64,000 bases of DNA from contig CABXJB010000001.1 in the NCBI GenBank assembly GCA_902512415.1, forward strand, positions 4,384 to 68,383, in the 5' to 3' direction. The notes below the pieces were generated by a model that made no database searches, had not been told where the DNA came from, and was given only the letters and a program-made list of their open reading frames with translations. The translations under genes were made by a program, and so were the position numbers. Below are positions 1-64,000 of this stretch, one piece after another. Each line of letters opens with the position of its first letter. Positions within the stretch are counted from its first letter, which is position 1. Source of the DNA: an uncultured Alphaproteobacteria bacterium. GTDB taxonomy: Bacteria; Pseudomonadota; Alphaproteobacteria; HIMB59; GCA-002718135.

Positions 1-213
1 ATTTTGCATCATAATACAAGGAAGTTTATTACCCAAGTAAGCGCCTGCACAAATACCCATCCCTTCTTCTTCTCTTGGAATTGCAGAATAATAAATATCT
101 TTATCATTCTCTAAAATCGTAATCATATTTGCCAAAAGCTTACAAGGCACACTTAAGAAAAAGTCTGCACCCCCAGATTTTAGATTAGTAATTATTTTTT
201 GGCTAATTTTCAT
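1..213 (-). CDS. TPP-dependent decarboxylase, N-terminal part only (sulfopyruvate/phosphonopyruvate decarboxylase alpha-type); gene runs off the window start
   Basis: Own reverse-strand translation from ATG at 213-211: MKISQKIITNLKSGGADFFLSVPCKLL...IPREEEGMGICAGAYLGNKLPCIMMQN. The REEEG-GI-AGAYL-G motif is typical of ComD/Ppd-type TPP enzyme N-domains. Confidence 0.55.
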   Translation of the reverse strand, partial: MKISQKIITNLKSGGADFFLSVPCKLLANMITILENDKDIYYSAIPREEEGMGICAGAYLGNKLPCIMMQN

Positions 214-262
214 AGATTTTGATTAATAATATAAAGAAACAATAAAACAAGATTTTATTTTT

Positions 263-1312
263 TTAAAAATCATTACGTAATTTAATTTTTATCTTTGATA
301 AATAATTTTTATTTTTTATCAATATTGGAGAAGGGAAATTATTATTGTTAATAGCATCTGGATAATGTTGAGGCTCTAAACACATCCCATATTGCAATCC
401 ATAAGACTTATTATGCTTCCCTATATATCTATCCAACATCATATTACCGGTATAAAACTGAATGCCATGTTGGTTTGTAAGATAATCAACTCCTAAACCA
501 GTTTTTTTACTATAAATTCTTGCCACTACATCTGTCATTGACTGATCTTCAAGAATATAGTTATGATCAATTCCTCCTGATTTGAGAAAATCTTCATTAA
601 TTAAAAAATCTTTTTGTAAATCAAATTTTGTTCCCTGAACCTCTAAAATTTTACCAGTAGGAATAGATTGTTTATCTGTTTCACAAATCGATGCAGAATT
701 AATATAAACAATATGATCTTCATTATTTTGATAATTATTTCCGTGTCCATGAAAATTCCAATAGTTGTGATTGGTCATATTAACTATTGTATCTTGATCT
801 GAAATTGCTTGGAAATCTATTAATAGCTCGTTATTATTGTTTAATTCGTATGTAACCGTACAATCAAGATTGCCTGGATAGTTTTCTTCCATAGCATATG
901 AGAGATATTTCATTACACACTTTATAGAATGTTTGGTTTCTTCAGTATTTTCTATTTTCCAAATTTTTTTATTAAAACCAACCTTCCCACCATGTAAATG
1001 ATCAGGGGGGGTATTGGGATATAATTGATATTCCTTATTATCAATTTTGAACTTTGAAGAACCGATTCTGTTAGCAACTCTACCCACAATAGAATTAAAA
1101 TAACCGTGTGATTCTAATACTCCTTCTATATTCCCGTAACCTAAAAGTACATCCTCTGTTTTATCTTCTTGATTGCTAATAGGAATATTAACTTCATGAA
1201 TGTACCCACCATAGGTATAAAATTTAAAGCTAAAATTATTATCATTATGTATTTCAACTGATTCAATATTTAGATGGGAAGGATTATCTACTTTTTCTAT
1301 CTTAACTTTCAT
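263..1312 (-). CDS. galM: aldose 1-epimerase (galactose mutarotase family)
   Basis: 349-aa ORF with mutarotase motifs in the translation (VANRIG, HLHGGKVGFNKKIW, HNYWNF, LEPQHYPDA). Confidence 0.85.
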   Translation of the reverse strand: MKVKIEKVDNPSHLNIESVEIHNDNNFSFKFYTYGGYIHEVNIPISNQEDKTEDVLLGYGNIEGVLESHGYFNSIVGRVANRIGSSKFKIDNKEYQLYPNTPPDHLHGGKVGFNKKIWKIENTEETKHSIKCVMKYLSYAMEENYPGNLDCTVTYELNNNNELLIDFQAISDQDTIVNMTNHNYWNFHGHGNNYQNNEDHIVYINSASICETDKQSIPTGKILEVQGTKFDLQKDFLINEDFLKSGGIDHNYILEDQSMTDVVARIYSKKTGLGVDYLTNQHGIQFYTGNMMLDRYIGKHNKSYGLQYGMCLEPQHYPDAINNNNFPSPILIKNKNYLSKIKIKLRNDF

Positions 1313-2229
1313 TATGCCTTTCTATCTCTTGTTTTTATATAATTTGTTTGACGTAAATATATGATTATTCCTCCAGCGACTATAAATAAAGCACCAGGGA
1401 ACAATTGATCAACTGGCCATTCTTTAAAGAATACCCAGCCTAAAATTAAAGCAAAAAATATTTCAATATAATCAAAGGGCATAATTTTACTAAGTTCTGC
1501 TTTTCTAGAACCATAAATTAATAATAAAACACCTGAACCACCTGCTAAACCCATTATCAACAATATAAGCAAATCATATAAACTTTTGAAATTTTCCCAC
1601 ATATTAAATGTAATAACTAAAAGTATTGCACAGATTAAAGTTCCAATATTAGCGTAAAGATTTATTAATGGCACAGGGGTATCATTTGAAAAATTTAAAG
1701 CTGTTACTCTAGCAAGAGAGTAACCAAAAGCAGCCATTACAGGAAGTAACATATAAAAATTAAAGCTTTCAGACCAAGGTTGCATAATAAATATTATACC
1801 TACAAAACCTGTTAATACGGCTAATGATTTATACCATCCAAATCTTTCACCAAGTAATGGTATTGCTAATAATGTAATCATCATTGGTCCTGTGTACTCC
1901 ATTGTTGCAACCAAAGCATAAGGTAAATAAAGATAAGAGGTATATAAACATAGTTGGGCAAAAGACATAATTAGTCCCCTTGCTAAACCGAAACGCCATC
2001 TTTTTATTACTAATTTTTTTCCACTAGCATGCCAACCTTGTGAAAAATATAATGCAATAAAACATGGTATCATTCCAAACAGATTTCTAAAAACTGATAA
2101 TTGTGCAGCTGGATAATCATCTCTAAGGTATTTTATCGCAATACCCATACAGTCTAATAAAAATAATCCTGATAAGGAAAGGGCAACCGCTAAAAATAAA
2201 TTATTTTTCACCCACAATTCACACAACAT
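1312..2229 (-). CDS. DMT/EamA-family membrane transporter
   Basis: Polytopic hydrophobic protein with two EamA-like halves. Start is ambiguous: ATG 2229 lies inside the tail of the upstream ATPase gene, while GTG 2211 gives a GTGA stop/start overlap. Confidence 0.75.
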   Translation of the reverse strand: MLCELWVKNNLFLAVALSLSGLFLLDCMGIAIKYLRDDYPAAQLSVFRNLFGMIPCFIALYFSQGWHASGKKLVIKRWRFGLARGLIMSFAQLCLYTSYLYLPYALVATMEYTGPMMITLLAIPLLGERFGWYKSLAVLTGFVGIIFIMQPWSESFNFYMLLPVMAAFGYSLARVTALNFSNDTPVPLINLYANIGTLICAILLVITFNMWENFKSLYDLLILLIMGLAGGSGVLLLIYGSRKAELSKIMPFDYIEIFFALILGWVFFKEWPVDQLFPGALFIVAGGIIIYLRQTNYIKTRDRKA

Positions 2230-3200
2230 TGATCAACCCAGTGATTGGGTGAAACTTCTATCAAGCCCATTTCTATATGTCCTTCCTTACAATCATGTGT
2301 AGGGTTAGGACATCTTGTTCTAAATACACACCCTGAAGGAGGATTCATTGCGCTTGGTATTTCTCCTTGAAGCTCAATTGCTTTAGATTTTTTTTCAGGA
2401 TCAATTGATGGAATAGAAGATAATAATGCTTTCGTATAAGAGTGTCTCGGATTACTAAACAACTCTCTTGATGGTGCCATTTCAACAATATGTCCAAGAT
2501 ACATTACCGCTACTATATCACATACATGAGCAACAACACTTAAGTCGTGACTTATAAATAAATATGTTAAATTCAATTCTTGTTGAAGTTGTTTTAAAAG
2601 ATTTAAAATATCTGCTTGTATCGAAACATCTAACGCAGCAACACTTTCATCAGCAACAATAAATTTTGGATTACTTACCAAAGCCCTTGCAATAGAAATA
2701 CGTTGACGCTGTCCACCAGAAAAAGCGTGAGGAAATCTTCTTAAATGTTCAAGATTTAATCGGCATTTTGCAGCAATATCTCGCACTCTTGCATCAGTTT
2801 CCTCTCTAGAATTCGTTATTCTCATTACCTCTAATGGTTCAGCAATTATATCTCTTACCGTCATTCGAGGACTAAGTGCAGCATATGGATCTTGAAAGAT
2901 AAGTTGTGCTTTTTTTCTATACTCTTTCATTTCTTTAGCTGTAATTGATGTTAAGTCAAAATCTCTTTCATCATCATGAAAAATTACATTACCTTCACTA
3001 ACCTTATTCGCGCCTAAGATTGCTCTCCCAAGTGTAGTTTTACCTGATCCAGATTCACCAACCAAACCAAAAAAGGATCCTTTTTTAATTTTGAAATTAA
3101 TATTGTTAACGGCTTTTATTTTTTGTTTTTTTGATAAAAAATTTTCTTGATAATCAAAGGATACAGATAAATTATTTACTGATAGAATATTTTCACTCAT
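2208..3200 (-). CDS. oligopeptide/dipeptide-type ABC transporter ATP-binding protein (OppF/DppF-like) with Cys-rich C-terminal tail
   Basis: Walker A GESGSGKTT, signature FSGGQRQR, Walker B FIVADES. I prefer ATG 3200 (MSENILSV); the 8 codons upstream (MLCELWLS) are read-through of the repeated tail of the neighbouring gene. Confidence 0.9.
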   Translation of the reverse strand: MSENILSVNNLSVSFDYQENFLSKKQKIKAVNNINFKIKKGSFFGLVGESGSGKTTLGRAILGANKVSEGNVIFHDDERDFDLTSITAKEMKEYRKKAQLIFQDPYAALSPRMTVRDIIAEPLEVMRITNSREETDARVRDIAAKCRLNLEHLRRFPHAFSGGQRQRISIARALVSNPKFIVADESVAALDVSIQADILNLLKQLQQELNLTYLFISHDLSVVAHVCDIVAVMYLGHIVEMAPSRELFSNPRHSYTKALLSSIPSIDPEKKSKAIELQGEIPSAMNPPSGCVFRTRCPNPTHDCKEGHIEMGLIEVSPNHWVDQCCVNCG

Positions 3201-3202
3201 AC

Positions 3203-4183
3203 TTAACCACAATTCACACAACATTGATCAACCCAGTGACCTGGACTAACTTCTATTAAACCCATTTCAATACTTCCTTCTTTACACTCATGGGTAGGAT
3301 CTGGGCATCTTGTTCTAAACACACAACCTGTTGGTCTATCCAGAGGACTTGGAATATTACCTGGTATAGGTTTTAATGGTGCATCAAGATTATTAATATC
3401 AGGCAGTGCATTTAATAAACCCCTTGTGTAAGGATGTTTCGGATTTTTTAGAATGTCATTGACTGGACCTCTCTCAACAACACTTCCAAGATACATAACT
3501 GCTACATCATCTGCTACTTGCGCAATAACACCAAGATCATGAGTGATGAATATAACACCCATATTGAATTCTTTAATAATATCTTTCATTAGGTTAATTA
3601 CCTGTGCCTGAATGGTAACATCAAGAGCAGTTGTTGGTTCATCTGCTAATAATAATTTTGGCATAGTAGATAATGCCATAGCTATCATCGCACGTTGTCT
3701 CATGCCCCCAGATAATTCAAAAGCATACTGATTAAATCTCTTTTCAGCATCAGCTATACCAACCCTTATTAACATATCTATTGATATATTTTTAGCCTCT
3801 CCTTTGCCCATAGTTTTATGAAGCATTAATTGTTCAACCATTTGATGACCTATTTTAATTGCTGGCGCAAAACTTGCCATAGGTTCTTGAAAAATCATTG
3901 ATACTTTGCCTCCCCTGATTTTTTTTAAATCATTTTTAGAAGTAAATTTTATAACATTTTCATCATCAATTATTATTTCTGCATTTTCATTATAAATTGT
4001 ATTTCCTGGGTTTAGCTGCATTATAGATTTTGCTGTAACTGACTTACCAGATCCTGACTCACCTACAATTCCCAAAACCTTTCCTTGATCCAATGTAAGG
4101 GAAACATTCTCTATTGCTGTAATACGTCCTTCATCAGTATCAAACTTAACATCTAAATTATTTATTTCTAATAAATGACTCAT
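3203..4183 (-). CDS. oligopeptide/dipeptide-type ABC transporter ATP-binding protein (OppD/DppD-like) with Cys-rich C-terminal tail
   Basis: Walker A GESGSGKSV, signature LSGGMRQR, Walker B LLLADEPTTALD; C-terminal oligopeptide-ABC domain. Confidence 0.9.
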   Translation of the reverse strand: MSHLLEINNLDVKFDTDEGRITAIENVSLTLDQGKVLGIVGESGSGKSVTAKSIMQLNPGNTIYNENAEIIIDDENVIKFTSKNDLKKIRGGKVSMIFQEPMASFAPAIKIGHQMVEQLMLHKTMGKGEAKNISIDMLIRVGIADAEKRFNQYAFELSGGMRQRAMIAMALSTMPKLLLADEPTTALDVTIQAQVINLMKDIIKEFNMGVIFITHDLGVIAQVADDVAVMYLGSVVERGPVNDILKNPKHPYTRGLLNALPDINNLDAPLKPIPGNIPSPLDRPTGCVFRTRCPDPTHECKEGSIEMGLIEVSPGHWVDQCCVNCG

Positions 4184-4185
4184 AA

Positions 4186-5346
4186 TTATTTAGTTTTGTG
4201 TGGATCTGCAGCATCTCGAAGACCATCTCCGACATAAACAAAGGTTAAGATTAAAACAACTAAGAAAAACACCGGTATAAAATACCATTGATAGTTTAAC
4301 AAAACATCTGCTTTAGTAGCATTTTGTAAAAGTACACCTAAGGAATTTACAGGTTCTCTTAGTCCTAAGCCAATAAAACTAAGTGCTGTTTCTGATAACA
4401 ACATGTAAGGAAAACTTATAACGAGATCAACAATGATATAACTTGTAAAGCTAGGTAAGAGATGGCGAGCAATAATATGTGTAGATGAGGCTCCGCATAA
4501 TTGAGCAGCCAATATATATTCTTGACTTCTCTCACTGAGTAAATGAGTACGTACACGGCGTGCCAATGTCGGCCAAGAAATTAACCCTAATAAACATGAT
4601 ATAAAGAAAAACCTTAGTTCGGAGCTCCATTCAAGTGGAGCAAAAGCTGCCAAACACATAAACAAAGGAATTGGAGGAACCGTCCGAATTGCATCGGTAA
4701 ACATTTGCAACAAACTATCAATCCAACCTCCGTAATATCCAGATATTCCTCCTATAATTAGAGATAAAACAAAGGAAATAAAGACTCCTAATGTACCTAC
4801 AGCAAGTGAAATATAAATTGCACTTAAGGTTCTACTAAATAAATCTTTTCCTGCCTTATCTGTTCCAAATATATGAATACCGCCTTCATCAACACCAAAT
4901 AAATGAGTTTCAAATGCTATGCCTGGAATTTTAAAATCTAATGCCTTTCCTGGAAGATTAATACTATAATTGAAAAATTTATATTCCCAACCTTTAACAA
5001 AAAAATAAACATAGCGTCTCTTTTCCGTATCAGTTTTGTAAACCCACCTAAAATTTGTATCAGCCCCTCTATACTTTGTTAAGGTATGAAGAAAGGGTCT
5101 AGGTGAAAAACCATTTTCGTCCCAAAATATTGGAATTTGAGGGGCCCCATTTTCATAATCTTTATCACGACCAGCAATTGTTGGGTCATAGGGAGAAAGA
5201 AAACCGGAAAAAAGACTGCAAACTATCATAAATAATAAAATAGAGCCTGCAATCATTGCGGATTTGTTACCAAAGAAACGAGTTCTCACTAACTGCATTT
5301 GAGTAGCGGTATAATATGCTTCTTTTTTCTTAGAGCTAATTTCCAC
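4186..5346 (-). CDS. ABC transporter permease (OppC/DppC-like)
   Basis: 386 aa with an N-terminal TM, a large loop and a binding-protein-dependent transporter core; sits between the ATPase and second permease genes. Confidence 0.85.
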   Translation of the reverse strand: MEISSKKKEAYYTATQMQLVRTRFFGNKSAMIAGSILLFMIVCSLFSGFLSPYDPTIAGRDKDYENGAPQIPIFWDENGFSPRPFLHTLTKYRGADTNFRWVYKTDTEKRRYVYFFVKGWEYKFFNYSINLPGKALDFKIPGIAFETHLFGVDEGGIHIFGTDKAGKDLFSRTLSAIYISLAVGTLGVFISFVLSLIIGGISGYYGGWIDSLLQMFTDAIRTVPPIPLFMCLAAFAPLEWSSELRFFFISCLLGLISWPTLARRVRTHLLSERSQEYILAAQLCGASSTHIIARHLLPSFTSYIIVDLVISFPYMLLSETALSFIGLGLREPVNSLGVLLQNATKADVLLNYQWYFIPVFFLVVLILTFVYVGDGLRDAADPHKTK

Positions 5347-6349
5347 CCATTACCCCTTTTCTGATTCTAGGATCCATTATTGCTAAAATAATATCAGTTA
5401 CAAAATTTACAAAAACTATAGTTGCTGTCAGTAAAAAAATAATTGCACCAGCTAATTGTTGATCATTTGATCTAGCTAAAGCTTCTATCAACAACGCTCC
5501 TGCTTCAGTTAAAATCAAAATTAATGCAACAATTGGCAAAGCACTAAATATTCGATTTAAATCAAAACCTATTGAATTAATTACTGGTCCAAGAGAATGT
5601 TTGGCGGGATATCTCCACAACAAACTCATACCTGATATACCTCTTGCTCTTGCGGCCATAACATACAATTTATCATTTTCATCAAGCATTAAAGCCCTGA
5701 CTGTTTGCAAAGCAAAAGCAGTAGCGTTCCAACCTAATACAAAAATAGGTAACCAAGCTCTACTTAAAAAATCTCTAACTCTGGCCATAGACCACGGAAC
5801 ATTCTCATATTCCTGAGAAAACAAACCTGTCATTGTATCTCCAAAATATACTGTCATAAAAAGCATAATACATAGTGCCACTAAAAAATTGGGAAGGGCT
5901 ATCCCTAAATAGCTTATAAATTTTAATGTCTGATCTAAAGAAACATACTTCGTCGAGGCGGAAATTATCCCAACTGGAATTGCAATCAAATAGGAAAATA
6001 TCAATGCCGTAATTGCTATTGTTAATGATAAAACAAACCTGCCACTTAATAACTCATTAATACTAATTCTTAATATGCAACTATCTCCAAAATCTTGTCT
6101 GACAACAATATCTGATACCCATTTTCCATACCTATAAAGAAATGGTTTATCTAAACCTAATTTTTTTTTCTCAGCAACAATTTCCTCATAGGTTATTTGG
6201 GAGCCTTGAGTATTTTTAAATGCAAGGTAACGTTCAGCACAAGTACCTGGAACTAGCTCCATTAATGAAAAAACAATAAAACAAACTATGAGTAATGTAA
6301 CAATAGCTAAAAAAGCTCTAGTCAATGTGAATTGTATAAAATTAATCAT
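5336..6349 (-). CDS. ABC transporter permease (OppB/DppB-like)
   Basis: 337 aa polytopic membrane protein ending in the DPRIR motif typical of OppB/DppB permeases; overlaps the next gene by 11 nt. Confidence 0.85.
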   Translation of the reverse strand: MINFIQFTLTRAFLAIVTLLIVCFIVFSLMELVPGTCAERYLAFKNTQGSQITYEEIVAEKKKLGLDKPFLYRYGKWVSDIVVRQDFGDSCILRISINELLSGRFVLSLTIAITALIFSYLIAIPVGIISASTKYVSLDQTLKFISYLGIALPNFLVALCIMLFMTVYFGDTMTGLFSQEYENVPWSMARVRDFLSRAWLPIFVLGWNATAFALQTVRALMLDENDKLYVMAARARGISGMSLLWRYPAKHSLGPVINSIGFDLNRIFSALPIVALILILTEAGALLIEALARSNDQQLAGAIIFLLTATIVFVNFVTDIILAIMDPRIRKGVMGGN

Positions 6350-6383
6350 ATTTGATTTCTCTTAATTGCTAGTTAAGAATAAT

Positions 6384-6420
6384 TAAAAAAAGAAAAGCGG
6401 CAATACAAAATTGCCGCTTT
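6384..6420 (-). terminator. intra-operon hairpin (partial terminator/attenuator) between the SBP gene and the permease genes
   Basis: Stem aaagcggcaa (6394-6403) / ttgccgcttt (6411-6420) with a 7-nt loop. On the minus strand it is followed by a U-run (the plus-strand A-run at 6384-6393). Confidence 0.55.
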
Positions 6421-6442
6421 TAAAGATATTTATTTACTTATC

Positions 6443-8491
6443 TTATTCGTCTAACCACCATTGTGTTGGTAGATATGGATAAGTTCTGTAATACTCATAT
6501 GAAGTTGTTTTAAATTGAGCAAAGTTCTTCAATGCATTTCTATGATATGTTGGGAAAGGTGCTTTTACAGTACCTAACAACAAACTTTGTTCTGTTATCA
6601 TAGTTGTCATTTTTTTACCCCATTCAGCTGATTCAGGTGTTCCTAAAGCATATGATTGGAATTGATCGATTGCATCACTTAACTCATAAACCCATGCTGG
6701 TGGTTCTACACCATCAGAGCCTCCACTATCAATATAAGCTGCCCATAACATTCCTTGAGTATGACTAAAGTAGTTACCAAAAGGCGGTTTAAAGTTTTCA
6801 GGATTACCTGCAACAATCGCCAATGGATGTCCTTTGTCCCATGCATGTACATCAAGAGCATTTGATGATTGAGAACCACGATATTCATCAGGTGTCACTT
6901 CTTTAAATGCAGTTTTAATACCAACATCATTCCAATGACGTGCAACCAATTCTACCTCAACACCACCTATACCTTGCGTAGCATAATCAATATTCATAGC
7001 AAAAGGAGCTCCACTTGGAAGTTCTCTAAAGCCATCTCCATCAGTATCTGCTAAACCAATTTCATCAAGAAGAGCATTTGCTGCATCTGGATCATATTGA
7101 GTCATATAGTTTCTCATATCATCAGAAACAAAGTCAGGAGCAGGTGAAATACCTGTATACTGTTCTACAGTACCCATACCATAATAAGCTACATCATTGA
7201 TCTCATCTCTGTTCATAGCCATAGACATTGCTTGACGGAAACGAATATCACCATACACAGATCTTTTTTCCATATCTGGATGAGTTACGTTAAAGCTAAA
7301 TAACGCCGCGCCACAACCTGGATTAATTTGAATACTATATCCACCCTTTTCTGCTCCATCTAATAATTGCGGTGCAGATTCAAGTTGAACTGACTGAGAT
7401 TTATAATCAACTTCACCATTAACAAGTTTTAATAGTCTGATCTCATTTTCATTGATGTATCTTTCATTTTGATAATCAATATAAGGTAATTGATTTCCAG
7501 CTGTATCAACTTGGAAGAAGTATGGATTAGCTGCATATACTCTTCCTTCAGTCGTATCTTCAATTGTCATATACGCTTCTAAAGAAGGGTAAGCTGCATA
7601 TTCTAAACCAGCAACTAAATCAGGATTTCTCAACATAGGTGTTGGAGTATCTGTCCAACCTGAGTTACCATAATAAGCTGCTAAAGCATCCCATCCATTT
7701 TCAAATCCAAGTGCTTGCGCATTTGCATCAGCATTTGAATCTATTTCAGGATGAAACTGCTCTAAGAAGTGAGCAGGCATAAATGCTTGGTTATATGATG
7801 TTGCAAGTGTAGCTAAAACTCCAGGCATTGGAGATGGTAGATTAAACCTTGCAGTAACATCATCCAGAACATCAACTGTCATTGGTTTTCCACCAACAAG
7901 AAGATAGCCATAAGGCTTTTCTCTGATATTAGCATTCATCATTAAATCTTCATACCAAAATTCAACGTCTCTTGCTGTAAATGGCTCACCATTTGACCAT
8001 CTATGACCCTTTCTAAGGGTAAAAGTCAATTCAGTGAAATCATCATTCCATGAGTAAGCTTTTGCAACATTAGGAACAATTGTAGCTAAGTCGTCAGCAA
8101 AACGAACTAAGTTTACGTGACGAGTTGATAGCATGTCAGAAGTACCTGCTTCTGTTGCATTTGATAAAAAGTTAATTGTTCCACCATAAGATCCAATTGA
8201 ATCATATGGAACAACTACTAATGGTTCATCAGGTAAACGGTCAGCAACACCTGCTAAACCTTTGTTACCTTGAATAGTAGCATTAATACTCGCAATATTT
8301 GGATTCTCAGAAAAACCCATAGTACATCCGGCTGCACTTTCATATTCTGATAATTCATATTGCTGAGGGTATTGTCCACCTTTGTGTCCATCACTCATAG
8401 TTGAGCCTGAACAAGCTCCTGCATAAGAGCTTGCACTCCACAACACAGTAGCAGATGAAAATACCAATGCTAAAAATAATTTTTTAAACAT
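6443..8491 (-). CDS. ABC transporter substrate-binding protein, family 5 (peptide/opine/nickel type), unusually long at 682 aa
   Basis: Signal peptide MFKKLFLALVFSSATVLWSASSYA; family-5 SBP-like core; first gene of the opp-like operon. Confidence 0.85.
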   Translation of the reverse strand: MFKKLFLALVFSSATVLWSASSYAGACSGSTMSDGHKGGQYPQQYELSEYESAAGCTMGFSENPNIASINATIQGNKGLAGVADRLPDEPLVVVPYDSIGSYGGTINFLSNATEAGTSDMLSTRHVNLVRFADDLATIVPNVAKAYSWNDDFTELTFTLRKGHRWSNGEPFTARDVEFWYEDLMMNANIREKPYGYLLVGGKPMTVDVLDDVTARFNLPSPMPGVLATLATSYNQAFMPAHFLEQFHPEIDSNADANAQALGFENGWDALAAYYGNSGWTDTPTPMLRNPDLVAGLEYAAYPSLEAYMTIEDTTEGRVYAANPYFFQVDTAGNQLPYIDYQNERYINENEIRLLKLVNGEVDYKSQSVQLESAPQLLDGAEKGGYSIQINPGCGAALFSFNVTHPDMEKRSVYGDIRFRQAMSMAMNRDEINDVAYYGMGTVEQYTGISPAPDFVSDDMRNYMTQYDPDAANALLDEIGLADTDGDGFRELPSGAPFAMNIDYATQGIGGVEVELVARHWNDVGIKTAFKEVTPDEYRGSQSSNALDVHAWDKGHPLAIVAGNPENFKPPFGNYFSHTQGMLWAAYIDSGGSDGVEPPAWVYELSDAIDQFQSYALGTPESAEWGKKMTTMITEQSLLLGTVKAPFPTYHRNALKNFAQFKTTSYEYYRTYPYLPTQWWLDE

Positions 8492-8517
8492 ATTATTTTC
8501 TCCTCTTTAAATTTAAA

Positions 8518-8536
8518 GTAATGACAATGTCATTAC
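8518..8536. promoter_or_regulatory. perfect 9-bp inverted repeat GTAATGACA-N1-TGTCATTAC, candidate operator
   Basis: Read directly; lies 27 bp upstream of the SBP start codon in the divergent SBP/sulfatase intergenic region. Confidence 0.3.
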
Positions 8537-8660
8537 ATGAATAGAGTCAAAATACAAAAAAATATTGAAACATTTGTTACAAATAATTGAATATATTGTG
8601 TATTAGTAAAAAAAAACAACTAGATATAGTAAGGCTTTTATATAAATATTATTAATTTTT

Positions 8661-10190
8661 ATGACGAAATCAGTTTTATTTATTTGTGCAGATCAGTGGA
8701 GATGGGACTGTTTTGGTTTCATGAAAAATAAAAATGTTTTAACTCCAAACATTGATAAGTTAGTAAAAAAAAGTACTGCTTTTACATCGCACTATGCAGG
8801 GATTACACCTTGTGGTCCAGCAAGAACAACTATGTTAACTGGATTGTATCCTTTTATTCATCGCTCAGTTACTAACGGCGCTCCTTTAGATAAACGTTTT
8901 ACTAATATTGCAAAAGAAGTTCGAAAGATCGGTTATGAGCCAGACTTATATGGTTATACTGACACATCATGGGATCCGAGATATTTAGATCCACAAGATG
9001 AAAAAAATTTTACATATGAATCTCCAATGGAAGGTTTTAATATAAAATGTCTGTTACCTGGATCTAACCCAGAGGCGTGGGCAGAATATTTAAATAATAA
9101 TGGATTTAAAATTAATCACGCAAGTGAGTTATATAATAGTCGTCAAGCAAGAAAGGGACAAGCTTTTATTCATGAGCCCTATGATATTCCAACAGAACAT
9201 TCCGATACAGCTTTTTTAGCAGATAAAATAATTAAAGATTTAGCTTCAGAAAAAAATTCTTTTTTTAAACATGTATCTTTTTTAAAACCTCACCCCCCTT
9301 TTCATGTTGCGGAACCTTGGTTTAGTCAAATACATCCAGAAGACATTGATTTACCCATGACTGATACTACAATGGAGGAACTTTCCCTTAGACATCCATT
9401 ATTAAAAGAATTTTCAAAAAAATTTCTCAATGAAGAATATTTTACAGAAATAAGATTCTCAGAACTAACAGAGAAAGATATCAAAAATATTAAAAGTGTT
9501 TATTTTGGAATGTGTGCTGAAGTAGATCACAATATTGGAAAAATTTTAAAAGCTTTAGAATCTTCTGAGCAATTAAATAACACTATGATTATTTTTACAA
9601 GTGATCATGGAGAAATGTTAGGTGAAAATAATTTATGGGGAAAGCTAGGTTGGTGGGATTCATCTTACCGTATTCCGCTTATTATTCATATTCCTGGTCA
9701 ACAGCCTAGTTTAATTAATGAGATGACAGAATCTGTTGATCTTGCTCCAACAATTCTTGATTGGTTGGGAGGTGATATACCGCTTGATTGGAATGGACGA
9801 TCACTTCTACCGTATTTAAATAATCAAAAAAGTGAATTACCACCAAAAGATTATGTAGTTTTTGATTATGATTTTAGAGAATGGACTTCCTTTGTTGCGG
9901 ATAAAAAACTGGCCCCTGAGGAATGTAATTTATCAGTCATAAGAACAGAAAAATGGAAATATGTTCATTTTCCTTCTCTCCCTTCTTTATTATTTAGTAT
10001 GGAAAAAGATCCTTTCGAAACCAACAACCTTGCTGACTTGCCTGAATATCAATCTATAAAAAATGAACTTTTATCTAAATTATTAAGTCACCGAATGCTT
10101 CATCAAGAAAGACAGTTATCAAATACTATGTTATCATCAAAAGGTGCTAGAACTAAATCTGGCCCTTACAATAGAAGATTAAAAAGATAA
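8661..10190 (+). CDS. sulfatase-family (alkaline phosphatase superfamily) hydrolase, Cys-type, no signal peptide
   Basis: C-x-P-x-R formylglycine motif (TPCGPARTTMLTG), N-terminal metal motif CADQWRWD, and FTSDHGEMLG. The N-terminus MTKSVLFICADQW has no leader. From memory it resembles the cytoplasmic phosphonate-monoester-hydrolase/choline-sulfatase-like subgroup. Confidence 0.8.
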   Translation: MTKSVLFICADQWRWDCFGFMKNKNVLTPNIDKLVKKSTAFTSHYAGITPCGPARTTMLTGLYPFIHRSVTNGAPLDKRFTNIAKEVRKIGYEPDLYGYTDTSWDPRYLDPQDEKNFTYESPMEGFNIKCLLPGSNPEAWAEYLNNNGFKINHASELYNSRQARKGQAFIHEPYDIPTEHSDTAFLADKIIKDLASEKNSFFKHVSFLKPHPPFHVAEPWFSQIHPEDIDLPMTDTTMEELSLRHPLLKEFSKKFLNEEYFTEIRFSELTEKDIKNIKSVYFGMCAEVDHNIGKILKALESSEQLNNTMIIFTSDHGEMLGENNLWGKLGWWDSSYRIPLIIHIPGQQPSLINEMTESVDLAPTILDWLGGDIPLDWNGRSLLPYLNNQKSELPPKDYVVFDYDFREWTSFVADKKLAPEECNLSVIRTEKWKYVHFPSLPSLLFSMEKDPFETNNLADLPEYQSIKNELLSKLLSHRMLHQERQLSNTMLSSKGARTKSGPYNRRLKR

Positions 10191-10196
10191 AAATAC

Positions 10197-11249
10197 ATGT
10201 TAACTACTGTTATTGGCGCTTATCCTAAACCTAATTATCTAAAAATAACTGATTGGTTTAATGCAGAAGGTGGAACAGATACTGCTAACCCCACGGAGTT
10301 ATATCAAGATGAAATAAAAAAGATGGGGGTTGATGCTGAAGCAATTTTTAAAAAAGCAGCAGCAGAGGTTATTAAAGATCAATTAGATTGCGGAATTGAT
10401 ATTATTACTGATGGTGAAATCAAAAGAGAAAATTATATTCATTATCATTGTAGACATTTAAATGGGATTGATTTTAATACTCTCACAGAAAAAGTAGCTA
10501 GAACAGGAAATTATAAATGTTGGCTACCAACAATAACAAATAAAATTTCAGCAACAGATCCTTTTTTAATTGATGAGTGGATAAGCAATCAGAGCTTATC
10601 AGATAAACCAGTTAAAGTTACTATTCCAGGGCCAATGACAATCGCCGATACCATTGCTAATATATATTACAAATCAGATGAAGAAATGGGTAATGATTTA
10701 GCAATTGCTATTAATGCTGAAATTAAAAGATTAGTAGATGCTGGATGTAAATATATTCAAGTTGATGAACCATTATTTGCAAGAAAACCTGAAAATGCTC
10801 TAGCGTTTGGAATAGAGAATTTAGAAAAATGTTTTGAAGGAATCAATCAGAATAATGTAGAAAAAATCACACATATCTGTTGTGGGTACCCGGATAAACT
10901 TGATGCGGTTGATTATCCTAAAGCACCCTTAGATTCTTATAAAGAAATTGCTAAGTCTCTTGATAATTCAATAATTGATAGCGTATCTATTGAAGATGCA
11001 CATCGCTATAATGATTTAACTTTACTGAAAGATTACAAACAGACAAAAGTAATTTTTGGAGTTATTAAAATTGCGAGTTCTAAAATTGAAACTGTTGCAG
11101 AGATTGAAAGCAGAATTCAAGAAGCACTAAATTTTATCTCCAAAGAGCAATTAATTGCTGCCCCTGATTGCGGTCTTGGACATTTAAGTAGAGAACTTGC
11201 AATGGAGAAATTAAAAATAATGTCTTTAGCTGCAAAAAAATTTTATTAA
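10197..11249 (+). CDS. cobalamin-independent methionine synthase (MetE C-terminal domain)-like Zn thiol-alkyltransferase family protein
   Basis: 350 aa with Zn-ligand motifs H-x-C (THICCGY) and a distal Cys (APDCGLGH); 6-nt gap to the sulfatase-family gene. Confidence 0.75.
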   Translation: MLTTVIGAYPKPNYLKITDWFNAEGGTDTANPTELYQDEIKKMGVDAEAIFKKAAAEVIKDQLDCGIDIITDGEIKRENYIHYHCRHLNGIDFNTLTEKVARTGNYKCWLPTITNKISATDPFLIDEWISNQSLSDKPVKVTIPGPMTIADTIANIYYKSDEEMGNDLAIAINAEIKRLVDAGCKYIQVDEPLFARKPENALAFGIENLEKCFEGINQNNVEKITHICCGYPDKLDAVDYPKAPLDSYKEIAKSLDNSIIDSVSIEDAHRYNDLTLLKDYKQTKVIFGVIKIASSKIETVAEIESRIQEALNFISKEQLIAAPDCGLGHLSRELAMEKLKIMSLAAKKFY

Positions 11250-11262
11250 TTTCTAAAAATAT

Positions 11263-11276
11263 TTGATCTAGATCAA
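11263..11276. promoter_or_regulatory. FNR-type box TTGATctagATCAA (orphan, between convergent genes)
   Basis: Perfect palindrome read directly. TACAAT at 11298-11303 sits where a class II -10 would be. Confidence 0.5.
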
Positions 11277-11345
11277 TTAGTTTTAAGTTTAATAGATTAC
11301 AATTAATACCTTAAACATTTAGTTTCTTCCTATTAAGTTAAAGAT

Positions 11346-11385
11346 TTAACCCCCATCCTTTCTTATGGGGGTTAATTTTATTTAT
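11346..11385. terminator. rho-independent terminator hairpin, possibly bidirectional
   Basis: Stem ttaaccccca (11346-11355) / tgggggttaa (11366-11375), followed on the plus strand by ttttatttat. It also lies immediately 3' of the nirK stop on the minus strand. Confidence 0.65.
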
Positions 11386-12598
11386 CTACTAAGCTCAAAA
11401 GATGTTGCTCATAAGCATTCCAATCAATATCACTTGGCTCTTTTATCTGTTTCATTAAATCATCGTTCCATTTACCATTTACTTGTACTTCTGCTTTTGC
11501 TCCTAAAATAAATGCTTCAATTAAATTATGATTTAAGTACACATAAGTACCTGGTTGATGAAAAGTATATATTGCAGCAGCAGCAGCTCCACCCGGAACA
11601 AACCAAGTTTCCAAATTTGTTCTAGGCGGATCATTGAATGATCCGTTGGGCCATACAAAATCTCCATGTCCGCCAATAAGATGAGGTCGTGTATCTCTAT
11701 TTGATTGAGCATGGATAAATAAAACAGTTTCACCGACCTCGGCAGTCATAGCATTTTCTCCAGTTAAAGAATCAACTGCACCATTAAACACAACATGACT
11801 TGGCGTAAGTGTTCTCATTACCTCTAATGTTTCACTATAACCATCACCTGGTTCCTTAAAAATTTTATAATTTCCATATTCATCTTTTGGAATATAAAAA
11901 TCTTGCTCTCCAATATAATATGCTTTGTCATATCTTATTGGATTGCCATCACGGTCTTTTAATCCATCACGTGGTAATACCATCACAGCACCATTCATAC
12001 CTTTAACGACGTGCCATGGCACCATAGCTCCTCCTGGAGCACAATGATAAACAAAAACTCCTGGCTTAGTAGCTTTCCAACGCAAAATTACTTCCTCACC
12101 TGGTAATACATGTGTTAAACCACCACCTCCAAGAGCTCCTGTAGAAGCATGAAAATCTATATTATGTTGAAAATTATTCTTCTCAGGATTAATCAAAGTT
12201 AATTCTATATAATCCCCTTCATGAACAACAATTATAGGACCTGGAACAGAATCATTAAATGCAAATACTCGAAACTGAGTTCCTTCATCATCAATTTCAA
12301 TAATCTTTTCTTCAATTATCATAGTTACTTTAACTACTTTAGAACTTTGTCCAGCTACCTGATCATGAATAGGAACAAAAGGAGGGGGTAATAACTTTTG
12401 AACAACAACTGGAAGGTTATCAGCCGTATCAGCATTGGCTTTAAAAGAAACTAAAAAAACAATACTGAGAAAAATAACTAATATAAAAAATGCTACTTTG
12501 TTACTAATATTTAGAAAGTCTAAAGAAAACTCTTGCTCTTCAAATTTATCCCATTCATCTTTTTTATTTTCTAAATCAAGTTTATAGTTAATATTCAT
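11378..12598 (-). CDS. nirK: copper-containing nitrite reductase
   Basis: Cu ligand motifs [22 protein letters not shown] and [11 protein letters not shown] prefer ATG 12598, preceded by AGGAGA (12610-12605), over the GTG at 12622 in the ORF track. Confidence 0.9.
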
Positions 12599-12646
12599 AT
12601 CTATTCTCCTTTTTGTAAACACTTACAAGCAAGTAGAGAGATTTTT

Positions 12647-12736
12647 TTGATTAATATCAAAATGCAATCATTTTTGATTAAGATCAAAATTATTTTTGAT
12701 TTGAATCAAACTGAGCATTATTTTGATTAAAATCAA
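12647..12736. promoter_or_regulatory. array of four FNR-type boxes in the divergent nirK / pdxH-like control region
   Basis: TTGATtaatATCAA 12647-12660, TTGATtaagATCAA 12674-12687, TTGATttgaATCAA 12696-12709, TTGATtaaaATCAA 12723-12736. Confidence 0.8.
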
Positions 12737-12768
12737 ATTCTTTCTCCTGAGCAATGATATAAAAAATT

Positions 12769-13386
12769 GTGAACTTTGATCTTGATAAACAAATTTTAAT
12801 TGAAGAAAATAAACAAGGTCCTTTTGAATTATTCTCAAGTTGGTACAAATCGGCAGTAAATAATGAAATTAATAATCCTAATGCAATGAATGTCGCTACT
12901 GTATCAACAAATATGCAGCCTACATCTAGAATGATATTATTAAAAGAATATGATGAATCAGGATTTATATTTAATACAAATATTGAAAGTAATAAATCTA
13001 GAGAAATCGAATCGAATAATCTAGTAGCACTTAATTTTCATTGGAAAAGTCTTCATCGACAAGTGCGAATTCAAGGAAAGGCAGTATTATTAAGTGACAA
13101 AAAAGCAAATCAGTGTTTTAATGATAGACCGAGAGAATCTAAAATAGCTGCATGGGCATCTAAACAATCTGAATTATTACCTAATAGAAAATTGCTTAAT
13201 AAAAGAGTTCATTATTATGAAAATTTTTTTAGTAATATTTCAGTAGAACGACCAAGTTTTTGGTCGGGATATAAAGTCATACCACAATACTTTGAATTCT
13301 GGTGGGATGTAAAATTTAGGCTTCATTATAGAGTTGTTTTTAATAAAAATAAAAAAAAATGGGATAAACATATGCTTTATCCTTGA
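12769..13386 (+). CDS. pdxH: pyridoxamine 5'-phosphate oxidase (PNPOx) family protein
   Basis: 205 aa; PNAMNVATV near the N-terminus and the C-terminal FEFWWDVKFRLHYRVVF...LYP pattern typical of PdxH; GTG start. Confidence 0.75.
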   Translation: MNFDLDKQILIEENKQGPFELFSSWYKSAVNNEINNPNAMNVATVSTNMQPTSRMILLKEYDESGFIFNTNIESNKSREIESNNLVALNFHWKSLHRQVRIQGKAVLLSDKKANQCFNDRPRESKIAAWASKQSELLPNRKLLNKRVHYYENFFSNISVERPSFWSGYKVIPQYFEFWWDVKFRLHYRVVFNKNKKKWDKHMLYP

Positions 13387-13399
13387 TAAAGAATTTGAG

Positions 13400-14029
13400 A
13401 TGTTTGAGTTAGTAAATAATAATTTAGATAAAGTACAATTTGAAACCAAACCATTTAACCATTGGGTTTATGATAAAGTTTTGCCAGAAAATATTGCTAA
13501 TGATCTTTCTGATTTGCCTATTTTACCTTCTTCAATAGATAAAAATAGTGGAAAACGTGATACATATAATACTTCTAGATTATTTTTTAATAAAAGAAAT
13601 TGTAATAAATATTCTTTATTTCGTGATATCGTTATTATTTTTAATAATCTAAAAACAATTATAAAACTTAGTCAAATATGTGGAAGAGATTTATCAAAAG
13701 GTAAGCTAAGAATTGAATATACTTTAGATACCGGGGATTTCTGGTTGGAGCCACATCTTGATATAAAGGAAAAATTATTAACTTTTCTAATTTATTTATC
13801 GAAAGAAAAAGGATCAAATGAATGGGGAACTACCATTTATAATCCAGATTTAAGTGTTTATAAAAAAGTACCCTACAAATTAAATTTAGGCTTTATGTTT
13901 ATGGCTGGAAAAAATACTTGGCATGGTGTGCCAAAACAAAAGATAAAAGGAATTAGAAAATCATTAATAATTAATTATGTTAATAATAATTGGAAAAATA
14001 TGGATGAGCTTTCTACATCTTTCTATTAA
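13400..14029 (+). CDS. 2OG-Fe(II) oxygenase-like protein (putative)
   Basis: H-x-D (EPHLDIKE) and a distal His (NTWHGVP) in a double-stranded beta-helix-like context. ATG 13400 chosen because the track start 13334 overlaps the pdxH-like gene. Confidence 0.45.
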   Translation: MFELVNNNLDKVQFETKPFNHWVYDKVLPENIANDLSDLPILPSSIDKNSGKRDTYNTSRLFFNKRNCNKYSLFRDIVIIFNNLKTIIKLSQICGRDLSKGKLRIEYTLDTGDFWLEPHLDIKEKLLTFLIYLSKEKGSNEWGTTIYNPDLSVYKKVPYKLNLGFMFMAGKNTWHGVPKQKIKGIRKSLIINYVNNNWKNMDELSTSFY

Positions 14030-14032
14030 TTT

Positions 14033-14821
14033 TTAATAATAATTACTTAGTGAATTTTTCATTTCCTTACTTAGTGCAAGCCATTCTTGAGCATAGATTT
14101 CATCTTGTTTATTTAGAGGTTCCCAAATTTTACCTCTGAACCACGGACCACCTCTTGTAAAATGAACATTTTTTGCATTTAAAGATTCAGGAGAATGACC
14201 ATCTAACCAATTCCATTCTTCATGTAATTTTCCTATTTCATTATCTTTTAACCACATAAAGTTATGCAACCATAATCCAGACTTTGTATTTATATCATCA
14301 ACTGTATAATTATTATGTCCTTTGTGACTGCAGTTAAACATTATAACAGATGACCAATTTTTTCGTGAATATTGATATTGTTCATTGCCGTACATTTTAT
14401 GTTTTTCTGTTGGAGCATAATTATGTTTTACACAATAAATCGCATACTTTGGATCGTTATATTCCTTAAATAAATCCAATGGATCTGATCTAAAAAACAT
14501 ATCGCAGTCCATAAAGAGGGCCCATCCTTCTAATCTGTGAAGAAAAGGTGTTAAAAAACGTGAAAAAGAAAAATCAGTAGCAAAAGGTTTTTCATCAAAA
14601 ATATCACGGTGTTGCAGATCATTATTATTTATTGGTTTTGGTAATGATGAACTTCCAAGTTGCCAAGCACGTCGATATAAACCAATTCTTCTTAATTGAC
14701 TCTGCTTAATAGGGTATACATTAAGTGGTCCTGAAGCGTATTTATATGCTGAATATTTTAATACTTTATACGCAAGATCTTCTCTTGGATCATATCCAAT
14801 ATAGATGGTAGGTATATCCAT
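14033..14821 (-). CDS. nucleotide-diphospho-sugar transferase-like protein (DxD motif), function unknown
   Basis: MDCDMFF DxD-type motif. ATG 14821 (MDIPTIYIGYDP) abuts the stop of the upstream gene at 14823; the longer track start lies inside that gene. Confidence 0.4.
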   Translation of the reverse strand: MDIPTIYIGYDPREDLAYKVLKYSAYKYASGPLNVYPIKQSQLRRIGLYRRAWQLGSSSLPKPINNNDLQHRDIFDEKPFATDFSFSRFLTPFLHRLEGWALFMDCDMFFRSDPLDLFKEYNDPKYAIYCVKHNYAPTEKHKMYGNEQYQYSRKNWSSVIMFNCSHKGHNNYTVDDINTKSGLWLHNFMWLKDNEIGKLHEEWNWLDGHSPESLNAKNVHFTRGGPWFRGKIWEPLNKQDEIYAQEWLALSKEMKNSLSNYY

Positions 14822-14822
14822 A

Positions 14823-15446
14823 CTATTTGAAATCATTATATTTTGAAAATTTATCAATATTAAAGCTAATAATAACTCTATCTTCTTTTGAAAGGTTAGG
14901 TTCAACCCAATGCTTTACATAACTAGGAAACATAGCTAATAATCCTGTTTTTGGCTCAATAGCAACTTGTTGTTCATTTAGTGAATTTACCTTATCGCAA
15001 ATAGGATGATAATATAATGAAGTCTCTCTTGGGTCTTCAGCTATGAATCTACCTCCATTTTTTGGAAATTTTACATAATAAGCTGCACTAATTAAATTAT
15101 TACTATGTATATGTGATTGATTGCAAGCTAGTGGAGGGTTAATAATAGCCCAAGTATTAGTAATTTTATAATGGTGGCGCGTTTTATTCCAACTCATATC
15201 TTTTGATACCTGTGCCAAATTAGAGGAGATTTTATTAAAAAAATTCTGATGTGGTTGAGATTTTGTAATATCAATATTTTTGCTATGCCAACCCAGCATA
15301 TTGGACCTTTTAATTCCTTTTGGATCTTTTTTTCTTAAATCATATATATATTTTAATAAATCTTTATTTATTTTTGACACATTGTCTAACGGCGACACCC
15401 ATATAGGGGTTGCAAATTTTTTAAGTAAATCAATTTTATTTTTCAA
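14823..15446 (-). CDS. 2OG-Fe(II) oxygenase superfamily protein (TIGR02466-like), function unknown
   Basis: HIHSNN...AAYYV and the C-terminal MFPSYVKHWVEPN...RVIISFN pattern that I associate with this family. Confidence 0.5.
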   Translation of the reverse strand: MKNKIDLLKKFATPIWVSPLDNVSKINKDLLKYIYDLRKKDPKGIKRSNMLGWHSKNIDITKSQPHQNFFNKISSNLAQVSKDMSWNKTRHHYKITNTWAIINPPLACNQSHIHSNNLISAAYYVKFPKNGGRFIAEDPRETSLYYHPICDKVNSLNEQQVAIEPKTGLLAMFPSYVKHWVEPNLSKEDRVIISFNIDKFSKYNDFK

Positions 15447-15466
15447 ATTTTTATAAGAAATTATGA

Positions 15467-15667
15467 TTATGGTTTCGAAAATTTATCAAAGTAAAAATCT
15501 CTTTCAACATCTGATGTTTTATTATTTATAAGATGTTGATCCCTTATTTGTAATTTTTCTAGTTTAGAAATAAAGGGAGGAGAAGAACGCCATCCATAAG
15601 AGATTAATTTATCATCTTGAGTTTTATATAATGTTAAAAATCTAAATTTATTAATTCTTTTTTTCAT
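15467..15667 (-). CDS. small hypothetical protein (66 aa)
   Basis: ATG 15667 is preceded by AGGAGA (15679-15674). It is first in a three-gene minus-strand unit behind an FNR box. Confidence 0.4.
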   Translation of the reverse strand: MKKRINKFRFLTLYKTQDDKLISYGWRSSPPFISKLEKLQIRDQHLINNKTSDVERDFYFDKFSKP

Positions 15668-15713
15668 ATATTTTCTCCTTTCTATTAATTTACAACAATA
15701 GAAAAAAGAATTT

Positions 15714-15754
15714 TTGATCAACATCAATTTAAGTTTTAATTTGATCTGTATCAA
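15714..15754. promoter_or_regulatory. two FNR-type boxes (divergent promoters)
   Basis: TTGATcaacATCAA 15714-15727 and TTGATctgtATCAA 15741-15754; centres 27 bp apart. Confidence 0.75.
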
Positions 15755-15794
15755 ATTATTTTATTATTATTATAAAGAGAATAAAATAATAAAA

Positions 15795-15884
15795 ATGAAC
15801 ATTAGAGTATCTGGTTTAACGTCTGGTATTTTAGGTGCCTTGTATGTTTTAATCATTACATGGTGGTTAATAATTTATGATTAA
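15795..15884 (+). CDS. candidate 29-aa hydrophobic micro-protein
   Basis: Own translation MNIRVSGLTSGILGALYVLIITWWLIIYD. ATG is 47.5 bp from the centre of box 15741-15754. Below the ORF-track length cut-off. Confidence 0.25.
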   Translation: MNIRVSGLTSGILGALYVLIITWWLIIYD

Positions 15885-16009
15885 TAGAAACTATGTATAA
15901 GTAAATAAAAAAAAATATATAAAACTACAAATATCAAAACTGCAATTGCAAATTCAAAAAAACCCGAGCTTTGATGTTCATCATTATTAATGTTATGATT
16001 ATTATTCAT
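15881..16009 (-). CDS. candidate 42-aa single-TM micro-protein
   Basis: Own translation MNNNHNINNDEHQSSGFFEFAIAVLIFVVLYIFFYLLIHSFY. ATG is 41.5 bp from the centre of box 16044-16057. Confidence 0.25.
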   Translation of the reverse strand: MNNNHNINNDEHQSSGFFEFAIAVLIFVVLYIFFYLLIHSFY

Positions 16010-16043
16010 AAGTATTCAAATACAAACTATAGAAATTTTTGAT

Positions 16044-16112
16044 TTGATTTTGATCAAAGAAGTAGTTATTTTGATTTGAGTCAATTCTTCTTAATAATTT
16101 GATTTAAATCAA
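16044..16112. promoter_or_regulatory. three FNR-type boxes
   Basis: TTGATtttgATCAA 16044-16057, TTGATttgaGTCAA 16071-16084 (1 mismatch), TTGATttaaATCAA 16099-16112; centre spacing 27 and 28 bp. Confidence 0.75.
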
Positions 16113-16145
16113 ATTATACTTCTTTATTTTTTGTATTATGAGTTA

Positions 16146-16700
16146 ATGAATTACTTTCAAGCAATGTTATGTCCTTCAGTAATTTTAAAGACAAGAATAG
16201 GTGATGATAAAATACTTGGTGGAGGTTGTGCAATAGGAGGCACATGGAAAGACATTAACACTGATGTATTATTTAAAGATAAGAGGATAGTGATATTTTC
16301 TTTACCTGGCGCATACACCCCAACCTGCTCATCACAACAGGTACCAGGATATGAAGAAAAGTATGATGAGTTAAGAAAATTTGTACATGAAGTTTATTGC
16401 GTATCAGTAAATGATGCCTTTGTAATGAATGCGTGGTTTCGAGATCAAAAAATATACAAAGTAAAGCCAATTGGAGATGGAGAAGGTAAATTTACAAAAG
16501 GCATGAATATGCTTGTCAATAAACCAAAACAAGGATTTGGTATGCGTTCGTGGAGATATTCAGCTCTAGTAGAAGATGGTAAAGTTATTAAATTATTTAT
16601 TGAGGAAGGAAAAAATGACAACAGTAATGATAATGATCCTTTTAAGGTATCAGATGCTGATACAATGCTTCGTTTTCTTCAAGAAAGAATGAATTATTAA
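16146..16700 (+). CDS. peroxiredoxin, Prx5 (type 5 / AhpC-TSA) subfamily
   Basis: Active-site motif PGAYTPTCSSQQVPGY. Start is uncertain (TTG 16131, ATG 16146 or ATG 16164); 16146 is chosen from promoter geometry (TGTATTAT extended -10 at 16132-16139). Confidence 0.85.
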   Translation: MNYFQAMLCPSVILKTRIGDDKILGGGCAIGGTWKDINTDVLFKDKRIVIFSLPGAYTPTCSSQQVPGYEEKYDELRKFVHEVYCVSVNDAFVMNAWFRDQKIYKVKPIGDGEGKFTKGMNMLVNKPKQGFGMRSWRYSALVEDGKVIKLFIEEGKNDNSNDNDPFKVSDADTMLRFLQERMNY

Positions 16701-16702
16701 TA

Positions 16703-16873
16703 TTAGTGTACGGCAGTTATTTTTTCTCTTCCAGAAAATATGTTTTTCCTGATTTCTGTTATTTTTTCTTGAGAATAACCGTGTCCGATCACTAAGTGTT
16801 TATCAGAAAATGAGACTGATCTAGTTACAATTACTAAGAGGATAATGATTATGATTAAAGGAATATATTTCAT
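16703..16873 (-). CDS. small membrane-anchored/secreted hypothetical protein (56 aa)
   Basis: MKYIPLIIIIILLVIVTRSV... from ATG 16873. The longer track ORF would run through the FNR boxes. Confidence 0.4.
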   Translation of the reverse strand: MKYIPLIIIIILLVIVTRSVSFSDKHLVIGHGYSQEKITEIRKNIFSGREKITAVH

Positions 16874-16906
16874 ATTTTGTGTATACAAAAAATTTATGTT
16901 TGAGAT

Positions 16907-16947
16907 TTGATTTAAATCAAAAAAGGATTTGTTTTGATACAAATCAA
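16907..16947. promoter_or_regulatory. two FNR-type boxes (divergent promoters)
   Basis: TTGATttaaATCAA 16907-16920 and TTGATacaaATCAA 16934-16947; centres 27 bp apart. Confidence 0.75.
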
Positions 16948-16981
16948 TTATCAAGAATAAAAATATATTAAGTTAATCTAT

Positions 16982-17170
16982 ATGCTTTCACTCCAAGCAA
17001 TCATTGCCTTAACATATGTTCCTTCTGTGCCACTCATTGCGTTTTCTGTAGTTGCGGGCATGGAAAATAATCCTAAAGCACAGAAATGGTACGGTTTTTT
17101 TGGGGGTGTTTTTTTTGTTATTGCTACTGTTGCCTATGTTTTTTTTCTTGGTGAACTTTTATCAAACTAG
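16982..17170 (+). CDS. small two-TM membrane protein (62 aa), function unknown
   Basis: Two hydrophobic segments (LIAFSVVAG, GGVFFVIATVAYVFFLG). ATG is 41.5 bp from the box centre. Confidence 0.4.
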   Translation: MLSLQAIIALTYVPSVPLIAFSVVAGMENNPKAQKWYGFFGGVFFVIATVAYVFFLGELLSN

Positions 17171-17664
17171 GGTGAGAGATTAATTTGTAAACAAGTAGGG
17201 TTTATTCTTTTAGCGCCTGCCTCTTGTAGAAATAATGCGTACCAATCATTTTCTTTTATATCATAGATTTTAATTGTTGAACATTTTAGATCTATTCCTA
17301 ATCTAATTATATACTCTATAAACTGTTTCAATACTTTCTGACGCCCAATTGGTCCAGGAATAATAATATGCTCAATTATTAATTTTTTTTTGTGATCTGC
17401 ACAGCAAGTAAAAAGGCCATGAATATAATCATTGGTGCTTCTGGCAATAATAATATCTTGAAAAGTAGTTTGCTGTTTTGCATATTGCTTTAATTTATAA
17501 GGAGACATATTGCTCCATAATTTTAAAAAATTATCTATAGTGCAATTTGGTTTATGTTCTTGAAAAAGAGAAAAAGTTTTACTGATATGACAGCGACCCA
17601 TTGGTGTAATAAGGAGTTTATTTAGAGTTTCATATTTATCTTTAGCTACACGTTCTACTGTCAT
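17167..17664 (-). CDS. hypothetical protein (165 aa)
   Basis: Intact ORF convergent with the 62-aa gene (4-nt overlap); no motif I can assign. ATG is 40.5 bp from the centre of box 17698-17711. Confidence 0.5.
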   Translation of the reverse strand: MTVERVAKDKYETLNKLLITPMGRCHISKTFSLFQEHKPNCTIDNFLKLWSNMSPYKLKQYAKQQTTFQDIIIARSTNDYIHGLFTCCADHKKKLIIEHIIIPGPIGRQKVLKQFIEYIIRLGIDLKCSTIKIYDIKENDWYALFLQEAGAKRINPTCLQINLSP

Positions 17665-17697
17665 AATTTGAATTTACACGGTTATAAGTTTAAAACT

Positions 17698-17711
17698 TTG
17701 ATTTAGATCAA
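17698..17711. promoter_or_regulatory. FNR-type box shared by the divergent 165-aa gene and the fnr-like gene
   Basis: TTGATttagATCAA read directly. Confidence 0.7.
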
Positions 17712-17750
17712 TTCCTGCTAGAAATTTATTTGTTAAAAGAATACACTTTA

Positions 17751-18485
17751 ATGGAGCATAGAATGGAACCAGTTGCAAGTTGTACAACAAAGAATAAAAA
17801 CAATAATCATAGGTGCGCTCAATGCTCTGTACGCCTAATTGCTTTTTGTGGTATTCTAGATGACAGTGATATTATACAATTAGAAGCAATATCTAAAAAT
17901 ATATCTTTTCCCAAAGGAACAAATATTTTCTTTCAAGGTGATCAAGTTAAAACATTCTTCAATATTAAACAAGGAAGTATAAAAATATACAAACTTTCAC
18001 ATGATGGAAGAAAACAAATTGTAGGTTTTTTGTATCCTGGGGATTTTTTAGGTATGTCAGATCAAGAAGTTTATACTTACAATGCAGAAGCTTTAGAAGA
18101 TACGCAACTGTGTCAATTCAATAAAATAGTTCTAGAGAATTTTTTTCTTAAATTTCCTAAGATTGAAAATAAAATACTTAATTTGGTTAATCATGAACTA
18201 GCAGTTGCGCAGGATCAAATTTTTCTTTTGGGAAAATATTCTGCGAGAGAACGCTTATTACAATTTTTCTTGAACATATCGAATCAGCGTGAGAAACTAG
18301 GATGGGGAGGCAACCCTATTCGTCTCAGTATGCCAAGATCTGATATAGCCAACTATTTAGGACTGACCATTGAGACAGTTAGCAGAACGCTTGCCGATCT
18401 TAAGAACGAGCAAATTATTAAAATGTTAGGGACTCAAGATATTTTTTTGAATAATAAGGATGAAATTCCACAGTATTTGTCCTAG
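17751..18485 (+). CDS. fnr: CRP/FNR-family transcription regulator, FnrL/FnrN-type (putative [4Fe-4S] O2 sensor)
   Basis: N-terminal C-x2-C-x7-C (CAQCSVRLIAFC) plus a further Cys upstream and a central Cys (TQLCQF); cNMP-like beta-roll; HTH with the ETVSR recognition motif. Start may be 17730, 17751 or 17763. Confidence 0.85.
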   Translation: MEHRMEPVASCTTKNKNNNHRCAQCSVRLIAFCGILDDSDIIQLEAISKNISFPKGTNIFFQGDQVKTFFNIKQGSIKIYKLSHDGRKQIVGFLYPGDFLGMSDQEVYTYNAEALEDTQLCQFNKIVLENFFLKFPKIENKILNLVNHELAVAQDQIFLLGKYSARERLLQFFLNISNQREKLGWGGNPIRLSMPRSDIANYLGLTIETVSRTLADLKNEQIIKMLGTQDIFLNNKDEIPQYLS

Positions 18486-18566
18486 ATCATTAGTTTATAT
18501 AGTAGCTAATTAATCTTTGATATTTGGGTAAAGAGCTTGAATGGAGAAATTTAATTAATTGGGATA

Positions 18567-19073
18567 TTACTCTTTATTGTATGGAGTAAAGCTAGGTATG
18601 AACATATTCACTTTATCTCTATAATTTTTATAGTCTTCTCCAAATCTTTTTATTAGATCTTTTTCCTCAAAATTTTTAAAATAAAAGATATTTCCAATAA
18701 AGAAAATTAAGAACCAATAAAATATTGGCATTGAAGAAAATAATATTGACTCAAATAATAATAAAAAGAACACACCGATCAACATTGGATTGCGCACATA
18801 ACAATAAGGTCCTGAAATTATTAGTTTACTAACCGGTTTCCAAGGCCCAGGAGTTCCGTCCCCTCCAAAATTATAAAAAGTTCGAACAGACCAAATAGCA
18901 AGCCAAAGACCAAGAATAAAAAATAGAAGGGAGATATAAAATAATACGCTACTTAAATTTATTAAATGATACGAATAAGTTTCTTTTGTTAAAAAATAGA
19001 TAATTAAAGGAATGGTTATAAGGACATTGCCAGGAAGAATAAGTACTACCTTAAAATACTCTAATTTTTTCAT
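18567..19073 (-). CDS. membrane methyltransferase-like protein (ICMT/PEMT family)
   Basis: Four or five TM segments and an RNPMLIG motif reminiscent of RNPMY-G in isoprenylcysteine/phospholipid methyltransferases. Confidence 0.55.
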   Translation of the reverse strand: MKKLEYFKVVLILPGNVLITIPLIIYFLTKETYSYHLINLSSVLFYISLLFFILGLWLAIWSVRTFYNFGGDGTPGPWKPVSKLIISGPYCYVRNPMLIGVFFLLLFESILFSSMPIFYWFLIFFIGNIFYFKNFEEKDLIKRFGEDYKNYRDKVNMFIPSFTPYNKE

Positions 19074-20050
19074 TACTGAGAAGCAATAACACTAATAATC
19101 TCAAACATAATAGATGCAGCTACCATTGATGTAATATTATTTTTCTGATCTTTGGTTGGCATTAAACATACAACGTCCCCACCAATAACGTTTTTATTTT
19201 TTACCGATTGAATTAATGCTTTTGCCTCATCAATTGTAAAACCCGTAAAACTAGGTTCAATATTTGAAACAGCAGGAGCTACTGATGCATCAAGTGAATC
19301 TAAATCAAAAGTAATATAAATCGGATTATCGCCTACTTTATCAAGCGTTTCTTTGATAACATCATCAATGCCTCTTTTTTGAAATTCATCCATAGTAACA
19401 ACATTATATCCAAGATCATAACTTGGTTGTAACCAATCTAATGTGCGGGGATTCCCGCGCATGCCAATTTGCATACTGGTCTTGGGATCTATTATACCTT
19501 GCTCAACAAGATAAGCCCCCCAATGAGCGGCACTCTTTTTTGCCCCCATAAAATGATCAAGCTGACTAAAAGTATCGGTGTGCGCATCGATGTGAAGGAA
19601 TGATATCTTTTTTCCTTTAGTCATTTCTAAATTATTACACCCTAAACCCTGCAAGATACCGCCTGTAATAGAGTGATCTCCACCTATTGATACAACAGGT
19701 TTATTTTCACTGGCAATTTTTTTATAAAAATTAGTTATATCCTCAATACATTTTTCATTATTATTCGCATGAGGAAGAGCAACATCACCTAGATCAAAAA
19801 TTTTTTTCTTCTTCCAAGGATTAATATTAAAATCTAAATGAACTCTTCGAAGTCCGGCAGACACATGACGCACTGCCCTTGGACCTAAGTGTTGATCTCT
19901 TTCTGTTGTTCCATTACCGGTACTGTGAGGCACTCCCACTAAAGCTATTTCACAATTTGATAGATCTTTATTATGCTCGCAACGAAATAATGTTGGTATT
20001 CCCCACCAATACATTGTTTCCATCATTAACTCATCATTTGAGCGAGTCAT
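19073..20050 (-). CDS. ureohydrolase (agmatinase/guanidino-acid hydrolase family)
   Basis: Mn-binding motifs GGDHSIT, HIDAHTDT and FDLDSLD. Confidence 0.85.
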   Translation of the reverse strand: MTRSNDELMMETMYWWGIPTLFRCEHNKDLSNCEIALVGVPHSTGNGTTERDQHLGPRAVRHVSAGLRRVHLDFNINPWKKKKIFDLGDVALPHANNNEKCIEDITNFYKKIASENKPVVSIGGDHSITGGILQGLGCNNLEMTKGKKISFLHIDAHTDTFSQLDHFMGAKKSAAHWGAYLVEQGIIDPKTSMQIGMRGNPRTLDWLQPSYDLGYNVVTMDEFQKRGIDDVIKETLDKVGDNPIYITFDLDSLDASVAPAVSNIEPSFTGFTIDEAKALIQSVKNKNVIGGDVVCLMPTKDQKNNITSMVAASIMFEIISVIASQ

Positions 20051-20061
20051 ATTTAATATAA

Positions 20062-21177
20062 TTAGTTTATTGCCTTGCTTGGATCAACGAATTCTAAATC
20101 CAAATCATCCGCTACAGCTTTGTATGTTACATTACCTTTACATACATTAAGACCTGCTAGAAAATTAGCATCACTTGCTAGTGCATCTTGGTATCCTTCT
20201 TGGGCAAGTTTTAACACAAAAGGTAGGGTAGCTGCATTTAATGCTAAGGTTGAAGTCATTGGAACACCCCCTGGCATATTGGCTACACAATAATGTACAA
20301 CATCATCAATAATATAAGTTGGATCGGCATGTGTTGTTGGTTTACTCGTCTCTACACACCCTCCTTGATCAATTGCGACGTCTACAATTACTGATCCACG
20401 TTTCATTTTTTTAATCATTTCCTTTGAAACTAATTTTGGTGCATTTGCCCCTGGTATTAAAACACCACCAATTAATAAATCACAATTAGCAACATGGTCT
20501 TCTAATTTTATTTCATCAGAAAGAAGTGTAGTAATACTTTCCCCAAATTGAGATTTTAATTCATTTAATCTTACTTCAGATTTATCAACAATAAAAACAT
20601 TTGCTTGCATCCCCGTTGCAATAATGGCTGCATTTTCACCAACAACTCCTCCTCCTAAGATCAAAACTGATCCTGGATTTACACCAGGAGCACCACCTAT
20701 TAATAACCCTTTTCCTCCTAGAGGTTTTTCTAAAGAACGAGCTCCCGCCTGAATAGACATTCTACCAGCGACTGCACTCATTGGAGCTAATAAAGGTAAG
20801 CGATTATTTTCATCTGTTACTGTTTCATAAGCAATACAAATAGATTTTGAGTCTACCAAACCTTTTGTTAAATCCGGTGCGGCAGATAGATGAAGATAAG
20901 TAAAAAGAAGTTGATTTTCTCTAAGCATAGATACTTCTTCACTCAGTGGCTCTTTTACTTTAACAATCATGTCAGCATCATTAAAGACATCGCCGGCACT
21001 CGGCGCTATTTTTGCGCCTATTTTTTTATAATCAGAATTTTCAAATCCTGCCCCATAACCTGCCTTATCTTGAATAATTACTTTATGACCATGATTAATA
21101 AGTTCTTGAACGCTAGCAGGAGTTAAACCGACACGTGATTCCTGTGCTTTAATTTCTGTTGGTATACCAACTTTCAT
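20062..21177 (-). CDS. ald: alanine dehydrogenase
   Basis: 371 aa; MKVGIPTEIK start, Rossmann motif ILGGGVVG, AlaDH/PNT family pattern throughout. Confidence 0.9.
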   Translation of the reverse strand: MKVGIPTEIKAQESRVGLTPASVQELINHGHKVIIQDKAGYGAGFENSDYKKIGAKIAPSAGDVFNDADMIVKVKEPLSEEVSMLRENQLLFTYLHLSAAPDLTKGLVDSKSICIAYETVTDENNRLPLLAPMSAVAGRMSIQAGARSLEKPLGGKGLLIGGAPGVNPGSVLILGGGVVGENAAIIATGMQANVFIVDKSEVRLNELKSQFGESITTLLSDEIKLEDHVANCDLLIGGVLIPGANAPKLVSKEMIKKMKRGSVIVDVAIDQGGCVETSKPTTHADPTYIIDDVVHYCVANMPGGVPMTSTLALNAATLPFVLKLAQEGYQDALASDANFLAGLNVCKGNVTYKAVADDLDLEFVDPSKAIN

Positions 21178-22517
21178 TACCTATCTTTCATGTAATTAGA
21201 AATACCAGTTCTTAATTTTTCAATAATTTCATCAATATGTTTTTTTTCACATACAAAAGGAGGAGCTACAATTAGACAATCACCTGTTGCTTTTAAACTT
21301 AAGCCAGCTTCAAATAGTTTTTTAAAACATGCATATCCAGCCTTACCAACACGTTCATCCATTCTCATATCAATACCGCCCATCATGCCATAGCCTCTTA
21401 TATCAACAACAATATCAAGGTCTTTTAAACTAAATAAACCATCTAGAAAATATGGTGACATATCTTTTGCGCGATCAAAAAGTTTTTCTTTCTCAAAAAT
21501 ATCCTGCATTGCAAGTCCTGCAGCCATAGAGACAGGAATTGCAGAATATGTATAACCATGAAAAAATTCTACAGCACCAGTTGGTGAAGCATTAAGAACA
21601 GTATCATATATTTCTTCACGAGACGCAACTGCGCCTAGAGGAACTACACCATTAGTAATCGCTTTTGCCATTGTCATCATATCTGGTGTTACTCCAAATG
21701 CTTGTGCAGCAAATGGTGCTCCCGTTCTACCCCAACCTGTAATAACTTCATCAAAGATTAGTAGTATGCCGTGCTTATCACAAATTTCTCGCAACCTTTG
21801 TAAGTATCCTTTAGGTGGAACTAGTGTACCAGTTGAACCTGCTATAGGCTCTACTATACAAGCAGCAATATTTTCTGCGCCAATGTTACCTGCTATTCTT
21901 TCTAAATCATCTGCTAAATCTGCACCGGTCTCAGGCTCGCCCTTAACAAATAAATTTTCTGGAAGATGTGTATGGCGTAAATGATGAACATTTGGCATCA
22001 AAATATTTGAAAAAGTTTTTCTATTAGCAATCATACCACCAACAGAGATTCCTCCAATATTCATACCATGATATCCTCTTTCACGACCTACTATGTGTGA
22101 GCGATGACCTTCACCCTTTGCTTTAAAATAAGCGATAGCCGTTTTAATTGCTGTTTCAACAGCTGATGAACCACAAATAGTAAAGAATATTCTGTTTAGA
22201 TCTCCAGGTGTATGTTGAGCAACTCTCCTAGCTAATTCAAATGAACCGCTATACCCCTGTTGAAATGGCTGAACATAATCAAGTTGTTCTAGTTGTTTTG
22301 CTACTGCTTCTCGAATTTCTGGTCTAGAATGACCTGCAGGACTACAAAATAGACCTGAACTTGCATCAATTAAATTATTACCGTGATGATCAGTGTAATA
22401 TACACCTTCAGCTTTAACCATTAGACGTGGATTATTTTTAAAATCCTTATTTGATGTAAAGGGCATCCAATGTTCTTCAAGAGAATTTGGTAATTCGGTT
22501 CTTTTTTCTATATCCAT
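21177..22517 (-). CDS. class-III (omega) aminotransferase, omega-amino acid:pyruvate type
   Basis: 446 aa; DEVITGWGRTG, PLP-lysine region MTMAKAITNG; ATGA overlap with ald. Confidence 0.85.
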   Translation of the reverse strand: MDIEKRTELPNSLEEHWMPFTSNKDFKNNPRLMVKAEGVYYTDHHGNNLIDASSGLFCSPAGHSRPEIREAVAKQLEQLDYVQPFQQGYSGSFELARRVAQHTPGDLNRIFFTICGSSAVETAIKTAIAYFKAKGEGHRSHIVGRERGYHGMNIGGISVGGMIANRKTFSNILMPNVHHLRHTHLPENLFVKGEPETGADLADDLERIAGNIGAENIAACIVEPIAGSTGTLVPPKGYLQRLREICDKHGILLIFDEVITGWGRTGAPFAAQAFGVTPDMMTMAKAITNGVVPLGAVASREEIYDTVLNASPTGAVEFFHGYTYSAIPVSMAAGLAMQDIFEKEKLFDRAKDMSPYFLDGLFSLKDLDIVVDIRGYGMMGGIDMRMDERVGKAGYACFKKLFEAGLSLKATGDCLIVAPPFVCEKKHIDEIIEKLRTGISNYMKDR

Positions 22518-22651
22518 AATATTCTTTCTAATTTGGCAAATTTTACTAAGCCTTATACGATAGAATAAGGTAATCCAAGCAGAATTCTTTATATAAAGTT
22601 TAATTTCATAGGAAAAAATAACAGCCTAGTATAGAAGGAAAATAATCAACC

Positions 22652-23563
22652 ATGCTCAGTAAATTAAAAGCAATTGTTCCAGAAAGTCTGATTTCATTGG
22701 CTAAAAAGACACCAAAAATTCCGGTTGGAATTGTATGTGCGAATCACTCTGCCTCAATTGAGTCAGCTAAAGAGGCCTGTGATATCAACTTAATTGATCC
22801 TATATTTATTGGTCAAGAAGATAAAATTAAAGAAGAAGCTAATAATATTTCTTGGAATATTAACTCATATAAATTGATTAATACGAATAATGATCAAGAA
22901 GCAGCAATTGCAGGTGCTAACCTTGCTAAAGATAATAAAATAAAAGTTTTGATCAAAGGAAATATTCATACAGATATCTTAATGCGTACATATTTAAAAA
23001 AAGAATTTGGATTAATTAGCGGTAAGCGCCTAAGTCATATTTGGCATATGACTACGAATGAGAATTCAAAACCACTTTTTATTACTGACGGTGCACTTAA
23101 TGTGGCACCTAGAATAGATGTAAAAATGCATATTTTACAAAATGTAATTGAGTTTGCTAACAAAATAAATATTCCAAAACCACGCGTAGCTGTATTGTCG
23201 GGAACAGAAGATGCTATTGAGAGTATGCCGAGTTCTATAGAAGCAAAAGAAATCATGGAACGTGCACAAAAAGAAAATATTAATGCATATGTACATGGTC
23301 CTCTTGCTTTTGATAATGCAATTTCTCCTCAAGCAGCAGAAATAAAAAAAATTAGTAATGAGGTCGCTGGTAGAGCAGATATATTACTAGTTCCAAACTT
23401 AGAGACAGGAAATGCCTTATCAAAAATGATGGTCTATTTTATGGGAGCATGTGCGGCTGGATTTATTGTTGGAGGAAAAGTGCCTGTTGTAGTGACAAGT
23501 AGAGCAGATAATGCTGCATCAAGACTTGCCTCTATTGCAGCATCAATCATTGCAGCTCAATAG
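22652..23563 (+). CDS. phosphate acetyl/butyryl-transferase family protein
   Basis: 303 aa; PNLETGNALSKM and the C-terminal VVVTSRADNAASRL pattern of the Pta/Ptb family. Confidence 0.75.
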   Translation: MLSKLKAIVPESLISLAKKTPKIPVGIVCANHSASIESAKEACDINLIDPIFIGQEDKIKEEANNISWNINSYKLINTNNDQEAAIAGANLAKDNKIKVLIKGNIHTDILMRTYLKKEFGLISGKRLSHIWHMTTNENSKPLFITDGALNVAPRIDVKMHILQNVIEFANKINIPKPRVAVLSGTEDAIESMPSSIEAKEIMERAQKENINAYVHGPLAFDNAISPQAAEIKKISNEVAGRADILLVPNLETGNALSKMMVYFMGACAAGFIVGGKVPVVVTSRADNAASRLASIAASIIAAQ

Positions 23564-24465
23564 TGATACGAAATAAATTTCTTTATGTAACTCTGCTTGC
23601 TATTAGCGCAACATTGTTTGGTTCTTCTATGGGTGCAGGTGTTAAGCTTTTATCAGATGACTTACATCCTATTATTATATGTTTTTATCGTTGCTTGATG
23701 GGATTAATTTTAATAATTCCTTTTGTAGCTCTAAATAATTTTAAAGCACTTAAATCCAATAATACAAAACTGCAATTGATAAGGGCTTCTATAAATATCA
23801 TTTCAATGATTTGTTGGTTTAGTGCAATTGGCATAATGCATTTTGAAAAAGCCACTGCCCTTGGTTTTACAACACCTTTATTTACTACTATTTTAGCTGT
23901 TATTGTTTTAGGTGAAGTAATTCGCTTTCATAGAACAGCTGCATTGATCTTAGGTTTTATTGGAATTATTATTATAATACGTCCAGGTTACGTACCTTTT
24001 GAATATGGCACCTTATTAATGCTTGCTGCCTCTTTAAGTTTTTCTTTTGTATTAATTTTTGTTAAAAAATTATCAGCTACAGACTCAAGCCTAACAATCA
24101 TATTTTATCACTTGTTATATATGACTCCTGTGTTTTTTATTCTTTCTTTATTTTATTGGGAAAGCGTTAGCTTTAATCAATTAATAATTTTTGTTTTTAT
24201 GGGCGCATCAGGACTGTTATCACATTGGTGTTTAGCACAAGCTTTTAAACTATCTGATACAACTTTTGTTATGCCGCTTCAATTTACAAAGTTAATATGG
24301 GCATCTTTGATTGGATTATTTATCTTTGCTGAACAACCAGATATTTGGACTTGGGTTGGGGGTGTAATTATATTTATCTCTGTTGTGTATATTACGTACC
24401 GAGAAGCCTTTAAGAAAAAAGGAACACAAAAACCTATTCAAGTTGATAGAGCAATTATAAATTAA
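23563..24465 (+). CDS. DMT/EamA-family membrane transporter
   Basis: 300 aa, about 10 TM segments in two EamA-like halves; start overlaps the pta-like stop. Confidence 0.8.
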   Translation: MIRNKFLYVTLLAISATLFGSSMGAGVKLLSDDLHPIIICFYRCLMGLILIIPFVALNNFKALKSNNTKLQLIRASINIISMICWFSAIGIMHFEKATALGFTTPLFTTILAVIVLGEVIRFHRTAALILGFIGIIIIIRPGYVPFEYGTLLMLAASLSFSFVLIFVKKLSATDSSLTIIFYHLLYMTPVFFILSLFYWESVSFNQLIIFVFMGASGLLSHWCLAQAFKLSDTTFVMPLQFTKLIWASLIGLFIFAEQPDIWTWVGGVIIFISVVYITYREAFKKKGTQKPIQVDRAIIN

Positions 24466-24531
24466 TTTTTCGAAGGATAAGTTTTTTCCTCTTAATACCT
24501 ATCTGAAAAATAAAATATATTATAATGACAT

Positions 24532-25689
24532 TTAACCAACTACTAAGTCTAATTTTAACTTTCCTAAACGTTCACAACCTGTTTCAGTAATAATATATGT
24601 TTCTCCTAAATTCATAGCAGTTTGCGTTTCACTGTGCATTAAAATCATATGCATAAAAAAAACTTGATTTTTATCTATTAAAATTGGATTGTTTTCATAT
24701 AACATTGGCCAATCCATCCAATTTGGGGCAAATGTTGCACCTAAAGAATATCCGCAAGCGTTAAGTCTTGCAGATTTGTATTTTGTTCTATCAATTACCA
24801 ATCGATGTTGTTCAAATACATCCCCTGCTGTACTGCCAACTTTTAATTTGCTTTCACATGCATTTAATGCCTCTAAACATATTTCATATAATTCTAAATG
24901 TTCTCTTTTAGCTTTTCCAATTGGAATGGTTCTCATTAAAGCTGAATGATAATGTCGGTAAACTCCAGCAAATTCTAAAGTGAGCTGATCCAAGTGGTCT
25001 AGTTTTCTACGTCCTGAAAAATAACGACACAATAAAGCATCAGGGCCAGATCCTATTATGAATTCATTCCCCGGATAATCTCCACCTCCTGAAAATATTG
25101 CTCCTTGCATTTCAGATAATATGTCAGATTCATTTGCTCCTGGATGTGATAAATGCCACGCTTTTTCTAAAGCTTTGTCAGCCAATTCTGCTGCTTTTCG
25201 TATATATTTTATTTCCTGCTCTGACTTAACTAACCGATGCTTAGTTATTAAAAATGATTCATCATGCAGTTTTGCAAAATTATTGAGAGAATGATTTAAC
25301 ATCATTGCATTTTTACCTGTTAACCCATAACTTTCATATTCAATACCTAAGTTTTTATTTTCTAAATTTAATTTAATCAATATAGATTTAAGTTCTTCGG
25401 CAGGATTATTATTATCTTTATCAACCCATATACGAATATCTTTTATATTAGATGTGTTTTGAGCCTGTCTTAAATCTGCAGCTCTAGTTAACAAAATTTT
25501 ATTACCTTCTGAAGTTAAAACTAGGCACTGAAAAAAAACATATCCAAATGTATCGTATCCAGTCAACCAGTACATTGATTCTTGACGAAATAATAATAAA
25601 GCATCAATATTTTTTTCTTTCATAGATTGAATAATTTTTTTTTCTCTAAGTTCAAATTCCTGTTTTGTAAAATGTAACGCCATATTCAA
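24532..25689 (-). CDS. M24-family hydrolase with creatinase/prolidase N-domain (Xaa-Pro peptidase / creatinase / ectoine-hydrolase-like)
   Basis: 385 aa with a creatinase-type N-domain followed by a pita-bread-like C-domain. Substrate cannot be assigned. Confidence 0.65.
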   Translation of the reverse strand: MNMALHFTKQEFELREKKIIQSMKEKNIDALLLFRQESMYWLTGYDTFGYVFFQCLVLTSEGNKILLTRAADLRQAQNTSNIKDIRIWVDKDNNNPAEELKSILIKLNLENKNLGIEYESYGLTGKNAMMLNHSLNNFAKLHDESFLITKHRLVKSEQEIKYIRKAAELADKALEKAWHLSHPGANESDILSEMQGAIFSGGGDYPGNEFIIGSGPDALLCRYFSGRRKLDHLDQLTLEFAGVYRHYHSALMRTIPIGKAKREHLELYEICLEALNACESKLKVGSTAGDVFEQHRLVIDRTKYKSARLNACGYSLGATFAPNWMDWPMLYENNPILIDKNQVFFMHMILMHSETQTAMNLGETYIITETGCERLGKLKLDLVVG

Positions 25690-26651
25690 AGAAGTTTTAT
25701 TGATTGAAACATTTTATCTAAATATTTCTTGTTTGCATTATATAAATTTTCAGCTGTCTCAATTGACACTTTTTCAAAACATATTTCTTTTCCAAAAGAC
25801 TGATGTGATAATTTTGCTATATCATTTAAAATAACTGTAGCAATTTTTGGATATCCCCCAATAGTTGGATGATCAACCATTAATACAATTGGATTACCAT
25901 CGCCAGGAATTTGAACTGATCCTTTAATAATGCCTTCAGAGGGAATGTTTGAAGTATTTTTTGAGACAATTTTATTACCCTCCAATCGAACACCCATTCT
26001 GTCTGCACTTTTCGATATTTTAAAGGTTTTATTAAAAAAATTATTTATTGTTTCTTTTGAAAAAAAATTTATTTGTGGTCCCTCTATCGCTCTTATAATG
26101 TTATCTTTATTGTTAGATAGATAAGATAGTTGTTTTAATTTATTTTTTTTACTTTCCATATTAAATTCAATCAATTGATTTTCTTGAATGCGCTTTCCAT
26201 TATTTGGTCCAATCCCAGATCCTACTAACGTTGAACCACATCTATTATATTTATTTATTTTAAATCCACCGATCACGCCAAAATATCCATATACAGAAGT
26301 TTTCGTAGCTAGAATATCAATTATATCCCCTTCATTTAATTGGTATGTTCTATAAGTTTCTCCAATATTTTTTGAAAAATTTTCAGATTTTTTACTTATA
26401 ATAAAATGAACCTCTCCTGTAATTACAATTTGTACGTTCCCTTTATCTAGTCTAAGTCGAGGTCCTTGATAGGCAAACTCAATAATAGTTTCATTCTTCT
26501 CATTACCAAGTAACTTGTTTGCTGTTTGAAATAAATTATTATCTACAACACCTCCGGTAGTAATTCCAAAATGCTGTAAATATTCATAACCAAAATCTTG
26601 AAATGTAGTGTGAATTCCTGGTCTTTCAACTTTAAAATGGTAATTACTCAT
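25686..26651 (-). CDS. pxpC: 5-oxoprolinase subunit C (KipA/allophanate-hydrolase-subunit-2 family)
   Basis: Family pattern (GIHTTFQD, GGYPKIATV) and operon context with pxpB. ATG 26651 preferred. Confidence 0.8.
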   Translation of the reverse strand: MSNYHFKVERPGIHTTFQDFGYEYLQHFGITTGGVVDNNLFQTANKLLGNEKNETIIEFAYQGPRLRLDKGNVQIVITGEVHFIISKKSENFSKNIGETYRTYQLNEGDIIDILATKTSVYGYFGVIGGFKINKYNRCGSTLVGSGIGPNNGKRIQENQLIEFNMESKKNKLKQLSYLSNNKDNIIRAIEGPQINFFSKETINNFFNKTFKISKSADRMGVRLEGNKIVSKNTSNIPSEGIIKGSVQIPGDGNPIVLMVDHPTIGGYPKIATVILNDIAKLSHQSFGKEICFEKVSIETAENLYNANKKYLDKMFQSIKLL

Positions 26652-27339
26652 ATATTTTTTGCAATTCAAAAAATTCTTTTTTAGAAATCAAGCGAATTTT
26701 AATTTGAGAACCTGGATTTAAAAGTGTTGGTTTTTTTTTATCTTTAAAAAATAATTTTATTGGAGTTCGGCCGATGATATTCCAACCACCAGGACTTTCA
26801 TTGGGATATATTACACAAAATTTTTCTACTATTCCAACTGATCCAAAAGGTACTCGTAAACGAGGAGTATTTAATCTTAAAACATTTAGATTAGATTCCA
26901 AATCACCCATAAAGGGAAGTCCGGGCATAAAGCCTATCATATAAACAAAAAATTTAGTTGATAAATGTGATTTAATAATTGCATCTTCATCTATTTTGGT
27001 TTTTTTTGAAACATTTTGAATATCCAAAGCAAATTCTTCATCGTAACATACCGGTATTTCTAATTCTTCAACATTCTTCTTTGACCTAACTTGGGAAAAT
27101 TCAATATTATTAATAAAATTAATAAGATCTTCTTTATTTTTTTTCGAAGGATCAAAATGAATAAGCAGTTTATTGTAAGACGGAACACAATTTTTCAAAC
27201 CTAAAAAATTGTCTTTTTGCATATTTTTAGAAATATAATAGAAAGTATTAAGCACATTTTGATTTATTTCTTTTGTAATTTCGTTACCAAAATCTAATAA
27301 AAACGCTTGTTCACTAATTTGATTTACATTTTTAATCAT
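26644..27339 (-). CDS. pxpB: 5-oxoprolinase subunit B (KipI family)
   Basis: 231 aa with a cyclophilin-like KipI pattern (SPGGWNIIGRTP). Confidence 0.8.
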   Translation of the reverse strand: MIKNVNQISEQAFLLDFGNEITKEINQNVLNTFYYISKNMQKDNFLGLKNCVPSYNKLLIHFDPSKKNKEDLINFINNIEFSQVRSKKNVEELEIPVCYDEEFALDIQNVSKKTKIDEDAIIKSHLSTKFFVYMIGFMPGLPFMGDLESNLNVLRLNTPRLRVPFGSVGIVEKFCVIYPNESPGGWNIIGRTPIKLFFKDKKKPTLLNPGSQIKIRLISKKEFFELQKIYE

Positions 27340-27363
27340 TAATATTGTGATATACTACATTGA

Positions 27364-28137
27364 ATGGAAACAAATTTGAACTGCGATTTGGGCGAAAAAT
27401 CTTTTCATTATGATGGAAGTAATGATCAAGCATTGATGCAAATAATTAATACTGCAAACATTGCTTGTGGGTATCATGCTGGAAATAAAGAAACAATGAC
27501 TTCTACTATAAGGTTAGCAAAAGAAAATAATGTTAGTATTGGAGCACACCCTGGTTTTGATGATAAAAACAATTTTGGACGTAAGAGAATAAACCTTACT
27601 GAAAAAGAAATCAAAAAACTCGTGATTGATCAAATAAATATACTGAATGAGATTGCTAATAAAGAAAATATGCAATTAACTCATGTTAAACCCCATGGTG
27701 CTTTAAATAATATGGCATGTGAGAATTATGATTTATCTCTGGCAATCGGTTCTGCTATTAAAGAGTGTAATTTAGATTTAATTTATATGGTTCTTCCGCT
27801 AACAGAAATGGAAAACGCTGCTAAAAAACTTAATGTAAAATTTGCAACAGAAATATTTGCTGACAGAAATTATGATGATAATGGTTTATTGCTACCTCGG
27901 GATAAAAAAAATTCCATTGTTAATGATGTGCAAGAAGCAGTGAAAAATGTTACGCGTATGCTCGAAAATAGATCCATATACTGTTATTCTGGAAAAAAAA
28001 TTGCATGTGAATTTGATTCTATTTGCATTCATGGAGATGGAAAACTAGCTTTAGATATAGCTAATCACTTACATAAAGAATTGATTAAAGATGGTTTTAT
28101 ACTCAAGACACTCAATCAATTGAGTAAATTTAAATAA
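27364..28137 (+). CDS. pxpA: 5-oxoprolinase subunit A (LamB/YcsF family)
   Basis: NCDLGE near the N-terminus, GYHAG, HVKPHGALNN. Confidence 0.85.
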   Translation: METNLNCDLGEKSFHYDGSNDQALMQIINTANIACGYHAGNKETMTSTIRLAKENNVSIGAHPGFDDKNNFGRKRINLTEKEIKKLVIDQINILNEIANKENMQLTHVKPHGALNNMACENYDLSLAIGSAIKECNLDLIYMVLPLTEMENAAKKLNVKFATEIFADRNYDDNGLLLPRDKKNSIVNDVQEAVKNVTRMLENRSIYCYSGKKIACEFDSICIHGDGKLALDIANHLHKELIKDGFILKTLNQLSKFK

Positions 28138-28193
28138 CATCACTTGATAAAAGTTAATTGCTTTTTTAAATTTCTTGTTCTTAAAAAATTACT

Positions 28194-29621
28194 TTAAATG
28201 CCCAGTTCTAAATATGATTTTTCAATCTTCTTTAATGCTACAGCGTAAGCAGACATGCGGTAACTATCTAAATCATATTTTTCTTTATTCTCCAGCATGT
28301 CTTGAAAGGAAGTTCTCATTGTATCTTCTAGTCCTGAAGCAATTATATCCTCTTCATTCGCACCGTGTACGAGTTGTTTTATCAAATTCTTAGGTATGTT
28401 TTTATCAGAAATACTCTGAATAGCTTTAATAATTGCTTCTCCTCTATCTTCTTCATATCGTTTGTTCAATCTACCCATTCGAATATGACTAGTGTTCCTA
28501 ATCCATTCAAAGTAAGATACTGTCACACCACCAGCATTGGCATAAATATCGGGAATAATTACCTTCTTTTTTTCTAACAATTTTTTATTTGCTCGGTAAG
28601 TTATTGGCCCATTTGCACCTTCACAAATAATCTTTGCTTGAATTGTATCTGCGTTGTTTAAAGTGATCACACCTTCTAAAGCGGCAGGAATTAAAATGTC
28701 ACACTTATAGGAGAGTAAATCAATAGACTTTTTTACATTTTGTGTATTTGGAAAATTTAATATCGTTTGTTTTTCACTTTGATATTTCTCTAGTTGATAT
28801 ATGTCTATTCCATCTTCACTAAAAATTCCTCCCTCTCTTTCCGCTACTCCAATAATTCTTGCACCATTATCATATAAAGCTTTAGCTGAATTTATACCTA
28901 CATTTCCAAATCCTTGAATGATAATTGTTTGATCACTTAATGTACCATCAATACTGTGTTTTGTAAGCTCATTAGAATGTCTAAAAAATTCTTTTAACGC
29001 CTCACAAACTCCCCTTCCTGTTGCCTCTAATCTTCCCTTTATACCTCCATGATCAGTTGACTTACCTGTAACACAAGCTGCATGATTGATATCATCGGGA
29101 CGTAAACTTTTATAAGCATCAAGAATCCAACCCATCTCTCTTTGAGAAGTCCCCATATCAGGAGCAGGCACATCTCTAGCAGGACTTAAATACCCTTTTC
29201 TTATTAGCTCTCTAGCAAATTTTTTAGTAATTTTTTCTAATGATTCTTCATCATACTGTTTTGGATCAATTAGCAATCCTCCTTTTGCACCACCAAAAGG
29301 TACATCTACAACTGCACATTTAAATGTCATCAAGGAAGCTAATGCCTCAACTTCTTCTTGATTCACATTTGTAGAAAATCTTAATCCTCCCTTTACTGGC
29401 AAACGATGAGTAGAATGTACTGCTCTCCATCCATGAAAAATTTCAATTTGATTTTTTATTTTTACGGGGAATTTTACTTGTAAAACTGAGCGACAAGTTT
29501 TTAATATTTTTGCAATATTAGAATCAATGTTTATTTTTGTAATGGTATCATTAACCATCATATCTACATTTTCTAAGAAGGTTGGTTTTTTTTCAATATC
29601 TTTCATTATTTTGCTGTCCAA
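28194..29621 (-). CDS. Glu/Leu/Phe/Val-dehydrogenase family protein (glutamate-dehydrogenase-like)
   Basis: 475 aa; catalytic-Lys region PFGGAKGG and Rossmann motif GFGNVG. Confidence 0.85.
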   Translation of the reverse strand: MDSKIMKDIEKKPTFLENVDMMVNDTITKINIDSNIAKILKTCRSVLQVKFPVKIKNQIEIFHGWRAVHSTHRLPVKGGLRFSTNVNQEEVEALASLMTFKCAVVDVPFGGAKGGLLIDPKQYDEESLEKITKKFARELIRKGYLSPARDVPAPDMGTSQREMGWILDAYKSLRPDDINHAACVTGKSTDHGGIKGRLEATGRGVCEALKEFFRHSNELTKHSIDGTLSDQTIIIQGFGNVGINSAKALYDNGARIIGVAEREGGIFSEDGIDIYQLEKYQSEKQTILNFPNTQNVKKSIDLLSYKCDILIPAALEGVITLNNADTIQAKIICEGANGPITYRANKKLLEKKKVIIPDIYANAGGVTVSYFEWIRNTSHIRMGRLNKRYEEDRGEAIIKAIQSISDKNIPKNLIKQLVHGANEEDIIASGLEDTMRTSFQDMLENKEKYDLDSYRMSAYAVALKKIEKSYLELGI

Positions 29622-30373
29622 CCACCATCAATAACTAATGATGAACCAGTTATCATTGATGAAGCATTAGATGCTAAATACACAACAGCAGTTGCTATAT
29701 CGCTATCAGTGGCAAGCCGGCCTAAAGGAATATTATTCATCATTTCTTTTTTAAATTTTTTATCTTTAAAAAATTTTTTTACCATTGGAGTTTCAACAAA
29801 AGTTGGGCAGACTGAATTGACACGAATATTATATTTTGCTAAATCTAGTGCCATCCCTCTTGTTAAGCCCTCAAGACCAAATTTTGTCATATTATATATA
29901 CTTCTATTTGGTGCTCCAACTTTCCCTAATTGAGAAGACATATTAATAATAGAACCACCTTTTGCTTTTCTATTTTTTGACTTTAGCATTACTTTTGAAG
30001 CCATCTGAGCTACATGAAAAGCAGCTTTCATATTCAAATCTACAACATAATCCATGTCTTCTTTTTTAATTTTCGTAAAATGGTCTGGTCTGTTTGTCCC
30101 TGCATTATTTACCAATATATCCAAAGTAGAAATTCTATTAAATACACTTTTTACATCATCATAGTTCGAGACATCACATATATAGAATTTACATTTTCTC
30201 TTAAGTTTAGTGATTTGTTTTTCAACCTTATCTAAATCACTTTTAGTTCTACTAAGAATAATCACATTAGCACCTGCCTCTGCTAAAGCTATAGCACAGG
30301 CTTTACCAATACCCTTGCCGGCTCCTGTAACTAAAGCTGTTGTATTTTTTACTTGTGTTTGCTGTAAATACAT
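29606..30373 (-). CDS. short-chain dehydrogenase/reductase (SDR)
   Basis: TGAGKGIG cofactor motif, NNAG, and the catalytic Y-x3-K (YNMTK). Confidence 0.85.
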   Translation of the reverse strand: MYLQQTQVKNTTALVTGAGKGIGKACAIALAEAGANVIILSRTKSDLDKVEKQITKLKRKCKFYICDVSNYDDVKSVFNRISTLDILVNNAGTNRPDHFTKIKKEDMDYVVDLNMKAAFHVAQMASKVMLKSKNRKAKGGSIINMSSQLGKVGAPNRSIYNMTKFGLEGLTRGMALDLAKYNIRVNSVCPTFVETPMVKKFFKDKKFKKEMMNNIPLGRLATDSDIATAVVYLASNASSMITGSSLVIDGGWTAK

Positions 30374-30406
30374 TATGTAAAATATAACATTAATATTAAA
30401 TTTCTT

Positions 30407-31288
30407 CTAACCTTTTACTGCTCCTGTAGTTAAACCACTAATAAGTTGGCGTTGAAAAAACATTACTATCATAAATAGCGGAGCTGTTGCTGAAACAACA
30501 CAAGCAACTGCCCACATATAATTACCACCATATTCAACAGTTCCTAAATAAGCGTTTATCTTTGGAACCATAGTATAATTTTGTTGATTAAGTAAAAGTG
30601 ATGTTACTGTAAAATCATTGTAGGCTAACATTAAACTGAAAAGCCCAGCTGTAATGACACCAGGCCACATAACGGGCATAATAACATATCGAAAAGCTTG
30701 AAAATATGAACACCCGTCTATTAGTGCGCTCTCATCAAGTTCTTTTGGCACCGTCTTAAAAAATGAATATAGCAACCATAGTGTAAATGGTTGGTTAATT
30801 GCTACCAAAACAATAATTGTCGTTGGCAGAATTCCCCAAATGTTTAGTTGAAAAAAAGGAAAAAGATACCCAGAAACAAGCGTAATATGAGGCATTGCCC
30901 TAAAAATTAGCGCAGCAATTAAAATATAAAAAGTATATTTATAAGTGGACCTTGAAAGAGCATATGCTCCTAATGTTCCTAAAAACAATGAAATGGTAAC
31001 AACCGATACAGTAATAATCATAGTATTCTTTGTTGCTCTCCAAAATTCTCCTTCAATCCAAGAGTCAATATATGCAATGAGAGTAGATGTTGAGCCTGTC
31101 TCTATAAATGTATGGAAACCAGTTACTGCATACATCCAATCAGCTCTTGAGAAAAAATCAGCTTTAACTTTGAAAGAACCCCAAAAAGTCCAAATGAAAG
31201 GAAAAACAGAAATCACTAACCAAAAAATAATGAAAATACTATTGAAAATTATTAATTGTTTAGAATATCTGTTTACTTTAGATTCCAT
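30407..31288 (-). CDS. CUT1-type ABC transporter permease (MalG-like)
   Basis: 293 aa, 6 TM, EAA-loop region ESALIDGCSYFQAFRYVIMP. Confidence 0.85.
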   Translation of the reverse strand: MESKVNRYSKQLIIFNSIFIIFWLVISVFPFIWTFWGSFKVKADFFSRADWMYAVTGFHTFIETGSTSTLIAYIDSWIEGEFWRATKNTMIITVSVVTISLFLGTLGAYALSRSTYKYTFYILIAALIFRAMPHITLVSGYLFPFFQLNIWGILPTTIIVLVAINQPFTLWLLYSFFKTVPKELDESALIDGCSYFQAFRYVIMPVMWPGVITAGLFSLMLAYNDFTVTSLLLNQQNYTMVPKINAYLGTVEYGGNYMWAVACVVSATAPLFMIVMFFQRQLISGLTTGAVKG

Positions 31289-31289
31289 T

Positions 31290-32318
31290 TTATCTCTCTG
31301 TTTTAAATTCTTTCCAAGTTCTAATTAGAACTGGGGTTAACAAAAATCCAACTCCTATAATTGTAAGCATTGAGGTTGCTCCTGCAGATCCAAACAACAT
31401 AATACTTTCATTTCTTAAATCAGAATATATCAACCATGAAAGTGATTGAGCTGCTCCCTCTGCCTTAAAACCAATTATAGGTTCAAAAACTCGAAAATTA
31501 TCCATTAAACAAATTAACATTATGAAAGTAGCCACAGGATATAAATGAGGTATTACAATGTATCTAACCCTTTGATATCTTGATGCTCCATCTATTATGG
31601 CTGCCTCAAGCGGATCCAGAGGAACTGTTTGTAATGCTGCATAAAAAACAACAAAAGCAAACGGAGTATTATGCCATATCCCATAAATAATTAGAGTTAT
31701 CCATGTCAATTCACTTGAAGATTTTAAAGATAAATTTGGATCGTCAAAAATATTTTGAATGGTTGCTCCTAATATACCCTTAGCATCTATCATCCAAAAT
31801 AAAACTAATGAGCCAATTAAGGGCGTAACAATCATTGGTAAAATTGTTCCAAATATGGTTGGACCTTTAATAGTTTGAGATATTGTGTTTATACTTAAAG
31901 CTACAATAAATCCTAAAACAATTACAGGTGGGGTTACAGCAAAACAAAAAGTTAGTGTAAATAAGAGCGCCTTATAAAATGGTAGATTAAAAATTATGTC
32001 AAAGAATTGATTATAGGATGAAGAAACTTTCCAGGCGTCATTAATTTCATTAAAGGCAAGATGATTTCTATCAGCATAAGTTCTTAATCCATTAAATCTT
32101 CCAAGTGGGTTTTCTTCATCTATTATTTTAGTTGCTTCCAGGTCTACCCTGACCTCTGTTTTACATCCAAATACATCACAATTTTCTACTTCCATTAAAA
32201 TTTGTTCATTTTCGATATGTAGAGATTGAAAGAAACTTGATATTATGGGCAACCCAATAAAAAGTAACATTGCCAGACCACTAGGGAAGAAAAACCAAAA
32301 GAAAGTTTTGTGAGGCAT
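31290..32318 (-). CDS. CUT1-type ABC transporter permease (MalF-like)
   Basis: 342 aa polytopic, EAA-loop region EAAIIDGASRYQRVRYIVIP. Confidence 0.85.
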   Translation of the reverse strand: MPHKTFFWFFFPSGLAMLLFIGLPIISSFFQSLHIENEQILMEVENCDVFGCKTEVRVDLEATKIIDEENPLGRFNGLRTYADRNHLAFNEINDAWKVSSSYNQFFDIIFNLPFYKALLFTLTFCFAVTPPVIVLGFIVALSINTISQTIKGPTIFGTILPMIVTPLIGSLVLFWMIDAKGILGATIQNIFDDPNLSLKSSSELTWITLIIYGIWHNTPFAFVVFYAALQTVPLDPLEAAIIDGASRYQRVRYIVIPHLYPVATFIMLICLMDNFRVFEPIIGFKAEGAAQSLSWLIYSDLRNESIMLFGSAGATSMLTIIGVGFLLTPVLIRTWKEFKTER

Positions 32319-32338
32319 TATATATGTATATTAAATAA

Positions 32339-32364
32339 AGAGTGGAACATCAATGTTCCACTCT
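32339..32364 (-). terminator. intra-operon hairpin after the SBP gene
   Basis: Stem agagtggaaca (32339-32349) / tgttccactct (32354-32364) with a 4-nt loop; T-rich tract follows on the minus strand. Confidence 0.5.
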
Positions 32365-32382
32365 AATGTAAATAAATAAGGC

Positions 32383-33612
32383 TTATAGAAAACCTTGTTC
32401 TGTAGCTTTTGCAATATATGCTGCTTCTACATCATCCAATGCCTTTTGAGCAGATTCATTTCCTTGTAAAAATTCAACTATCTCAGTAGACAATGCACCA
32501 TGCAGTAAACTCATATGTGGTAAGCTTGGATAAGGAGTAGCGCCTCTGTTTGCAGCATCTACAACAGGACCAGCCGTATCACCAGGTGTGTAACCTTTAA
32601 TTAACCAAATAGTTGCATTTGGATTATTATTAGCCATTTCTGTTGATGTAGCGGCACCTAATAAAGCTCTAAAAGATGCTTCAGCTTCTGCATCCGAAGT
32701 ATTTGTTGCAATTCCAAATCCATCCCACCAAAGTGTTGTTGCAGGTTTACTTCCACCTCCAACTGAAGGAGAAGGAGCTAGTCTAGTATCAGCTTTAATC
32801 ATTTGATCACCTTCATCATCTAATATAGATGCTGCACCAGAGTTCCAAATGTGCATTAAAGCTAAGTTTCCTGATTCCCATTCTTCTTTAACAGCATTAG
32901 TATCTTGTGTTAAGAAATCTGGATTAGCTACTTCAGTAAGATTTTTAAGCATATTCAAAGTTGCAAGACCTTGATCATTATTAATACTTAGTTCAGCTGA
33001 GCCAGCTTTAAAAAACTCTCCTCCGTGTCCTAAATACATGTTAACAAATTCTTGACCTAAATTCCAACCTGCTTGAAAAGCACCTCCATATGGGTTAGCC
33101 ATTTTACCAGAAGCTTGAATTTTTTTTCCAGCCTCAATAACTTCCTCATATGTCGATGGAACAGCAATACCAAGTTCATTTAAAATACTTTCTCTGTACC
33201 AAAGATGTTGAGCATTTGCCATAAAAGCAATTGCATAAATCTTACCATCAATAGTAATCTTTTGATTGTCATTTAAATTATCGCCATATTTAGCAACTAA
33301 ATCATCTAGTGGACGTATCAATCCATCATTCATCAAAGTTGTTATTGATCCATTAGTTACAAGCTTTGCAGAAAACTCTGCAGGATTTGCTGATAAAGCT
33401 GCTACTTGCAATTTGTTATGATCAACAGAGTGTGTGACACTAAAATCTGCATCAGCTCCCGCACAACTTTTTACTTCATCCATAAAAATTCTGTATGTAG
33501 TAAATTCGTTAGCAAGTATATTTATTTTTCCACCTGAAACATTACAAGGATCAGCAGCAAATGTCCCTGTACTTACAAGTGAAAAAATGATTGCGTAAAA
33601 AATATTTTTCAT
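32383..33612 (-). CDS. ABC transporter substrate-binding protein, family 1 (CUT1 sugar/polyol type)
   Basis: ATG 33612 is preceded by a GGGGG-containing RBS; signal peptide MKNIFYAIIFSLVSTGTFA. The longer track start is unlikely. Confidence 0.8.
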   Translation of the reverse strand: MKNIFYAIIFSLVSTGTFAADPCNVSGGKINILANEFTTYRIFMDEVKSCAGADADFSVTHSVDHNKLQVAALSANPAEFSAKLVTNGSITTLMNDGLIRPLDDLVAKYGDNLNDNQKITIDGKIYAIAFMANAQHLWYRESILNELGIAVPSTYEEVIEAGKKIQASGKMANPYGGAFQAGWNLGQEFVNMYLGHGGEFFKAGSAELSINNDQGLATLNMLKNLTEVANPDFLTQDTNAVKEEWESGNLALMHIWNSGAASILDDEGDQMIKADTRLAPSPSVGGGSKPATTLWWDGFGIATNTSDAEAEASFRALLGAATSTEMANNNPNATIWLIKGYTPGDTAGPVVDAANRGATPYPSLPHMSLLHGALSTEIVEFLQGNESAQKALDDVEAAYIAKATEQGFL

Positions 33613-33691
33613 TGTATTACCCCCTAAATATTTTTTTCGTGCAAAATGCACTTTTTCAATTAATAGATCATATTGCAATAGAATGAATAAT

Positions 33692-33709
33692 TATTCAAGT
33701 ATTTGAATA
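33692..33709. promoter_or_regulatory. 18-bp palindrome TATTCAAgtatTTGAATA, candidate LacI-family operator
   Basis: Read directly; lies between the divergent SBP (33612) and lacI-like (33739) starts. Confidence 0.5.
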
Positions 33710-33738
33710 TTATGATGGGGATAATATAATGGAGATAT

Positions 33739-34743
33739 ATGAAGAAAATTAAAAAAATTGCCACTTCTCAAGATGTAGCTAGTTTGGCTGGAGTATCTCA
33801 ATCTGCAGTTTCAAGATGTTTCACAAAGGGAGCTAGTATTTCAAACAGAACAAAGCTTCGTGTTATAGAAGCTGCCAAAAAATTAGGCTATAAAGTTCAA
33901 AACTTTTCTCATCCTGCAGCAACATCAGGTGATAGTGGTTTAGTAGGCGTTATCTTACCTTATATTACAAATCGATATTATCCTGAGGTATTAACAGAAT
34001 TGCATGAAGCGCTTAGAAATAGAAATTACCGAATATTATTGATTACAACAGATGATAGTGAAGAGTTAGATGACAAACTGATACAGCCATACCTTAAAGA
34101 GAAGTTGATAGCTATTATAACTGCTACTAAACCAACAGACAAATTTGTTGCAAGTTGTAATGAACAAAAAATTCAAGTGATTGCCTATAACCGAAATTTT
34201 AAAATTCCAACTACAAGTTCAGTAGGTTGTGATCATCGAAATGGTGGGGAGCTTGTTGCACAACATTTAAATCAAAATAAACATAAAAACATAGGTATAA
34301 TAGAGGGGCCAAAAGGAACTTTGGTTAGTGATGAAAGATGTAAAGGTTTTAAAAACTACATTAATAATTTTAAAAATATTAAATTAATTTTTGAGAAAGG
34401 TAATTTCACTTATGAAGGAGGTTATCAAGCTGCAGAAAAAATTTTAAAAAATAAAAATATTTCAGCTATCTTTTGTGCTGATGACACTATGGCTTTTGGT
34501 TGTATGGATTTTATTAAAGATAAAACTAAATATAAAATACCAAGTGACATAGAAGTTATAGGGTTTGATGATATGTTGATGGCAAATTGGGAGTCTTATA
34601 AATTAAGCACAATTAAACAACCTATTAGACAAATGTCAAAATTAGTAACTCAATTAATTGACGAATATATTCAAGACCCTGATTTTGAACCTGCTAATCA
34701 TTCCATAGAAGGAAAATTCATTAAAAGAAAAACTACTAAATAA
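33739..34743 (+). CDS. LacI-family transcription regulator
   Basis: N-terminal HTH (TSQDVASLAGVSQSAVSRCF) followed by a periplasmic-binding-protein-like effector domain. Confidence 0.85.
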   Translation: MKKIKKIATSQDVASLAGVSQSAVSRCFTKGASISNRTKLRVIEAAKKLGYKVQNFSHPAATSGDSGLVGVILPYITNRYYPEVLTELHEALRNRNYRILLITTDDSEELDDKLIQPYLKEKLIAIITATKPTDKFVASCNEQKIQVIAYNRNFKIPTTSSVGCDHRNGGELVAQHLNQNKHKNIGIIEGPKGTLVSDERCKGFKNYINNFKNIKLIFEKGNFTYEGGYQAAEKILKNKNISAIFCADDTMAFGCMDFIKDKTKYKIPSDIEVIGFDDMLMANWESYKLSTIKQPIRQMSKLVTQLIDEYIQDPDFEPANHSIEGKFIKRKTTK

Positions 34744-34744
34744 T

Positions 34745-35164
34745 TTATTTAAATTTTATTCCCATTTGTTGTAAGACTGAATAATTATCAACCATAACAA
34801 AGTTTTCAGAAAATTTACCATTTTTGATTAGCCAAAAGTCTGAAAATTGCATCTTAATTGGTTTTCCTGTTGCCTGAATATCTAAATACGTGCCGCTGTG
34901 TGTTCCTGTTAAATAACCTGTAGCACTTGCCCAATTTTCATCTGCCACCACAATATCATTTTCAACGTAATAATCTGGAAAAGCTGCATAAAAAGGCTTC
35001 ATCACTTGCTCTTTAAAATTTTCTAAGCCATGAATGTCTCCAAATCCTGGAGGTCCATGCCAAATCATATCTTGATGCCAATATTTATCATGCGCATTTA
35101 AATCTTTCGAATTTAAAGCAACATACATATCTTCAACTAATTTTTTGTTAAATTCAGCACTCAT
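34745..35164 (-). CDS. SnoaL-like / predicted ester cyclase (NTF2-like fold), single domain
   Basis: 139 aa with the pattern ...HGPPGFGDIHGLENFK...GTHSGTYLDIQATGKPIKMQFSDFWLIKNGKFSENF, typical of COG5485-type SnoaL-like proteins. Confidence 0.65.
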   Translation of the reverse strand: MSAEFNKKLVEDMYVALNSKDLNAHDKYWHQDMIWHGPPGFGDIHGLENFKEQVMKPFYAAFPDYYVENDIVVADENWASATGYLTGTHSGTYLDIQATGKPIKMQFSDFWLIKNGKFSENFVMVDNYSVLQQMGIKFK

Positions 35165-36301
35165 TTATTTATCTCCTAATAACTGCATAAGAATTCCAAA
35201 TTCATTAAACGCTGTCCATTCTTTAATAATTTTATTATTTTCAATTTGCCACTGAGTAATACCCCAAATATAACATTCTTTATCAGTCGGCGCTCCATAA
35301 TAACCATTGCCTTTATGCGCTCCAATAGCCCCCCAACGTATGGATACTAAATATCCATCTTGTTCATTACCCATCCAATATATATCTTCAATACTAAGAG
35401 CGAGATCTGGAAAAGAGGCAATGATTGAAATTATAAAACTTCTTACCTGTTTTTTTCCTTTAAATAGACGGCCTGTTGAACCTTCAAAAACAATATTGTC
35501 AGAATAAACATGATCAATTGCAGAAAAATTTCTTCTATTCCAGATTGTATTAAAAATAGAATGAACAAACTCTCTAACATTTGAAACTTTTTCTGGAATT
35601 TCAAAACTTATTGGTTTTGCTTTACCAGTTTTTCTTTTTGGTTTTAAGTTTTTAAAATCTGGAGCAAATGGTCCTATTCCTCCTTTATTAGCAATGTCTT
35701 TTGCTACTTGATTAACATTTAATCCTAATTGTTTTATCAAGGCAGCGGTATCATAAACAACATTTTCATAATAAATTTCATTATTTTTTGCTACACAGTT
35801 TGCAATACAAAACAACCTTACAGATTTGCCTGTTGGTTCAGAAAATTTACTATAACCTGTATTTGTTCCAGTAATTATTGTTCTATGAGACGTGTGAAAA
35901 CTTGCATTGTCATCTCCAGCCCAAATAACTTCATCAGCAAAAAGTCGAATGTCAGGAAAAGCATTATTTGTATGAACTGTATCAGCAACAATTTTTTCAG
36001 ATCCTGACTGTAAGCCAAATTCATCCCAAACACGACAATTGTTACTGTAAGTATCATATATGTATCCAATGTTTTTATCTTCCCAAATGTGGTAGGTAAT
36101 TCTTACGATATAATCGATGATATTTTTATATTGTACTTCAAAACCTTTCATTGATTGTGACTTCAATTTTTTAGGGATTGGGTTTAAAGATTTAGCTGTT
36201 CCACCACCACCATATGCTTTTAATGAAATATCAAAATTATTAGGCATATGACGATCTTTTAAAGCTAGCGGTCTTCGATCTTTTATTTTTTTGTTCTTCA
36301 T
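35165..36301 (-). CDS. tandem SnoaL-like (NTF2-like) domain protein
   Basis: Two SnoaL-like halves; clear paralogue of 38561..39550 (MKGF, ITY-IWE, FPD, VIW-G-D, SHR, A-C-AKNN-Y-E). Alternative start is ATG 36151 (MKGFEVQ), which matches the paralogue's N-terminus. Confidence 0.6.
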   Translation of the reverse strand: MKNKKIKDRRPLALKDRHMPNNFDISLKAYGGGGTAKSLNPIPKKLKSQSMKGFEVQYKNIIDYIVRITYHIWEDKNIGYIYDTYSNNCRVWDEFGLQSGSEKIVADTVHTNNAFPDIRLFADEVIWAGDDNASFHTSHRTIITGTNTGYSKFSEPTGKSVRLFCIANCVAKNNEIYYENVVYDTAALIKQLGLNVNQVAKDIANKGGIGPFAPDFKNLKPKRKTGKAKPISFEIPEKVSNVREFVHSIFNTIWNRRNFSAIDHVYSDNIVFEGSTGRLFKGKKQVRSFIISIIASFPDLALSIEDIYWMGNEQDGYLVSIRWGAIGAHKGNGYYGAPTDKECYIWGITQWQIENNKIIKEWTAFNEFGILMQLLGDK

Positions 36302-36372
36302 AAATTTTTAGACTTCAGATTAGTATTAATAAGGTTTTGATACAATTAAAATATTTCAATGCAATGAAATTT

Positions 36373-36390
36373 TATGCAAATAATTGAATA
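36373..36390. promoter_or_regulatory. 18-bp near-palindrome TATGCAAataaTTGAATA, candidate operator (1 mismatch to the other two copies)
   Basis: Read directly; lies in the divergent intergenic region 36302-36430. Confidence 0.45.
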
Positions 36391-36430
36391 TTTTGCTTTT
36401 ATTTTTTTGTATTTGTAATAAGAAATTTTT

Positions 36431-37432
36431 ATGACTGACTTACAACAAGAAAAACAATTGGTTTTAGATTTTGTAAATAATATTGATAAAACTGAAAACA
36501 AACATCTTGCTGAAACAATTTCTAAATTTACCTCTGATGATTTTCATATGAGATGTACTCATCCTTTTAATGAGCTTAAAGGGGCAGACAATGTTGCCAA
36601 TGATCTATGGATACCAATTAAAAATTCTTTTATGCCTATCCAAAGAAGAATGGATATTTTTTATGCTGGCACAAACTTAATAGACAATCATTCTTCAAAA
36701 TGGGTTGTTAATATGGGTCACTTACTTGGTATATTTAATCATTCCTTTTTAGGTATAGTGCCAACAAACAAAGCTGTAATGTTATGGTACTGTGAATTTT
36801 ATAAAGTTGAAAACAATAAAATTACAGAGGGTGCTTTTTTTCTTGATATAATGAAGTTTATGCAACAATTACAACTTCCTATTATTCCGGATTCAACTGG
36901 AATGATTGGTTTTAATGCAGGCCCAATGACTCACGATGGTCTTTACTTCAATAAACAACCTGAAGCGGAAGGGCAGAAAACTTTAGATCTTATGATGCAA
37001 ATGGCTAATAGATTGGTTGGAGGCGGAATGAAGACAACAGTTCCAGATTTAGAAAAAGATTGGCATAAAGATATGATTTGGTGGGGACCTGGTGGCATTG
37101 GTGCGTCGTATACTTATGAAGGATATTTAAAAGGACATACTGGCCCTTTTGAAGAAGGGTTAGATTATATTGAATTTACAGGTCATAAGCTTGAAAATGC
37201 AGAAGGAAATTATGGCGGATGGTTTGGTTGGCCTAATTTAAAAATGAAACCTAAAAGTAATTATATGGGACTTACATCGAGCTCAGACAAAATAGGAGAG
37301 ATGAGAGTTGTAGATCTTTATAGAAGAGATGGCGATAAATTAGCTGAAAACTGGATTTTTATTGATCATTTACATTTCTTAAAGTGTGTTGGTGTTGATT
37401 TACTTCAACGAAACAACCAATTAAATAATTAA
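36431..37432 (+). CDS. NTF2-like (SnoaL-related) two-domain protein, function unknown
   Basis: 333 aa; paralogue of 40639..41733 (KDMIWWGPGGIG vs KKMMWYGPCGIG; ENWIFID vs ENWVPID). Confidence 0.5.
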   Translation: MTDLQQEKQLVLDFVNNIDKTENKHLAETISKFTSDDFHMRCTHPFNELKGADNVANDLWIPIKNSFMPIQRRMDIFYAGTNLIDNHSSKWVVNMGHLLGIFNHSFLGIVPTNKAVMLWYCEFYKVENNKITEGAFFLDIMKFMQQLQLPIIPDSTGMIGFNAGPMTHDGLYFNKQPEAEGQKTLDLMMQMANRLVGGGMKTTVPDLEKDWHKDMIWWGPGGIGASYTYEGYLKGHTGPFEEGLDYIEFTGHKLENAEGNYGGWFGWPNLKMKPKSNYMGLTSSSDKIGEMRVVDLYRRDGDKLAENWIFIDHLHFLKCVGVDLLQRNNQLNN

Positions 37433-38556
37433 ATAACTTTTGAAGCTAGCTTCGTGCCCTCAACTAATGCATGGAGTTTCTCATAACATATATTTTCATC
37501 TATTTTTCCAAAGCCTGCAAATGTACTGAAACCACAATCTGTTCCTGCCATTAATTGTTCTTTTGGAATCACTGTTGAAAATTGAATTAATCTATCAGCT
37601 ACAACTTCTGGATGTTCTACAAAATTTGACGTTGAATCAATTAAGCCAGGGACAAGAATTTTATCTTTAGGAAGTTTAATATCTTTAAATATTTTCCATT
37701 CATGCGAATGTCTAGGATTTGACGATTCAATTAAAAAATATTTCACTTTTGCCTTCAAAATTATCGGAAGTATTTTTTCTAGACTAATATCATGAGTGTG
37801 AGGACCTTCATAATTACCCCAACATATATGCATACGCACCATATCACTTTGCACATCAACTAAAGAATTATTTAAGTATTCAATTTGCTTTTCTGCCTTT
37901 TTTAAAAAATCTTCATCTGACAAAGATTTATAACTCATATGTCTTGCTAGAGCCAAGTCAGGACAATCTAATTGTAATTGAATATTAGCTTTTGTTATTG
38001 CTTTATATTCATTTGCCATAAGGAAAGACAATTTTTCCATATATTCATCATCATCCTTATAAAATTTATTTGGCATGAATACTGAAATTACTCCTGGAGA
38101 TGCAGCGTTCATAAAACCTCTCTGATGATTTGCTTTTTGTAACGCTTTACTAAAATTTCCAATATCTTTATGTAGTGAATCATCATCCTTCAGTTCCAAA
38201 TTACTTGTGCAACATGGACGTGTATATGTAGGAGTTCCGCCGCTTTGTGCTATTTTTTCTTTATAGTTTGGAAAATCATCTAAGTCTGCTGGCGCTCTTC
38301 TTTCACTTTCTCCAGAAAAACCATGTAGTCGATCTTTTACATAAGTAGCATAGCTTATTTTGCTCATTTCACCATCGCTAACAAAATCTATACCGACATC
38401 TAGTTGTTTATTAACGACCTGCTCGACGTTTTTCTTAACCACATCTTGAAATAAGTTACTATCAAATGACTCGCCTTTATCTTTATTAAACAATAATTCT
38501 GATAATTCTTTAGAGCGAGGTAAACTGCCTACATGCGTTGTTAAAATAGATGTCAT
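37429..38556 (-). CDS. cobalamin-independent methionine synthase (MetE C-domain)-like Zn thiol-alkyltransferase family protein
   Basis: N-terminus MTSILTTHVGSLPRS; Zn ligand motifs H-x-C (MHICWGN) and distal Cys (GTDCGFS). Confidence 0.75.
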   Translation of the reverse strand: MTSILTTHVGSLPRSKELSELLFNKDKGESFDSNLFQDVVKKNVEQVVNKQLDVGIDFVSDGEMSKISYATYVKDRLHGFSGESERRAPADLDDFPNYKEKIAQSGGTPTYTRPCCTSNLELKDDDSLHKDIGNFSKALQKANHQRGFMNAASPGVISVFMPNKFYKDDDEYMEKLSFLMANEYKAITKANIQLQLDCPDLALARHMSYKSLSDEDFLKKAEKQIEYLNNSLVDVQSDMVRMHICWGNYEGPHTHDISLEKILPIILKAKVKYFLIESSNPRHSHEWKIFKDIKLPKDKILVPGLIDSTSNFVEHPEVVADRLIQFSTVIPKEQLMAGTDCGFSTFAGFGKIDENICYEKLHALVEGTKLASKVI

Positions 38557-38560
38557 AAAT

Positions 38561-39550
38561 TTAGCCTGTCTGCATTAAAATCTGTTTCCAGATCATTGTT
38601 TCATCAAAAAGTATCCATTCATTTTTTATGCCACGAGAACCAAACTCTGCATGATTAATACCCATCACATACACATCGGCCTCTGTTGGCGTTCCAAACA
38701 TACCAGCACCACTATGTTTACCAGATATGGACCAGCGAATTGCTGCTTTTTTTGGATTATTACTGTTTTCTGTAAAACTTATATGTTCAATCTTAAATTC
38801 AGAATTTGGAAAAGAAGATTTAAGATTGCTCCAAAAATTTAGCACTTCTTCTCTTCCATACCTAATGAAACCACCGGGTTGATATTGTTGAATTGCTCTA
38901 TCATAATTTTCTTCAATTACATTTTTTTCACCATTCATAATACTGCTTAAAATATTGCTATAAGCTTTACCTGTATTTATTTCAGGCAAAGAGGGCGGGT
39001 TATATATAGACTTAATAGGAGTATTATTATTAAATGGTTGATCGGCTTTATCAGTTCCTCCCTCTTCCATAATTAAATTGTATGCAAATTTTTTTGGATC
39101 AATACCAATCTGTCTTACTATTGCACCTTGATCTCTTACTAACCATTCATCATAAACTTGATTATTTTTACAAGCACAATCAGCAATACCCCTGTAGACT
39201 AGTTTTTTTCCAGTAGCCTTACCATATAAACCATCTTGATTATGCGTTACAGTAGACAGAATACGGTGTGAAGAAAAATAACCCTCTTCATCATTTCCAA
39301 TCCATATTACATCTTCACCCAACAAGGTGCGGTCTGGAAATAATTTTTTACTTGCTAAAGTACCCTTAATAACAGGCTCTGCCCCATAGATGACTCCTGA
39401 AGGTGAGCGTGTTGGCGTAGCAAGACTAACTTCAGGTATATCAGCATAATATTTTTTAATAGACTCAACATCGTTGTTTTCCCATATTTGATATGTAATT
39501 TTTAAAATAAAATCAGGTAAATCTTTAAATTGATTATCAAAACCTTTCAT
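38561..39550 (-). CDS. tandem SnoaL-like (NTF2-like) domain protein
   Basis: 329 aa; paralogue of 35165..36301. The C-terminal half has GKHSGAGMFGTPTEADVYVMGINHAEF, an ester-cyclase-like pattern. Confidence 0.6.
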   Translation of the reverse strand: MKGFDNQFKDLPDFILKITYQIWENNDVESIKKYYADIPEVSLATPTRSPSGVIYGAEPVIKGTLASKKLFPDRTLLGEDVIWIGNDEEGYFSSHRILSTVTHNQDGLYGKATGKKLVYRGIADCACKNNQVYDEWLVRDQGAIVRQIGIDPKKFAYNLIMEEGGTDKADQPFNNNTPIKSIYNPPSLPEINTGKAYSNILSSIMNGEKNVIEENYDRAIQQYQPGGFIRYGREEVLNFWSNLKSSFPNSEFKIEHISFTENSNNPKKAAIRWSISGKHSGAGMFGTPTEADVYVMGINHAEFGSRGIKNEWILFDETMIWKQILMQTG

Positions 39551-39562
39551 ATTTATTGAAAG

Positions 39563-40531
39563 TCAGTTTGTTTCTCGGACGATAAATAAGCTACCTTCAT
39601 CTCTACTTATCTGCTTAACACTTCTTTTTGATTTTTTTGGCGCAGAAAAACTATCACGAGGTCCAAGAATAACTTTTTCGTCATCACATGTAACTTCCCA
39701 TTCTCCACTTAAACAATTATAAAATTCAGATCGATCTCTTGTGTAAGAATGGATATGAGCCGAAGTTCCTTTTAATAAAGACAGTCCAAAACCAGTTTTA
39801 TGAAGAATTTGTGGTTCTATTTCTTTTCCATGAATTTCAAAAGAATCTAAATAATTAATAATTGAGTTTGAATTATAATGTTCATCATCAACATACATGG
39901 TTGTATCTTGATATCTAATAACAAATTTTTCTATTTCTTCTGAGCTATAATGATCAAAAGCTTGCAGTTCTTTTTCTTGAAGAGGTTTTGTAACTATTTT
40001 ACCATCTGGTATATTTTGTTTATCAAGATCAATTAACGATCTATCTTCCATTAATAACATTCCAGACTCATTTGCTTCTTTAAGCAACTTTGGGGTCCAG
40101 GTAATAATACCGGGATCATTTTCACCAAGAACAACAAACATAAGAGCTTCTTTATCACTAACATTTTTAAATCCTCTAAACATATTCGTTGGAAATGATG
40201 CAACATCACCAGTATTAAGAATTACTTCTCCCTCTTCTCCATTAACACCCCAATAAAAGGACCAAGATCCAGAATGAATAATAAATACCTCGGCAGTGGT
40301 ATGACTATGCAGTCCTGATCCATTCATAGGAGCGGCACTAACAGCCCCAATATTAAATCCATGAGCCTCAATTAATTTTACATTTTGTTTAGTATCCTCA
40401 CTGACCCCAGGACCAATAATTGAATAATTTTTTCTATCCTGGTGTCCTTTTAATTTTCCTTCAACAAAAGGAACTGTGCTGGGTATAAGTTCATCAAATT
40501 TTGCAAGACGTGATTGAATACTATTTGACAT
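39563..40531 (-). CDS. bicupin protein
   Basis: N-domain cupin motif GSGLHSHTTAEVFIIHSG; the second beta-barrel-like half has AHIHSYTRDRSEFYNCLSGEWEV. Confidence 0.6.
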   Translation of the reverse strand: MSNSIQSRLAKFDELIPSTVPFVEGKLKGHQDRKNYSIIGPGVSEDTKQNVKLIEAHGFNIGAVSAAPMNGSGLHSHTTAEVFIIHSGSWSFYWGVNGEEGEVILNTGDVASFPTNMFRGFKNVSDKEALMFVVLGENDPGIITWTPKLLKEANESGMLLMEDRSLIDLDKQNIPDGKIVTKPLQEKELQAFDHYSSEEIEKFVIRYQDTTMYVDDEHYNSNSIINYLDSFEIHGKEIEPQILHKTGFGLSLLKGTSAHIHSYTRDRSEFYNCLSGEWEVTCDDEKVILGPRDSFSAPKKSKRSVKQISRDEGSLFIVRETN

Positions 40532-40558
40532 ATCTATACTATAAATTATTCATTTTTT

Positions 40559-40584
40559 TTGAATATTATTCAATATATTGAATA
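40559..40584. promoter_or_regulatory. overlapping palindromes TTGAATAtTATTCAA and TATTCAAtataTTGAATA, candidate operator
   Basis: Read directly (40559-40573 and 40567-40584); lies in the divergent intergenic region 40532-40638. Confidence 0.5.
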
Positions 40585-40638
40585 AATCAATTAGTTAATA
40601 ATGGATAATTGTGAGTAACTAAATTAAAAGTTTTTGTA

Positions 40639-41733
40639 ATGCAGATTGAAGATTTTAAAACAGGTATAAAGGTTGATCCCAACCTAAAAACAATTAATTT
40701 AGATCCAAAAGAGAATGTTCAAAATAAAAAAAATATAAGAGCTCTTCTTAAAAATATCGTTGAATCTTCTTTAAGTTCGCTAAAAAAAAATTTAGAAAAA
40801 GCTTATCACAGTGAGGCAGAGTTAAATGGATTTTATCCAATAAATGAAATTAAGGGTATTGATGCAATTGAACAATTATTATGGGAGCCTCTCTTAACTT
40901 CTTTTCCTGATTTAGAGAGAAGAGATAATTTAATAATTGGGGGCAGTTTTCAAGATAAAATATTTGTATCTTGTATAAGTCATTTAACAGGAACCTTTAC
41001 TAAACCTTGGTTAAATATTCCGGCTACAAAAAAAACAATTCACTTACGTCTTTGTGAAGTGCATCAATTAAAAGATAATAAAATAATTAAATCCTATGTA
41101 CTAATTGATATTATGGATTTTATTCGCCAAGCTGGTTTTTGGCCTATCAATCCTTCACTTGGCATTGAAGAAATGTGGCCTGGACCAATTATTGGGAATG
41201 GATCTTCATTTGAAAATTTAGATATTAAACTCTCAAAAGAATCTTTGAGCCAAGGATTAACAATGCAAAGAAGTTTAAACATTAAACCTGAATCTGAAGA
41301 AGGAATAACCAATCAAGAAATTCGCAACAAATTGATAGATCACCCACAAAAGGATTTTTGGCATAAAAAGATGATGTGGTATGGACCTTGTGGCATTGGA
41401 ACAGCTAGGGGGCTAGAAGGTTTTGTTGATCATCACCAGTTACCTTTTCGATTAACTTTTAAAGAAAGAAATTATTGGAAAATTGGCCACTATGTTGAAT
41501 TAGGAGATGGATCATATTCCATGACAGGAGGTTGGCACAGCATAACAGCAACACATGGTTCAAAAGATTGGCTAGGTTATGAACCTACACAAAAACAAAT
41601 AACTATGAGAGTAATGGATTTTTACCTTCATGATGAAGGACTTATTAGAGAAAATTGGGTACCAATTGATATAGTGCATATTCTTAAACAATTGGATATA
41701 GATGTTTTCAAATTAGTTGAAAAAATGAGATGA
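40639..41733 (+). CDS. NTF2-like (SnoaL-related) two-domain protein, function unknown
   Basis: 364 aa; paralogue of 36431..37432. Its stop overlaps the start of the hisD-like gene. Confidence 0.5.
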   Translation: MQIEDFKTGIKVDPNLKTINLDPKENVQNKKNIRALLKNIVESSLSSLKKNLEKAYHSEAELNGFYPINEIKGIDAIEQLLWEPLLTSFPDLERRDNLIIGGSFQDKIFVSCISHLTGTFTKPWLNIPATKKTIHLRLCEVHQLKDNKIIKSYVLIDIMDFIRQAGFWPINPSLGIEEMWPGPIIGNGSSFENLDIKLSKESLSQGLTMQRSLNIKPESEEGITNQEIRNKLIDHPQKDFWHKKMMWYGPCGIGTARGLEGFVDHHQLPFRLTFKERNYWKIGHYVELGDGSYSMTGGWHSITATHGSKDWLGYEPTQKQITMRVMDFYLHDEGLIRENWVPIDIVHILKQLDIDVFKLVEKMR

Positions 41734-43016
41734 CTATAAAGTATATTAAAAAAGCAGATAAAACAGCCTCTTCAGATGAAGCAGAAACTCGTAAAAGAGT
41801 TCAGGATGTATTAAATGAAATTGAATCAAGAAGAGATGAAGGGATAAAAGATATATCGCGTAAATTTGATAATTATGAAGGTGATGTTATTGTTTCCAAA
41901 GAAAAAATTGAAGAGGTTATTAAGTCTCTTGATCAAAAGGTAAAAGATGACGTGCAATTCTCTTATGATAGAGTAAGAAGTTTTGCTGAACATCAATTAA
42001 AACACCTTAATAATGATTTTGAAGTTGAATTATCACCCGGTTTGTTTGCAGGGCAAAAATTAATTCCAGTTAATAGTGTTGGTTGTTATGTGCCTGGTGG
42101 TCGTTACAATAATATTGCATCCGCAGTAATGAGTATAACAACAGCAAAAGTGGCAGGCGTAAAAAATGTTATTGCAGCAAGTCCTCCAAAAGATGTGAAC
42201 GGTGCAAATCCCATTATTATTTATACAGCGAATTTATGTGGTGCTGATGTTATTATGAATATTGGTGGAATTGGAGCGATCGGAGCTTTTGCCTATGGAT
42301 GCTTTGGTAATCCAGAAGTTGATATGATTGTTGGACCAGGGAATCAATATGTTGCTGAAGCAAAAAGAATTTTGTACGGCAAAGTTGGTATTGATTTATT
42401 TGCTGGCCCAACTGAAATTGCAATTATTGCTGATCATACAGCTGATAAAGAAATGATTGCTGTTGATTTAGTAGGACAAGCAGAGCATGGACCTAACTCC
42501 CCTGCTTGGTTATATTCCACTGATCAACAATTATGTGACTATGTGATGAAGAGAGTACCTGAATTAATTGCTGCACTTCCTGAAACATCAAAAAATAATG
42601 CTGAAGCAGCATGGCGTGATTACGGAGAAATTATTCTGTGTGATACGAATGAAGAGTTATGTGAGATTAGTGATCAATATGCACCTGAACATTTAGAAGT
42701 ACAAGCAGAAAAATTAGATTGGTGGCTTGATAAATTAAAAAACTATGGATCATTATTTTTAGGCGAAGAGACAACTGTTGCCTACGGAGATAAATGCTCA
42801 GGCACTAATCATATCCTTCCAACAAAAGGGGCAGCAAAATACACGGGTGGTTTATTTGTTGGTAAATTTATTAAAACAGTTACATTCCAACGTATGACAA
42901 AAGAATCAAATAAAGAAGTTGGTGCAGCCGCTGCTAGAATTTCTCGGTTAGAAGGAATGGAAGCACATGCTAGAACGGGTGATGCTCGTTTACGCAAATA
43001 CGGATTTCAAAACTAA
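41730..43016 (+). CDS. histidinol-dehydrogenase-family NAD-dependent dehydrogenase (HisD paralogue; HpsN-like candidate)
   Basis: QAEHGPNS, APEHLEV and GTNHILPT motifs of the HisD family, with no other his genes nearby. Confidence 0.75.
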   Translation: MTIKYIKKADKTASSDEAETRKRVQDVLNEIESRRDEGIKDISRKFDNYEGDVIVSKEKIEEVIKSLDQKVKDDVQFSYDRVRSFAEHQLKHLNNDFEVELSPGLFAGQKLIPVNSVGCYVPGGRYNNIASAVMSITTAKVAGVKNVIAASPPKDVNGANPIIIYTANLCGADVIMNIGGIGAIGAFAYGCFGNPEVDMIVGPGNQYVAEAKRILYGKVGIDLFAGPTEIAIIADHTADKEMIAVDLVGQAEHGPNSPAWLYSTDQQLCDYVMKRVPELIAALPETSKNNAEAAWRDYGEIILCDTNEELCEISDQYAPEHLEVQAEKLDWWLDKLKNYGSLFLGEETTVAYGDKCSGTNHILPTKGAAKYTGGLFVGKFIKTVTFQRMTKESNKEVGAAAARISRLEGMEAHARTGDARLRKYGFQN

Positions 43017-43017
43017 A

Positions 43018-43419
43018 TTATTTTTCTTTTAATTCACCTTTTTGGCGCATTTCTTTTCTGATATTTGTTGCAGAAATTTTATGTATTTCTACTCCTAAAT
43101 CATGTTCAGTGAATGTGTAGCCCACTCCTCTGCCATAAGATATATCAATAATGTTAGGAACCTTAATAACTACATATTCTCGACCTTCTTCATATCCATG
43201 AGGCTTTAACCCTTCAATTATATTTTTTTTCACTTCTTCAAATTGAAAAGGGTTATCTGATTGTCCTTCTACGCCAGCATCTGATCCTCCTACATCACGG
43301 TACATAATGCAAACCTGTCCAGTTTTTTGCAATGCTCTTTTAAATAATTCGGTATGACCATCATGCCAGGGTTGCCACCGTCCAAGCATCTCAACAGTAG
43401 GTTTTTTCCAATCAAACAT
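43018..43419 (-). CDS. minimal cytidylyl/adenylyl-transferase-like nucleotidyltransferase (133 aa)
   Basis: GRWQPWHDGH (an H-x-G-H motif in the GRFQPFHxGH style) and a C-terminal ISATNIR (ISxTxxR) motif. Confidence 0.6.
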   Translation of the reverse strand: MFDWKKPTVEMLGRWQPWHDGHTELFKRALQKTGQVCIMYRDVGGSDAGVEGQSDNPFQFEEVKKNIIEGLKPHGYEEGREYVVIKVPNIIDISYGRGVGYTFTEHDLGVEIHKISATNIRKEMRQKGELKEK

Positions 43420-43906
43420 TTTTAATTTTCTCAGCTAATAATTTTATTTCATCATCAGTTAAAAAACTCGTTATATGCTCATTGGCATTAGATGGCTTTT
43501 CAAACATTTTCGTTGTATCATCAAATTTCTTACTCGTCGAAAGAGATTTTGCATCAAATGGAAGATTATTAATTGCATTAAGTTGATTTAATTTTGCGTT
43601 TACTACTCGCCCCTCCTTAATAGTATCTATCCAAATAAGATAATCAGCATTGAATGCTGTTCTTGCTTTTTCTGTAGGTGCTACAAAGTCACACACAACC
43701 CATCTGCCATTATTCTTTTCAAAATCTGCAAAGGTCTTCATTCTGTTGGCTTGTCTCATTCTCCCTTCAATTTCAAAGTCCCAATCATTTGCATATTTAC
43801 GAACAAAATCAGCGTTATACCAAGCACAGTTATCCAAATGCTTTACTAATCTTTCAGATAACCATGTTTTGCCAGATCCAGGTAAACCACAAACCAATAT
43901 TTTCAT
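43412..43906 (-). CDS. P-loop kinase, adenylylsulfate (APS) kinase-like
   Basis: GLPGSGKTW P-loop; NADFVRKYANDWDFEIEGRMRQANRMKTFADF aligns by eye with the CysC pattern DGDNVRHGLNKDLGFSEEDRxENIRR. Substrate is uncertain. Confidence 0.55.
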   Translation of the reverse strand: MKILVCGLPGSGKTWLSERLVKHLDNCAWYNADFVRKYANDWDFEIEGRMRQANRMKTFADFEKNNGRWVVCDFVAPTEKARTAFNADYLIWIDTIKEGRVVNAKLNQLNAINNLPFDAKSLSTSKKFDDTTKMFEKPSNANEHITSFLTDDEIKLLAEKIKNV

Positions 43907-44037
43907 AATTATTATGTTATTAAATATTTATTTATTTAACGCAATAAATGTTTCATTTTGATAAAAATTCTTTAAAAAGCTATAAAAACATACAAAGACT
44001 AACATAATAATTATTTAATTTTGGGGAAATATACTAA

Positions 44038-44832
44038 ATGATTTCAACGAATCCTTTTGCAGAATTGTCACTAACTATCCCCTCCTCTTTAATGCAGTTA
44101 TTCGTTATAACCATGATTGCTCTAGTTATCATTGGTACTGTTATGGATATAATCCATAAAAAAAATGTAAAATATTTTTTTCAAAATGCGAAAAAAGCAA
44201 AACTCCAAGCTAAAACAGAAGTTAGTGCGGGGAAAAAAACATCCGTAGTTCTAAAAACAGTAGCTCATGAAATATTAACAACTTCTGAATTAGGTGCAGG
44301 AAAAAGAAGAGTGGCTCATCTATTAGGTATGTACGGAACTATTATTTTCTGGATTTCTTCCGTTATTATGATCTTTTGTTATTCTTCAACGAATATAGTT
44401 ACCCCTACTTACTGGCCAATCTTATGGCACTTAGGGGCATTGATGACTTGTCTTGGCGGATACTGGTTTTGGTTTTTTCTAAGAGTCGATGTTGTTGCAG
44501 AAGCCTATCCTTGGTACCGCATTATACAAGCAGACCTATTTGTTTTAGCGCTTATTATTACATCAACCTTAGCCTTGATATGGTCCTTTTTCCAATTCTC
44601 AAATATTAATGTTTGGGATACTTTATTTTTAGCTTTATTTGGAATATCTAATTTAGTTTTATTTGGGGGAGTATATTGGTCTAAATTTGCTCATATGTTT
44701 TATAAACCAGGCGCTGCAATACAAAAAAATTTAGCTGAAGCTGATGGTTCAAGAGATAACCTTCCGCTACCTGCAGATAAACCAAAACAATTTGGTTTAG
44801 GAATTAAAAGAGAAGCACCAAAACATTATTAA
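44038..44832 (+). CDS. aprM: APS reductase membrane anchor
   Basis: 264-aa polytopic membrane protein immediately upstream of aprBA, matching the known aprM-aprBA arrangement. Confidence 0.65.
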   Translation: MISTNPFAELSLTIPSSLMQLFVITMIALVIIGTVMDIIHKKNVKYFFQNAKKAKLQAKTEVSAGKKTSVVLKTVAHEILTTSELGAGKRRVAHLLGMYGTIIFWISSVIMIFCYSSTNIVTPTYWPILWHLGALMTCLGGYWFWFFLRVDVVAEAYPWYRIIQADLFVLALIITSTLALIWSFFQFSNINVWDTLFLALFGISNLVLFGGVYWSKFAHMFYKPGAAIQKNLAEADGSRDNLPLPADKPKQFGLGIKREAPKHY

Positions 44833-44872
44833 AAAATTATGAAAAAAATAAATAAAAAAAGGAAAAAATAAA

Positions 44873-45343
44873 ATGTCAACTTTTGTATATATGACTAAAT
44901 GTGATGGATGTGGACACTGCGTTGATATTTGTCCTTCTGATATAATGCACATTGATAAAACAACTCGTAGAGCTGTTAATATTGAGCCCAATATGTGTTG
45001 GGAATGTTATTCATGTGTAAAAGCATGCCCTAATGAAGCAATTGATGCAAGAGGTTATGCGGACTTTGCTCCAATGGGTCATAGCGTTCGTGTTTTGCGT
45101 GAAGAAGAAAAAGGAACAATTTCATGGAGAATAAAATTTAGAAATGGAACAGAAAAAAACTTTGAATCTCCAATCACAACAAAGCCTTGGGGAGAATATA
45201 TTCCAAAACTAGCTGAAAAAGAATTACCAACAAAAGAGGAGATAGATTCTGAGCTACTATACTTAGAGCCTAATGGTCTTAATATCGATACAGGTCTTCC
45301 AAAAATAAAAAAGAGTAATTTTAAACAAGGTGTTTATTACTAA
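44873..45343 (+). CDS. aprB: adenylylsulfate reductase beta subunit
   Basis: Two ferredoxin cluster motifs, CDGCGHCVDICP and CWECYSCVKACP; 156 aa; adjacent to aprA. Confidence 0.9.
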   Translation: MSTFVYMTKCDGCGHCVDICPSDIMHIDKTTRRAVNIEPNMCWECYSCVKACPNEAIDARGYADFAPMGHSVRVLREEEKGTISWRIKFRNGTEKNFESPITTKPWGEYIPKLAEKELPTKEEIDSELLYLEPNGLNIDTGLPKIKKSNFKQGVYY

Positions 45344-47202
45344 TGGCAAAAATTAAAACAGTTTATGAGAATTGTGATGTCCTCGTAGTAGGTGGAGGAA
45401 TGGCAGGAACTGGAGCTGCTTTTGAGGCAAGACACTGGGGTAGAGATTTAAAAATTATTTGTGTAGAAAAAGCTAATATTGATAGAAGTGGTGCTGTTGC
45501 TCAAGGTTTGTATGCAATTAATTGTTATATGGGTATGCAGTGGGGTGAGAATCAACCAGAAGATCATGTCAGGTATGCTAGAAATGATTTAATGGGACTT
45601 GTACGTGAAGATCTGGGTTACGATATGGCACGCCATGTTGATTCTACTGTTCATATGTTTGATGATTGGGGTTTACCAATGATGCGAAATGAAAAAACAG
45701 GACGCTATCTAAGAGAAGGTAAATGGCAAATAATGATTCACGGAGAAAGTTACAAACCAATAGTAGCAGAAGCAGCAAAAAAATCAGCGGATAAAATTTA
45801 CAATAGAATAATGATTACACATCTCCTTATGGATGAGAGTAAAGAGAATAGAGTTGGTGGTGCTGTTGGATTTAATATGCGTACTGGAAATTACCATGTC
45901 TTTAGAGCTAAAGCAGTAATAGTAGCTGCTGGTGGCGCATCTCATATTTTTAAACCTCGAGCTGTTGGGGAAGGAATGGGTAGAACTTGGTATGCACCTT
46001 GGAGTAATGGGTCAGCTTATGCTTTACCTATTGCTGTTGGAGCAAAAATGACACAAATGGAAAACAGAATTGTTCTAACGAGATTTAAAGATGGTTACGG
46101 TCCCGTTGGCGCTTATTTTCTTCATCTTAAGACGTATACTCAAAATGGTAATGGAGAAAATTATGAGAAAAAATGGTATGAAAAAACAAAAGAATTGGTT
46201 GGTGAATATATAGACCATGTTCCTGTTCCTACATGTTTGCGAAATCACGCTTTTATTGAAGAGGTTAAAGCTGGCGGTGGACCAATACATATGGTTACTA
46301 AAGAAGCTTTTCAAGATCCTCACTTAGAAACTGTTGGTTGGGAAAATTTTCTAGGTATGACCGTTGGTCAAGCAGTGGTATGGGCATCTCAAGATATTGA
46401 TCCAAAATATACAAATCCAGAACTAACTACTTCTGAACCCTATGTTATGGGATCACACGCAACATGCTCAGGTGCATGGGTAAGTGGACCTGAAGATTTA
46501 TCTCCTCCAGAGTATTTTTGGGGGTACAACAGAATGCTTACAGTTGACGGTTTGTTTGGCGCGGGTGATACTGTTGGTGGTAGTGCGCATAAATTTTCTT
46601 CTGGATCATTTACCGAGGGACGTTTAGCTGCAAAAGCTGCCGTTAAATATATCAAAGATCTTGGAGGTGAAGAAATAGAAGTTAATGAAGAACAGTGTGC
46701 TAATTTTAAAGATATTATCTATAAACCTCTTGAGAATTATAAAGTTGGTAGAAATGAAATAACAAGTGGCACAGTGTCGCCAAGTTATATTTTACCTATA
46801 CAAGGACTGCAACGTCTGCAAAAAATAATGGATGAATATGTAGGTGGGGTTGGAGTTAATTACATGACGAACGATAATTTGCTCAAAAAAGGAATTGAGC
46901 ATTTAAATATTTTACAAGAAGACCTTGAAAATATAGGAGCTGAAGACTATCATCAACTTATGCGTGCTTGGGAATTAAAACATCGTGCACTCACTTCACA
47001 ATGTGTAGCGGAACATACTCTTTTCCGTGAAGAAACAAGATGGCCAGGATATTATTATCGAGGTGATCATATGAAGTTGGATGATGAAAATTGGCATTGC
47101 TTAACGGTATCAAGAAGAGATCCTAAAACAGGTAAATTTACATTGGAGAAAGCTCCTCTTTATCATATCGTTGATGAAAAAGAAGAAAATGAATCTGCTT
47201 GA
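45343..47202 (+). CDS. aprA: adenylylsulfate reductase alpha subunit (FAD)
   Basis: FAD motif VVGGGMAGTGAA and fumarate-reductase-family flavoprotein pattern; 619 aa. Confidence 0.9.
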   Translation: MAKIKTVYENCDVLVVGGGMAGTGAAFEARHWGRDLKIICVEKANIDRSGAVAQGLYAINCYMGMQWGENQPEDHVRYARNDLMGLVREDLGYDMARHVDSTVHMFDDWGLPMMRNEKTGRYLREGKWQIMIHGESYKPIVAEAAKKSADKIYNRIMITHLLMDESKENRVGGAVGFNMRTGNYHVFRAKAVIVAAGGASHIFKPRAVGEGMGRTWYAPWSNGSAYALPIAVGAKMTQMENRIVLTRFKDGYGPVGAYFLHLKTYTQNGNGENYEKKWYEKTKELVGEYIDHVPVPTCLRNHAFIEEVKAGGGPIHMVTKEAFQDPHLETVGWENFLGMTVGQAVVWASQDIDPKYTNPELTTSEPYVMGSHATCSGAWVSGPEDLSPPEYFWGYNRMLTVDGLFGAGDTVGGSAHKFSSGSFTEGRLAAKAAVKYIKDLGGEEIEVNEEQCANFKDIIYKPLENYKVGRNEITSGTVSPSYILPIQGLQRLQKIMDEYVGGVGVNYMTNDNLLKKGIEHLNILQEDLENIGAEDYHQLMRAWELKHRALTSQCVAEHTLFREETRWPGYYYRGDHMKLDDENWHCLTVSRRDPKTGKFTLEKAPLYHIVDEKEENESA

Positions 47203-47539
47203 AAAATCAGATGAAGAAATATTAGATATAGCAAATCCTCTTTGGGATAACCTTGTAAACAGCTCGAACAAAAAAGATTATTTTGAATTCATAAAAGATT
47301 TTTCTGCCAAAATGCTCTTAGGTGCGAATGAAGTAGAAATAGGAAAACAATGGGCAAATAATAAATTGCTTACAAGTTTGGATGAAAATAAAATTTTTTT
47401 AGGATGTTTACGAAGGGATGGATTTGTTACTGTTTTATTTAAACAAAAAAGCAATGAAGTATCCGGAGATTTTTTAGGGAGACTTGTTCTTGGTATAGAA
47501 GATGATCAAATTAAAATATTTGGTGCAACTATTTTTTAA
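47189..47539 (+). CDS. hypothetical protein downstream of aprA
   Basis: Intact ORF overlapping the aprA 3' end. Start is ambiguous (47171, 47174 or 47189). No recognisable motif. Confidence 0.45.
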   Translation: MNLLEKSDEEILDIANPLWDNLVNSSNKKDYFEFIKDFSAKMLLGANEVEIGKQWANNKLLTSLDENKIFLGCLRRDGFVTVLFKQKSNEVSGDFLGRLVLGIEDDQIKIFGATIF

Positions 47540-48324
47540 ATAGCATTGTTAGAAGCTATAAATTCTGGATTTAATAAACTCTCCTTTTCATTATAATTTA
47601 TATCTTTATTATCCAAAGTTAATATTTTGCCACCCGCTTCATTTAAAATAATATGGCCAGCTGCTATATCCCATTCAGAAGTTGGTCCAAAACGAGGATA
47701 AATATCTGCATCACCTGCAGCTATTAAGCAAAATTTGAGTGAACTCCCTGCTTGAAGAATTTTTGCTTTGGGAAATTTTTCATTAACCCAATTTGCAAAA
47801 GTATTATTAGAATGAGAGCGACTTCCTATAATACGCACTATATTAGATTGTTCTGTCACAGTAATTTTTTTTGCTTCATCAAGACTGTTTAATTCAATTT
47901 TGGTATGTAATGAAAAAGATCCAAATCCTTTTTGAGCAAAATAGAGTGTTGATTTTGCAGGTGCAAAAATAACCCCTAAGATTGGGTTATTATTTTCAAT
48001 TAGAGCAATATTAACGGTGAACTCTCCATTTTTTTTAATAAACTCTTTAGTGCCGTCTAAAGGGTCAACTAACCAATATTTGCTCCAATTCTTTCTTTTG
48101 TTCCAATCAACAAGTGACTCTTCACTTAAAACAGGAATATTAGAATTTAAACTATGAAGTGAATCAATGATGAATTTATTAGAAGCTAAATCAGCTTTTG
48201 TTAAAGGAGATGAATCATCTTTATGAGTAACTGCAATATCTTTATTATAAAAATGAAGAATTTCATCTCCTGCTAATATGGCAATATTGCAAATATCTAG
48301 TAACAATTTTTTATTTTCAATCAT
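47536..48324 (-). CDS. cysQ: 3'(2'),5'-bisphosphate nucleotidase
   Basis: WLVDPLDGTKEF and GSSLKFCLIAAGDADIYPRFGPTSEWDIAAG, the CysQ-type pattern. Confidence 0.85.
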   Translation of the reverse strand: MIENKKLLLDICNIAILAGDEILHFYNKDIAVTHKDDSSPLTKADLASNKFIIDSLHSLNSNIPVLSEESLVDWNKRKNWSKYWLVDPLDGTKEFIKKNGEFTVNIALIENNNPILGVIFAPAKSTLYFAQKGFGSFSLHTKIELNSLDEAKKITVTEQSNIVRIIGSRSHSNNTFANWVNEKFPKAKILQAGSSLKFCLIAAGDADIYPRFGPTSEWDIAAGHIILNEAGGKILTLDNKDINYNEKESLLNPEFIASNNAI

Positions 48325-48361
48325 TGTTTTTCAACTGATATAAACATTTATCAATTTTATA

Positions 48362-49156
48362 TTAAAGGAAAATATTAAGTAAAAATAATTCAGTTATCTT
48401 AATTAACTGTGGACCTATCAATATATAGAGGAAACTTGCACCAATAATGTAGGGACCAAAGGGGAGTTGAGTTTTAAAATTTTTTCCTCCCCGAATTAAT
48501 AAGCAACTTCCAATTATTGCACCACTAAGTGCAGAAAGAATTAAAATAAATAAAATGCCGTGAATGCCAAATAAAAAACCTAGAACTATAAACAATTTTA
48601 AATCACCTAGTCCCATACCTTCCATTTTACGCACATATTGATAAAAAATAATTAATCCCCCAATAAAACTACCAGCTAGTAAAGCGCCTAGTGTGGATGG
48701 GTATAGCGATGTAAACATTGGATCTAGATTCGGTATAAATAATTTTCCTAATGCTAAGAGCCCAATTAGTAAAACAAGTGAATCGGGGATGATTAAATGT
48801 TTAAGATCAATGTAAAAGATCATAATAAAGATTGGTATAAGTATGAAAAAATAAAATAAATTAATATTTAATTCATAAGTCCATCCAAAATATAAAAAAA
48901 ACAACGCACTTAATAATTCTACAATAATATATCTCTGCTGTATTCGTTTTTCACAAAAAGCGCATTTTCCTTGTAAGTAGAGATAAGAGAATAAAGGAAT
49001 ATTATAGTAGTAGGGTAAAGTTGTTTTGCAATTAGGACAGTGTGATTTAGGTAGGACGATACTCTGTTGCAAGGGAAGACGGTGTATACATACATTGGTG
49101 AAACTACCAACCGCCAAACCGAGTAATACATATAAAACTAATTCAAAAAATAGCAT
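48362..49156 (-). CDS. pilD: prepilin peptidase (A24 family)
   Basis: CPNCKTTLPYYYNIPLFSY...GKCAFC zinc-ribbon-like motif and a polytopic A24 core. Confidence 0.85.
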   Translation of the reverse strand: MLFFELVLYVLLGLAVGSFTNVCIHRLPLQQSIVLPKSHCPNCKTTLPYYYNIPLFSYLYLQGKCAFCEKRIQQRYIIVELLSALFFLYFGWTYELNINLFYFFILIPIFIMIFYIDLKHLIIPDSLVLLIGLLALGKLFIPNLDPMFTSLYPSTLGALLAGSFIGGLIIFYQYVRKMEGMGLGDLKLFIVLGFLFGIHGILFILILSALSGAIIGSCLLIRGGKNFKTQLPFGPYIIGASFLYILIGPQLIKITELFLLNIFL

Positions 49157-49178
49157 ATAATATTATTAACAGAATTTC

Positions 49179-51299
49179 TTATCCTATAACAAGAAGAGTT
49201 AAATCATCATTAAGTTTTTCAGTTGTTTGCTGAATGGTAGTTACTGTTTTTTCTACCTCTCTTTTTGTTGAAAGTCCTTTATTTTTTTCTAAAATACTTT
49301 TAATTCCCTTAACCCCTAATTCTTCCCCTTTATTGTTTGTTGCTTCCGTAATTCCATCTGTAAAAATAAATAAACGTTTATCTTTTAATAATAAAGAGGT
49401 TGTTGGAAAAATTTCACCCGAATCTTGTTTCACAACACCTACTGGAATACCGGCTTCTGTATATTCCGTAAACTGACCTTTTTGATCGCGTACTAAAGGT
49501 GGTTGGTGACCAGCATTAGACCACTCAATCATCTGTGTTTCTACATCATATACACCTACAATCATTGTAATGAACATGCCTTGAACAGATGTTTCTACTA
49601 ATTCATTATTTGTTTCATATAAAATGTCTTGTGGCGACATCTCTTGTTTAGAGAAAATCTTAAATAACGTGGAAGCTTTTGCCATGACAATTCCAGCATT
49701 CACCCCTTTTCCTGAGACATCACCTAGAGTAAAATAGAGTTTATTATTCACAGGAATATAATCAAAAAAATCACCGGATATTTCTCCTAATGGAATATTA
49801 ATTCCTGCTACAGGATATTTATCTAAACTCACTGTGGGTAAAAGACTTTGCTGCACCTCTGCTGCTAAATTTATTTCACTGAGAATACGCTTCCGCCATT
49901 TATCCAGCTCAATTTTACTTTCTTCTAATTCTTGCATGATCCTATTATAATAAAAACCTATTTGCCCAGCATCAGTAAAAGGATCTTGCGGACCACGTAG
50001 AGACAAATCTTTCGTTTCCATTTGTTTTTTTAAAATTTTTAATAACTCAAAATTATCAGTTGAAGCATTATGTTCAACAATATTCAGTCCAAGCTCTTCT
50101 TGTACGCGTGTTACTCTTAAAGGGATAAAAAAATTAATTAAAAAAACAAGAAGATAGGAACCACAAAAACTATATGCGCCTATAGATAAAATTCCAATAA
50201 TTTGCACCTTTAATTGATTTCCCATACTGAGATCTGTTCCTATCAAATCAGCATTACCAAATAGTGCTACAGCTAAAGTGCCCCAAATACCAGCAAAGAG
50301 ATGAACAGGTATAGCTCCTACAACATCATCAATTTTTAATTTTTCTAAAATGCTATTCCCGTAACTTGCAATAATACCTCCAATCATTCCTATAGCAATT
50401 GCACTCAGTTGATTAACGGCATGACACGAAGCAGTAATGGCAACTAATCCAGCTAGTGGACCATTAATAATATAATGTGATTCAACTTTTTTTAAGATGA
50501 GATATCCAAAGGTTAAGCTTGCAATAAGACCGGCGGCGGCGGATAGAAATGTATTTACTAAAATAAGTGGGACTGTATCATCAAGAGCACCGTTACTCCC
50601 TCCATTAAAACCAAACCAACCAAACCATAAAATTAAGGTACCAAGAGCTGCTAAAGGAAGATTACTTCCGTTAAATTTTTGTACCGTATTATCTTTTTTA
50701 AAACGTCCAAAGCGCGGACCAATAACAATAGCGGCACTAAGTGCTATCCATCCTCCCACACTGTGAACTATTGTACTGCCAGCAAAATCAACAAATCCAA
50801 TTTTACCTAACCATCCCATTGAGTTTGTTAATGCTATTGCAGGATCACGATTTAAATCAGCCCAAGCCCAATGACCTGCTACTGGATAAATCAATAAAGC
50901 TGTGAAAAAAGTTATATATAAGTATCCAAAAAACTTTAACCGTTCCGCTACTACTCCCGATATAATTGAAGCAGCTGTTGCAACAAACATAGCCTGAAAA
51001 ACAAAAAAGCTTTGATTGAGGGCATTTTCTGAAACAAAGAAAAAACTATCTGTGCCAAATATACCTCCAAATGAGGATCCGAACATTATCCCAAATCCAA
51101 CTGCCCAAAAAACACTGACAGAAACACCAAAATCTGCAATATTTTTTAATGCTACATTAATATTATTTTTTTTTCTTGATAATCCAGCCTCTAAGCACAT
51201 GAAGCCAGCTTGCATAATAAAAACTAGGATGGCGCTAATAAGAACCCAAAGTGTGTCAATTTGCTGTTCCATAATTTTTTGTAATTCTATTATTGTCAC
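49179..51299 (-). CDS. amt: ammonium transporter (Amt) fused to a C-terminal PP2C/SpoIIE-type serine phosphatase domain
   Basis: Amt core over about residues 1-400 (VDFAGSTIVHSVGG), then a linker/coiled segment and RsbU-like phosphatase motifs (SGDFFDY, LGDVSGKG, FTDGITE). Confidence 0.85.
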   Translation of the reverse strand: MTIIELQKIMEQQIDTLWVLISAILVFIMQAGFMCLEAGLSRKKNNINVALKNIADFGVSVSVFWAVGFGIMFGSSFGGIFGTDSFFFVSENALNQSFFVFQAMFVATAASIISGVVAERLKFFGYLYITFFTALLIYPVAGHWAWADLNRDPAIALTNSMGWLGKIGFVDFAGSTIVHSVGGWIALSAAIVIGPRFGRFKKDNTVQKFNGSNLPLAALGTLILWFGWFGFNGGSNGALDDTVPLILVNTFLSAAAGLIASLTFGYLILKKVESHYIINGPLAGLVAITASCHAVNQLSAIAIGMIGGIIASYGNSILEKLKIDDVVGAIPVHLFAGIWGTLAVALFGNADLIGTDLSMGNQLKVQIIGILSIGAYSFCGSYLLVFLINFFIPLRVTRVQEELGLNIVEHNASTDNFELLKILKKQMETKDLSLRGPQDPFTDAGQIGFYYNRIMQELEESKIELDKWRKRILSEINLAAEVQQSLLPTVSLDKYPVAGINIPLGEISGDFFDYIPVNNKLYFTLGDVSGKGVNAGIVMAKASTLFKIFSKQEMSPQDILYETNNELVETSVQGMFITMIVGVYDVETQMIEWSNAGHQPPLVRDQKGQFTEYTEAGIPVGVVKQDSGEIFPTTSLLLKDKRLFIFTDGITEATNNKGEELGVKGIKSILEKNKGLSTKREVEKTVTTIQQTTEKLNDDLTLLVIG

Positions 51300-51431
51300 A
51301 TGTTTTTAATATGTATTTTAATTGTTTACACAATATATTTAAAAAAAAATGGTCCATTTCGGTCTTTGTAGCCAATTTACCCACTTTATTTGATTGATTT
51401 CATGAATGTTTGGTAGTAGGGGAGAAAAAAT

Positions 51432-52010
51432 ATGGTTGAAACTCCAAAATTGGAAACACTACCGAAAAGCCTTGCTGATGAAGGTAAACAGGTATTTTTA
51501 AATACAGAAAAAAATATTGGCGATAGTCCAAATAAAATGGTTATTGGCAGTGGCACTTCTTTTAAAGGATCAAATATTCAGACTGATGCAATAGAAATAT
51601 ATGGTAAGGTTGAAACAAGTGTTGCCGCAAAGATCATTTTTGTGGGCTCATCCGCAGAAATTATTGGTTCAGTTACTTGTGATCAAATTGAAATCCATGG
51701 ATCAGTAAGTGGTGCCATTCAAACTAATGGAAAAGTTACGATTAAAAAAACCGCTACTGTTATAGGCACTCTTCGTTACAAAACCCTATCAATAGAGGAA
51801 GGGGCGAACATTTATTCAGACTTACATTGCACTAACACTGATCAAAAAACACTTGATAAAGTTGCGCAATTAAAAAAAGTTATGAAATCAGCTGAACCAG
51901 TTAAAGGGCTTGGCAGTAAAAACACTTTCAACGGATCGGAATCACAACAATCCATTGAAAAACCTAAACAAGAAGAACCAAAGAAACGTTCATTTTTTTC
52001 AAAATCATAA
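51432..52010 (+). CDS. bactofilin-family cytoskeletal protein with Lys/Glu-rich tail
   Basis: Repetitive beta-helix pattern (IEIYGKVE...IIGSVTCDQIEIHGSVSGAIQTNGKVTIKKTATVIGTLRYKTLSIEEGA). Confidence 0.75.
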   Translation: MVETPKLETLPKSLADEGKQVFLNTEKNIGDSPNKMVIGSGTSFKGSNIQTDAIEIYGKVETSVAAKIIFVGSSAEIIGSVTCDQIEIHGSVSGAIQTNGKVTIKKTATVIGTLRYKTLSIEEGANIYSDLHCTNTDQKTLDKVAQLKKVMKSAEPVKGLGSKNTFNGSESQQSIEKPKQEEPKKRSFFSKS

Positions 52011-52189
52011 ATTTATCACTGCTGTTTCTCTATAATTACAAAACCTCGGTAGTCTAATTTGGACCTATGTTAAGAAATCCTTTGTTATTATAATTTATTT
52101 ATGATTTATGTACTCACTATTAACTAGGAGGAACGTTTTATGATTAAAATTTTAGGGATTTTTTTCTTAACTATGTTTTTAACTGTATC

Positions 52190-53655
<1,466 letters not shown>

Positions 53656-53700
53656 AAAATTGGTATAGCCAATTAATTTTATTAATAAAACTATTAATAT

Positions 53701-53778
53701 GGCGAACGTAGCTCAGTTGGTTAGAGCGCGGCCTTGTGGTGGCCGATGTCGTGGGTTCGAATCCCATCGTTCGCCCCA
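53701..53778 (+). tRNA. tRNA-His (GUG)
   Basis: Manual cloverleaf: G-1 paired with C73, acceptor gcgaacg/cgttcgc, anticodon loop ttGTGgt, T-loop ttcgaat, encoded CCA. Confidence 0.85.
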
Positions 53779-53854
53779 AATTTTAAAAAAACCATTTATA
53801 TTTTAAATTCTCTATTGTTTTTTATTGTAATCATCATAAAAGCGGCAGAATAAT

Positions 53855-53939
53855 GGGCCGATGGTGGAATTGGTAGACACGCTAGATTTAGGTTCTAGTG
53901 CCGCGAGGTGTGAAGGTTCAAGTCCTTTTCGGCCTACCA
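53855..53939 (+). tRNA. tRNA-Leu (UAG), class II
   Basis: Manual cloverleaf: acceptor gggccga/tcggcct, anticodon loop ttTAGgt, long variable arm, T-loop ttcaagt, encoded CCA. Confidence 0.85.
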
Positions 53940-53956
53940 TTTTAAGAGGTGTTTTG

Positions 53957-55306
53957 ATGTCAATAAAAGAAATTAAATCAGGAACTTTATATAAAGAGTA
54001 TTCATTAGAAATTCCATATGAGGATATCAATCAAATTATTGATTCTAAAATAAAAGAATTAATACCTACAGTATCTTTGCCAGGATTTAGAAAAGGAAAA
54101 GCACCTGTTAACATTGTTAGAAAAAAATATGAAAATAATGTCTTATCAGAGTCTTTAGAAAAATTAGTTCAAGAAAAGACCAAAGATTTAATGAATGAAA
54201 AAAAATTAAAACCATTTACCAAACCAAAAATAGACCTAAAAAAATATGAAAAAAATAAGCCTATTGAGGTTCAAATAAAAATTGATTTAGAGCCTGAAAT
54301 AAAACTAAAGGATTTTAAAAATATAAAGATAAATCAGTATGAAATTGATTTAGATAAAAAAATTGTAGAGAGTAATTATAAAGAATTCCTTAAATCTCAA
54401 AAAAAATATTTAGAAATCAAAAACAGTAGAGAAATTAAAAAAACTGATAGAGTTCTAGTAGATTTATCATCAAAAGAAGAAAGCATTCCTGATTATTTAA
54501 AAAATCAAAAAAATTTACCCATAGTAATCGATTCAGATTATCAAGTACTCCCTTTAATTGGAAAAAAATTATTAGATAAAAAATTAAAAAAAGGAGACAG
54601 GACAAATCTAGAATTAGATATTTCAAAATCGTTAAAATTAAATGAAGAAAAATTAGCAAAATTTGAAGTTGTAATAAATAATATTGAAGAGTTAGTTCCA
54701 TTTGTTGTGGATAAAGAATTTTTAAATAAAAATGGTCTAAATAGTGAAACTGACTTAAAAAATAATTTAGAAAAAAGTCTAATATCCCAATACGAAAATG
54801 GATTAAAGCAAATTGGGAAAAAAGAACTTATGGACATTCTTGATAAGGAGCATTCTTTTGATTTACCTCAAGGAATTCTCGAACAAGAATTTAATGATAT
54901 TTGGCATAGGCTTGAGCATGCAAAAAAAGAAGGAACTCTTGATGAAGATGATAAAAAACTTAATGATAATGAATTAAAAAAAAGATACGAAAAAATTTCT
55001 AAAAGAAGAGTTAAATTGGCTATTCTTTTACAGTTTATTGCTAAAGAAAATAAGATTGTTGTTGATGAAAAAGAATTGTCGAATGGAATGATGCAGTACG
55101 CTTCCCAATATCCAGGTCAAGAAAAAGAAATAATAGAATATTTTAAAAAGAATCCCTCATCAATTGAAACTATTAGAGGTCCTATACTAGAGGATAAAGT
55201 AATTAACCATGTAATTTCTCAATCCAATTCAATCAAAACAAAAGTTAATAAAGCTAGTTATGAAAAACTTGAGAAAAAAGTTTTTGATATTAAAAAGGAA
55301 ATATAA
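53957..55306 (+). CDS. tig: trigger factor
   Basis: PGFRKGKAP motif. Start moved to ATG 53957 (MSIKEIK) because the track ORF's first 32 codons read through tRNA-Leu. Confidence 0.9.
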
Positions 55307-55917
55307 TGAAAGATATTGACAAAATTACTAATAATTTAATACCAATGGTAGTTGAGCAAACTTCTCGTGGTGAAAGAGCTTATGATATTTATTCTAGGTT
55401 ATTAAAAGAAAGAATTATTTTTTTAACTGGACCTATTGATGACAATATAGCAAGTCTCATTTGTGCTCAGTTGCTTTTTTTAGAGTCTGAAAATCCAAAA
55501 AAAGAAATTTCTTTTTATATTAATTCTCCTGGAGGGATAGTTTGGTCTGGCTTAGCGATTTATGATACTATGAAATATATATCTTCTGAAATAATGACTA
55601 TATGCATTGGTCAAGCTGCTTCCGCAGGATCATTGCTTTTAACAGCTGGATCTAAAGATATGAGATTTTCACTGCCTAATTCTAGAATTATGGTACATCA
55701 ACCAAGTGGAGGTTATCAAGGTCAAGTAACTGATATTGAAATTCATACTAATGAAATTAAAAAAACTAAACAAAGGTTAAATGAAATTTATTCTGAACAT
55801 ACTGGTAGAAAAATTGGAGAGATTCAGGAAGTTATGGAAAGGGACAGATATTTTTCACCTGAAGAAGCGGTAGAATTTGGATTAATTGATAAAATAGTTG
55901 AAAGTAGAAAAGCTTAG
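55306..55917 (+). CDS. clpP: ATP-dependent Clp protease proteolytic subunit
   Basis: GQAASAGS (catalytic Ser) and MVHQPSGG (His) motifs. Confidence 0.95.
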
Positions 55918-57182
55918 TGAATAAAAAAGATGAAAAAGAGTCATTGTTCTGTTCTTTTTGTGGAAAAAGTCAGAAAGAAGTTAAGAAATTAATTGCAGGA
56001 CCAACTGTTTTTGTTTGCGATGAATGCATTGAGCTTTGCATGGATATCATAAAAGAAGATAGCAAAAACAATAAATCCAAACTTAAGAAAGATACACCGA
56101 AACCTTCTGAAATTAAAAAATTTCTTGATGATTTTGTTATTGGTCAAAATAAATCAAAAAAAATATTATCTGTAGCTGTATATAATCATTATAAAAGACT
56201 TGCTAATTCTTTGATAGATGATGTTGAATTATCTAAGTCAAATATTTTATTAGTAGGACCTACAGGAACCGGAAAAACTCTTCTTGCTCAAACTTTAGCA
56301 AAGATATTAGATGTGCCATTTACTGTAGCTGATGCTACTAGTTTAACAGAAGCTGGATATGTTGGAGAAGATGTTGAGAATATTATTTTGAAACTTTTAC
56401 AAGCATCGGATTATAATGTTGAACGAGCACAAAAAGGTATAGTTTACATTGATGAAATAGATAAAATTACAAGAAAAAGTGATAACCCTTCAATAACGAG
56501 AGATGTTTCAGGTGAGGGAGTCCAACAAGCATTGCTAAAATTAATGGAAGGTACTATTGCAAGTGTCCCTCCTCAAGGGGGTAGAAAACATCCTCAACAG
56601 GAGTTTTTACATGTTGATACGTCAAACATTTTATTTATATGTGGAGGAGCATTCTCTGGTCTTGATGCTTTAATTAATCAAAGATTAAAGGGTTCTTCAA
56701 TGGGCTTTAATTCATTAATTACCGAATTTAATGATAAATCTATTGGTGAATCTCTTGAAAATTTAGAGAATCAAGATTTACTAAAATTTGGTATGATACC
56801 TGAGTTCATAGGAAGACTTCCAGTTATAGCAACTCTAGAGGAACTTAATGTGGAGATGTTAATACAAATTATGCAAGAGCCAAAAAATGCTTTGTTAAAA
56901 CAATACAGCTCTTTATTTAAAATGGATGGAATTACACTTGAAATTAAGAAAGATGCTTTGAAAGAAATTGCTAATTTAGCTATAGAACAAAAAACAGGAG
57001 CTAGAGGACTTAGGTCAATTATTGAAAACTTGCTTATTGATCTAATGTTTGAAGCACCTGATAAGAAAAATTTGGAAACTATTATTATTAATAAAGATGT
57101 TGTATTGGAAAGAAAAGAGCCAATTTTAATTTATTCAAATAAACAGCAGATGAATCAAAAAATTTTAGCTAATAAGTCTTGA
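55917..57182 (+). CDS. clpX: ATP-dependent Clp protease ATP-binding subunit
   Basis: Zinc-finger CSFCGK...CDEC, Walker A GPTGTGKT; GTG start. Confidence 0.95.
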
Positions 57183-57220
57183 TTTTATTAACAATATAAT
57201 CATTTATTATATATAGCAAT

Positions 57221-59614
57221 ATGAGCATCAAATCTATTCCACTACTTCCCTTAAGAGACATAGTAGTTTTTCCTGGAATGGTAGCCCCGCTGTTCGTTGG
57301 TAGAAAGCAATCAGTAAATGCTCTTAATCATGTAATGAGTAAAGATAAAAAGATTTTTCTCCTAACTCAAAAAGATTCTGACGTTGAAACCCCTGATATT
57401 GAAAATTTATATCAGTGTGGAACTATTGCTAAAGTTTTACAACTTCTTAAATTACCAGACGGAACTATAAAAGTTTTAGTTGAGGGATTGCAAAGAGCTA
57501 ATTTAAAAAGCGTAAACACTAGTAAAGATTTTACATTTGCTAATATTCAAATCCCTAATAAAAAGATCATTTTTAATTCTAAAATTAAAGCTTTATCTAA
57601 AATTGTTATTGAGCAATTTGAAGAATACACAAAGGTAAATAAAAAACTACCAAGTGATTTAATTAATAACTTCAAATCCACAAGTGATCCTAGTAAAATC
57701 TCTGATCTAATTTCAGTTAATTTAGGAATTTCTATAGAACAAAAGCAAGAATTATTAGAACTTTTTGATTTAGAAAAACGTCTTGATAAAATATATTCGT
57801 ATTTATTAAGTGAGATAGACTCATTTCAGGTAGAAAAGAAAATAAAGGGAAGGGTTAAACGTCAAATGGAAAAAACCCAAAAAGAATACTACCTAAATGA
57901 ACAAATGAAAGCAATTCAAAAGGAATTAGGCGAAAATGAAGATACCGATGAAATATCAGAAATAGAAAAGAAGATTGAAAAAATTGATCTTACTAAAGAA
58001 GCTAAAGAAAAGTGTAAATCAGAGATAAAGAAATTAAAAAATATGAGCCCTATGTCTGCTGAGGCAACTGTCATTAGAAATTATCTCGATTGGGTTCTGT
58101 CAATACCTTGGAATATCTCAACTAAGATCTCTAAAGATATTAATAAAGCTAAAGAAATTTTAGAAAATGATCACTATGGTTTAGATAATGTTAAAGACAG
58201 GATCTTAGAATATCTTGCTGTTCAAAAAAGATCAGATAAAATTAGAGGCCCAATTTTATGTCTTGTTGGACCTCCAGGGGTTGGAAAAACCTCTCTTGGA
58301 AAATCAATTGCTACTTCTACTGGTAGAAATTTTGTAAGAATGTCTCTTGGAGGTATTAGAGATGAGGCAGAAATTAGAGGTCATAGAAAAACATATATTG
58401 GTTCTATGCCAGGTAGATTTGTTCAATCAATGAAAAAAGCGAAATCTTCAAACCCTTTAATTTTGCTTGATGAAATTGATAAGCTTGGATCAGACTGGAG
58501 AGGGGATCCATCATCTGCATTACTTGAAGTTTTAGATCCCGAACAAAATAATAAATTTAATGACCATTATTTAGAATTGGATTATGACTTATCAGATGCA
58601 ATGTTTGTTTGTACCGCTAATACACTAAATATTCCTGCTGCACTTTTAGATAGAATGGAAATTATCAGAATACCTGGATATACAGAAAAAGAAAAAAATA
58701 AAATTGCTCTAAAATATCTTCTCCCTAAACAAATAAAAAATCATGTATTGAAAAAAAATGAAATTAAATTTGGAACTAAAATTATAAACCAGATCATTAG
58801 AAACTATACAAGAGAAGCTGGAGTTAGAAATTTAGAAAAAGAAATTTCAAAGGTCTGTAGAAAAGTTGTTAAGAAATTAGAAACTTCAAATAAAAAATCT
58901 GTCATTTTAAATGATGATCTTTTATATAAATTTTTAGGTTACAGTAAATTTAGGTCTAGTGAAATTGAGAAAAAAAACCTTGTTGGCGTTACAAATGGAC
59001 TTGCCTGGACAGAAGTTGGTGGTGAGATTTTATCTATAGAAACAATTTTATCTCTTGGTAAAGGTAAATTGTCTATCACGGGAAAACTTGGTGATGTAAT
59101 GAAAGAATCTGTTCAAGCTGCAATTTCTTATGTAAAATCTAATAGTATAGATCTTGGAATTCATCCTTTTGATTTTGATAAGTATGATATTCATGTACAT
59201 GTTCCTGAGGGAGCTACTCCTAAAGATGGCCCGAGTGCTGGAGTTGCTATTTTTAATTCGTTAGTATCTTCAATGACATCAAATAAAGTAAAAAGAGATA
59301 TTGCTATGACTGGCGAAATTACTTTAAGGGGCAGAGTATTACCTATAGGCGGTTTAAAGGAAAAAATTTATGCAGCCGTAAGAGCTGGTATTAAAACAGT
59401 ACTTATTCCTGAAGATAATAAAAATGAAATTAAAGAATTTGATAAAGATTTACTTAAAAATATAAAAATTATTCCTATTATAGAAGCAAAATCAGTACTT
59501 AAATATACTCTCACTAAACCTATAAATCCTCTAAATGTTAGCGAATCTCAAATTCTTGAGACTCAAAAATCATCTCAAATTGAGAATAATCTTAAGCGAA
59601 ATTTAACTCATTAA
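57221..59614 (+). CDS. lon: Lon protease
   Basis: LON N-domain, Walker A GPPGVGKTS, catalytic PKDGPSAG. Confidence 0.95.
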   Translation: MSIKSIPLLPLRDIVVFPGMVAPLFVGRKQSVNALNHVMSKDKKIFLLTQKDSDVETPDIENLYQCGTIAKVLQLLKLPDGTIKVLVEGLQRANLKSVNTSKDFTFANIQIPNKKIIFNSKIKALSKIVIEQFEEYTKVNKKLPSDLINNFKSTSDPSKISDLISVNLGISIEQKQELLELFDLEKRLDKIYSYLLSEIDSFQVEKKIKGRVKRQMEKTQKEYYLNEQMKAIQKELGENEDTDEISEIEKKIEKIDLTKEAKEKCKSEIKKLKNMSPMSAEATVIRNYLDWVLSIPWNISTKISKDINKAKEILENDHYGLDNVKDRILEYLAVQKRSDKIRGPILCLVGPPGVGKTSLGKSIATSTGRNFVRMSLGGIRDEAEIRGHRKTYIGSMPGRFVQSMKKAKSSNPLILLDEIDKLGSDWRGDPSSALLEVLDPEQNNKFNDHYLELDYDLSDAMFVCTANTLNIPAALLDRMEIIRIPGYTEKEKNKIALKYLLPKQIKNHVLKKNEIKFGTKIINQIIRNYTREAGVRNLEKEISKVCRKVVKKLETSNKKSVILNDDLLYKFLGYSKFRSSEIEKKNLVGVTNGLAWTEVGGEILSIETILSLGKGKLSITGKLGDVMKESVQAAISYVKSNSIDLGIHPFDFDKYDIHVHVPEGATPKDGPSAGVAIFNSLVSSMTSNKVKRDIAMTGEITLRGRVLPIGGLKEKIYAAVRAGIKTVLIPEDNKNEIKEFDKDLLKNIKIIPIIEAKSVLKYTLTKPINPLNVSESQILETQKSSQIENNLKRNLTH

Positions 59615-59735
59615 TCTATATTTTCTAGGAAAAAACATTAATTTACCAATAAAACTGGGATTTTTTTATAAAATTAATTGACTTGGTACTTAAACTAGAG
59701 AATATCTTTTACATATCAATAAAAAGGAGTCTAAT

Positions 59736-60011
59736 GTGAATAAAAATGACCTAATTGCATCAGTTGCTTCGTCTGCTGGTTTATCTAAATCAGACGCTAC
59801 AAGAGCAATCGAAAGTATGCTTGATGCTGTAACTAACTCTTTAAAAAGAGATGAAAAAGTTAGTATTGTGGGCTTTGGAAATTTCAGTGTTAGCCACAGA
59901 AAAGCGACAACTGGAAGAAATCCTAGAACTGGTGAATCTATACAAATACCTGCATCTAAAAGACCAAAATTTACTGTAGGTAAGGCCCTTAAAGATGCAG
60001 TAAATCACTAA
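59736..60011 (+). CDS. hupB: HU-family DNA-binding protein
   Basis: 91 aa; MNKNDLI...GFGNFSV..R.ATTGRNPRTGE pattern; GTG start. Confidence 0.9.
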   Translation: MNKNDLIASVASSAGLSKSDATRAIESMLDAVTNSLKRDEKVSIVGFGNFSVSHRKATTGRNPRTGESIQIPASKRPKFTVGKALKDAVNH

Positions 60012-60032
60012 AACAATATTATTTTTGTTGCC

Positions 60033-60067
60033 ACGGCTGTTAAAAATATTTAACAGCCGTTTTTGTT
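60033..60067 (+). terminator. rho-independent terminator after hupB
   Basis: Stem acggctgttaaa (60033-60044) / tttaacagccgt (60049-60060) followed by ttttgttt. Confidence 0.75.
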
Positions 60068-60069
60068 TA

Positions 60070-60145
60070 GGGTGTTTAGCTCAGTTGGTAGAGCATCTCG
60101 TTTACACCGAGAGGGTCGGGAGTTCGAGTCTCTCAACACCCACCA
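60070..60145 (+). tRNA. tRNA-Val (UAC)
   Basis: Manual cloverleaf: acceptor gggtgtt/aacaccc, anticodon loop ttTACac, T-loop ttcgagt, encoded CCA. Confidence 0.85.
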
Positions 60146-60148
60146 TGC

Positions 60149-60225
60149 GCGGGAGTAGTTCAGCTGGTTAGAACGCTGCCCTGTCACGGCAGAGGTCGCG
60201 GGTTCGAATCCCGTCTCTCGCGCCA
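60149..60225 (+). tRNA. tRNA-Asp (GUC)
   Basis: Manual cloverleaf: acceptor gcgggag/ctctcgc, anticodon loop ctGTCac, T-loop ttcgaat, encoded CCA. Confidence 0.85.
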
Positions 60226-60378
60226 TTTCTATGATCTATTTTATTAAGTCATAGCAATATTAGTAGCAAAAACAAATTGTCTTAATAATTATATATTGGC
60301 CGCAGAAATCATGGATTTTATCATTTAATAGTTTACTAAACATATTACTTAAATATTTTTTGTAGAAACATTTAAAAA

Positions 60379-60744
60379 GTGGAAAATTATTTATCTGAAT
60401 ATTTACCAATTTTAATTTTTATTATTATTGGGTTTGCAATGGCAATTGGAATGACCACCTTATCTTTTATAGTTGGGGAGAGAAAACCTGATAAAGAAAA
60501 GCTGTCTGCATATGAATGTGGCTTTGAAGCATTTGATGATGCTAGAGGAAGATTTGATGTAAGATTTTATTTAGTAGCCATTCTATTTATAATTTTTGAT
60601 TTGGAGGTAGCTTTTTTATTTCCTTGGGCAATATCATTAGGAAGCATTGGAATATTTGGATTTTGGTCAATGATGATTTTTTTATTCATTCTAACAATTG
60701 GTTTTATTTATGAGTGGAAAAAGGGAGCTCTTGAATGGGAGTAG
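60379..60744 (+). CDS. nuoA: NADH-quinone oxidoreductase subunit A
   Basis: 121 aa, 3 TM, YECGF motif; first gene of the nuo cluster. Confidence 0.9.
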
Positions 60745-61235
60745 AAATTAATGAAGATAATTTTGGTAATGAACTAAACTCTAAGGGGTTTTTAGTTGCA
60801 AATTTTGATAAACTCTTAACTTGGGCAAGAACAGGTTCATTGTGGCCTATGACTTTTGGTTTAGCTTGTTGTGGAGTCGAAATGATGCATACATATATGG
60901 CAAGATATGATCTTGACAGATATGGTGTGATTCCTAGAGGTAGTCCTCGTCAATCTGATGTTATGATTGTTGCCGGAACTTTAACTAATAAAATGGCACC
61001 AGCATTAAGAAAAGTTTATGACCAAATGCCAGAACCTAGGTGGGTAATATCTATGGGATCTTGTGCAAATGGTGGAGGATATTATCATTATTCTTATTCT
61101 GTTGTAAGAGGCTGTGACAGAATTGTTCCAGTTGATATTTATGTGCCTGGATGTCCTCCAACTGCAGAGGCATTAGTATATGGCATTTTGCAATTACAAA
61201 AAAAAATCAAAAGAAAAAATAAATTTGTAAGATAA
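60735..61235 (+). CDS. nuoB: NADH-quinone oxidoreductase subunit B
   Basis: N2 cluster cysteines ([22 protein letters not shown]). Confidence 0.95.
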
Positions 61236-61238
61236 TTA

Positions 61239-61811
61239 ATGCTTGAAGATATAAAAAAAATTACTGAGCTAACATCAATTGAGGATAAAAATATATTTTA
61301 CGAAGCATTTTTTAAAAAAGAAGACATTTTAAAAGTTTTAAATGAATTAAAGGATAATGAATTATTTAATTTTGATCAGTTAATTGACATAACAGCGATA
61401 GATTATCCATCCAGAGAACAGCGATTTGAGATCATTTATATTCTTTTAAGTATGAAAAAAAATAAACGTATAGTTTTAAGAACATCTATTGATGAAAATG
61501 AAAGTCTAGATAGCATTATACAAATTTTTAAAGCCTCTGATTGGTATGAGAGAGAGTGCTATGATTTATTTGGAATCAAGTTTAATAATCATCCTGACTT
61601 AAGAAGGATTATGACTGATTATAACTTCGAAGGTCATCCTCTTAGAAAAGATTTCCCTTTAACAGGACACAATGAAGTTAGATATGATGATGTTGAAAAA
61701 AAAGTTGTCTATGAACCTGTAAAATTAACGCAAGAATATCGAGATTTTGATTATACCTCTCCATGGGAGGGTCTGCCTAAAGGAATTGATGATTATAACG
61801 AGCAAGAGTAA
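61239..61811 (+). CDS. nuoC: NADH-quinone oxidoreductase subunit C
   Basis: [23 protein letters not shown] pattern. Confidence 0.9.
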
Positions 61812-61813
61812 TT

Positions 61814-62992
61814 ATGAAAGAAATAGAAGTAAACACAACTACTATTAATTTTGGACCACAACATCCAGCTGCACATGGTGTTTTAAGATTAGTTGTAGAG
61901 CTTGATGGAGAGGTTGTTGAGAGAGCAGAACCACATATTGGATTGTTGCATAGAGGTACTGAAAAATTAATTGAATATAAAACATATCTTCAAGCTGTAC
62001 CGTATTTTGATAGATTGGATTATGTTTCACCAATGTGTCAAGAACATGCTTTTGCACTAGCTACAGAAAATTTGTTAAAAATAGAAGTTCCTCAAAGGGC
62101 TCAATACATAAGAGTTATTTTTTCTGAAATTACAAGACTCTTAAATCATTTATTAAATATACCTGCTTATGCAGCTGATATTGGGGCAGTTACTCCTTTC
62201 TTGTGGTGTTTTGAAGAACGTGAAAAGCTTCTTCAATTTCATGAAGCTGTATCAGGAGCGAGATTCCACGCTGCTTATTTTAGACCCGGAGGCGTTCATC
62301 AAGATATGCCTGAGGATATGGAAGAAAAGCTTAATGATCATTTTAAAACTTTACCTAAATTTATTGATGATCTTGAAGAACTTTTAACAAATAATAGAAT
62401 TTTAAGACAAAGATCTGTAGATATTGGCGTTATATCAAAGCAAGAAGCTATTGAATGGGGATGCACAGGACCAGTTTTAAGAAGTGCTGGTGTAGCTTGG
62501 GATTTGAGACGTTCGCAACCATATGATGCATATGACAAAGTTGACTTTGAAGTGCCTGTTGGTAAAAAAGGTGATTGTTTTGATCGATACTTAGTACGTA
62601 TTGAAGAAATGAGACAAAGTATTTCAATTATTCAGCAATGCTTAACTCAAATTAAATCAGGAGAAATATCTGTAATCGATAATAAAATTACTCCTCCAAA
62701 AAGAAGTGAAATGAAACACTCTATGGAGTCATTAATTCATCATTTCAAATTGTTTACAGAAGGCTACCGAGTTCCAGAAGGTCAGACCTATAATGCTGTT
62801 GAAGCGCCTAAAGGAGAGTTTGGTGTATTTTTAGTTTCAGATGGATCAAGCAAACCTTATAGATGTAAAATAAGAGCACCAGGTTTTGCTCACCTTCAAA
62901 CACTGGATTTTTTATCTAAAGGTCATCTAATGGCTGACATCGCTGCTATTCTTGGGAGTCTTGATATTGTATTTGGGGAAATAGATCGATGA
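61814..62992 (+). CDS. nuoD: NADH-quinone oxidoreductase subunit D
   Basis: [15 protein letters not shown] and HRGTEKL motifs. Confidence 0.95.
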
Positions 62993-63588
62993 AACATCCA
63001 GGCATGATAAATAAAGTCTACAATATTTCAGATGAAACTTTTAATTGGTCTGAAGATAATTTCAAAAGAGCTTCAGAAATTATAAAAAAATATCCTGACT
63101 CAAGACAACAAAGTGCTGTCATTCCTCTTCTTGACCTTGCTCAAAGACAAAACTCAGGTTGGTTAAGTAAAACTTCTATTGAAAAAGTCGCTGAAACATT
63201 AAGTATGTCATACATTCGCGTTTTAGAAGTCGCTACATTTTATTCAATGTTTAACCTTGAACCAGTTGGTGAAAACTTTGTTCAAATTTGTAGAACAACT
63301 CCTTGTTGGTTAAGAGGAAGTGATAATCTTGTTAAAGTTGCTAAAGAGGTTTCAAATACTAAACTAGGTGAAACTTCTGATGATAAAAAATTTACTATTG
63401 TTGAGGTTGAATGTTTAGGTGCTTGTTGTAATGCACCTATGGTTCAAATAAATGATGATTATTATGAAGATCTTGATGAAGATAGTTTTAAAGAATTATT
63501 AACTGATTTAAAACAAGGTAAAAAAATTATTAAAGGTTCGCAGATAGGAAGACAAACGTCCCACCCTCAAAGAGAAAAAAATGCTTAG
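62989..63588 (+). CDS. nuoE: NADH-quinone oxidoreductase subunit E
   Basis: [2Fe-2S] cysteines ([15 protein letters not shown]). Confidence 0.9.
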
Positions 63589-64000
63589 AGAAGAAGATAA
63601 AATTTTTAATAATTTATATGGCTTTGATGATTGGTCTTTAACTGGCGCCAAAAACAGAGGCGTATGGTCTAATACAAAAGAAATTATTGAAAAAGGATCT
63701 GATTTTATTGTTGAAGAAATAAAAAGTAGTCAATTGCGAGGAAGAGGTGGAGCTGGTTTTCCTGCTGGATTGAAATGGTCATTCATGCCAAAAGATTCTG
63801 GTAAGCCTCATTATTTAGTAGTTAACGCTGATGAATCTGAACCCGGAACATGTAAGGACAGGGAGATAATGAGAAATGACCCCCATCTTTTATTGGAAGG
63901 TTGTTTAATTGCTGGTTTTGCAATGCATGCAAATACTTGTTATATTTATATTAGGGGAGAATATTCTAATGAAGCATCAAATCTTCAAAAAGCAATTGAT
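63581..64000 (+). CDS. nuoF: NADH-quinone oxidoreductase subunit F (5' part; runs off the window end)
   Basis: Own translation from ATG 63581: [14 protein letters not shown]...[20 protein letters not shown]...[16 protein letters not shown]. Confidence 0.9.

What the first reader, a model, noticed from the sequence alone, without database searches (positions are those of the whole stretch)
34745..41733. Five proteins carrying up to nine NTF2/SnoaL-like domains, interleaved with a bicupin and a MetE-like enzyme
Within 7 kb there are five NTF2/SnoaL-like proteins:
- One single-domain SnoaL-like protein (34745-35164).
- Two paralogous tandem SnoaL-like proteins (35165-36301 and 38561-39550).
- Two paralogous two-domain NTF2-like proteins (36431-37432 and 40639-41733).

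The pairwise paralogy is visible directly in the translations. These proteins are interleaved with a 322-aa bicupin carrying a metal motif and a MetE-like Zn thiol-alkyltransferase. The cluster is flanked by a LacI regulator/CUT1 importer on one side and a HisD-family dehydrogenase on the other.

SnoaL-like proteins act as cyclases, isomerases, hydrolases or small-molecule binders. I know of no characterised pathway built mainly from them, and repeated local duplication is unusual in a streamlined genome. This is the best candidate in the window for an undescribed catabolic or transformation system for a marine metabolite.
Basis: partly seen in the sequence, partly recalled or inferred. Interest (0 to 1): 0.8.

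Follow-up and report, generated by a model that had tools for sequence, protein, structure and literature searches.

The report
Conserved SnoaL-rich catabolic regulon, substrate unknown
The five SnoaL-like proteins are real and form part of one LacI-controlled, 14-gene nutrient-uptake and breakdown unit. This unit is conserved across many SAR11-type marine bacteria and occurs on plasmids of unrelated bacteria, but its substrate and chemistry have not been described.

Summary
Five SnoaL/NTF2 proteins carrying nine domains, a bicupin and a short zinc-site MetE-like protein lie at the stated coordinates.

The unit is larger than reported: 29606-43016, 14 genes. It also includes the CUT1 importer, an SDR, LacI and the HisD-family gene.

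A 20-bp palindrome, TTATTCAA-N4-TTGAATAA, occurs three times in 64 kb, once in each of the cluster's three divergent promoter regions. It is conserved there in relatives: 145 of 148 hits.

In 51 full-length SAR11-type loci, the MetE-like, cupin and N2 genes are present in 51/51. A HisD-family gene and an SDR are present in 50/51, and all five SnoaL proteins in 45/51.

Orthologous clusters lie on Roseobacter, Rhizobiales, Vibrio, Deinococcus and Priestia plasmids. These often add a lactonase-like hydrolase, a pyruvate aldolase and an amidase. The paralogues are therefore ancient (28-30% identity), not local duplications.

The "HisD" here is an HpsN-type (DHPS dehydrogenase-like) cassette. It replaces the usual cluster-type enzyme and lacks the sulfonate-binding His.

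The most likely function is an oxidative, non-phosphorylative catabolic pathway for an unidentified carbohydrate-like solute. No literature on it was found.

The parts
29606..30373 (-). Cluster SDR oxidoreductase, the last gene of the transporter operon and the left boundary of the conserved block
   Evidence: It hits adh_short_C2 at 216 bits. It is 76% identical to the SDR next to HisDc in L001 but only 30% to HpsO. An SDR is present in 50/51 full-length loci. Homology with L002 and L003 ends at 29595-29602.
30407..32318 (-). Two CUT1-type ABC permeases (30407-31288 and 31290-32318)
   Evidence: Both hit BPD_transp_1. They are present in 51/51 loci at 79-97% identity. No ATPase gene lies in the SAR11 cluster, although one is present in the Roseobacter and Sinorhizobium versions.
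32383..33678 (-). Periplasmic solute-binding protein (SBP_bac_1). The real start is probably the ATG at about 33612, giving a signal peptide MKNIFYAIIF...
   Evidence: It hits PF01547 at 67.5 bits. It is not the SAR11_0769 glucose binder: 8HQQ is absent from its PDB hits, and the best matches are only E 1e-12 to 1e-10 (trehalose/maltose BP, SmoF). Cluster members of 410 aa start at the internal Met. A hairpin follows the gene at 32364-32339.
33691..33710 (.). Operator O1 (TTATTCAAGTATTTGAATAT) in the SBP|lacI divergent promoter region
   Evidence: It is one of only three matches in the window. It overlaps a -35/-10-like site at 33703-33730. The motif is found in this intergenic position 59 times across the window and fetched loci.
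33739..34743 (+). LacI-family repressor
   Evidence: It has the LacI HTH plus Peripla_BP domains. Loci that lack this gene (L001, L058, L059) also lack the operator motif.
34745..35164 (-). S1, a single-domain SnoaL protein (139 aa)
   Evidence: It hits PF07366 at 83.8 bits. The S2 stop codon is immediately followed by the S1 ATG. Orthologues occur in Ruegeria, Octadecabacter and Mesorhizobium.
35165..36301 (-). S2, an S-type tandem SnoaL protein (378 aa, with a conserved ~50-aa N-terminal extension)
   Evidence: Pfam finds two stretches. It is 30% identical to S3. The S-type is the only SnoaL type in the minimal Priestia, Sinorhizobium and Deinococcus clusters.
36372..36391 (.). Operator O2 (TTATGCAAATAATTGAATAT) in the S2|N1 divergent promoter region
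   Evidence: The motif is found in this intergenic position 35 times across the window and fetched loci.
36431..37432 (+). N1, an N-type tandem SnoaL/NTF2 protein (333 aa)
   Evidence: It hits PF07366 at 46.2 bits with two stretches. Orthologues are 39-49% identical in Ruegeria, Octadecabacter, Vibrio and Mesorhizobium.
37429..38556 (-). MetE-like zinc enzyme: the catalytic barrel only (375 aa), with no folate-binding half
   Evidence: It hits PF01717 at 56.4 bits. All NCBIfam methionine-synthase equivalogs score far below their cut-offs (94.8 vs 406). H-x-C, E and C, plus the GSLPR and DGE motifs, are conserved. It is present in 51/51 loci. It is 51-53% identical to the copies in Roseobacter clusters.
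38561..39550 (-). S3, an S-type tandem SnoaL protein (329 aa)
   Evidence: The AF2 model has pLDDT 91.9 and two NTF2 barrels. The N-terminal barrel carries most of the invariant residues: D13, W23, E24, Y35, S94-H95-R96, C125, N130, E135, D140. The family has 5323 hits but only 165 representative clusters at E<=1e-30.
39563..40531 (-). Bicupin (322 aa), the first gene of the cupin-S3-MetE-like operon
   Evidence: H75, H77 and E81 are invariant. The usual fourth His is replaced by an invariant R119. It is present in 51/51 loci.
40566..40585 (.). Operator O3 (TTATTCAATATATTGAATAA, a perfect palindrome) in the cupin|N2 divergent promoter region
   Evidence: It overlaps a -35-like TTGAAT of a promoter-like site at 40573-40545. 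The motif is found in this intergenic position 51 times across the window and fetched loci.
40639..41733 (+). N2, an N-type tandem SnoaL/NTF2 protein (364 aa)
   Evidence: It hits PF07366 at 59.5 bits with two stretches. Its stop overlaps the next gene's start (ATGA). It is present in 51/51 loci.
41730..43016 (+). HisD-family four-electron dehydrogenase of the HpsN type (DHPS-3-dehydrogenase-like), occupying the slot that most relatives fill with the cluster-type paralogue HisDc
   Evidence: It scores 524 bits against CpHpsN 8v35 but ~246 bits against true HisD. The alignment is gapless at 55% identity. The signature motif reads G-R-Y-N-N instead of G-R-Y-[A/S]-H (PMC11382572). The replacement boundaries against L003 fall at 41754 and 43015.

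Best explanation
Window 29606-43016 is one substrate-inducible catabolic regulon of 14 genes in six transcription units around three divergent promoters.

Regulation and uptake:
- A LacI-family repressor binds a 20-bp palindrome in each divergent promoter. This site overlaps the -35 region of at least two promoters.
- The repressor controls a CUT1 ABC importer and all the enzymes.
- The imported compound is an unidentified small, hydroxylated, carbohydrate-like solute. It probably carries an anionic group, and in the marine versions a transferable methyl or alkyl group.

Proposed enzyme roles:
- The cofactor-independent SnoaL/NTF2 enzymes carry out the substrate-specific early steps, such as isomerisation, ring opening or closing, dehydration or hydrolysis by acid/base catalysis. 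The S-type tandem protein is the universal core. The N-type and S1 proteins are additions that widen or extend this front end.
- The zinc MetE-like enzyme removes an alkyl (methyl) group onto a homocysteine-type thiol. In soil versions an amidase or C-N hydrolase is present where the MetE-like gene is absent.
- The SDR and the metal-binding bicupin oxidise and rearrange the carbon skeleton. In fuller versions a lactonase-like hydrolase and a class-II pyruvate aldolase join them. The route resembles a non-phosphorylative Entner-Doudoroff-type pathway.
- The HisD-family enzyme oxidises a vicinal hydroxy or amino alcohol or aldehyde fragment to the acid.

In this lineage that last enzyme has been exchanged for an HpsN-type cassette.

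Shown here: gene content, conservation, operon junctions, shared operator, folds, the paralogue swap.
Inferred: every catalytic role, the order of steps and the nature of the substrate.
For: Single unit:
- The operator motif occurs 3 times in 64 kb against 0.38 expected, and no shuffle out of 100 reached 3. All three copies lie in the cluster's three divergent intergenic regions, which together span about 296 nt.
- Across 1.49 Mb of fetched loci, 145 of 148 hits lie in those same three positions. Loci lacking LacI lack the motif.
- Co-conservation in 51 full-length loci: MetE-like, cupin, N2 and the permeases 51/51; a HisD-family gene, an SDR and the SBP 50/51; all five SnoaL proteins 45/51.
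- Overlapping or abutting stop and start codons link N2 to the dehydrogenase and S2 to S1.
- The same gene set occurs on plasmids of Ruegeria, Marinovum, Octadecabacter (IS-flanked), Paracoccus, Mesorhizobium, Sinorhizobium medicae, Vibrio, Deinococcus and Priestia.

Catabolic, oxidative, sugar-like:
- The regulon has an importer plus a LacI repressor.
- Accessory enzymes elsewhere resemble PcaD-type and L-fucono-1,5-lactonase-type lactonases. The aldolases resemble HpaI/GarL/2-keto-3-deoxy-rhamnonate aldolase or LigK-like RraA.
- Minimal six-enzyme versions exist in Priestia and Sinorhizobium.

Anionic fragment:
- The Asp-Lys pair (Lys353 contacts the sulfonate in CpHpsN) and an Arg or Lys in the signature loop are kept in HpsN, the window enzyme, HisDc and the Deinococcus and Priestia enzymes (PMC11382572).

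MetE-like as thiol alkyltransferase:
- The zinc ligands and the GSLPR and DGE motifs are conserved.

Folds.
Against: - No substrate is identified, and no enzyme in the set has a characterised close relative. Profile searches of the S-type and bicupin families against the PDB give only weak generic hits.
- The window's version lacks a lactonase, an aldolase and an ABC ATPase. The proposed route is therefore incomplete here unless those functions are encoded elsewhere or are not needed.
- Vibrio pelagius has only the transporter plus four tandem SnoaL genes. The SnoaL module can thus work without the proposed back end.
- No classical sugar-acid dehydratase is present, so assigning that step to a SnoaL or cupin protein has no precedent.
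- The operator and promoters are predicted from sequence only.
- LacI is absent from 18 of 51 loci.
Confidence: 0.5

Rival explanations
1. The cluster is specifically an organosulfonate pathway. One version is a sulfo-Entner-Doudoroff-like route for sulfoquinovose or its glycerol glycoside. In that route the SDR oxidises the sugar, SnoaL or cupin proteins replace the dehydratase, an RraA or HpcH aldolase releases pyruvate plus sulfolactaldehyde, and the HisD/HpsN-type enzyme makes sulfolactate. The other version is a DHPS or cysteinolate route. The sulfite released would be oxidised by the adjacent AprBA.
For: - The window's dehydrogenase is closest to biochemically proven HpsN enzymes (524 bits, 55-58% identity).
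- CpHpsN uses sulfolactaldehyde about 12 times more efficiently than DHPS (PMC11382572). A Bilophila HpsN prefers L-cysteinolate (PMC12814064).
- aprM, aprB, aprA, an APS-kinase-like gene and cysQ lie 1 kb downstream, and a tpa/ald/pta-type module lies upstream.
- The CUT1 SBP is distantly similar to the SQ-glycerol binder SmoF (E 4e-10).
- Paracoccus alcaliphilus carries a cysteinolate cluster 13 kb from its SnoaL cluster.
- The aldolase and lactonase types are those used for 6-deoxyhexonates.
Against: - The sulfonate-contacting His126 that defines HpsN is replaced by Asn in all SAR11 HpsN-type copies. The majority enzyme HisDc reads G-K-F-P-M.
- aprA is adjacent in only 2 of 51 full-length loci, plus the window.
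- No sulfoquinovosidase, suyAB, xsc, cuyA or sulfite exporter lies in the cluster or the window.
- Amidases recur in the soil versions, and no known sulfoglycolytic route needs one.
- The similarity to SmoF is no better than to maltose or chitobiose binders.
- The 2026 sulfoquinovose review lists no such genes.
Confidence: 0.2
2. The SnoaL proteins are not five separate enzymes. They are substrate-binding or scaffolding subunits, or partners of a hetero-oligomeric enzyme. For example, an NTF2 protein might present the alkyl donor to the MetE-like zinc enzyme. The true catalysts would then be only the MetE-like protein, the cupin, the SDR and the dehydrogenase.
For: - A MetE-like gene is translationally coupled to a small NTF2 gene in Sphingobium RAC03, outside this cluster.
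- S3 lies directly upstream of the MetE-like gene in every SAR11 locus.
- The best full-length structural match of S3 is a heterodimeric NTF2 pair, MonBI-MonBII.
- In S3 only the N-terminal barrel is strongly conserved, as expected if one barrel is structural.
Against: - Soil versions keep S-type SnoaL proteins but have no MetE-like gene.
- Vibrio has four SnoaL genes and a transporter with no other enzyme nearby.
- The invariant polar residues (D, E, H, R, Y, C) in the N-terminal barrel look like an active site.
- No complex could be modelled with the tools available.
Confidence: 0.12
3. It is a biosynthetic (polyketide-type or other secondary-metabolite) cluster, as the automatic names 'polyketide cyclase' and 'ester cyclase' suggest.
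For: The Pfam and NCBI product names, and structural similarity to SnoaL2, AclR, IdmH and ChaU.
Against: - There is no PKS, NRPS, acyl carrier or tailoring methyltransferase anywhere in the cluster in any organism.
- The cluster has a binding-protein-dependent importer and a LacI repressor.
- The SnoaL methyl-ester cyclase model scores 19.5 bits against a 200-bit cut-off.
- SAR11 genomes are not known to make polyketides (established knowledge).
Confidence: 0.03
4. It is a chance juxtaposition of unrelated genes, or a lineage-specific burst of local duplication with no common function.
For: None beyond the initial impression of repeated similar genes.
Against: Conservation of order and content across 80 loci and five bacterial orders, the shared operator, and 28-30% identity between the paralogues, each of which has its own orthologue elsewhere.
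Confidence: 0.02

Closest known systems
Canonical DHPS operon hpsR-hpsKLM-hpsN-hpsO-hpsP (Ruegeria pomeroyi, Cupriavidus pinatubonensis; also seen here in Paracoccus, Rhodovulum and Leisingera plasmids)
   Same: Both have a LacI-type regulator, a binding-protein-dependent importer and a HisD-family four-electron dehydrogenase. The window's enzyme is 55-58% identical to these HpsN proteins. It keeps all Zn and catalytic residues, Arg-Tyr in the signature loop and the Asp-Lys pair.
   Different: The importer is a CUT1 ABC system, not a TRAP transporter. There is no HpsO or HpsP (the SDR is 30% identical to HpsO) and no SuyAB or ComDE. The signature His126 is replaced by Asn. Five SnoaL proteins, a bicupin and a MetE-like enzyme have no counterpart in the DHPS operon.
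D-cysteinolate degradation cluster (HpsN + CuyC + CuyB + CuyA; PMC12814064)
   Same: It uses an HpsN-type enzyme to oxidise an amino alcohol sulfonate to the acid. Such a cluster lies 13 kb from a SnoaL cluster on the Paracoccus alcaliphilus plasmid.
   Different: No CuyA, CuyB or CuyC homologues lie in or near the window's cluster. On the Paracoccus plasmid the two systems are separate, and each has its own HisD-family gene.
Non-phosphorylative oxidative pathways for 6-deoxyhexoses and the sulfo-Entner-Doudoroff pathway (SedA-D, SlaB)
   Same: The logic is shared in the fuller versions of the cluster: sugar dehydrogenase (SDR), lactonase, 2-keto-3-deoxy-acid aldolase of the HpcH/RraA type, then oxidation of the C3 aldehyde.
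   Different: There is no IlvD/Edd, enolase-superfamily or UxaA-type dehydratase, and no aldehyde dehydrogenase of the ALDH family. Instead there are SnoaL proteins, a cupin and a HisD-family enzyme. The window itself lacks the lactonase and the aldolase.
SnoaL/AknH polyketide cyclases, SnoaL2/AclR, limonene-1,2-epoxide hydrolase, ketosteroid isomerase, MonBI-MonBII (NTF2-like enzymes)
   Same: They share the alpha+beta cone fold (TM-score 0.6-0.8 per domain against targets) and cofactor-independent acid/base chemistry is expected. The tandem arrangement resembles the dimer or heterodimer of these enzymes.
   Different: Sequence identity is 8-17%. The SnoaL methyl-ester cyclase model scores far below its cut-off. 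The context is catabolic rather than biosynthetic. The fusion of two barrels in one chain and the use of up to five such proteins in one operon set have not been described.
Short 'core' MetE-family methionine synthases (PRK04326 type; folate-independent MesA-D families)
   Same: It is a single (beta/alpha)8 catalytic barrel of about 340-375 aa with H-x-C, E and C zinc ligands and homocysteine-type binding motifs.
   Different: All equivalog models score far below their cut-offs (94.8 bits against 406). It is embedded in a catabolic operon beside NTF2 proteins, with no corrinoid protein or MesX-type partner nearby. The window holds a second, more canonical core-MetE at 10197-11249.

Membership tests
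SnoaL/NTF2-like superfamily | Significant match to the SnoaL profile (PF07366) above the gathering score | tested here: met
   The scores are 83.8, 81.0, 46.2, 50.2 and 59.5 bits against a 28.4-bit cut-off for S1, S2, N1, S3 and N2. The four long proteins each have two stretches.
SnoaL/NTF2-like superfamily | Alpha+beta cone (three helices packed on a curved sheet) fold | tested here: met
   This was tested for S3 only. The AF2 model has pLDDT 91.9 and two such barrels. Foldseek gives probability 1.0 to SnoaL2, IdmH, LEH and KSI. The other four proteins were judged by sequence only.
SnoaL-type polyketide methyl-ester cyclases | Match to the curated cyclase subfamily model and a polyketide biosynthetic context | tested here: not met
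   NF033407 scores 19.5 bits against a 200-bit cut-off. No PKS genes are present in any version of the cluster.
HpsN (R-DHPS 3-dehydrogenase) | HisD fold with Zn and catalytic residues (Gln248, His251, Glu318, His319, Asp352, His411 in CpHpsN numbering) | tested here: met
   QAEHG, EHLEV, GDK and EAHART are all conserved in the alignment.
HpsN (R-DHPS 3-dehydrogenase) | Signature loop G-R-Y-[A/S]-H, whose final His126 binds the sulfonate (PMC11382572) | tested here: not met
   The window, L002, L015 and L033 read G-R-Y-N-N, and L022 reads G-R-N-N-Y. Canonical Paracoccus, Rhodovulum and Leisingera enzymes read G-R-Y-S-H.
HpsN (R-DHPS 3-dehydrogenase) | Lys353, which contacts the sulfonate | tested here: met
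   G-D-K is conserved.
HpsN (R-DHPS 3-dehydrogenase) | Closer to proven HpsN than to histidinol dehydrogenases | tested here: met
   It scores 524 and 511 bits against 8v35 and 8wwe, but no more than 246 bits against HisD structures.
HpsN (R-DHPS 3-dehydrogenase) | Genomic context with hpsO/hpsP, a DHPS transporter and a desulfonation module | tested here: not met
   The contrast with canonical operons is shown.
HpsN (R-DHPS 3-dehydrogenase) | NAD-dependent oxidation of R-DHPS or sulfolactaldehyde to sulfolactate | not testable with these tools
   An enzyme assay is needed.
Histidinol dehydrogenase HisD | G-S-A-P-L loop and a histidine-biosynthesis context | tested here: not met
   The loop reads G-R-Y-N-N and there are no his genes nearby. 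The TIGR00069 score (434.6 bits) passes its cut-off, but the model does not separate HpsN from HisD.
Cobalamin-independent methionine synthase MetE | Catalytic barrel with His-x-Cys, Glu and Cys zinc ligands | tested here: met
   It hits PF01717 at 56.4 bits. HICWG, ESSN and DCGF are conserved in seven homologues and in the window's second core-MetE.
Cobalamin-independent methionine synthase MetE | N-terminal folate-binding barrel (about 750 aa in total) or equivalog-level similarity | tested here: not met
   The protein has 375 aa. The best equivalog scores 94.8 bits against a 406-bit cut-off.
Bicupin metalloenzymes | Two beta-barrel cupin domains in one chain | tested here: met
   Two Cupin_2 stretches, and Foldseek E 1e-14 to OxdC, quercetinase and salicylate dioxygenase over ~330 columns. 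The model has pLDDT 72.7.
Bicupin metalloenzymes | Full cupin metal motif (His-x-His-x3,4-Glu ... His) | tested here: inconclusive
   H75, H77 and E81 are invariant in the N-terminal barrel. The position of the last His is an invariant Arg119. The C-terminal barrel motif is not conserved.
LacI-regulated CUT1 ABC uptake operon | LacI repressor, SBP_bac_1 binding protein and two BPD_transp_1 permeases | tested here: met
LacI-regulated CUT1 ABC uptake operon | Palindromic operator in the regulated promoters | tested here: met
   Three sites are specific to the three divergent promoters and are conserved in relatives. Binding itself was not tested.
LacI-regulated CUT1 ABC uptake operon | Dedicated ATP-binding subunit | tested here: not met
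   It is absent from the SAR11 clusters. A UgpC-like ATPase is present in the Roseobacter, Paracoccus and Sinorhizobium versions.
Sulfo-Entner-Doudoroff pathway | SedA-D (dehydrogenase, lactonase, IlvD/Edd-type dehydratase, aldolase), SlaB and a sulfoquinovosidase | tested here: not met
   In the window only an SDR and an HpsN-type enzyme could correspond. There is no lactonase, dehydratase, aldolase or glycosidase.

The most novel reading that the evidence does not exclude
This is a previously unrecognised kind of catabolic pathway, widespread in SAR11 and carried on mobile plasmid islands in other bacteria. In it, tandem cofactor-independent NTF2-fold enzymes perform the core transformations of an abundant dissolved metabolite, possibly a sulfonated or O-methylated sugar-like compound. 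They replace the classical dehydratases, isomerases or glycosidases. A folate-independent MetE-like enzyme salvages the metabolite's methyl group directly into methionine. The terminal HisD-family dehydrogenase is exchanged between lineages as a cassette (HisDc or HpsN-type) to retune the end product.
Probability: 0.3. Interest if true: 0.85.

Novelty: new variant of a known kind. Interest (0 to 1): 0.68.

Why it matters
[quoted passage not shown] Three points make this unit worth pursuing:

1. It is a well-delimited, co-regulated unit of importer plus enzymes. It is present in a large share of the SAR11-type genomes sampled and is built from enzymes with no characterised relatives. Its binding protein is not among those already de-orphaned in strain HTCC1062.
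2. The same unit occurs in culturable Ruegeria, Marinovum, Octadecabacter, Vibrio pelagius, Sinorhizobium medicae and Priestia. The substrate question can therefore be tested directly by ligand screening and genetics.
3. Genes scored as 'SAR11 hpsN' in meta-omic surveys of DHPS cycling may include this cluster-embedded enzyme. It lacks the sulfonate-binding histidine, and its paralogue HisDc may have been scored the same way. Both could bias estimates of DHPS use.

Tried and rejected
- **Literature.** Ten full-text searches found nothing on this gene set. They covered SnoaL with SAR11, DHPS or sulfoquinovose; ester cyclase with histidinol dehydrogenase; polyketide cyclase with SAR11; and combined annotation terms. 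Two recent SAR11 pangenome papers and the 2026 sulfoquinovose review do not mention it. Durham et al. 2019 is not held.
- **SBP as glucose binder.** I asked whether the SBP is the SAR11_0769 glucose binder; it is not.
- **Window SDR as HpsO.** It is only 30% identical.
- **Sulfoglycolysis in the Ruegeria conchae flank.** An AGE-family isomerase, an fsa-type aldolase and a second sugar ABC system suggested a sulfo-transaldolase cluster, but the wider region does not support this.
- **S. meliloti transportome inducers.** The rhizobial version is in S. medicae, not strain 1021.
- **Structure and profile searches.** Searches with S3 and the bicupin gave only generic superfamily matches. The SDR is generic as well.
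- **Riboswitches.** None were found; only tRNAs were detected.
- **GDH-like gene 28194-29621.** It overlaps the SDR stop, but it is not conserved with the cluster.
- **Speculative substrates.** I considered mycosporine-like amino acids, O-methyl cyclitols, glucosylglycerol, cyanogenic glycosides and N-methyl pyridinium osmolytes. They could rationalise the amidase/MetE-like alternation, but no tool result supports any one of them.

Full report
**1. The observation**

The ORF list reproduces every gene at the coordinates given. I use the following names.

| Name | Coordinates | Strand | Length |
|---|---|---|---|
| S1 | 34745-35164 | - | 139 aa |
| S2 | 35165-36301 | - | 378 aa |
| N1 | 36431-37432 | + | 333 aa |
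| MetE-like | 37429-38556 | - | 375 aa |
| S3 | 38561-39550 | - | 329 aa |
| bicupin | 39563-40531 | - | 322 aa |
| N2 | 40639-41733 | + | 364 aa |
| HisD-family | 41730-43016 | + | 428 aa |

All five SnoaL candidates pass the Pfam SnoaL gathering score, and the four long ones show two matched stretches each. BLASTP confirms S2~S3 (30% identity over 332 aa, E 4e-46) and N1~N2 (28% over 336 aa, E 2e-39). S1 aligns to both halves of N1 and best to the C-terminal half of N2. The count of nine domains therefore holds.

An AlphaFold2 model of S3, built on 38 homologues, has pLDDT 91.9 and consists of two NTF2-type alpha+beta barrels. Foldseek returns only SnoaL-like enzymes: SnoaL2, IdmH, AclR, ChaU, limonene epoxide hydrolases and ketosteroid isomerase. 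The MonBI-MonBII heterodimer is the full-length match.

The bicupin fold is confirmed. Its N-terminal barrel has an invariant His75-x-His77-x3-Glu81, and an invariant Arg replaces the usual last His. The MetE-like protein has only the catalytic barrel and keeps H-x-C, Glu and Cys.

**2. The unit is larger than the finding and is one regulon**

Homology between the window and its closest relatives (L002, 93% nucleotide identity; L003, 84%) begins exactly at the stop codon of an SDR gene at 29606. It runs through the transporter genes, LacI and all the enzymes. The conserved block is 29606-43016.

It is organised as six transcription units around three divergent promoter regions:
- SBP-permease-permease-SDR (-) | lacI (+)
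- S2-S1 (-) | N1 (+)
- cupin-S3-MetE-like (-) | N2-dehydrogenase (+)

The S2 stop abuts the S1 start codon, and the N2 stop overlaps the dehydrogenase start as ATGA.

Reading the three divergent regions showed a shared palindrome. A search for TTATTCAA-N4-TTGAATAA with up to two mismatches finds exactly three sites in the 64-kb window: 33691-33710, 36372-36391 and 40566-40585 (the last a perfect palindrome). Chance would give 0.38, and none of 100 shuffles reached three. Each site lies in one of the three divergent regions, which together span about 296 nt. By my arithmetic the probability of that placement under uniform positioning is of the order of 1e-8.

In 82 sequences totalling 1.49 Mb, 145 of 148 matches lie in those same three intergenic positions. 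The loci that lack the lacI gene (L001, L058, L059) have no match. Two of the sites overlap -35-like hexamers of promoter-like sequences.

This is in-silico evidence only.

**3. Co-conservation**

A scan of one genome per species found 241 loci encoding an S3 relative. The 80 loci kept are almost all single-cell or metagenome genomes labelled Pelagibacteraceae or uncultured marine Alphaproteobacteria.

Among the 51 loci with 10 kb on both sides:
- the MetE-like, cupin, N2 and both permease genes are present in 51;
- a HisD-family gene, an SDR and the SBP are present in 50;
- all five SnoaL genes are present in 45;
- the remaining 6 carry a reduced variant with only S3 and N2, and a different binding protein.

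One SAR11 subgroup adds an RraA-family gene between S3 and the MetE-like gene (19 of 51) and places the SDR next to the dehydrogenase.

**4. The cluster outside SAR11**

tblastn against plasmids found the same gene set in several taxa.

- **Roseobacters and Paracoccus.** Ruegeria conchae, Marinovum algicola, Octadecabacter arcticus and Paracoccus alcaliphilus carry a CUT1 transporter with its ATPase, five 'ester cyclases', hisD, an SDR, LacI, a cupin, an alpha/beta hydrolase and RraA. The three roseobacters also carry a MetE-like gene. In Octadecabacter the unit is bounded by IS elements.
- **Mesorhizobium.** This version adds a GMC oxidoreductase and lacks the MetE-like gene.
- **Vibrio pelagius.** It has only the transporter and four tandem SnoaL genes.
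- **Deinococcus.** One plasmid has SDR, LacI, HisD, an HpcH aldolase, an alpha/beta hydrolase and a cupin. Next to these lie a CUT1 transporter, four S-type SnoaL genes, a second HisD and a C-N hydrolase.
- **Priestia filamentosa.** It has the most compact form: LacI, SDR, cupin, alpha/beta hydrolase, HpcH aldolase, one S-type SnoaL, HisD, two MFS transporters and an amidase.
- **Sinorhizobium medicae-type replicons.** They have the ABC transporter, HisDc, SDR, LacI, a bicupin, RraA, an amidase, an alpha/beta hydrolase and one S-type SnoaL.

Sorting all the SnoaL proteins into orthogroups shows that the S-type tandem protein is universal. The N-type tandems and S1-type singles occur only in the proteobacterial versions. 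Each window paralogue has its own orthologue at 31-51% identity in other orders. The multiplicity is therefore ancient and inherited as a block, not produced by recent duplication in a streamlined genome.

The S-type family itself is small: 165 representative clusters at E<=1e-30 among 1.84 billion.

**5. The accessory enzymes constrain the chemistry**

- The alpha/beta hydrolase is most like 3-oxoadipate enol-lactonases.
- The Amidohydro_2 protein in Ruegeria is most like L-fucono-1,5-lactonase.
- The HpcH protein is most like HpaI, GarL and 2-keto-3-deoxy-L-rhamnonate aldolases.
- The RraA protein is distantly like LigK.

All score below family cut-offs.

Two different aldolase families and two different amide-hydrolase families (amidase signature and C-N hydrolase) fill equivalent places in different phyla. 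This argues that aldol cleavage to pyruvate and hydrolysis of an amide are real steps in those versions. Marine versions have the MetE-like gene where soil versions have an amidase.

An SDR, a cupin and a HisD-family dehydrogenase are always present.

This is the logic of oxidative, non-phosphorylative sugar or sugar-acid pathways. However, no known dehydratase family is present, so SnoaL or cupin proteins would have to supply that step and the other steps. That assignment is inference.

**6. The dehydrogenase**

The window's protein scores 524 bits against the solved C. pinatubonensis DHPS-3-dehydrogenase (8v35). It scores 511 bits against the Ruegeria enzyme (8wwe) and about 246 bits against true histidinol dehydrogenases. 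The alignment is gapless.

Its closest plasmid relatives (56-58% identity) sit in textbook hpsR-KLM-N-O-P operons followed by suyAB or comDE.

Yet the dehydrogenase found in most versions of this cluster is a different paralogue, which I call HisDc. HisDc is 73-88% identical among SAR11 L001, Ruegeria, Marinovum and Mesorhizobium, but only 46% identical to the window's protein.

Gene maps show both types in exactly the same slot downstream of N2. HisDc fills it in 47 of 51 loci. The HpsN type fills it in the window, L002, L015, L022 and L033. Against L003, which shares the same flanks up to aprA, nucleotide identity collapses 24 nt into the gene and resumes at its stop codon. This is a clean cassette replacement.

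The structural paper on CpHpsN defines the family by the loop G-R-Y-[A/S]-H. Its last His binds the sulfonate, and Lys353 helps. True HisD has G-S-A-P-L (PMC11382572).

| Enzyme group | Signature loop |
|---|---|
| Canonical HpsN | G-R-Y-S-H |
| SAR11 HpsN-type copies | G-R-Y-N-N (one copy G-R-N-N-Y) |
| HisDc | G-K-F-P-M |
| Deinococcus enzymes | G-R-Y-P-M and G-R-Y-P-I |
| Priestia enzyme | G-R-F-P-L |

All keep the catalytic residues and the Asp-Lys pair.

I therefore file the window's enzyme as HpsN-like but not as a proven DHPS dehydrogenase, because one defining feature was tested and not met. The retained cationic residues suggest that both cluster enzymes act on a small vicinal hydroxy or amino alcohol or aldehyde carrying an anionic group.

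An HpsN homologue from Bilophila prefers L-cysteinolate (PMC12814064), so specificity within this clade is already known to vary.

The 'SAR11 HpsN' assayed by Liu et al. (PU1002_02401 from HTCC1002) had a Km of 106 mM for R-DHPS and comparable activity on histidinol. The authors state that SAR11 hps homologues are not clustered (PMC11131964). I could not determine whether that gene corresponds to either type found here.

**7. Links to sulfur metabolism**

The evidence for a link is suggestive but weak.
- aprM, aprB, aprA, an APS-kinase-like gene and cysQ lie just downstream.
- A class-III aminotransferase, alanine dehydrogenase, pta and an EamA transporter lie upstream.
- The Paracoccus plasmid carries a complete cysteinolate cluster 13 kb from its SnoaL cluster.

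Against a link:
- aprA adjacency is limited to the window and its two closest relatives.
- No desulfonating enzyme is present in the window.
- The sulfonate-binding His is missing.
- Amidases recur in the soil versions.

I rank a dedicated organosulfonate pathway as the main rival rather than the best explanation.

**8. The MetE-like enzyme**

It keeps the zinc ligands and the GSLPR and DGE motifs. These correspond, from established knowledge of MetE, to the homocysteine-binding region. It lacks the folate-binding half and scores far below every methionine-synthase equivalog cut-off.

In Sphingobium RAC03 a 47%-identical homologue is translationally coupled to a 129-aa NTF2 gene in a region of methoxy-aromatic catabolism. 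In SAR11, S3 always lies directly upstream of the MetE-like gene.

The most economical reading is a thiol-dependent dealkylation (demethylation) of the pathway substrate, possibly working with an NTF2 partner. This is inference.

**9. Comparison with what is known, and verdict**

No paper in the searchable library connects these genes. Recent SAR11 pangenome papers and the sulfoquinovose review do not mention them.

The binding protein is not one of those de-orphaned in HTCC1062.

As a kind of system (LacI repressor, ABC importer, catabolic enzymes) it is familiar. Three things are new:
- the enzyme set, with up to five NTF2-fold proteins as the dominant component;
- the coupling to a short MetE-like enzyme;
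- the interchangeable HisD-family cassette.

I rate it a new variant of a known kind, with moderately high interest. It is well delimited, abundant in the ocean's dominant heterotroph, present in culturable bacteria, and directly testable. The substrate and every catalytic step remain unknown.

Noticed in passing
window 11378-12622 (-): A copper-containing nitrite reductase (NirK) scores 481 bits against a 296-bit cut-off, in a low-GC SAR11-like genome fragment.
   Followed up: no
window 8661-11249 (+): A PehA-like sulfatase (phosphoric/sulfuric ester hydrolase) is followed 7 nt later by a second, more canonical short core-MetE (PRK04326, 222 bits). This is another pairing of a MetE-like gene with a hydrolytic catabolic gene.
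   Followed up: no
window 19073-24465: An arginase-family protein, alanine dehydrogenase, a class-III aminotransferase, phosphate acetyltransferase and an EamA transporter lie together. This resembles a taurine/sulfoacetaldehyde-type module, but no xsc gene is in the window.
   Followed up: partly
window 28194-29621 (-): A Glu/Leu/Phe/Val-family amino-acid dehydrogenase overlaps the cluster SDR's stop by 16 nt. It is not conserved with the cluster: homology with L002 and L003 ends at 29595-29602, and there is no hit in any other locus.
   Followed up: yes
window 43018-48324: Immediately downstream of the cluster lie a small conserved ORF, an APS-kinase-like P-loop protein, aprM, aprB, aprA and cysQ, which together form a sulfite/APS module. 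This adjacency is shared only with L002 and L003.
   Followed up: partly
window 24532-28137: A creatinase/prolidase-type M24 peptidase lies next to pxpC, pxpB and pxpA (5-oxoprolinase). SAR11 is known to import pyroglutamate with high affinity (PMC11485210).
   Followed up: no
L096 (Paracoccus alcaliphilus p77023) 9877-19807: A complete D-cysteinolate degradation cluster is present in an aerobic alphaproteobacterium, 13 kb from a full SnoaL cluster. It has a CuyA-like desulfhydrase, a DegT-family CuyC, a racemase CuyB, a TauABC-like transporter, HpsN, an alpha/beta hydrolase and a sulfate exporter.
   Followed up: partly
L094 (Sphingobium sp. RAC03) 9995-11508: A MetE-like gene (47% identical to the window's) is translationally coupled to a 129-aa NTF2-family gene. 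They sit beside a feruloyl-CoA hydratase/lyase-like gene and near a GcvT-type demethylase, metF and purU.
   Followed up: no
L044-L055 and L060 (SAR11-type loci): A reduced variant of the cluster has only N2 and S3, the same cupin, MetE-like, HisDc and LacI genes, and a binding protein and permeases only about 40-55% identical to the window's. It carries two operator copies in the LacI|SBP region.
   Followed up: partly
L003 5326-6425: In the close relative that carries HisDc instead of the HpsN-type gene, the replaced segment also holds an ArsC-like gene and a lipase-like gene that are absent from the window.
   Followed up: no
L045 (NYXO01000073.1): A contig carrying the reduced SAR11-type cluster is deposited under a 'Methanobacteriota archaeon' MAG title. 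This is probably a binning contaminant.
   Followed up: no
L098 (Agrobacterium vitis pAt) 7273-14858: A further HisD-family paralogue (48% identical) sits in a different sugar-acid-type cluster, with two FAH-family hydrolases, a VOC protein, two SDRs, an epimerase/dehydratase and a GntR/FCD regulator. HisD-like enzymes in carbohydrate catabolism may be more common than their annotations suggest.
   Followed up: no

Follow-up and report, generated by a model that had tools for sequence, protein, structure and literature searches.

A two-gene kinase-nucleotidyltransferase cassette that replaces cysD-cysNC in HIMB59-type bacteria, a candidate miniature PAPS synthase

What is the function of the two small genes that adjoin the APS reductase genes of an uncultured alphaproteobacterium of the HIMB59 lineage? 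The window, that is, the whole stretch of 64,000 nucleotides that was analyzed (GCA_902512415.1, contig CABXJB010000001.1, positions 4,384 to 68,383), encodes at this place a P-loop kinase and a nucleotidyltransferase. A preliminary description of the locus offered two readings of the pair: a two-piece module that interconverts APS and PAPS and serves Apr in a type of genome reported to lack assimilatory sulfate reduction, or a split NadR-like unit for NAD salvage. SAR11, SAR86, and HIMB59-type bacteria rank among the ocean's most abundant cells. SAR11 bacteria are reported to have APS reductase without ATP sulfurylase or cysDNC (PMC5069961, PMC10356861). ATP sulfurylase is reported missing from most SAR11 (PMC10356861), and neither cysDNCHIJ nor sat is present in Ca. 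P. ubique; 'cysC' is nonetheless listed in its aprA-positive strains (PMC5069961). The reported SAR11 gene set explains neither what becomes of APS nor where the PAPS for sulfotransferases comes from. We report that the pair most likely represents an undescribed form of sulfate activation (sulfate to APS to PAPS, and back), its activity being inferred.

The ORF coordinates confirmed that the 164-aa kinase gene and the 133-aa transferase gene overlap by 8 nt, and the coordinates together with profile matches placed the pair back to back with aprM-aprB-aprA, with cysQ closing the locus, as had been described (Table 1). The cysQ, aprB, and aprA genes of the window each exceeded their own NCBIfam equivalog cut-offs. 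The aprM-like gene kept its position before aprBA in all apr loci, and orf122, which had no match in Pfam or NCBIfam, came after aprA at each of the apr loci that we inspected, also those of SAR11. In relatives, the hisD gene borders both pair and cysD-cysNC cassettes. The kinase and transferase genes are not a chance pair of ORFs: metagenomic relatives of each protein number in the thousands, and a related-locus search showed conservation of the pair in at least 588 species genomes. A description of the family was not found in literature searches. The transferase records that we examined carried no functional name.

Table 1. Features of the locus, with positions counted from the first nucleotide of the window
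Feature	Position	Strand	Basis
hisD-family gene, conserved flank converging on the cassette	41730..43016	+	Pfam Histidinol_dh, 450 bits
Transferase gene, mini HxGH nucleotidyltransferase, 133 aa; proposed sulfate adenylyltransferase (ATP sulfurylase, reversible)	43018..43419	-	
Overlap of kinase stop and transferase start, 8 nt, translational coupling	43412..43419	-	ORF coordinates
Kinase gene, mini APS-kinase-like P-loop protein, 164 aa, 'long' form	43412..43906	-	Pfam APS_kinase match
aprM-like membrane anchor of APS reductase	44038..44832	+	Weak QmoC match in NCBIfam
aprB, APS reductase beta subunit	44873..45343	+	TIGR02060, 193.8 bits vs 135.65 cut-off
aprA, APS reductase alpha subunit	45343..47202	+	TIGR02061, 989.8 bits vs 641.75 cut-off
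orf122, conserved small protein, last gene of the apr cassette	47171..47539	+	
cysQ, 3'(2'),5'-bisphosphate nucleotidase (PAP phosphatase)	47536..48324	-	TIGR01331, 298.3 bits vs 228.8 cut-off

The kinase had been described as a divergent CysC-like P-loop protein, and this held true. Its P-loop reads GLPGSGKT, and it matched Pfam APS_kinase (PF01583) with 25.7 bits against a cut-off of 21.1, over profile positions 5-92 of 152 only. The score against the equivalog TIGR00455 was below the cut-off (15.7 and 138.7 bits, respectively). The closest solved structure was the APS kinase 2yvu. In Foldseek, the AF2 model of a fused homologue (pLDDT 93.9) matched gluconate kinase and many APS kinases with E values of 1e-5 to 1e-6 and TM-scores of 0.55-0.74 on the target; by this evidence the fold is that of a P-loop kinase of APS-kinase type. 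We aligned sequences of the family with canonical CysC from the window's order. The P-loop and the D-x-x-R, D-x-x-F, G-R, R-x-x-x-x-x-R, F-x-x-P, and F-x-D-T...F-E-x-P segments were in register with CysC. D33, R36, R49, R55, F74, P77, and R82 were invariant in all 12 aligned sequences, D41 and F44 were retained in at least 90% of the sequences, and the residues at the D-x-x-R, D-L-G-F, D-R, R-R, and S-P motifs of CysC were kept. The first Asp of the CysC D-G-D motif is N, S, or G in this family, and the Ser of the I-S-P motif is A or C. The mobile lid of CysC, P-K-G-L-Y-K-K-A-R-x-G-E, was absent from the family; the short and fused forms have a deletion at this place, and an unrelated 27-aa insert occupies its position in the long, apr-linked kinases of the window and SAR11. 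Because the kinase lacks the lid and fails the TIGR00455 cut-off, it may be slower than CysC or have another specificity.

The transferase carries the motifs GRWQPWHDGH and ISATNIR. It scored below the cut-offs of Pfam CTP_transf_like (18.2 bits vs 21), PRK01153 (29.2 vs 127), and TIGR01527 (22.1 vs 181.2). When its family profile was compared with the PDB, archaeal NMNAT and NadM structures were matched at E values of 1e-9 to 8e-12, the last for the NMNAT MJ0541 (1f9a). PPAT structures were the second-best matches by both fold and profile. With MJ0541 and its M. thermoautotrophicum counterpart (1ej2) the transferase shares G-R-x-Q-P-x-H-x-G-H and I-S-x-T-x-I-R as well as the N-terminal two thirds of the fold (also seen in Foldseek), but it has 133 aa, whereas these archaeal NMNATs have 168-181. 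The profile aligned to MJ0541 residues 3-75 and 109-133, and the 33 residues in between had no counterpart. In NMNAT this segment, which runs from the third strand to G-Y...I-S-x-T, is presumably the site of the NMN-binding residues; in the transferase an 8-residue stretch with an invariant G-R-x-x-G at its end takes its place, and the loop there, Y-G-R-x-V-G-Y, is invariant. Two conserved arginines are specific to the family, R97 (invariant) and R41 (in at least 90%); R14 is invariant as well. The AF2 model of the transferase (pLDDT 89.5) has only three strands, and only about 85 residues were aligned by Foldseek.

The preliminary description had also related the transferase to ATP sulfurylase. 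This stands for the HxGH nucleotidyltransferase superfamily, to which Sat (PF01747) belongs too, and both proteins have a G-R-D loop after the core strand, but it fails at the level of the family. The transferase is about one third of the size of Sat, its profile did not match Sat in the PDB search, and the Pfam search gave no PF01747 match. Alignment of the family with two Sat sequences of the order by hhalign gave a probability of 31% over 22 columns around HxGH only. Specific similarity to Sat was rejected, as only the HxGH helix of the superfamily had been found. Judged by its sequence profile, the transferase descends from an archaeal-type NMNAT and not from Sat.

We evaluated the distribution of the pair in 81 genomes of the window's order, each at least 80% complete; many genomes are incomplete and mutually related, which qualifies all comparative counts. 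The kinase and the transferase were found in the same 21 genomes, and the transferase never occurred there without the kinase. In G087 and G089, the pair was a single fused ORF of 264 aa, kinase first, directly upstream of cysQ. Fused forms occur in related genera and in phages: PHROG 10255 corresponds to the fused form (E 7e-52), and fused proteins of approximately 250-270 aa made up the majority of the 108 closest cluster representatives that were listed. Given the overlap, the fused ORFs, and the co-occurrence in 21 of 21 genomes, the pair acts by its gene anatomy as one coupled or fused unit. Some longer relatives carry extra domains (DUF4118, NTP_transferase, RecA, chorismate synthase). 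These were rejected as hints of function, as they look like gene-call chimeras or are uninformative.

The pair and cysD-cysNC exclude each other, and the pair takes the place of that cassette in situ. CysD was present in 52 of the 81 genomes but in none of the 21 carriers of the pair; 52 of the 60 genomes without the pair have cysD-cysNC. Canonical CysC, which in this order is recognized at E values of about 1e-70 as part of CysN-CysC proteins of 621-647 aa, was missing from 19 of the 21 carriers. G081 and G087 had the pair together with a small canonical CysC. Sat was found in only 2 of the 81 genomes, and Sat, CysD, and canonical CysC were all missing from five pair-carrying genomes of SAR11, SAR86, and Marinimicrobia. 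Within the window's genus, each of the 22 pair-less loci examined reads cysQ, cysD, cysNC, converging on hisD, and the loci that carry the pair without an apr cassette and still have the hisD flank show the order cysQ, kinase, transferase, likewise converging on hisD. A tree of flanking genes in this genus required 7 state changes, at least 6 of which were forced by well-supported branches.

The constant partner of the pair is cysQ, not apr. The two are linked in three gene orders; where the apr cassette is absent, cysQ immediately precedes the kinase, and cysQ is the ancestral first gene of a cysQ-kinase-transferase operon. Sulfotransferase genes accompany the pair as well. Sulfotransfer_1 genes were found in all five pair-carrying genomes tested, including the window's own; in SAR86 loci, a Sulfotransfer_3 gene (E 5e-38) lies directly upstream of the pair, and on one phage contig such a gene overlaps the fused kinase-transferase gene. 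The Sulfotransfer_3 family was present in 66 of the 81 genomes of the order without correlation with the pair, which is uninformative because genomes lacking the pair make PAPS with CysDNC. A 367-aa gene found upstream in some SAR86 loci was not a relative of sulfotransferases. Other phages differ. In Xylella and Stenotrophomonas phages, a gene with a NADAR domain overlaps or is coupled to the fused gene, which points to NAD or ADP-ribose biology, and no credible sulfotransferase was found there (E 0.0077). The phage contexts of P0253 and P0264 contained only genes for replication, lysis, and packaging. P0245 lies on a 2.4-kb contig.

The apr genes adjoin the pair in three different arrangements: in the window the pair diverges from aprM, in G093 and G094 the kinase is convergent after orf122, and in SAR11 the pair is convergent after orf122 (16 of 16 loci). 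The co-occurrence with aprBA that the preliminary description wished to see checked was present: 10 of the 11 aprA-positive genomes of the window's order have the pair. Among 20 sampled genomes of the SAR11 family, the same 13 had both the pair and aprA, adjacent to each other wherever coordinates were listed, and none of these 13 had Sat. However, 11 of the 21 carriers in the order have no aprA, and apr was thus rejected as an obligatory partner. The linkage in three arrangements agrees with the sulfur reading of the pair. SulP sulfate permease was missing from the aprA-positive pair genomes, which fits reverse flux and not sulfate activation there. SulP was found in six of the seven aprA-less pair genomes tested.

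Our analysis establishes gene anatomy, homology, fusion, co-occurrence, mutual exclusion, in situ replacement, and linkage. On these grounds we consider it probable that the two genes form a miniature two-polypeptide PAPS synthase; its substrates, the direction of flux, and enzyme activity are inferred, without activity data. The two-piece APS/PAPS module thus gains support from the exclusion of cysD-cysNC, the linkage to cysQ, apr, and sulfotransferase genes, and the kinase-first fusion; all the comparative tests that we could apply were in accord with it. ATP sulfurylase activity of the transferase (ATP + sulfate <-> APS + PPi) is likewise an inference, drawn because cysD-cysNC is displaced and Sat and CysD are absent from pair genomes. 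In the proposed scheme, the transferase would adenylylate sulfate by this reaction, the lid-less kinase would phosphorylate the 3'-OH of APS to yield PAPS for sulfotransferases, and CysQ would recycle PAP to AMP. The aprM-aprB-aprA-orf122 cassette has been inserted between cysQ and the kinase in the window, so that AprBA could be a further source of APS there, from sulfite and AMP. Running in reverse (APS + PPi -> ATP + sulfate), the transferase would provide the sulfurylase step otherwise missing here and in SAR11, and the pair may be the ATP sulfurylase reported missing in SAR11, again by inference.

It is also conceivable, if unlikely, that the kinase stands in for CysC as a genuine APS kinase and the transferase handles APS or PAPS in some way other than ATP sulfurylase, APS coming from elsewhere. 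The transferase might, for example, convert APS and phosphate to ADP and sulfate (ADP sulfurylase, APAT-like) or transfer AMP to another small anion. The evidence for the kinase is indeed stronger than that for the transferase, which has no Sat-specific similarity; AprBA alone could supply APS in aprA-positive genomes, and the pair genomes of this kind lack SulP. However, the 11 pair genomes without aprA, Sat, and CysDN still have the kinase and therefore need a source of APS, and SulP is present in nearly all of the aprA-less genomes tested. Moreover, the replacement by the cassette extends beyond cysC to cysD and cysN, and the kinase and the transferase are fused in many lineages. A PAPS synthase remains our preferred reading.

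Two further readings place the pair outside sulfur metabolism. An NAD-salvage unit like NadR, with nicotinamide riboside kinase and NMNAT or NMNAT and NAD kinase activities, appears very unlikely to us despite the archaeal NMNAT and NadM matches of the transferase profile, the weak matches to NCBIfam NMNAT models, the weak P-loop match of the kinase to human Nrk1, and the NADAR gene that overlaps the fused gene in Xylella-type phages. Phages are also known to rebuild NAD with NadR-like enzymes (NARP3, PMC13464706), which, like the pair, combine a kinase with an HxGH adenylyltransferase. Yet the domain order of the pair is opposite to that of NadR and NARP3, its kinase belongs to a different family, and it has no PnuC partner. 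NadR structures matched the transferase profile at E values of 0.024-0.026 only and the kinase not at all at E values up to 1; the kinase has its nearest families in APS kinase and gluconate kinase rather than in the ribosylnicotinamide kinase (RNK) domain. The segment of NMNAT that we take to bind NMN is deleted. The pair swaps with cysD-cysNC and not with NAD genes, and its linked genes are cysQ, apr, and sulfotransferases. The kinase was also rejected as a replacement of NadK, which was found in 73 of the 81 genomes irrespective of the pair, without displacement. The NadR-like alternative is thus not supported, and NadR orthology without apr linkage in other genomes, which would have refuted the sulfur reading, was not what we found. 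Most unlikely of all is that the pair makes a different 3'-phosphorylated adenylylated compound along the lines of dephospho-CoA synthesis by PPAT and dephospho-CoA kinase, with PAP as the by-product that explains the cysQ link. CoA-dependent phosphopantetheinyl transfer also releases PAP, PPAT ranks second among the matches of the transferase, and the kinase is predicted, by inference, to act on the 3'-OH of an adenylyl compound. This reading leaves the mutual exclusion with cysD-cysNC and the apr and sulfotransferase links unexplained. Further CTP_transf_like genes of the usual sizes, with no enzymes assigned to them, are present in the source genome, and within one genus the pair is accessory, as an essential cofactor step is unlikely to be.

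Animal PAPSS1/2 consist of an N-terminal APS kinase and a C-terminal ATP sulfurylase. The logic proposed for the pair is the same as that of PAPSS and of CysD with CysN-CysC: sulfate would be adenylylated and the 3'-OH then phosphorylated. The fused relatives share the kinase-first order of PAPSS, the kinase is of the same fold and family (PAPSS1 structures were among the Foldseek matches), and the pair sits in the genomic slot of cysD-cysNC. The differences lie in size and parts. The pair totals approximately 265-300 aa as opposed to approximately 620 aa for PAPSS and 930 aa for CysD and CysNC; it has neither a GTPase nor a PUA-like domain, its kinase has no lid, and its adenylyltransferase derives from NMNAT rather than from Sat or CysD. 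Unlike NMNAT, this adenylyltransferase has sulfur genes as neighbors, not NAD genes.

On balance, and with less assurance than for the PAPS synthase as such, we favor the view that an NMNAT-derived, undescribed third class of ATP sulfurylase and a lid-less APS kinase form the smallest known PAPS synthase, serving SAR11, SAR86, HIMB59-type bacteria, and some of their phages as the source of PAPS for sulfotransferases and providing the long-missing sulfurylase for sulfite oxidation in SAR11 (AprBA first, sulfate and ATP next); here, too, activity is inferred. If this is true, a pair of about 300 aa would do the work of the far larger CysD and CysNC and would close the gap in SAR11. A new enzyme family would be added for a textbook reaction, and the locus would neatly illustrate how analogous gene replacement can streamline a genome. 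The counts of sulfur-cycle genes in marine metagenomes would change, and a phage auxiliary gene for sulfation would be identified.

The mini-kinase (P0001) and mini-transferase (P0002) ORFs overlap by 8 nt, as the preliminary description had stated, and the neighbors that it named, aprM-aprBA back-to-back with the pair and then cysQ, were also found as described. The window's own genome assembly (925 kb, 55 contigs, 62% complete) contained no Sat, no CysD, and no canonical CysC.

Coordinates of the gene pair, its neighbors, and comparison loci (window positions unless a genome or locus is named)
Feature	Position	Strand	Remark
SnoaL-like gene	40639-41733		overlaps hisD-family gene by 4 nt
hisD-family gene	41730-43016	+	flank of pair
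P0002, mini-transferase	43018-43419	-	ORF, 133 aa; G-R-W-Q-P-W-H-D-G-H and I-S-A-T-N-I-R
P0001, mini-kinase	43412-43906	-	ORF, 164 aa; P-loop near start
aprM-like gene, aprB, aprA	within 44038-47202		divergent from pair
orf122	47171-47539	+	conserved gene of apr cassette
cysQ	47536-48324
Canonical cluster	G087:C7:33332-36642		Sat, stand-alone CysC (185 aa), sulfotransferase
CysD, sister family	L057:7086-8546	+	ORF ~490-507 aa
Fused-gene locus, Xylella phage Bacata	L022:5565-6741		Casjensviridae
Fused-gene locus, Stenotrophomonas phage Bhz60	L023:5565-6741		Casjensviridae

The pair replaces cysD-cysNC in situ, which we regard as the decisive result. Among 81 genomes of the window's order, each at least 80% complete, the kinase and the transferase were found in an identical set of 21. 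CysD was present in 52 of the 81 and in none of the pair-carrying genomes, and Sat in only two of the 81. Canonical CysC (E ~1e-70, inside CysN-CysC ORFs of 621-647 aa) was found in 23 of the 24 pair-lacking genomes of the genus and in 30 of 34 from the sister family, and it was missing from 19 of the 21 genomes with the pair. Apart from the two exceptions, G081 and G087, which combine the pair with a small stand-alone CysC, the pair and cysD-cysNC are mutually exclusive in the order. They occupy the same slot with the same flanks: cysQ, cysD, and cysNC converge on hisD in each of the 22 pair-lacking loci examined in the genus, and cysQ, kinase, and transferase do so at pair loci that lack the apr cassette and keep the hisD flank. 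A maximum-likelihood tree built from three genes that flank the cassette (46 loci) required seven changes of cassette state, with at least six of them forced by well-supported branches; the distribution therefore does not go back to a single inherited event. Two interchangeable cassettes have repeatedly replaced each other, the pattern that functional equivalence predicts.

The hisD-family gene beside the cassette (window, L056, L058, and L139-L158) has two highly divergent alleles at the same site, with 93-97% or ~47% identity to the window's copy, each found with either cassette. The CysD ORF of the sister family, including that of the closed 1.41-Mb genome G037, is ~190 residues longer than usual, indicating an unidentified N-terminal extension or fusion. 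G087 carries its canonical Sat-CysC-sulfotransferase cluster alongside a fused mini gene.

In two related genera (G087 and G089), the kinase and transferase are fused, kinase first, into a single 264-aa ORF. PHROG 10255, annotated "kinase," is this fused form, its first half matched by P0001 and its second by P0002. When the fused protein was searched against 1.8 billion cluster representatives, 2,267 relatives were found, 108 of them below 1e-30; among the best-scoring, most were fused proteins of ~250-270 aa. The constant neighbor of the pair is cysQ. Genus relatives without apr have cysQ, a ~20-nt gap, the kinase, the overlap, and the transferase, and in G087 and G089 the fused gene precedes cysQ. 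In the window and four other genomes (G036, G062, G091, and G092), aprM-aprB-aprA-orf122 is inserted between cysQ and the kinase on the opposite strand. In G093 and G094, cysQ and the transferase are still together, and the kinase lies convergent, just after aprMBA-orf122.

P0001 matched the initial 60% of the Pfam APS_kinase model at 25.7 bits (cut-off, 21.1), and its closest solved structure was the Aeropyrum APS kinase 2yvu. The nearest solved structures to the confident AF2 model of the fused homologue (pLDDT, 93.9) were gluconate kinase and many APS kinases. Although most motif residues of the canonical CysC of the same order are kept (among the 12 sequences aligned, D33, R36, R49, R55, F74, P77, and R82 are invariant, and D41 and F44 are conserved in 90% or more), the APS-kinase lid P-K-G-L-Y-K-K-A-R-x-G-E is missing. 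At its position, the window's kinase (residues ~101-127) and those of SAR11 have an unrelated 27-aa insert. All split-gene aprA-positive genomes examined have this long form; the short kinases (137-143 aa) of aprA-negative genomes lack the insert, as do the SAR86 and fused forms. The insert may adjust the kinase to an APS supply from AprBA.

P0002 gave only subthreshold matches to the CTP_transf_like and NMNAT models. Its family profile retrieved the archaeal NMNAT MJ0541 (E 8e-12) and NadM, then PPAT, and did not match Sat; hhalign against two Sat sequences aligned only the HxGH helix (probability, 31%). A rival reading, with a genuine APS kinase whose partner is not a sulfurylase, is possible, albeit unlikely. 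Three core strands make up the transferase model (pLDDT, 89.5), of which only ~85 residues can be superposed on NMNAT or PPAT. By sequence, its ancestry is NMNAT. An 8-residue stretch with an invariant G-R-x-x-G at its end stands in place of the 33 residues that, in NMNAT, lie between the third strand and the G-Y...I-S-x-T segment; in NMNAT structures, these 33 residues carry the NMN contacts. Two family-specific arginines, R97 (invariant) and R41 (conserved in 90% or more of the sequences), suggest, by inference, a small anionic second substrate.

Two observations speak against the sulfur reading: the NMNAT ancestry of the transferase and, in the Bacata and Bhz60 phages, a NADAR (COG3236) gene that shares 8 nt with the start of the fused gene; therefore, an NAD or ADP-ribose role in some phages is not excluded. 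NadK is present whether or not the pair is, and we consider NAD salvage very unlikely. The phage NR-to-NAD route NARP3 uses a canonical NadR-like enzyme, of a different family from the mini kinase-transferase, with PnuC as its partner (PMC13464706). A few genes upstream, the same two phage loci carry genes for a MazG-like pyrophosphatase and an annotated "cysteine dioxygenase." That the pair makes another 3'-phospho-adenylyl compound is likewise very unlikely.

As potential consumers of PAPS, PAPS-type Sulfotransfer_1 genes (E 1e-23 to 1e-27) were found in each of the five genomes with the pair that were tested, including that of the window. A Sulfotransfer_3 gene (E 5e-38) immediately precedes the pair in a recurrent SAR86 locus type, and a 4-nt overlap joins the fused gene to a 586-aa sulfotransferase-domain gene on one phage contig.

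Whether the pair accompanies apr elsewhere had been left to be checked, and it does: it was present in 10 of 11 aprA-positive genomes of the order, and in a SAR11-family sample of 20 genomes, the transferase and aprA occurred in the same 13, adjacent where coordinates were listed. Sat occurred in only one of these 20, which has neither. The transferase is present in at least 588 species genomes, with identities of 74-78% in Pelagibacteraceae and ~60% in SAR86, and also in MAGs of Marinimicrobia and Crocinitomicaceae. Each of the 16 SAR11 loci retrieved has the pair convergent on orf122-aprA-aprB-aprM, a third arrangement of the pair/apr adjacency. Five pair-carrying genomes (SAR11, SAR86, and Marinimicrobia) contained no Sat or CysD, and their only APS_kinase matches were weakly scoring, mini-kinase-sized ORFs (E 1e-5 to 1e-7) plus one subthreshold match. 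ATP sulfurylase is reported to be missing from most SAR11 (PMC10356861), and cysDNCHIJ and sat from Ca. P. ubique, yet "cysC" is listed in its aprA-positive strains (PMC5069961). This "cysC" is probably the mini-kinase; its partner, the mini-transferase, had no functional name in the database records examined.

Between SAR11 (L089-L104) and the window's order, AprA is 86-93% identical, aprM 64-70%, and the kinase and transferase 63-78%, suggesting that AprA is strongly constrained or that the two lineages have exchanged the apr cassette. The soluble, ~120-aa orf122 product follows AprA in every apr cassette seen in both groups (65-98% identity), had no match in Pfam or NCBIfam, and may be an unrecognized Apr accessory protein.

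SulP sulfate permease (PF00916, E ~1e-53) was found in six of seven aprA-negative pair-carrying genomes tested (G072, G086, G063, G066, G080, and G083) and in none of eight aprA-positive ones (G000, G036, G062, G091-G094, and G061). This small sample, confounded by relatedness, suggests two entries to APS: imported sulfate via the transferase or sulfite via AprBA. The transferase would catalyze ATP + sulfate <-> APS + PPi, and the kinase APS + ATP -> PAPS; sulfotransferases would consume PAPS, and CysQ would convert PAP to AMP. With AprMBA, as in the window, sulfite from organosulfur breakdown and AMP would yield APS, from which the reversed transferase could produce ATP and sulfate. The gene-level facts are observed directly; the chemistry of the pair (sulfate adenylylation, APS phosphorylation, and reverse flux) is inferred.

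We found no paper on this kinase-transferase family. The evidence from this analysis comprises the in situ replacement of cysD-cysNC, the perfect mutual exclusion between it and the pair, the tally of cassette swaps, the three ways in which apr adjoins the pair, the 13/13 SAR11 co-occurrence, and the SulP pattern. The pair would represent an undescribed enzyme family for known chemistry.
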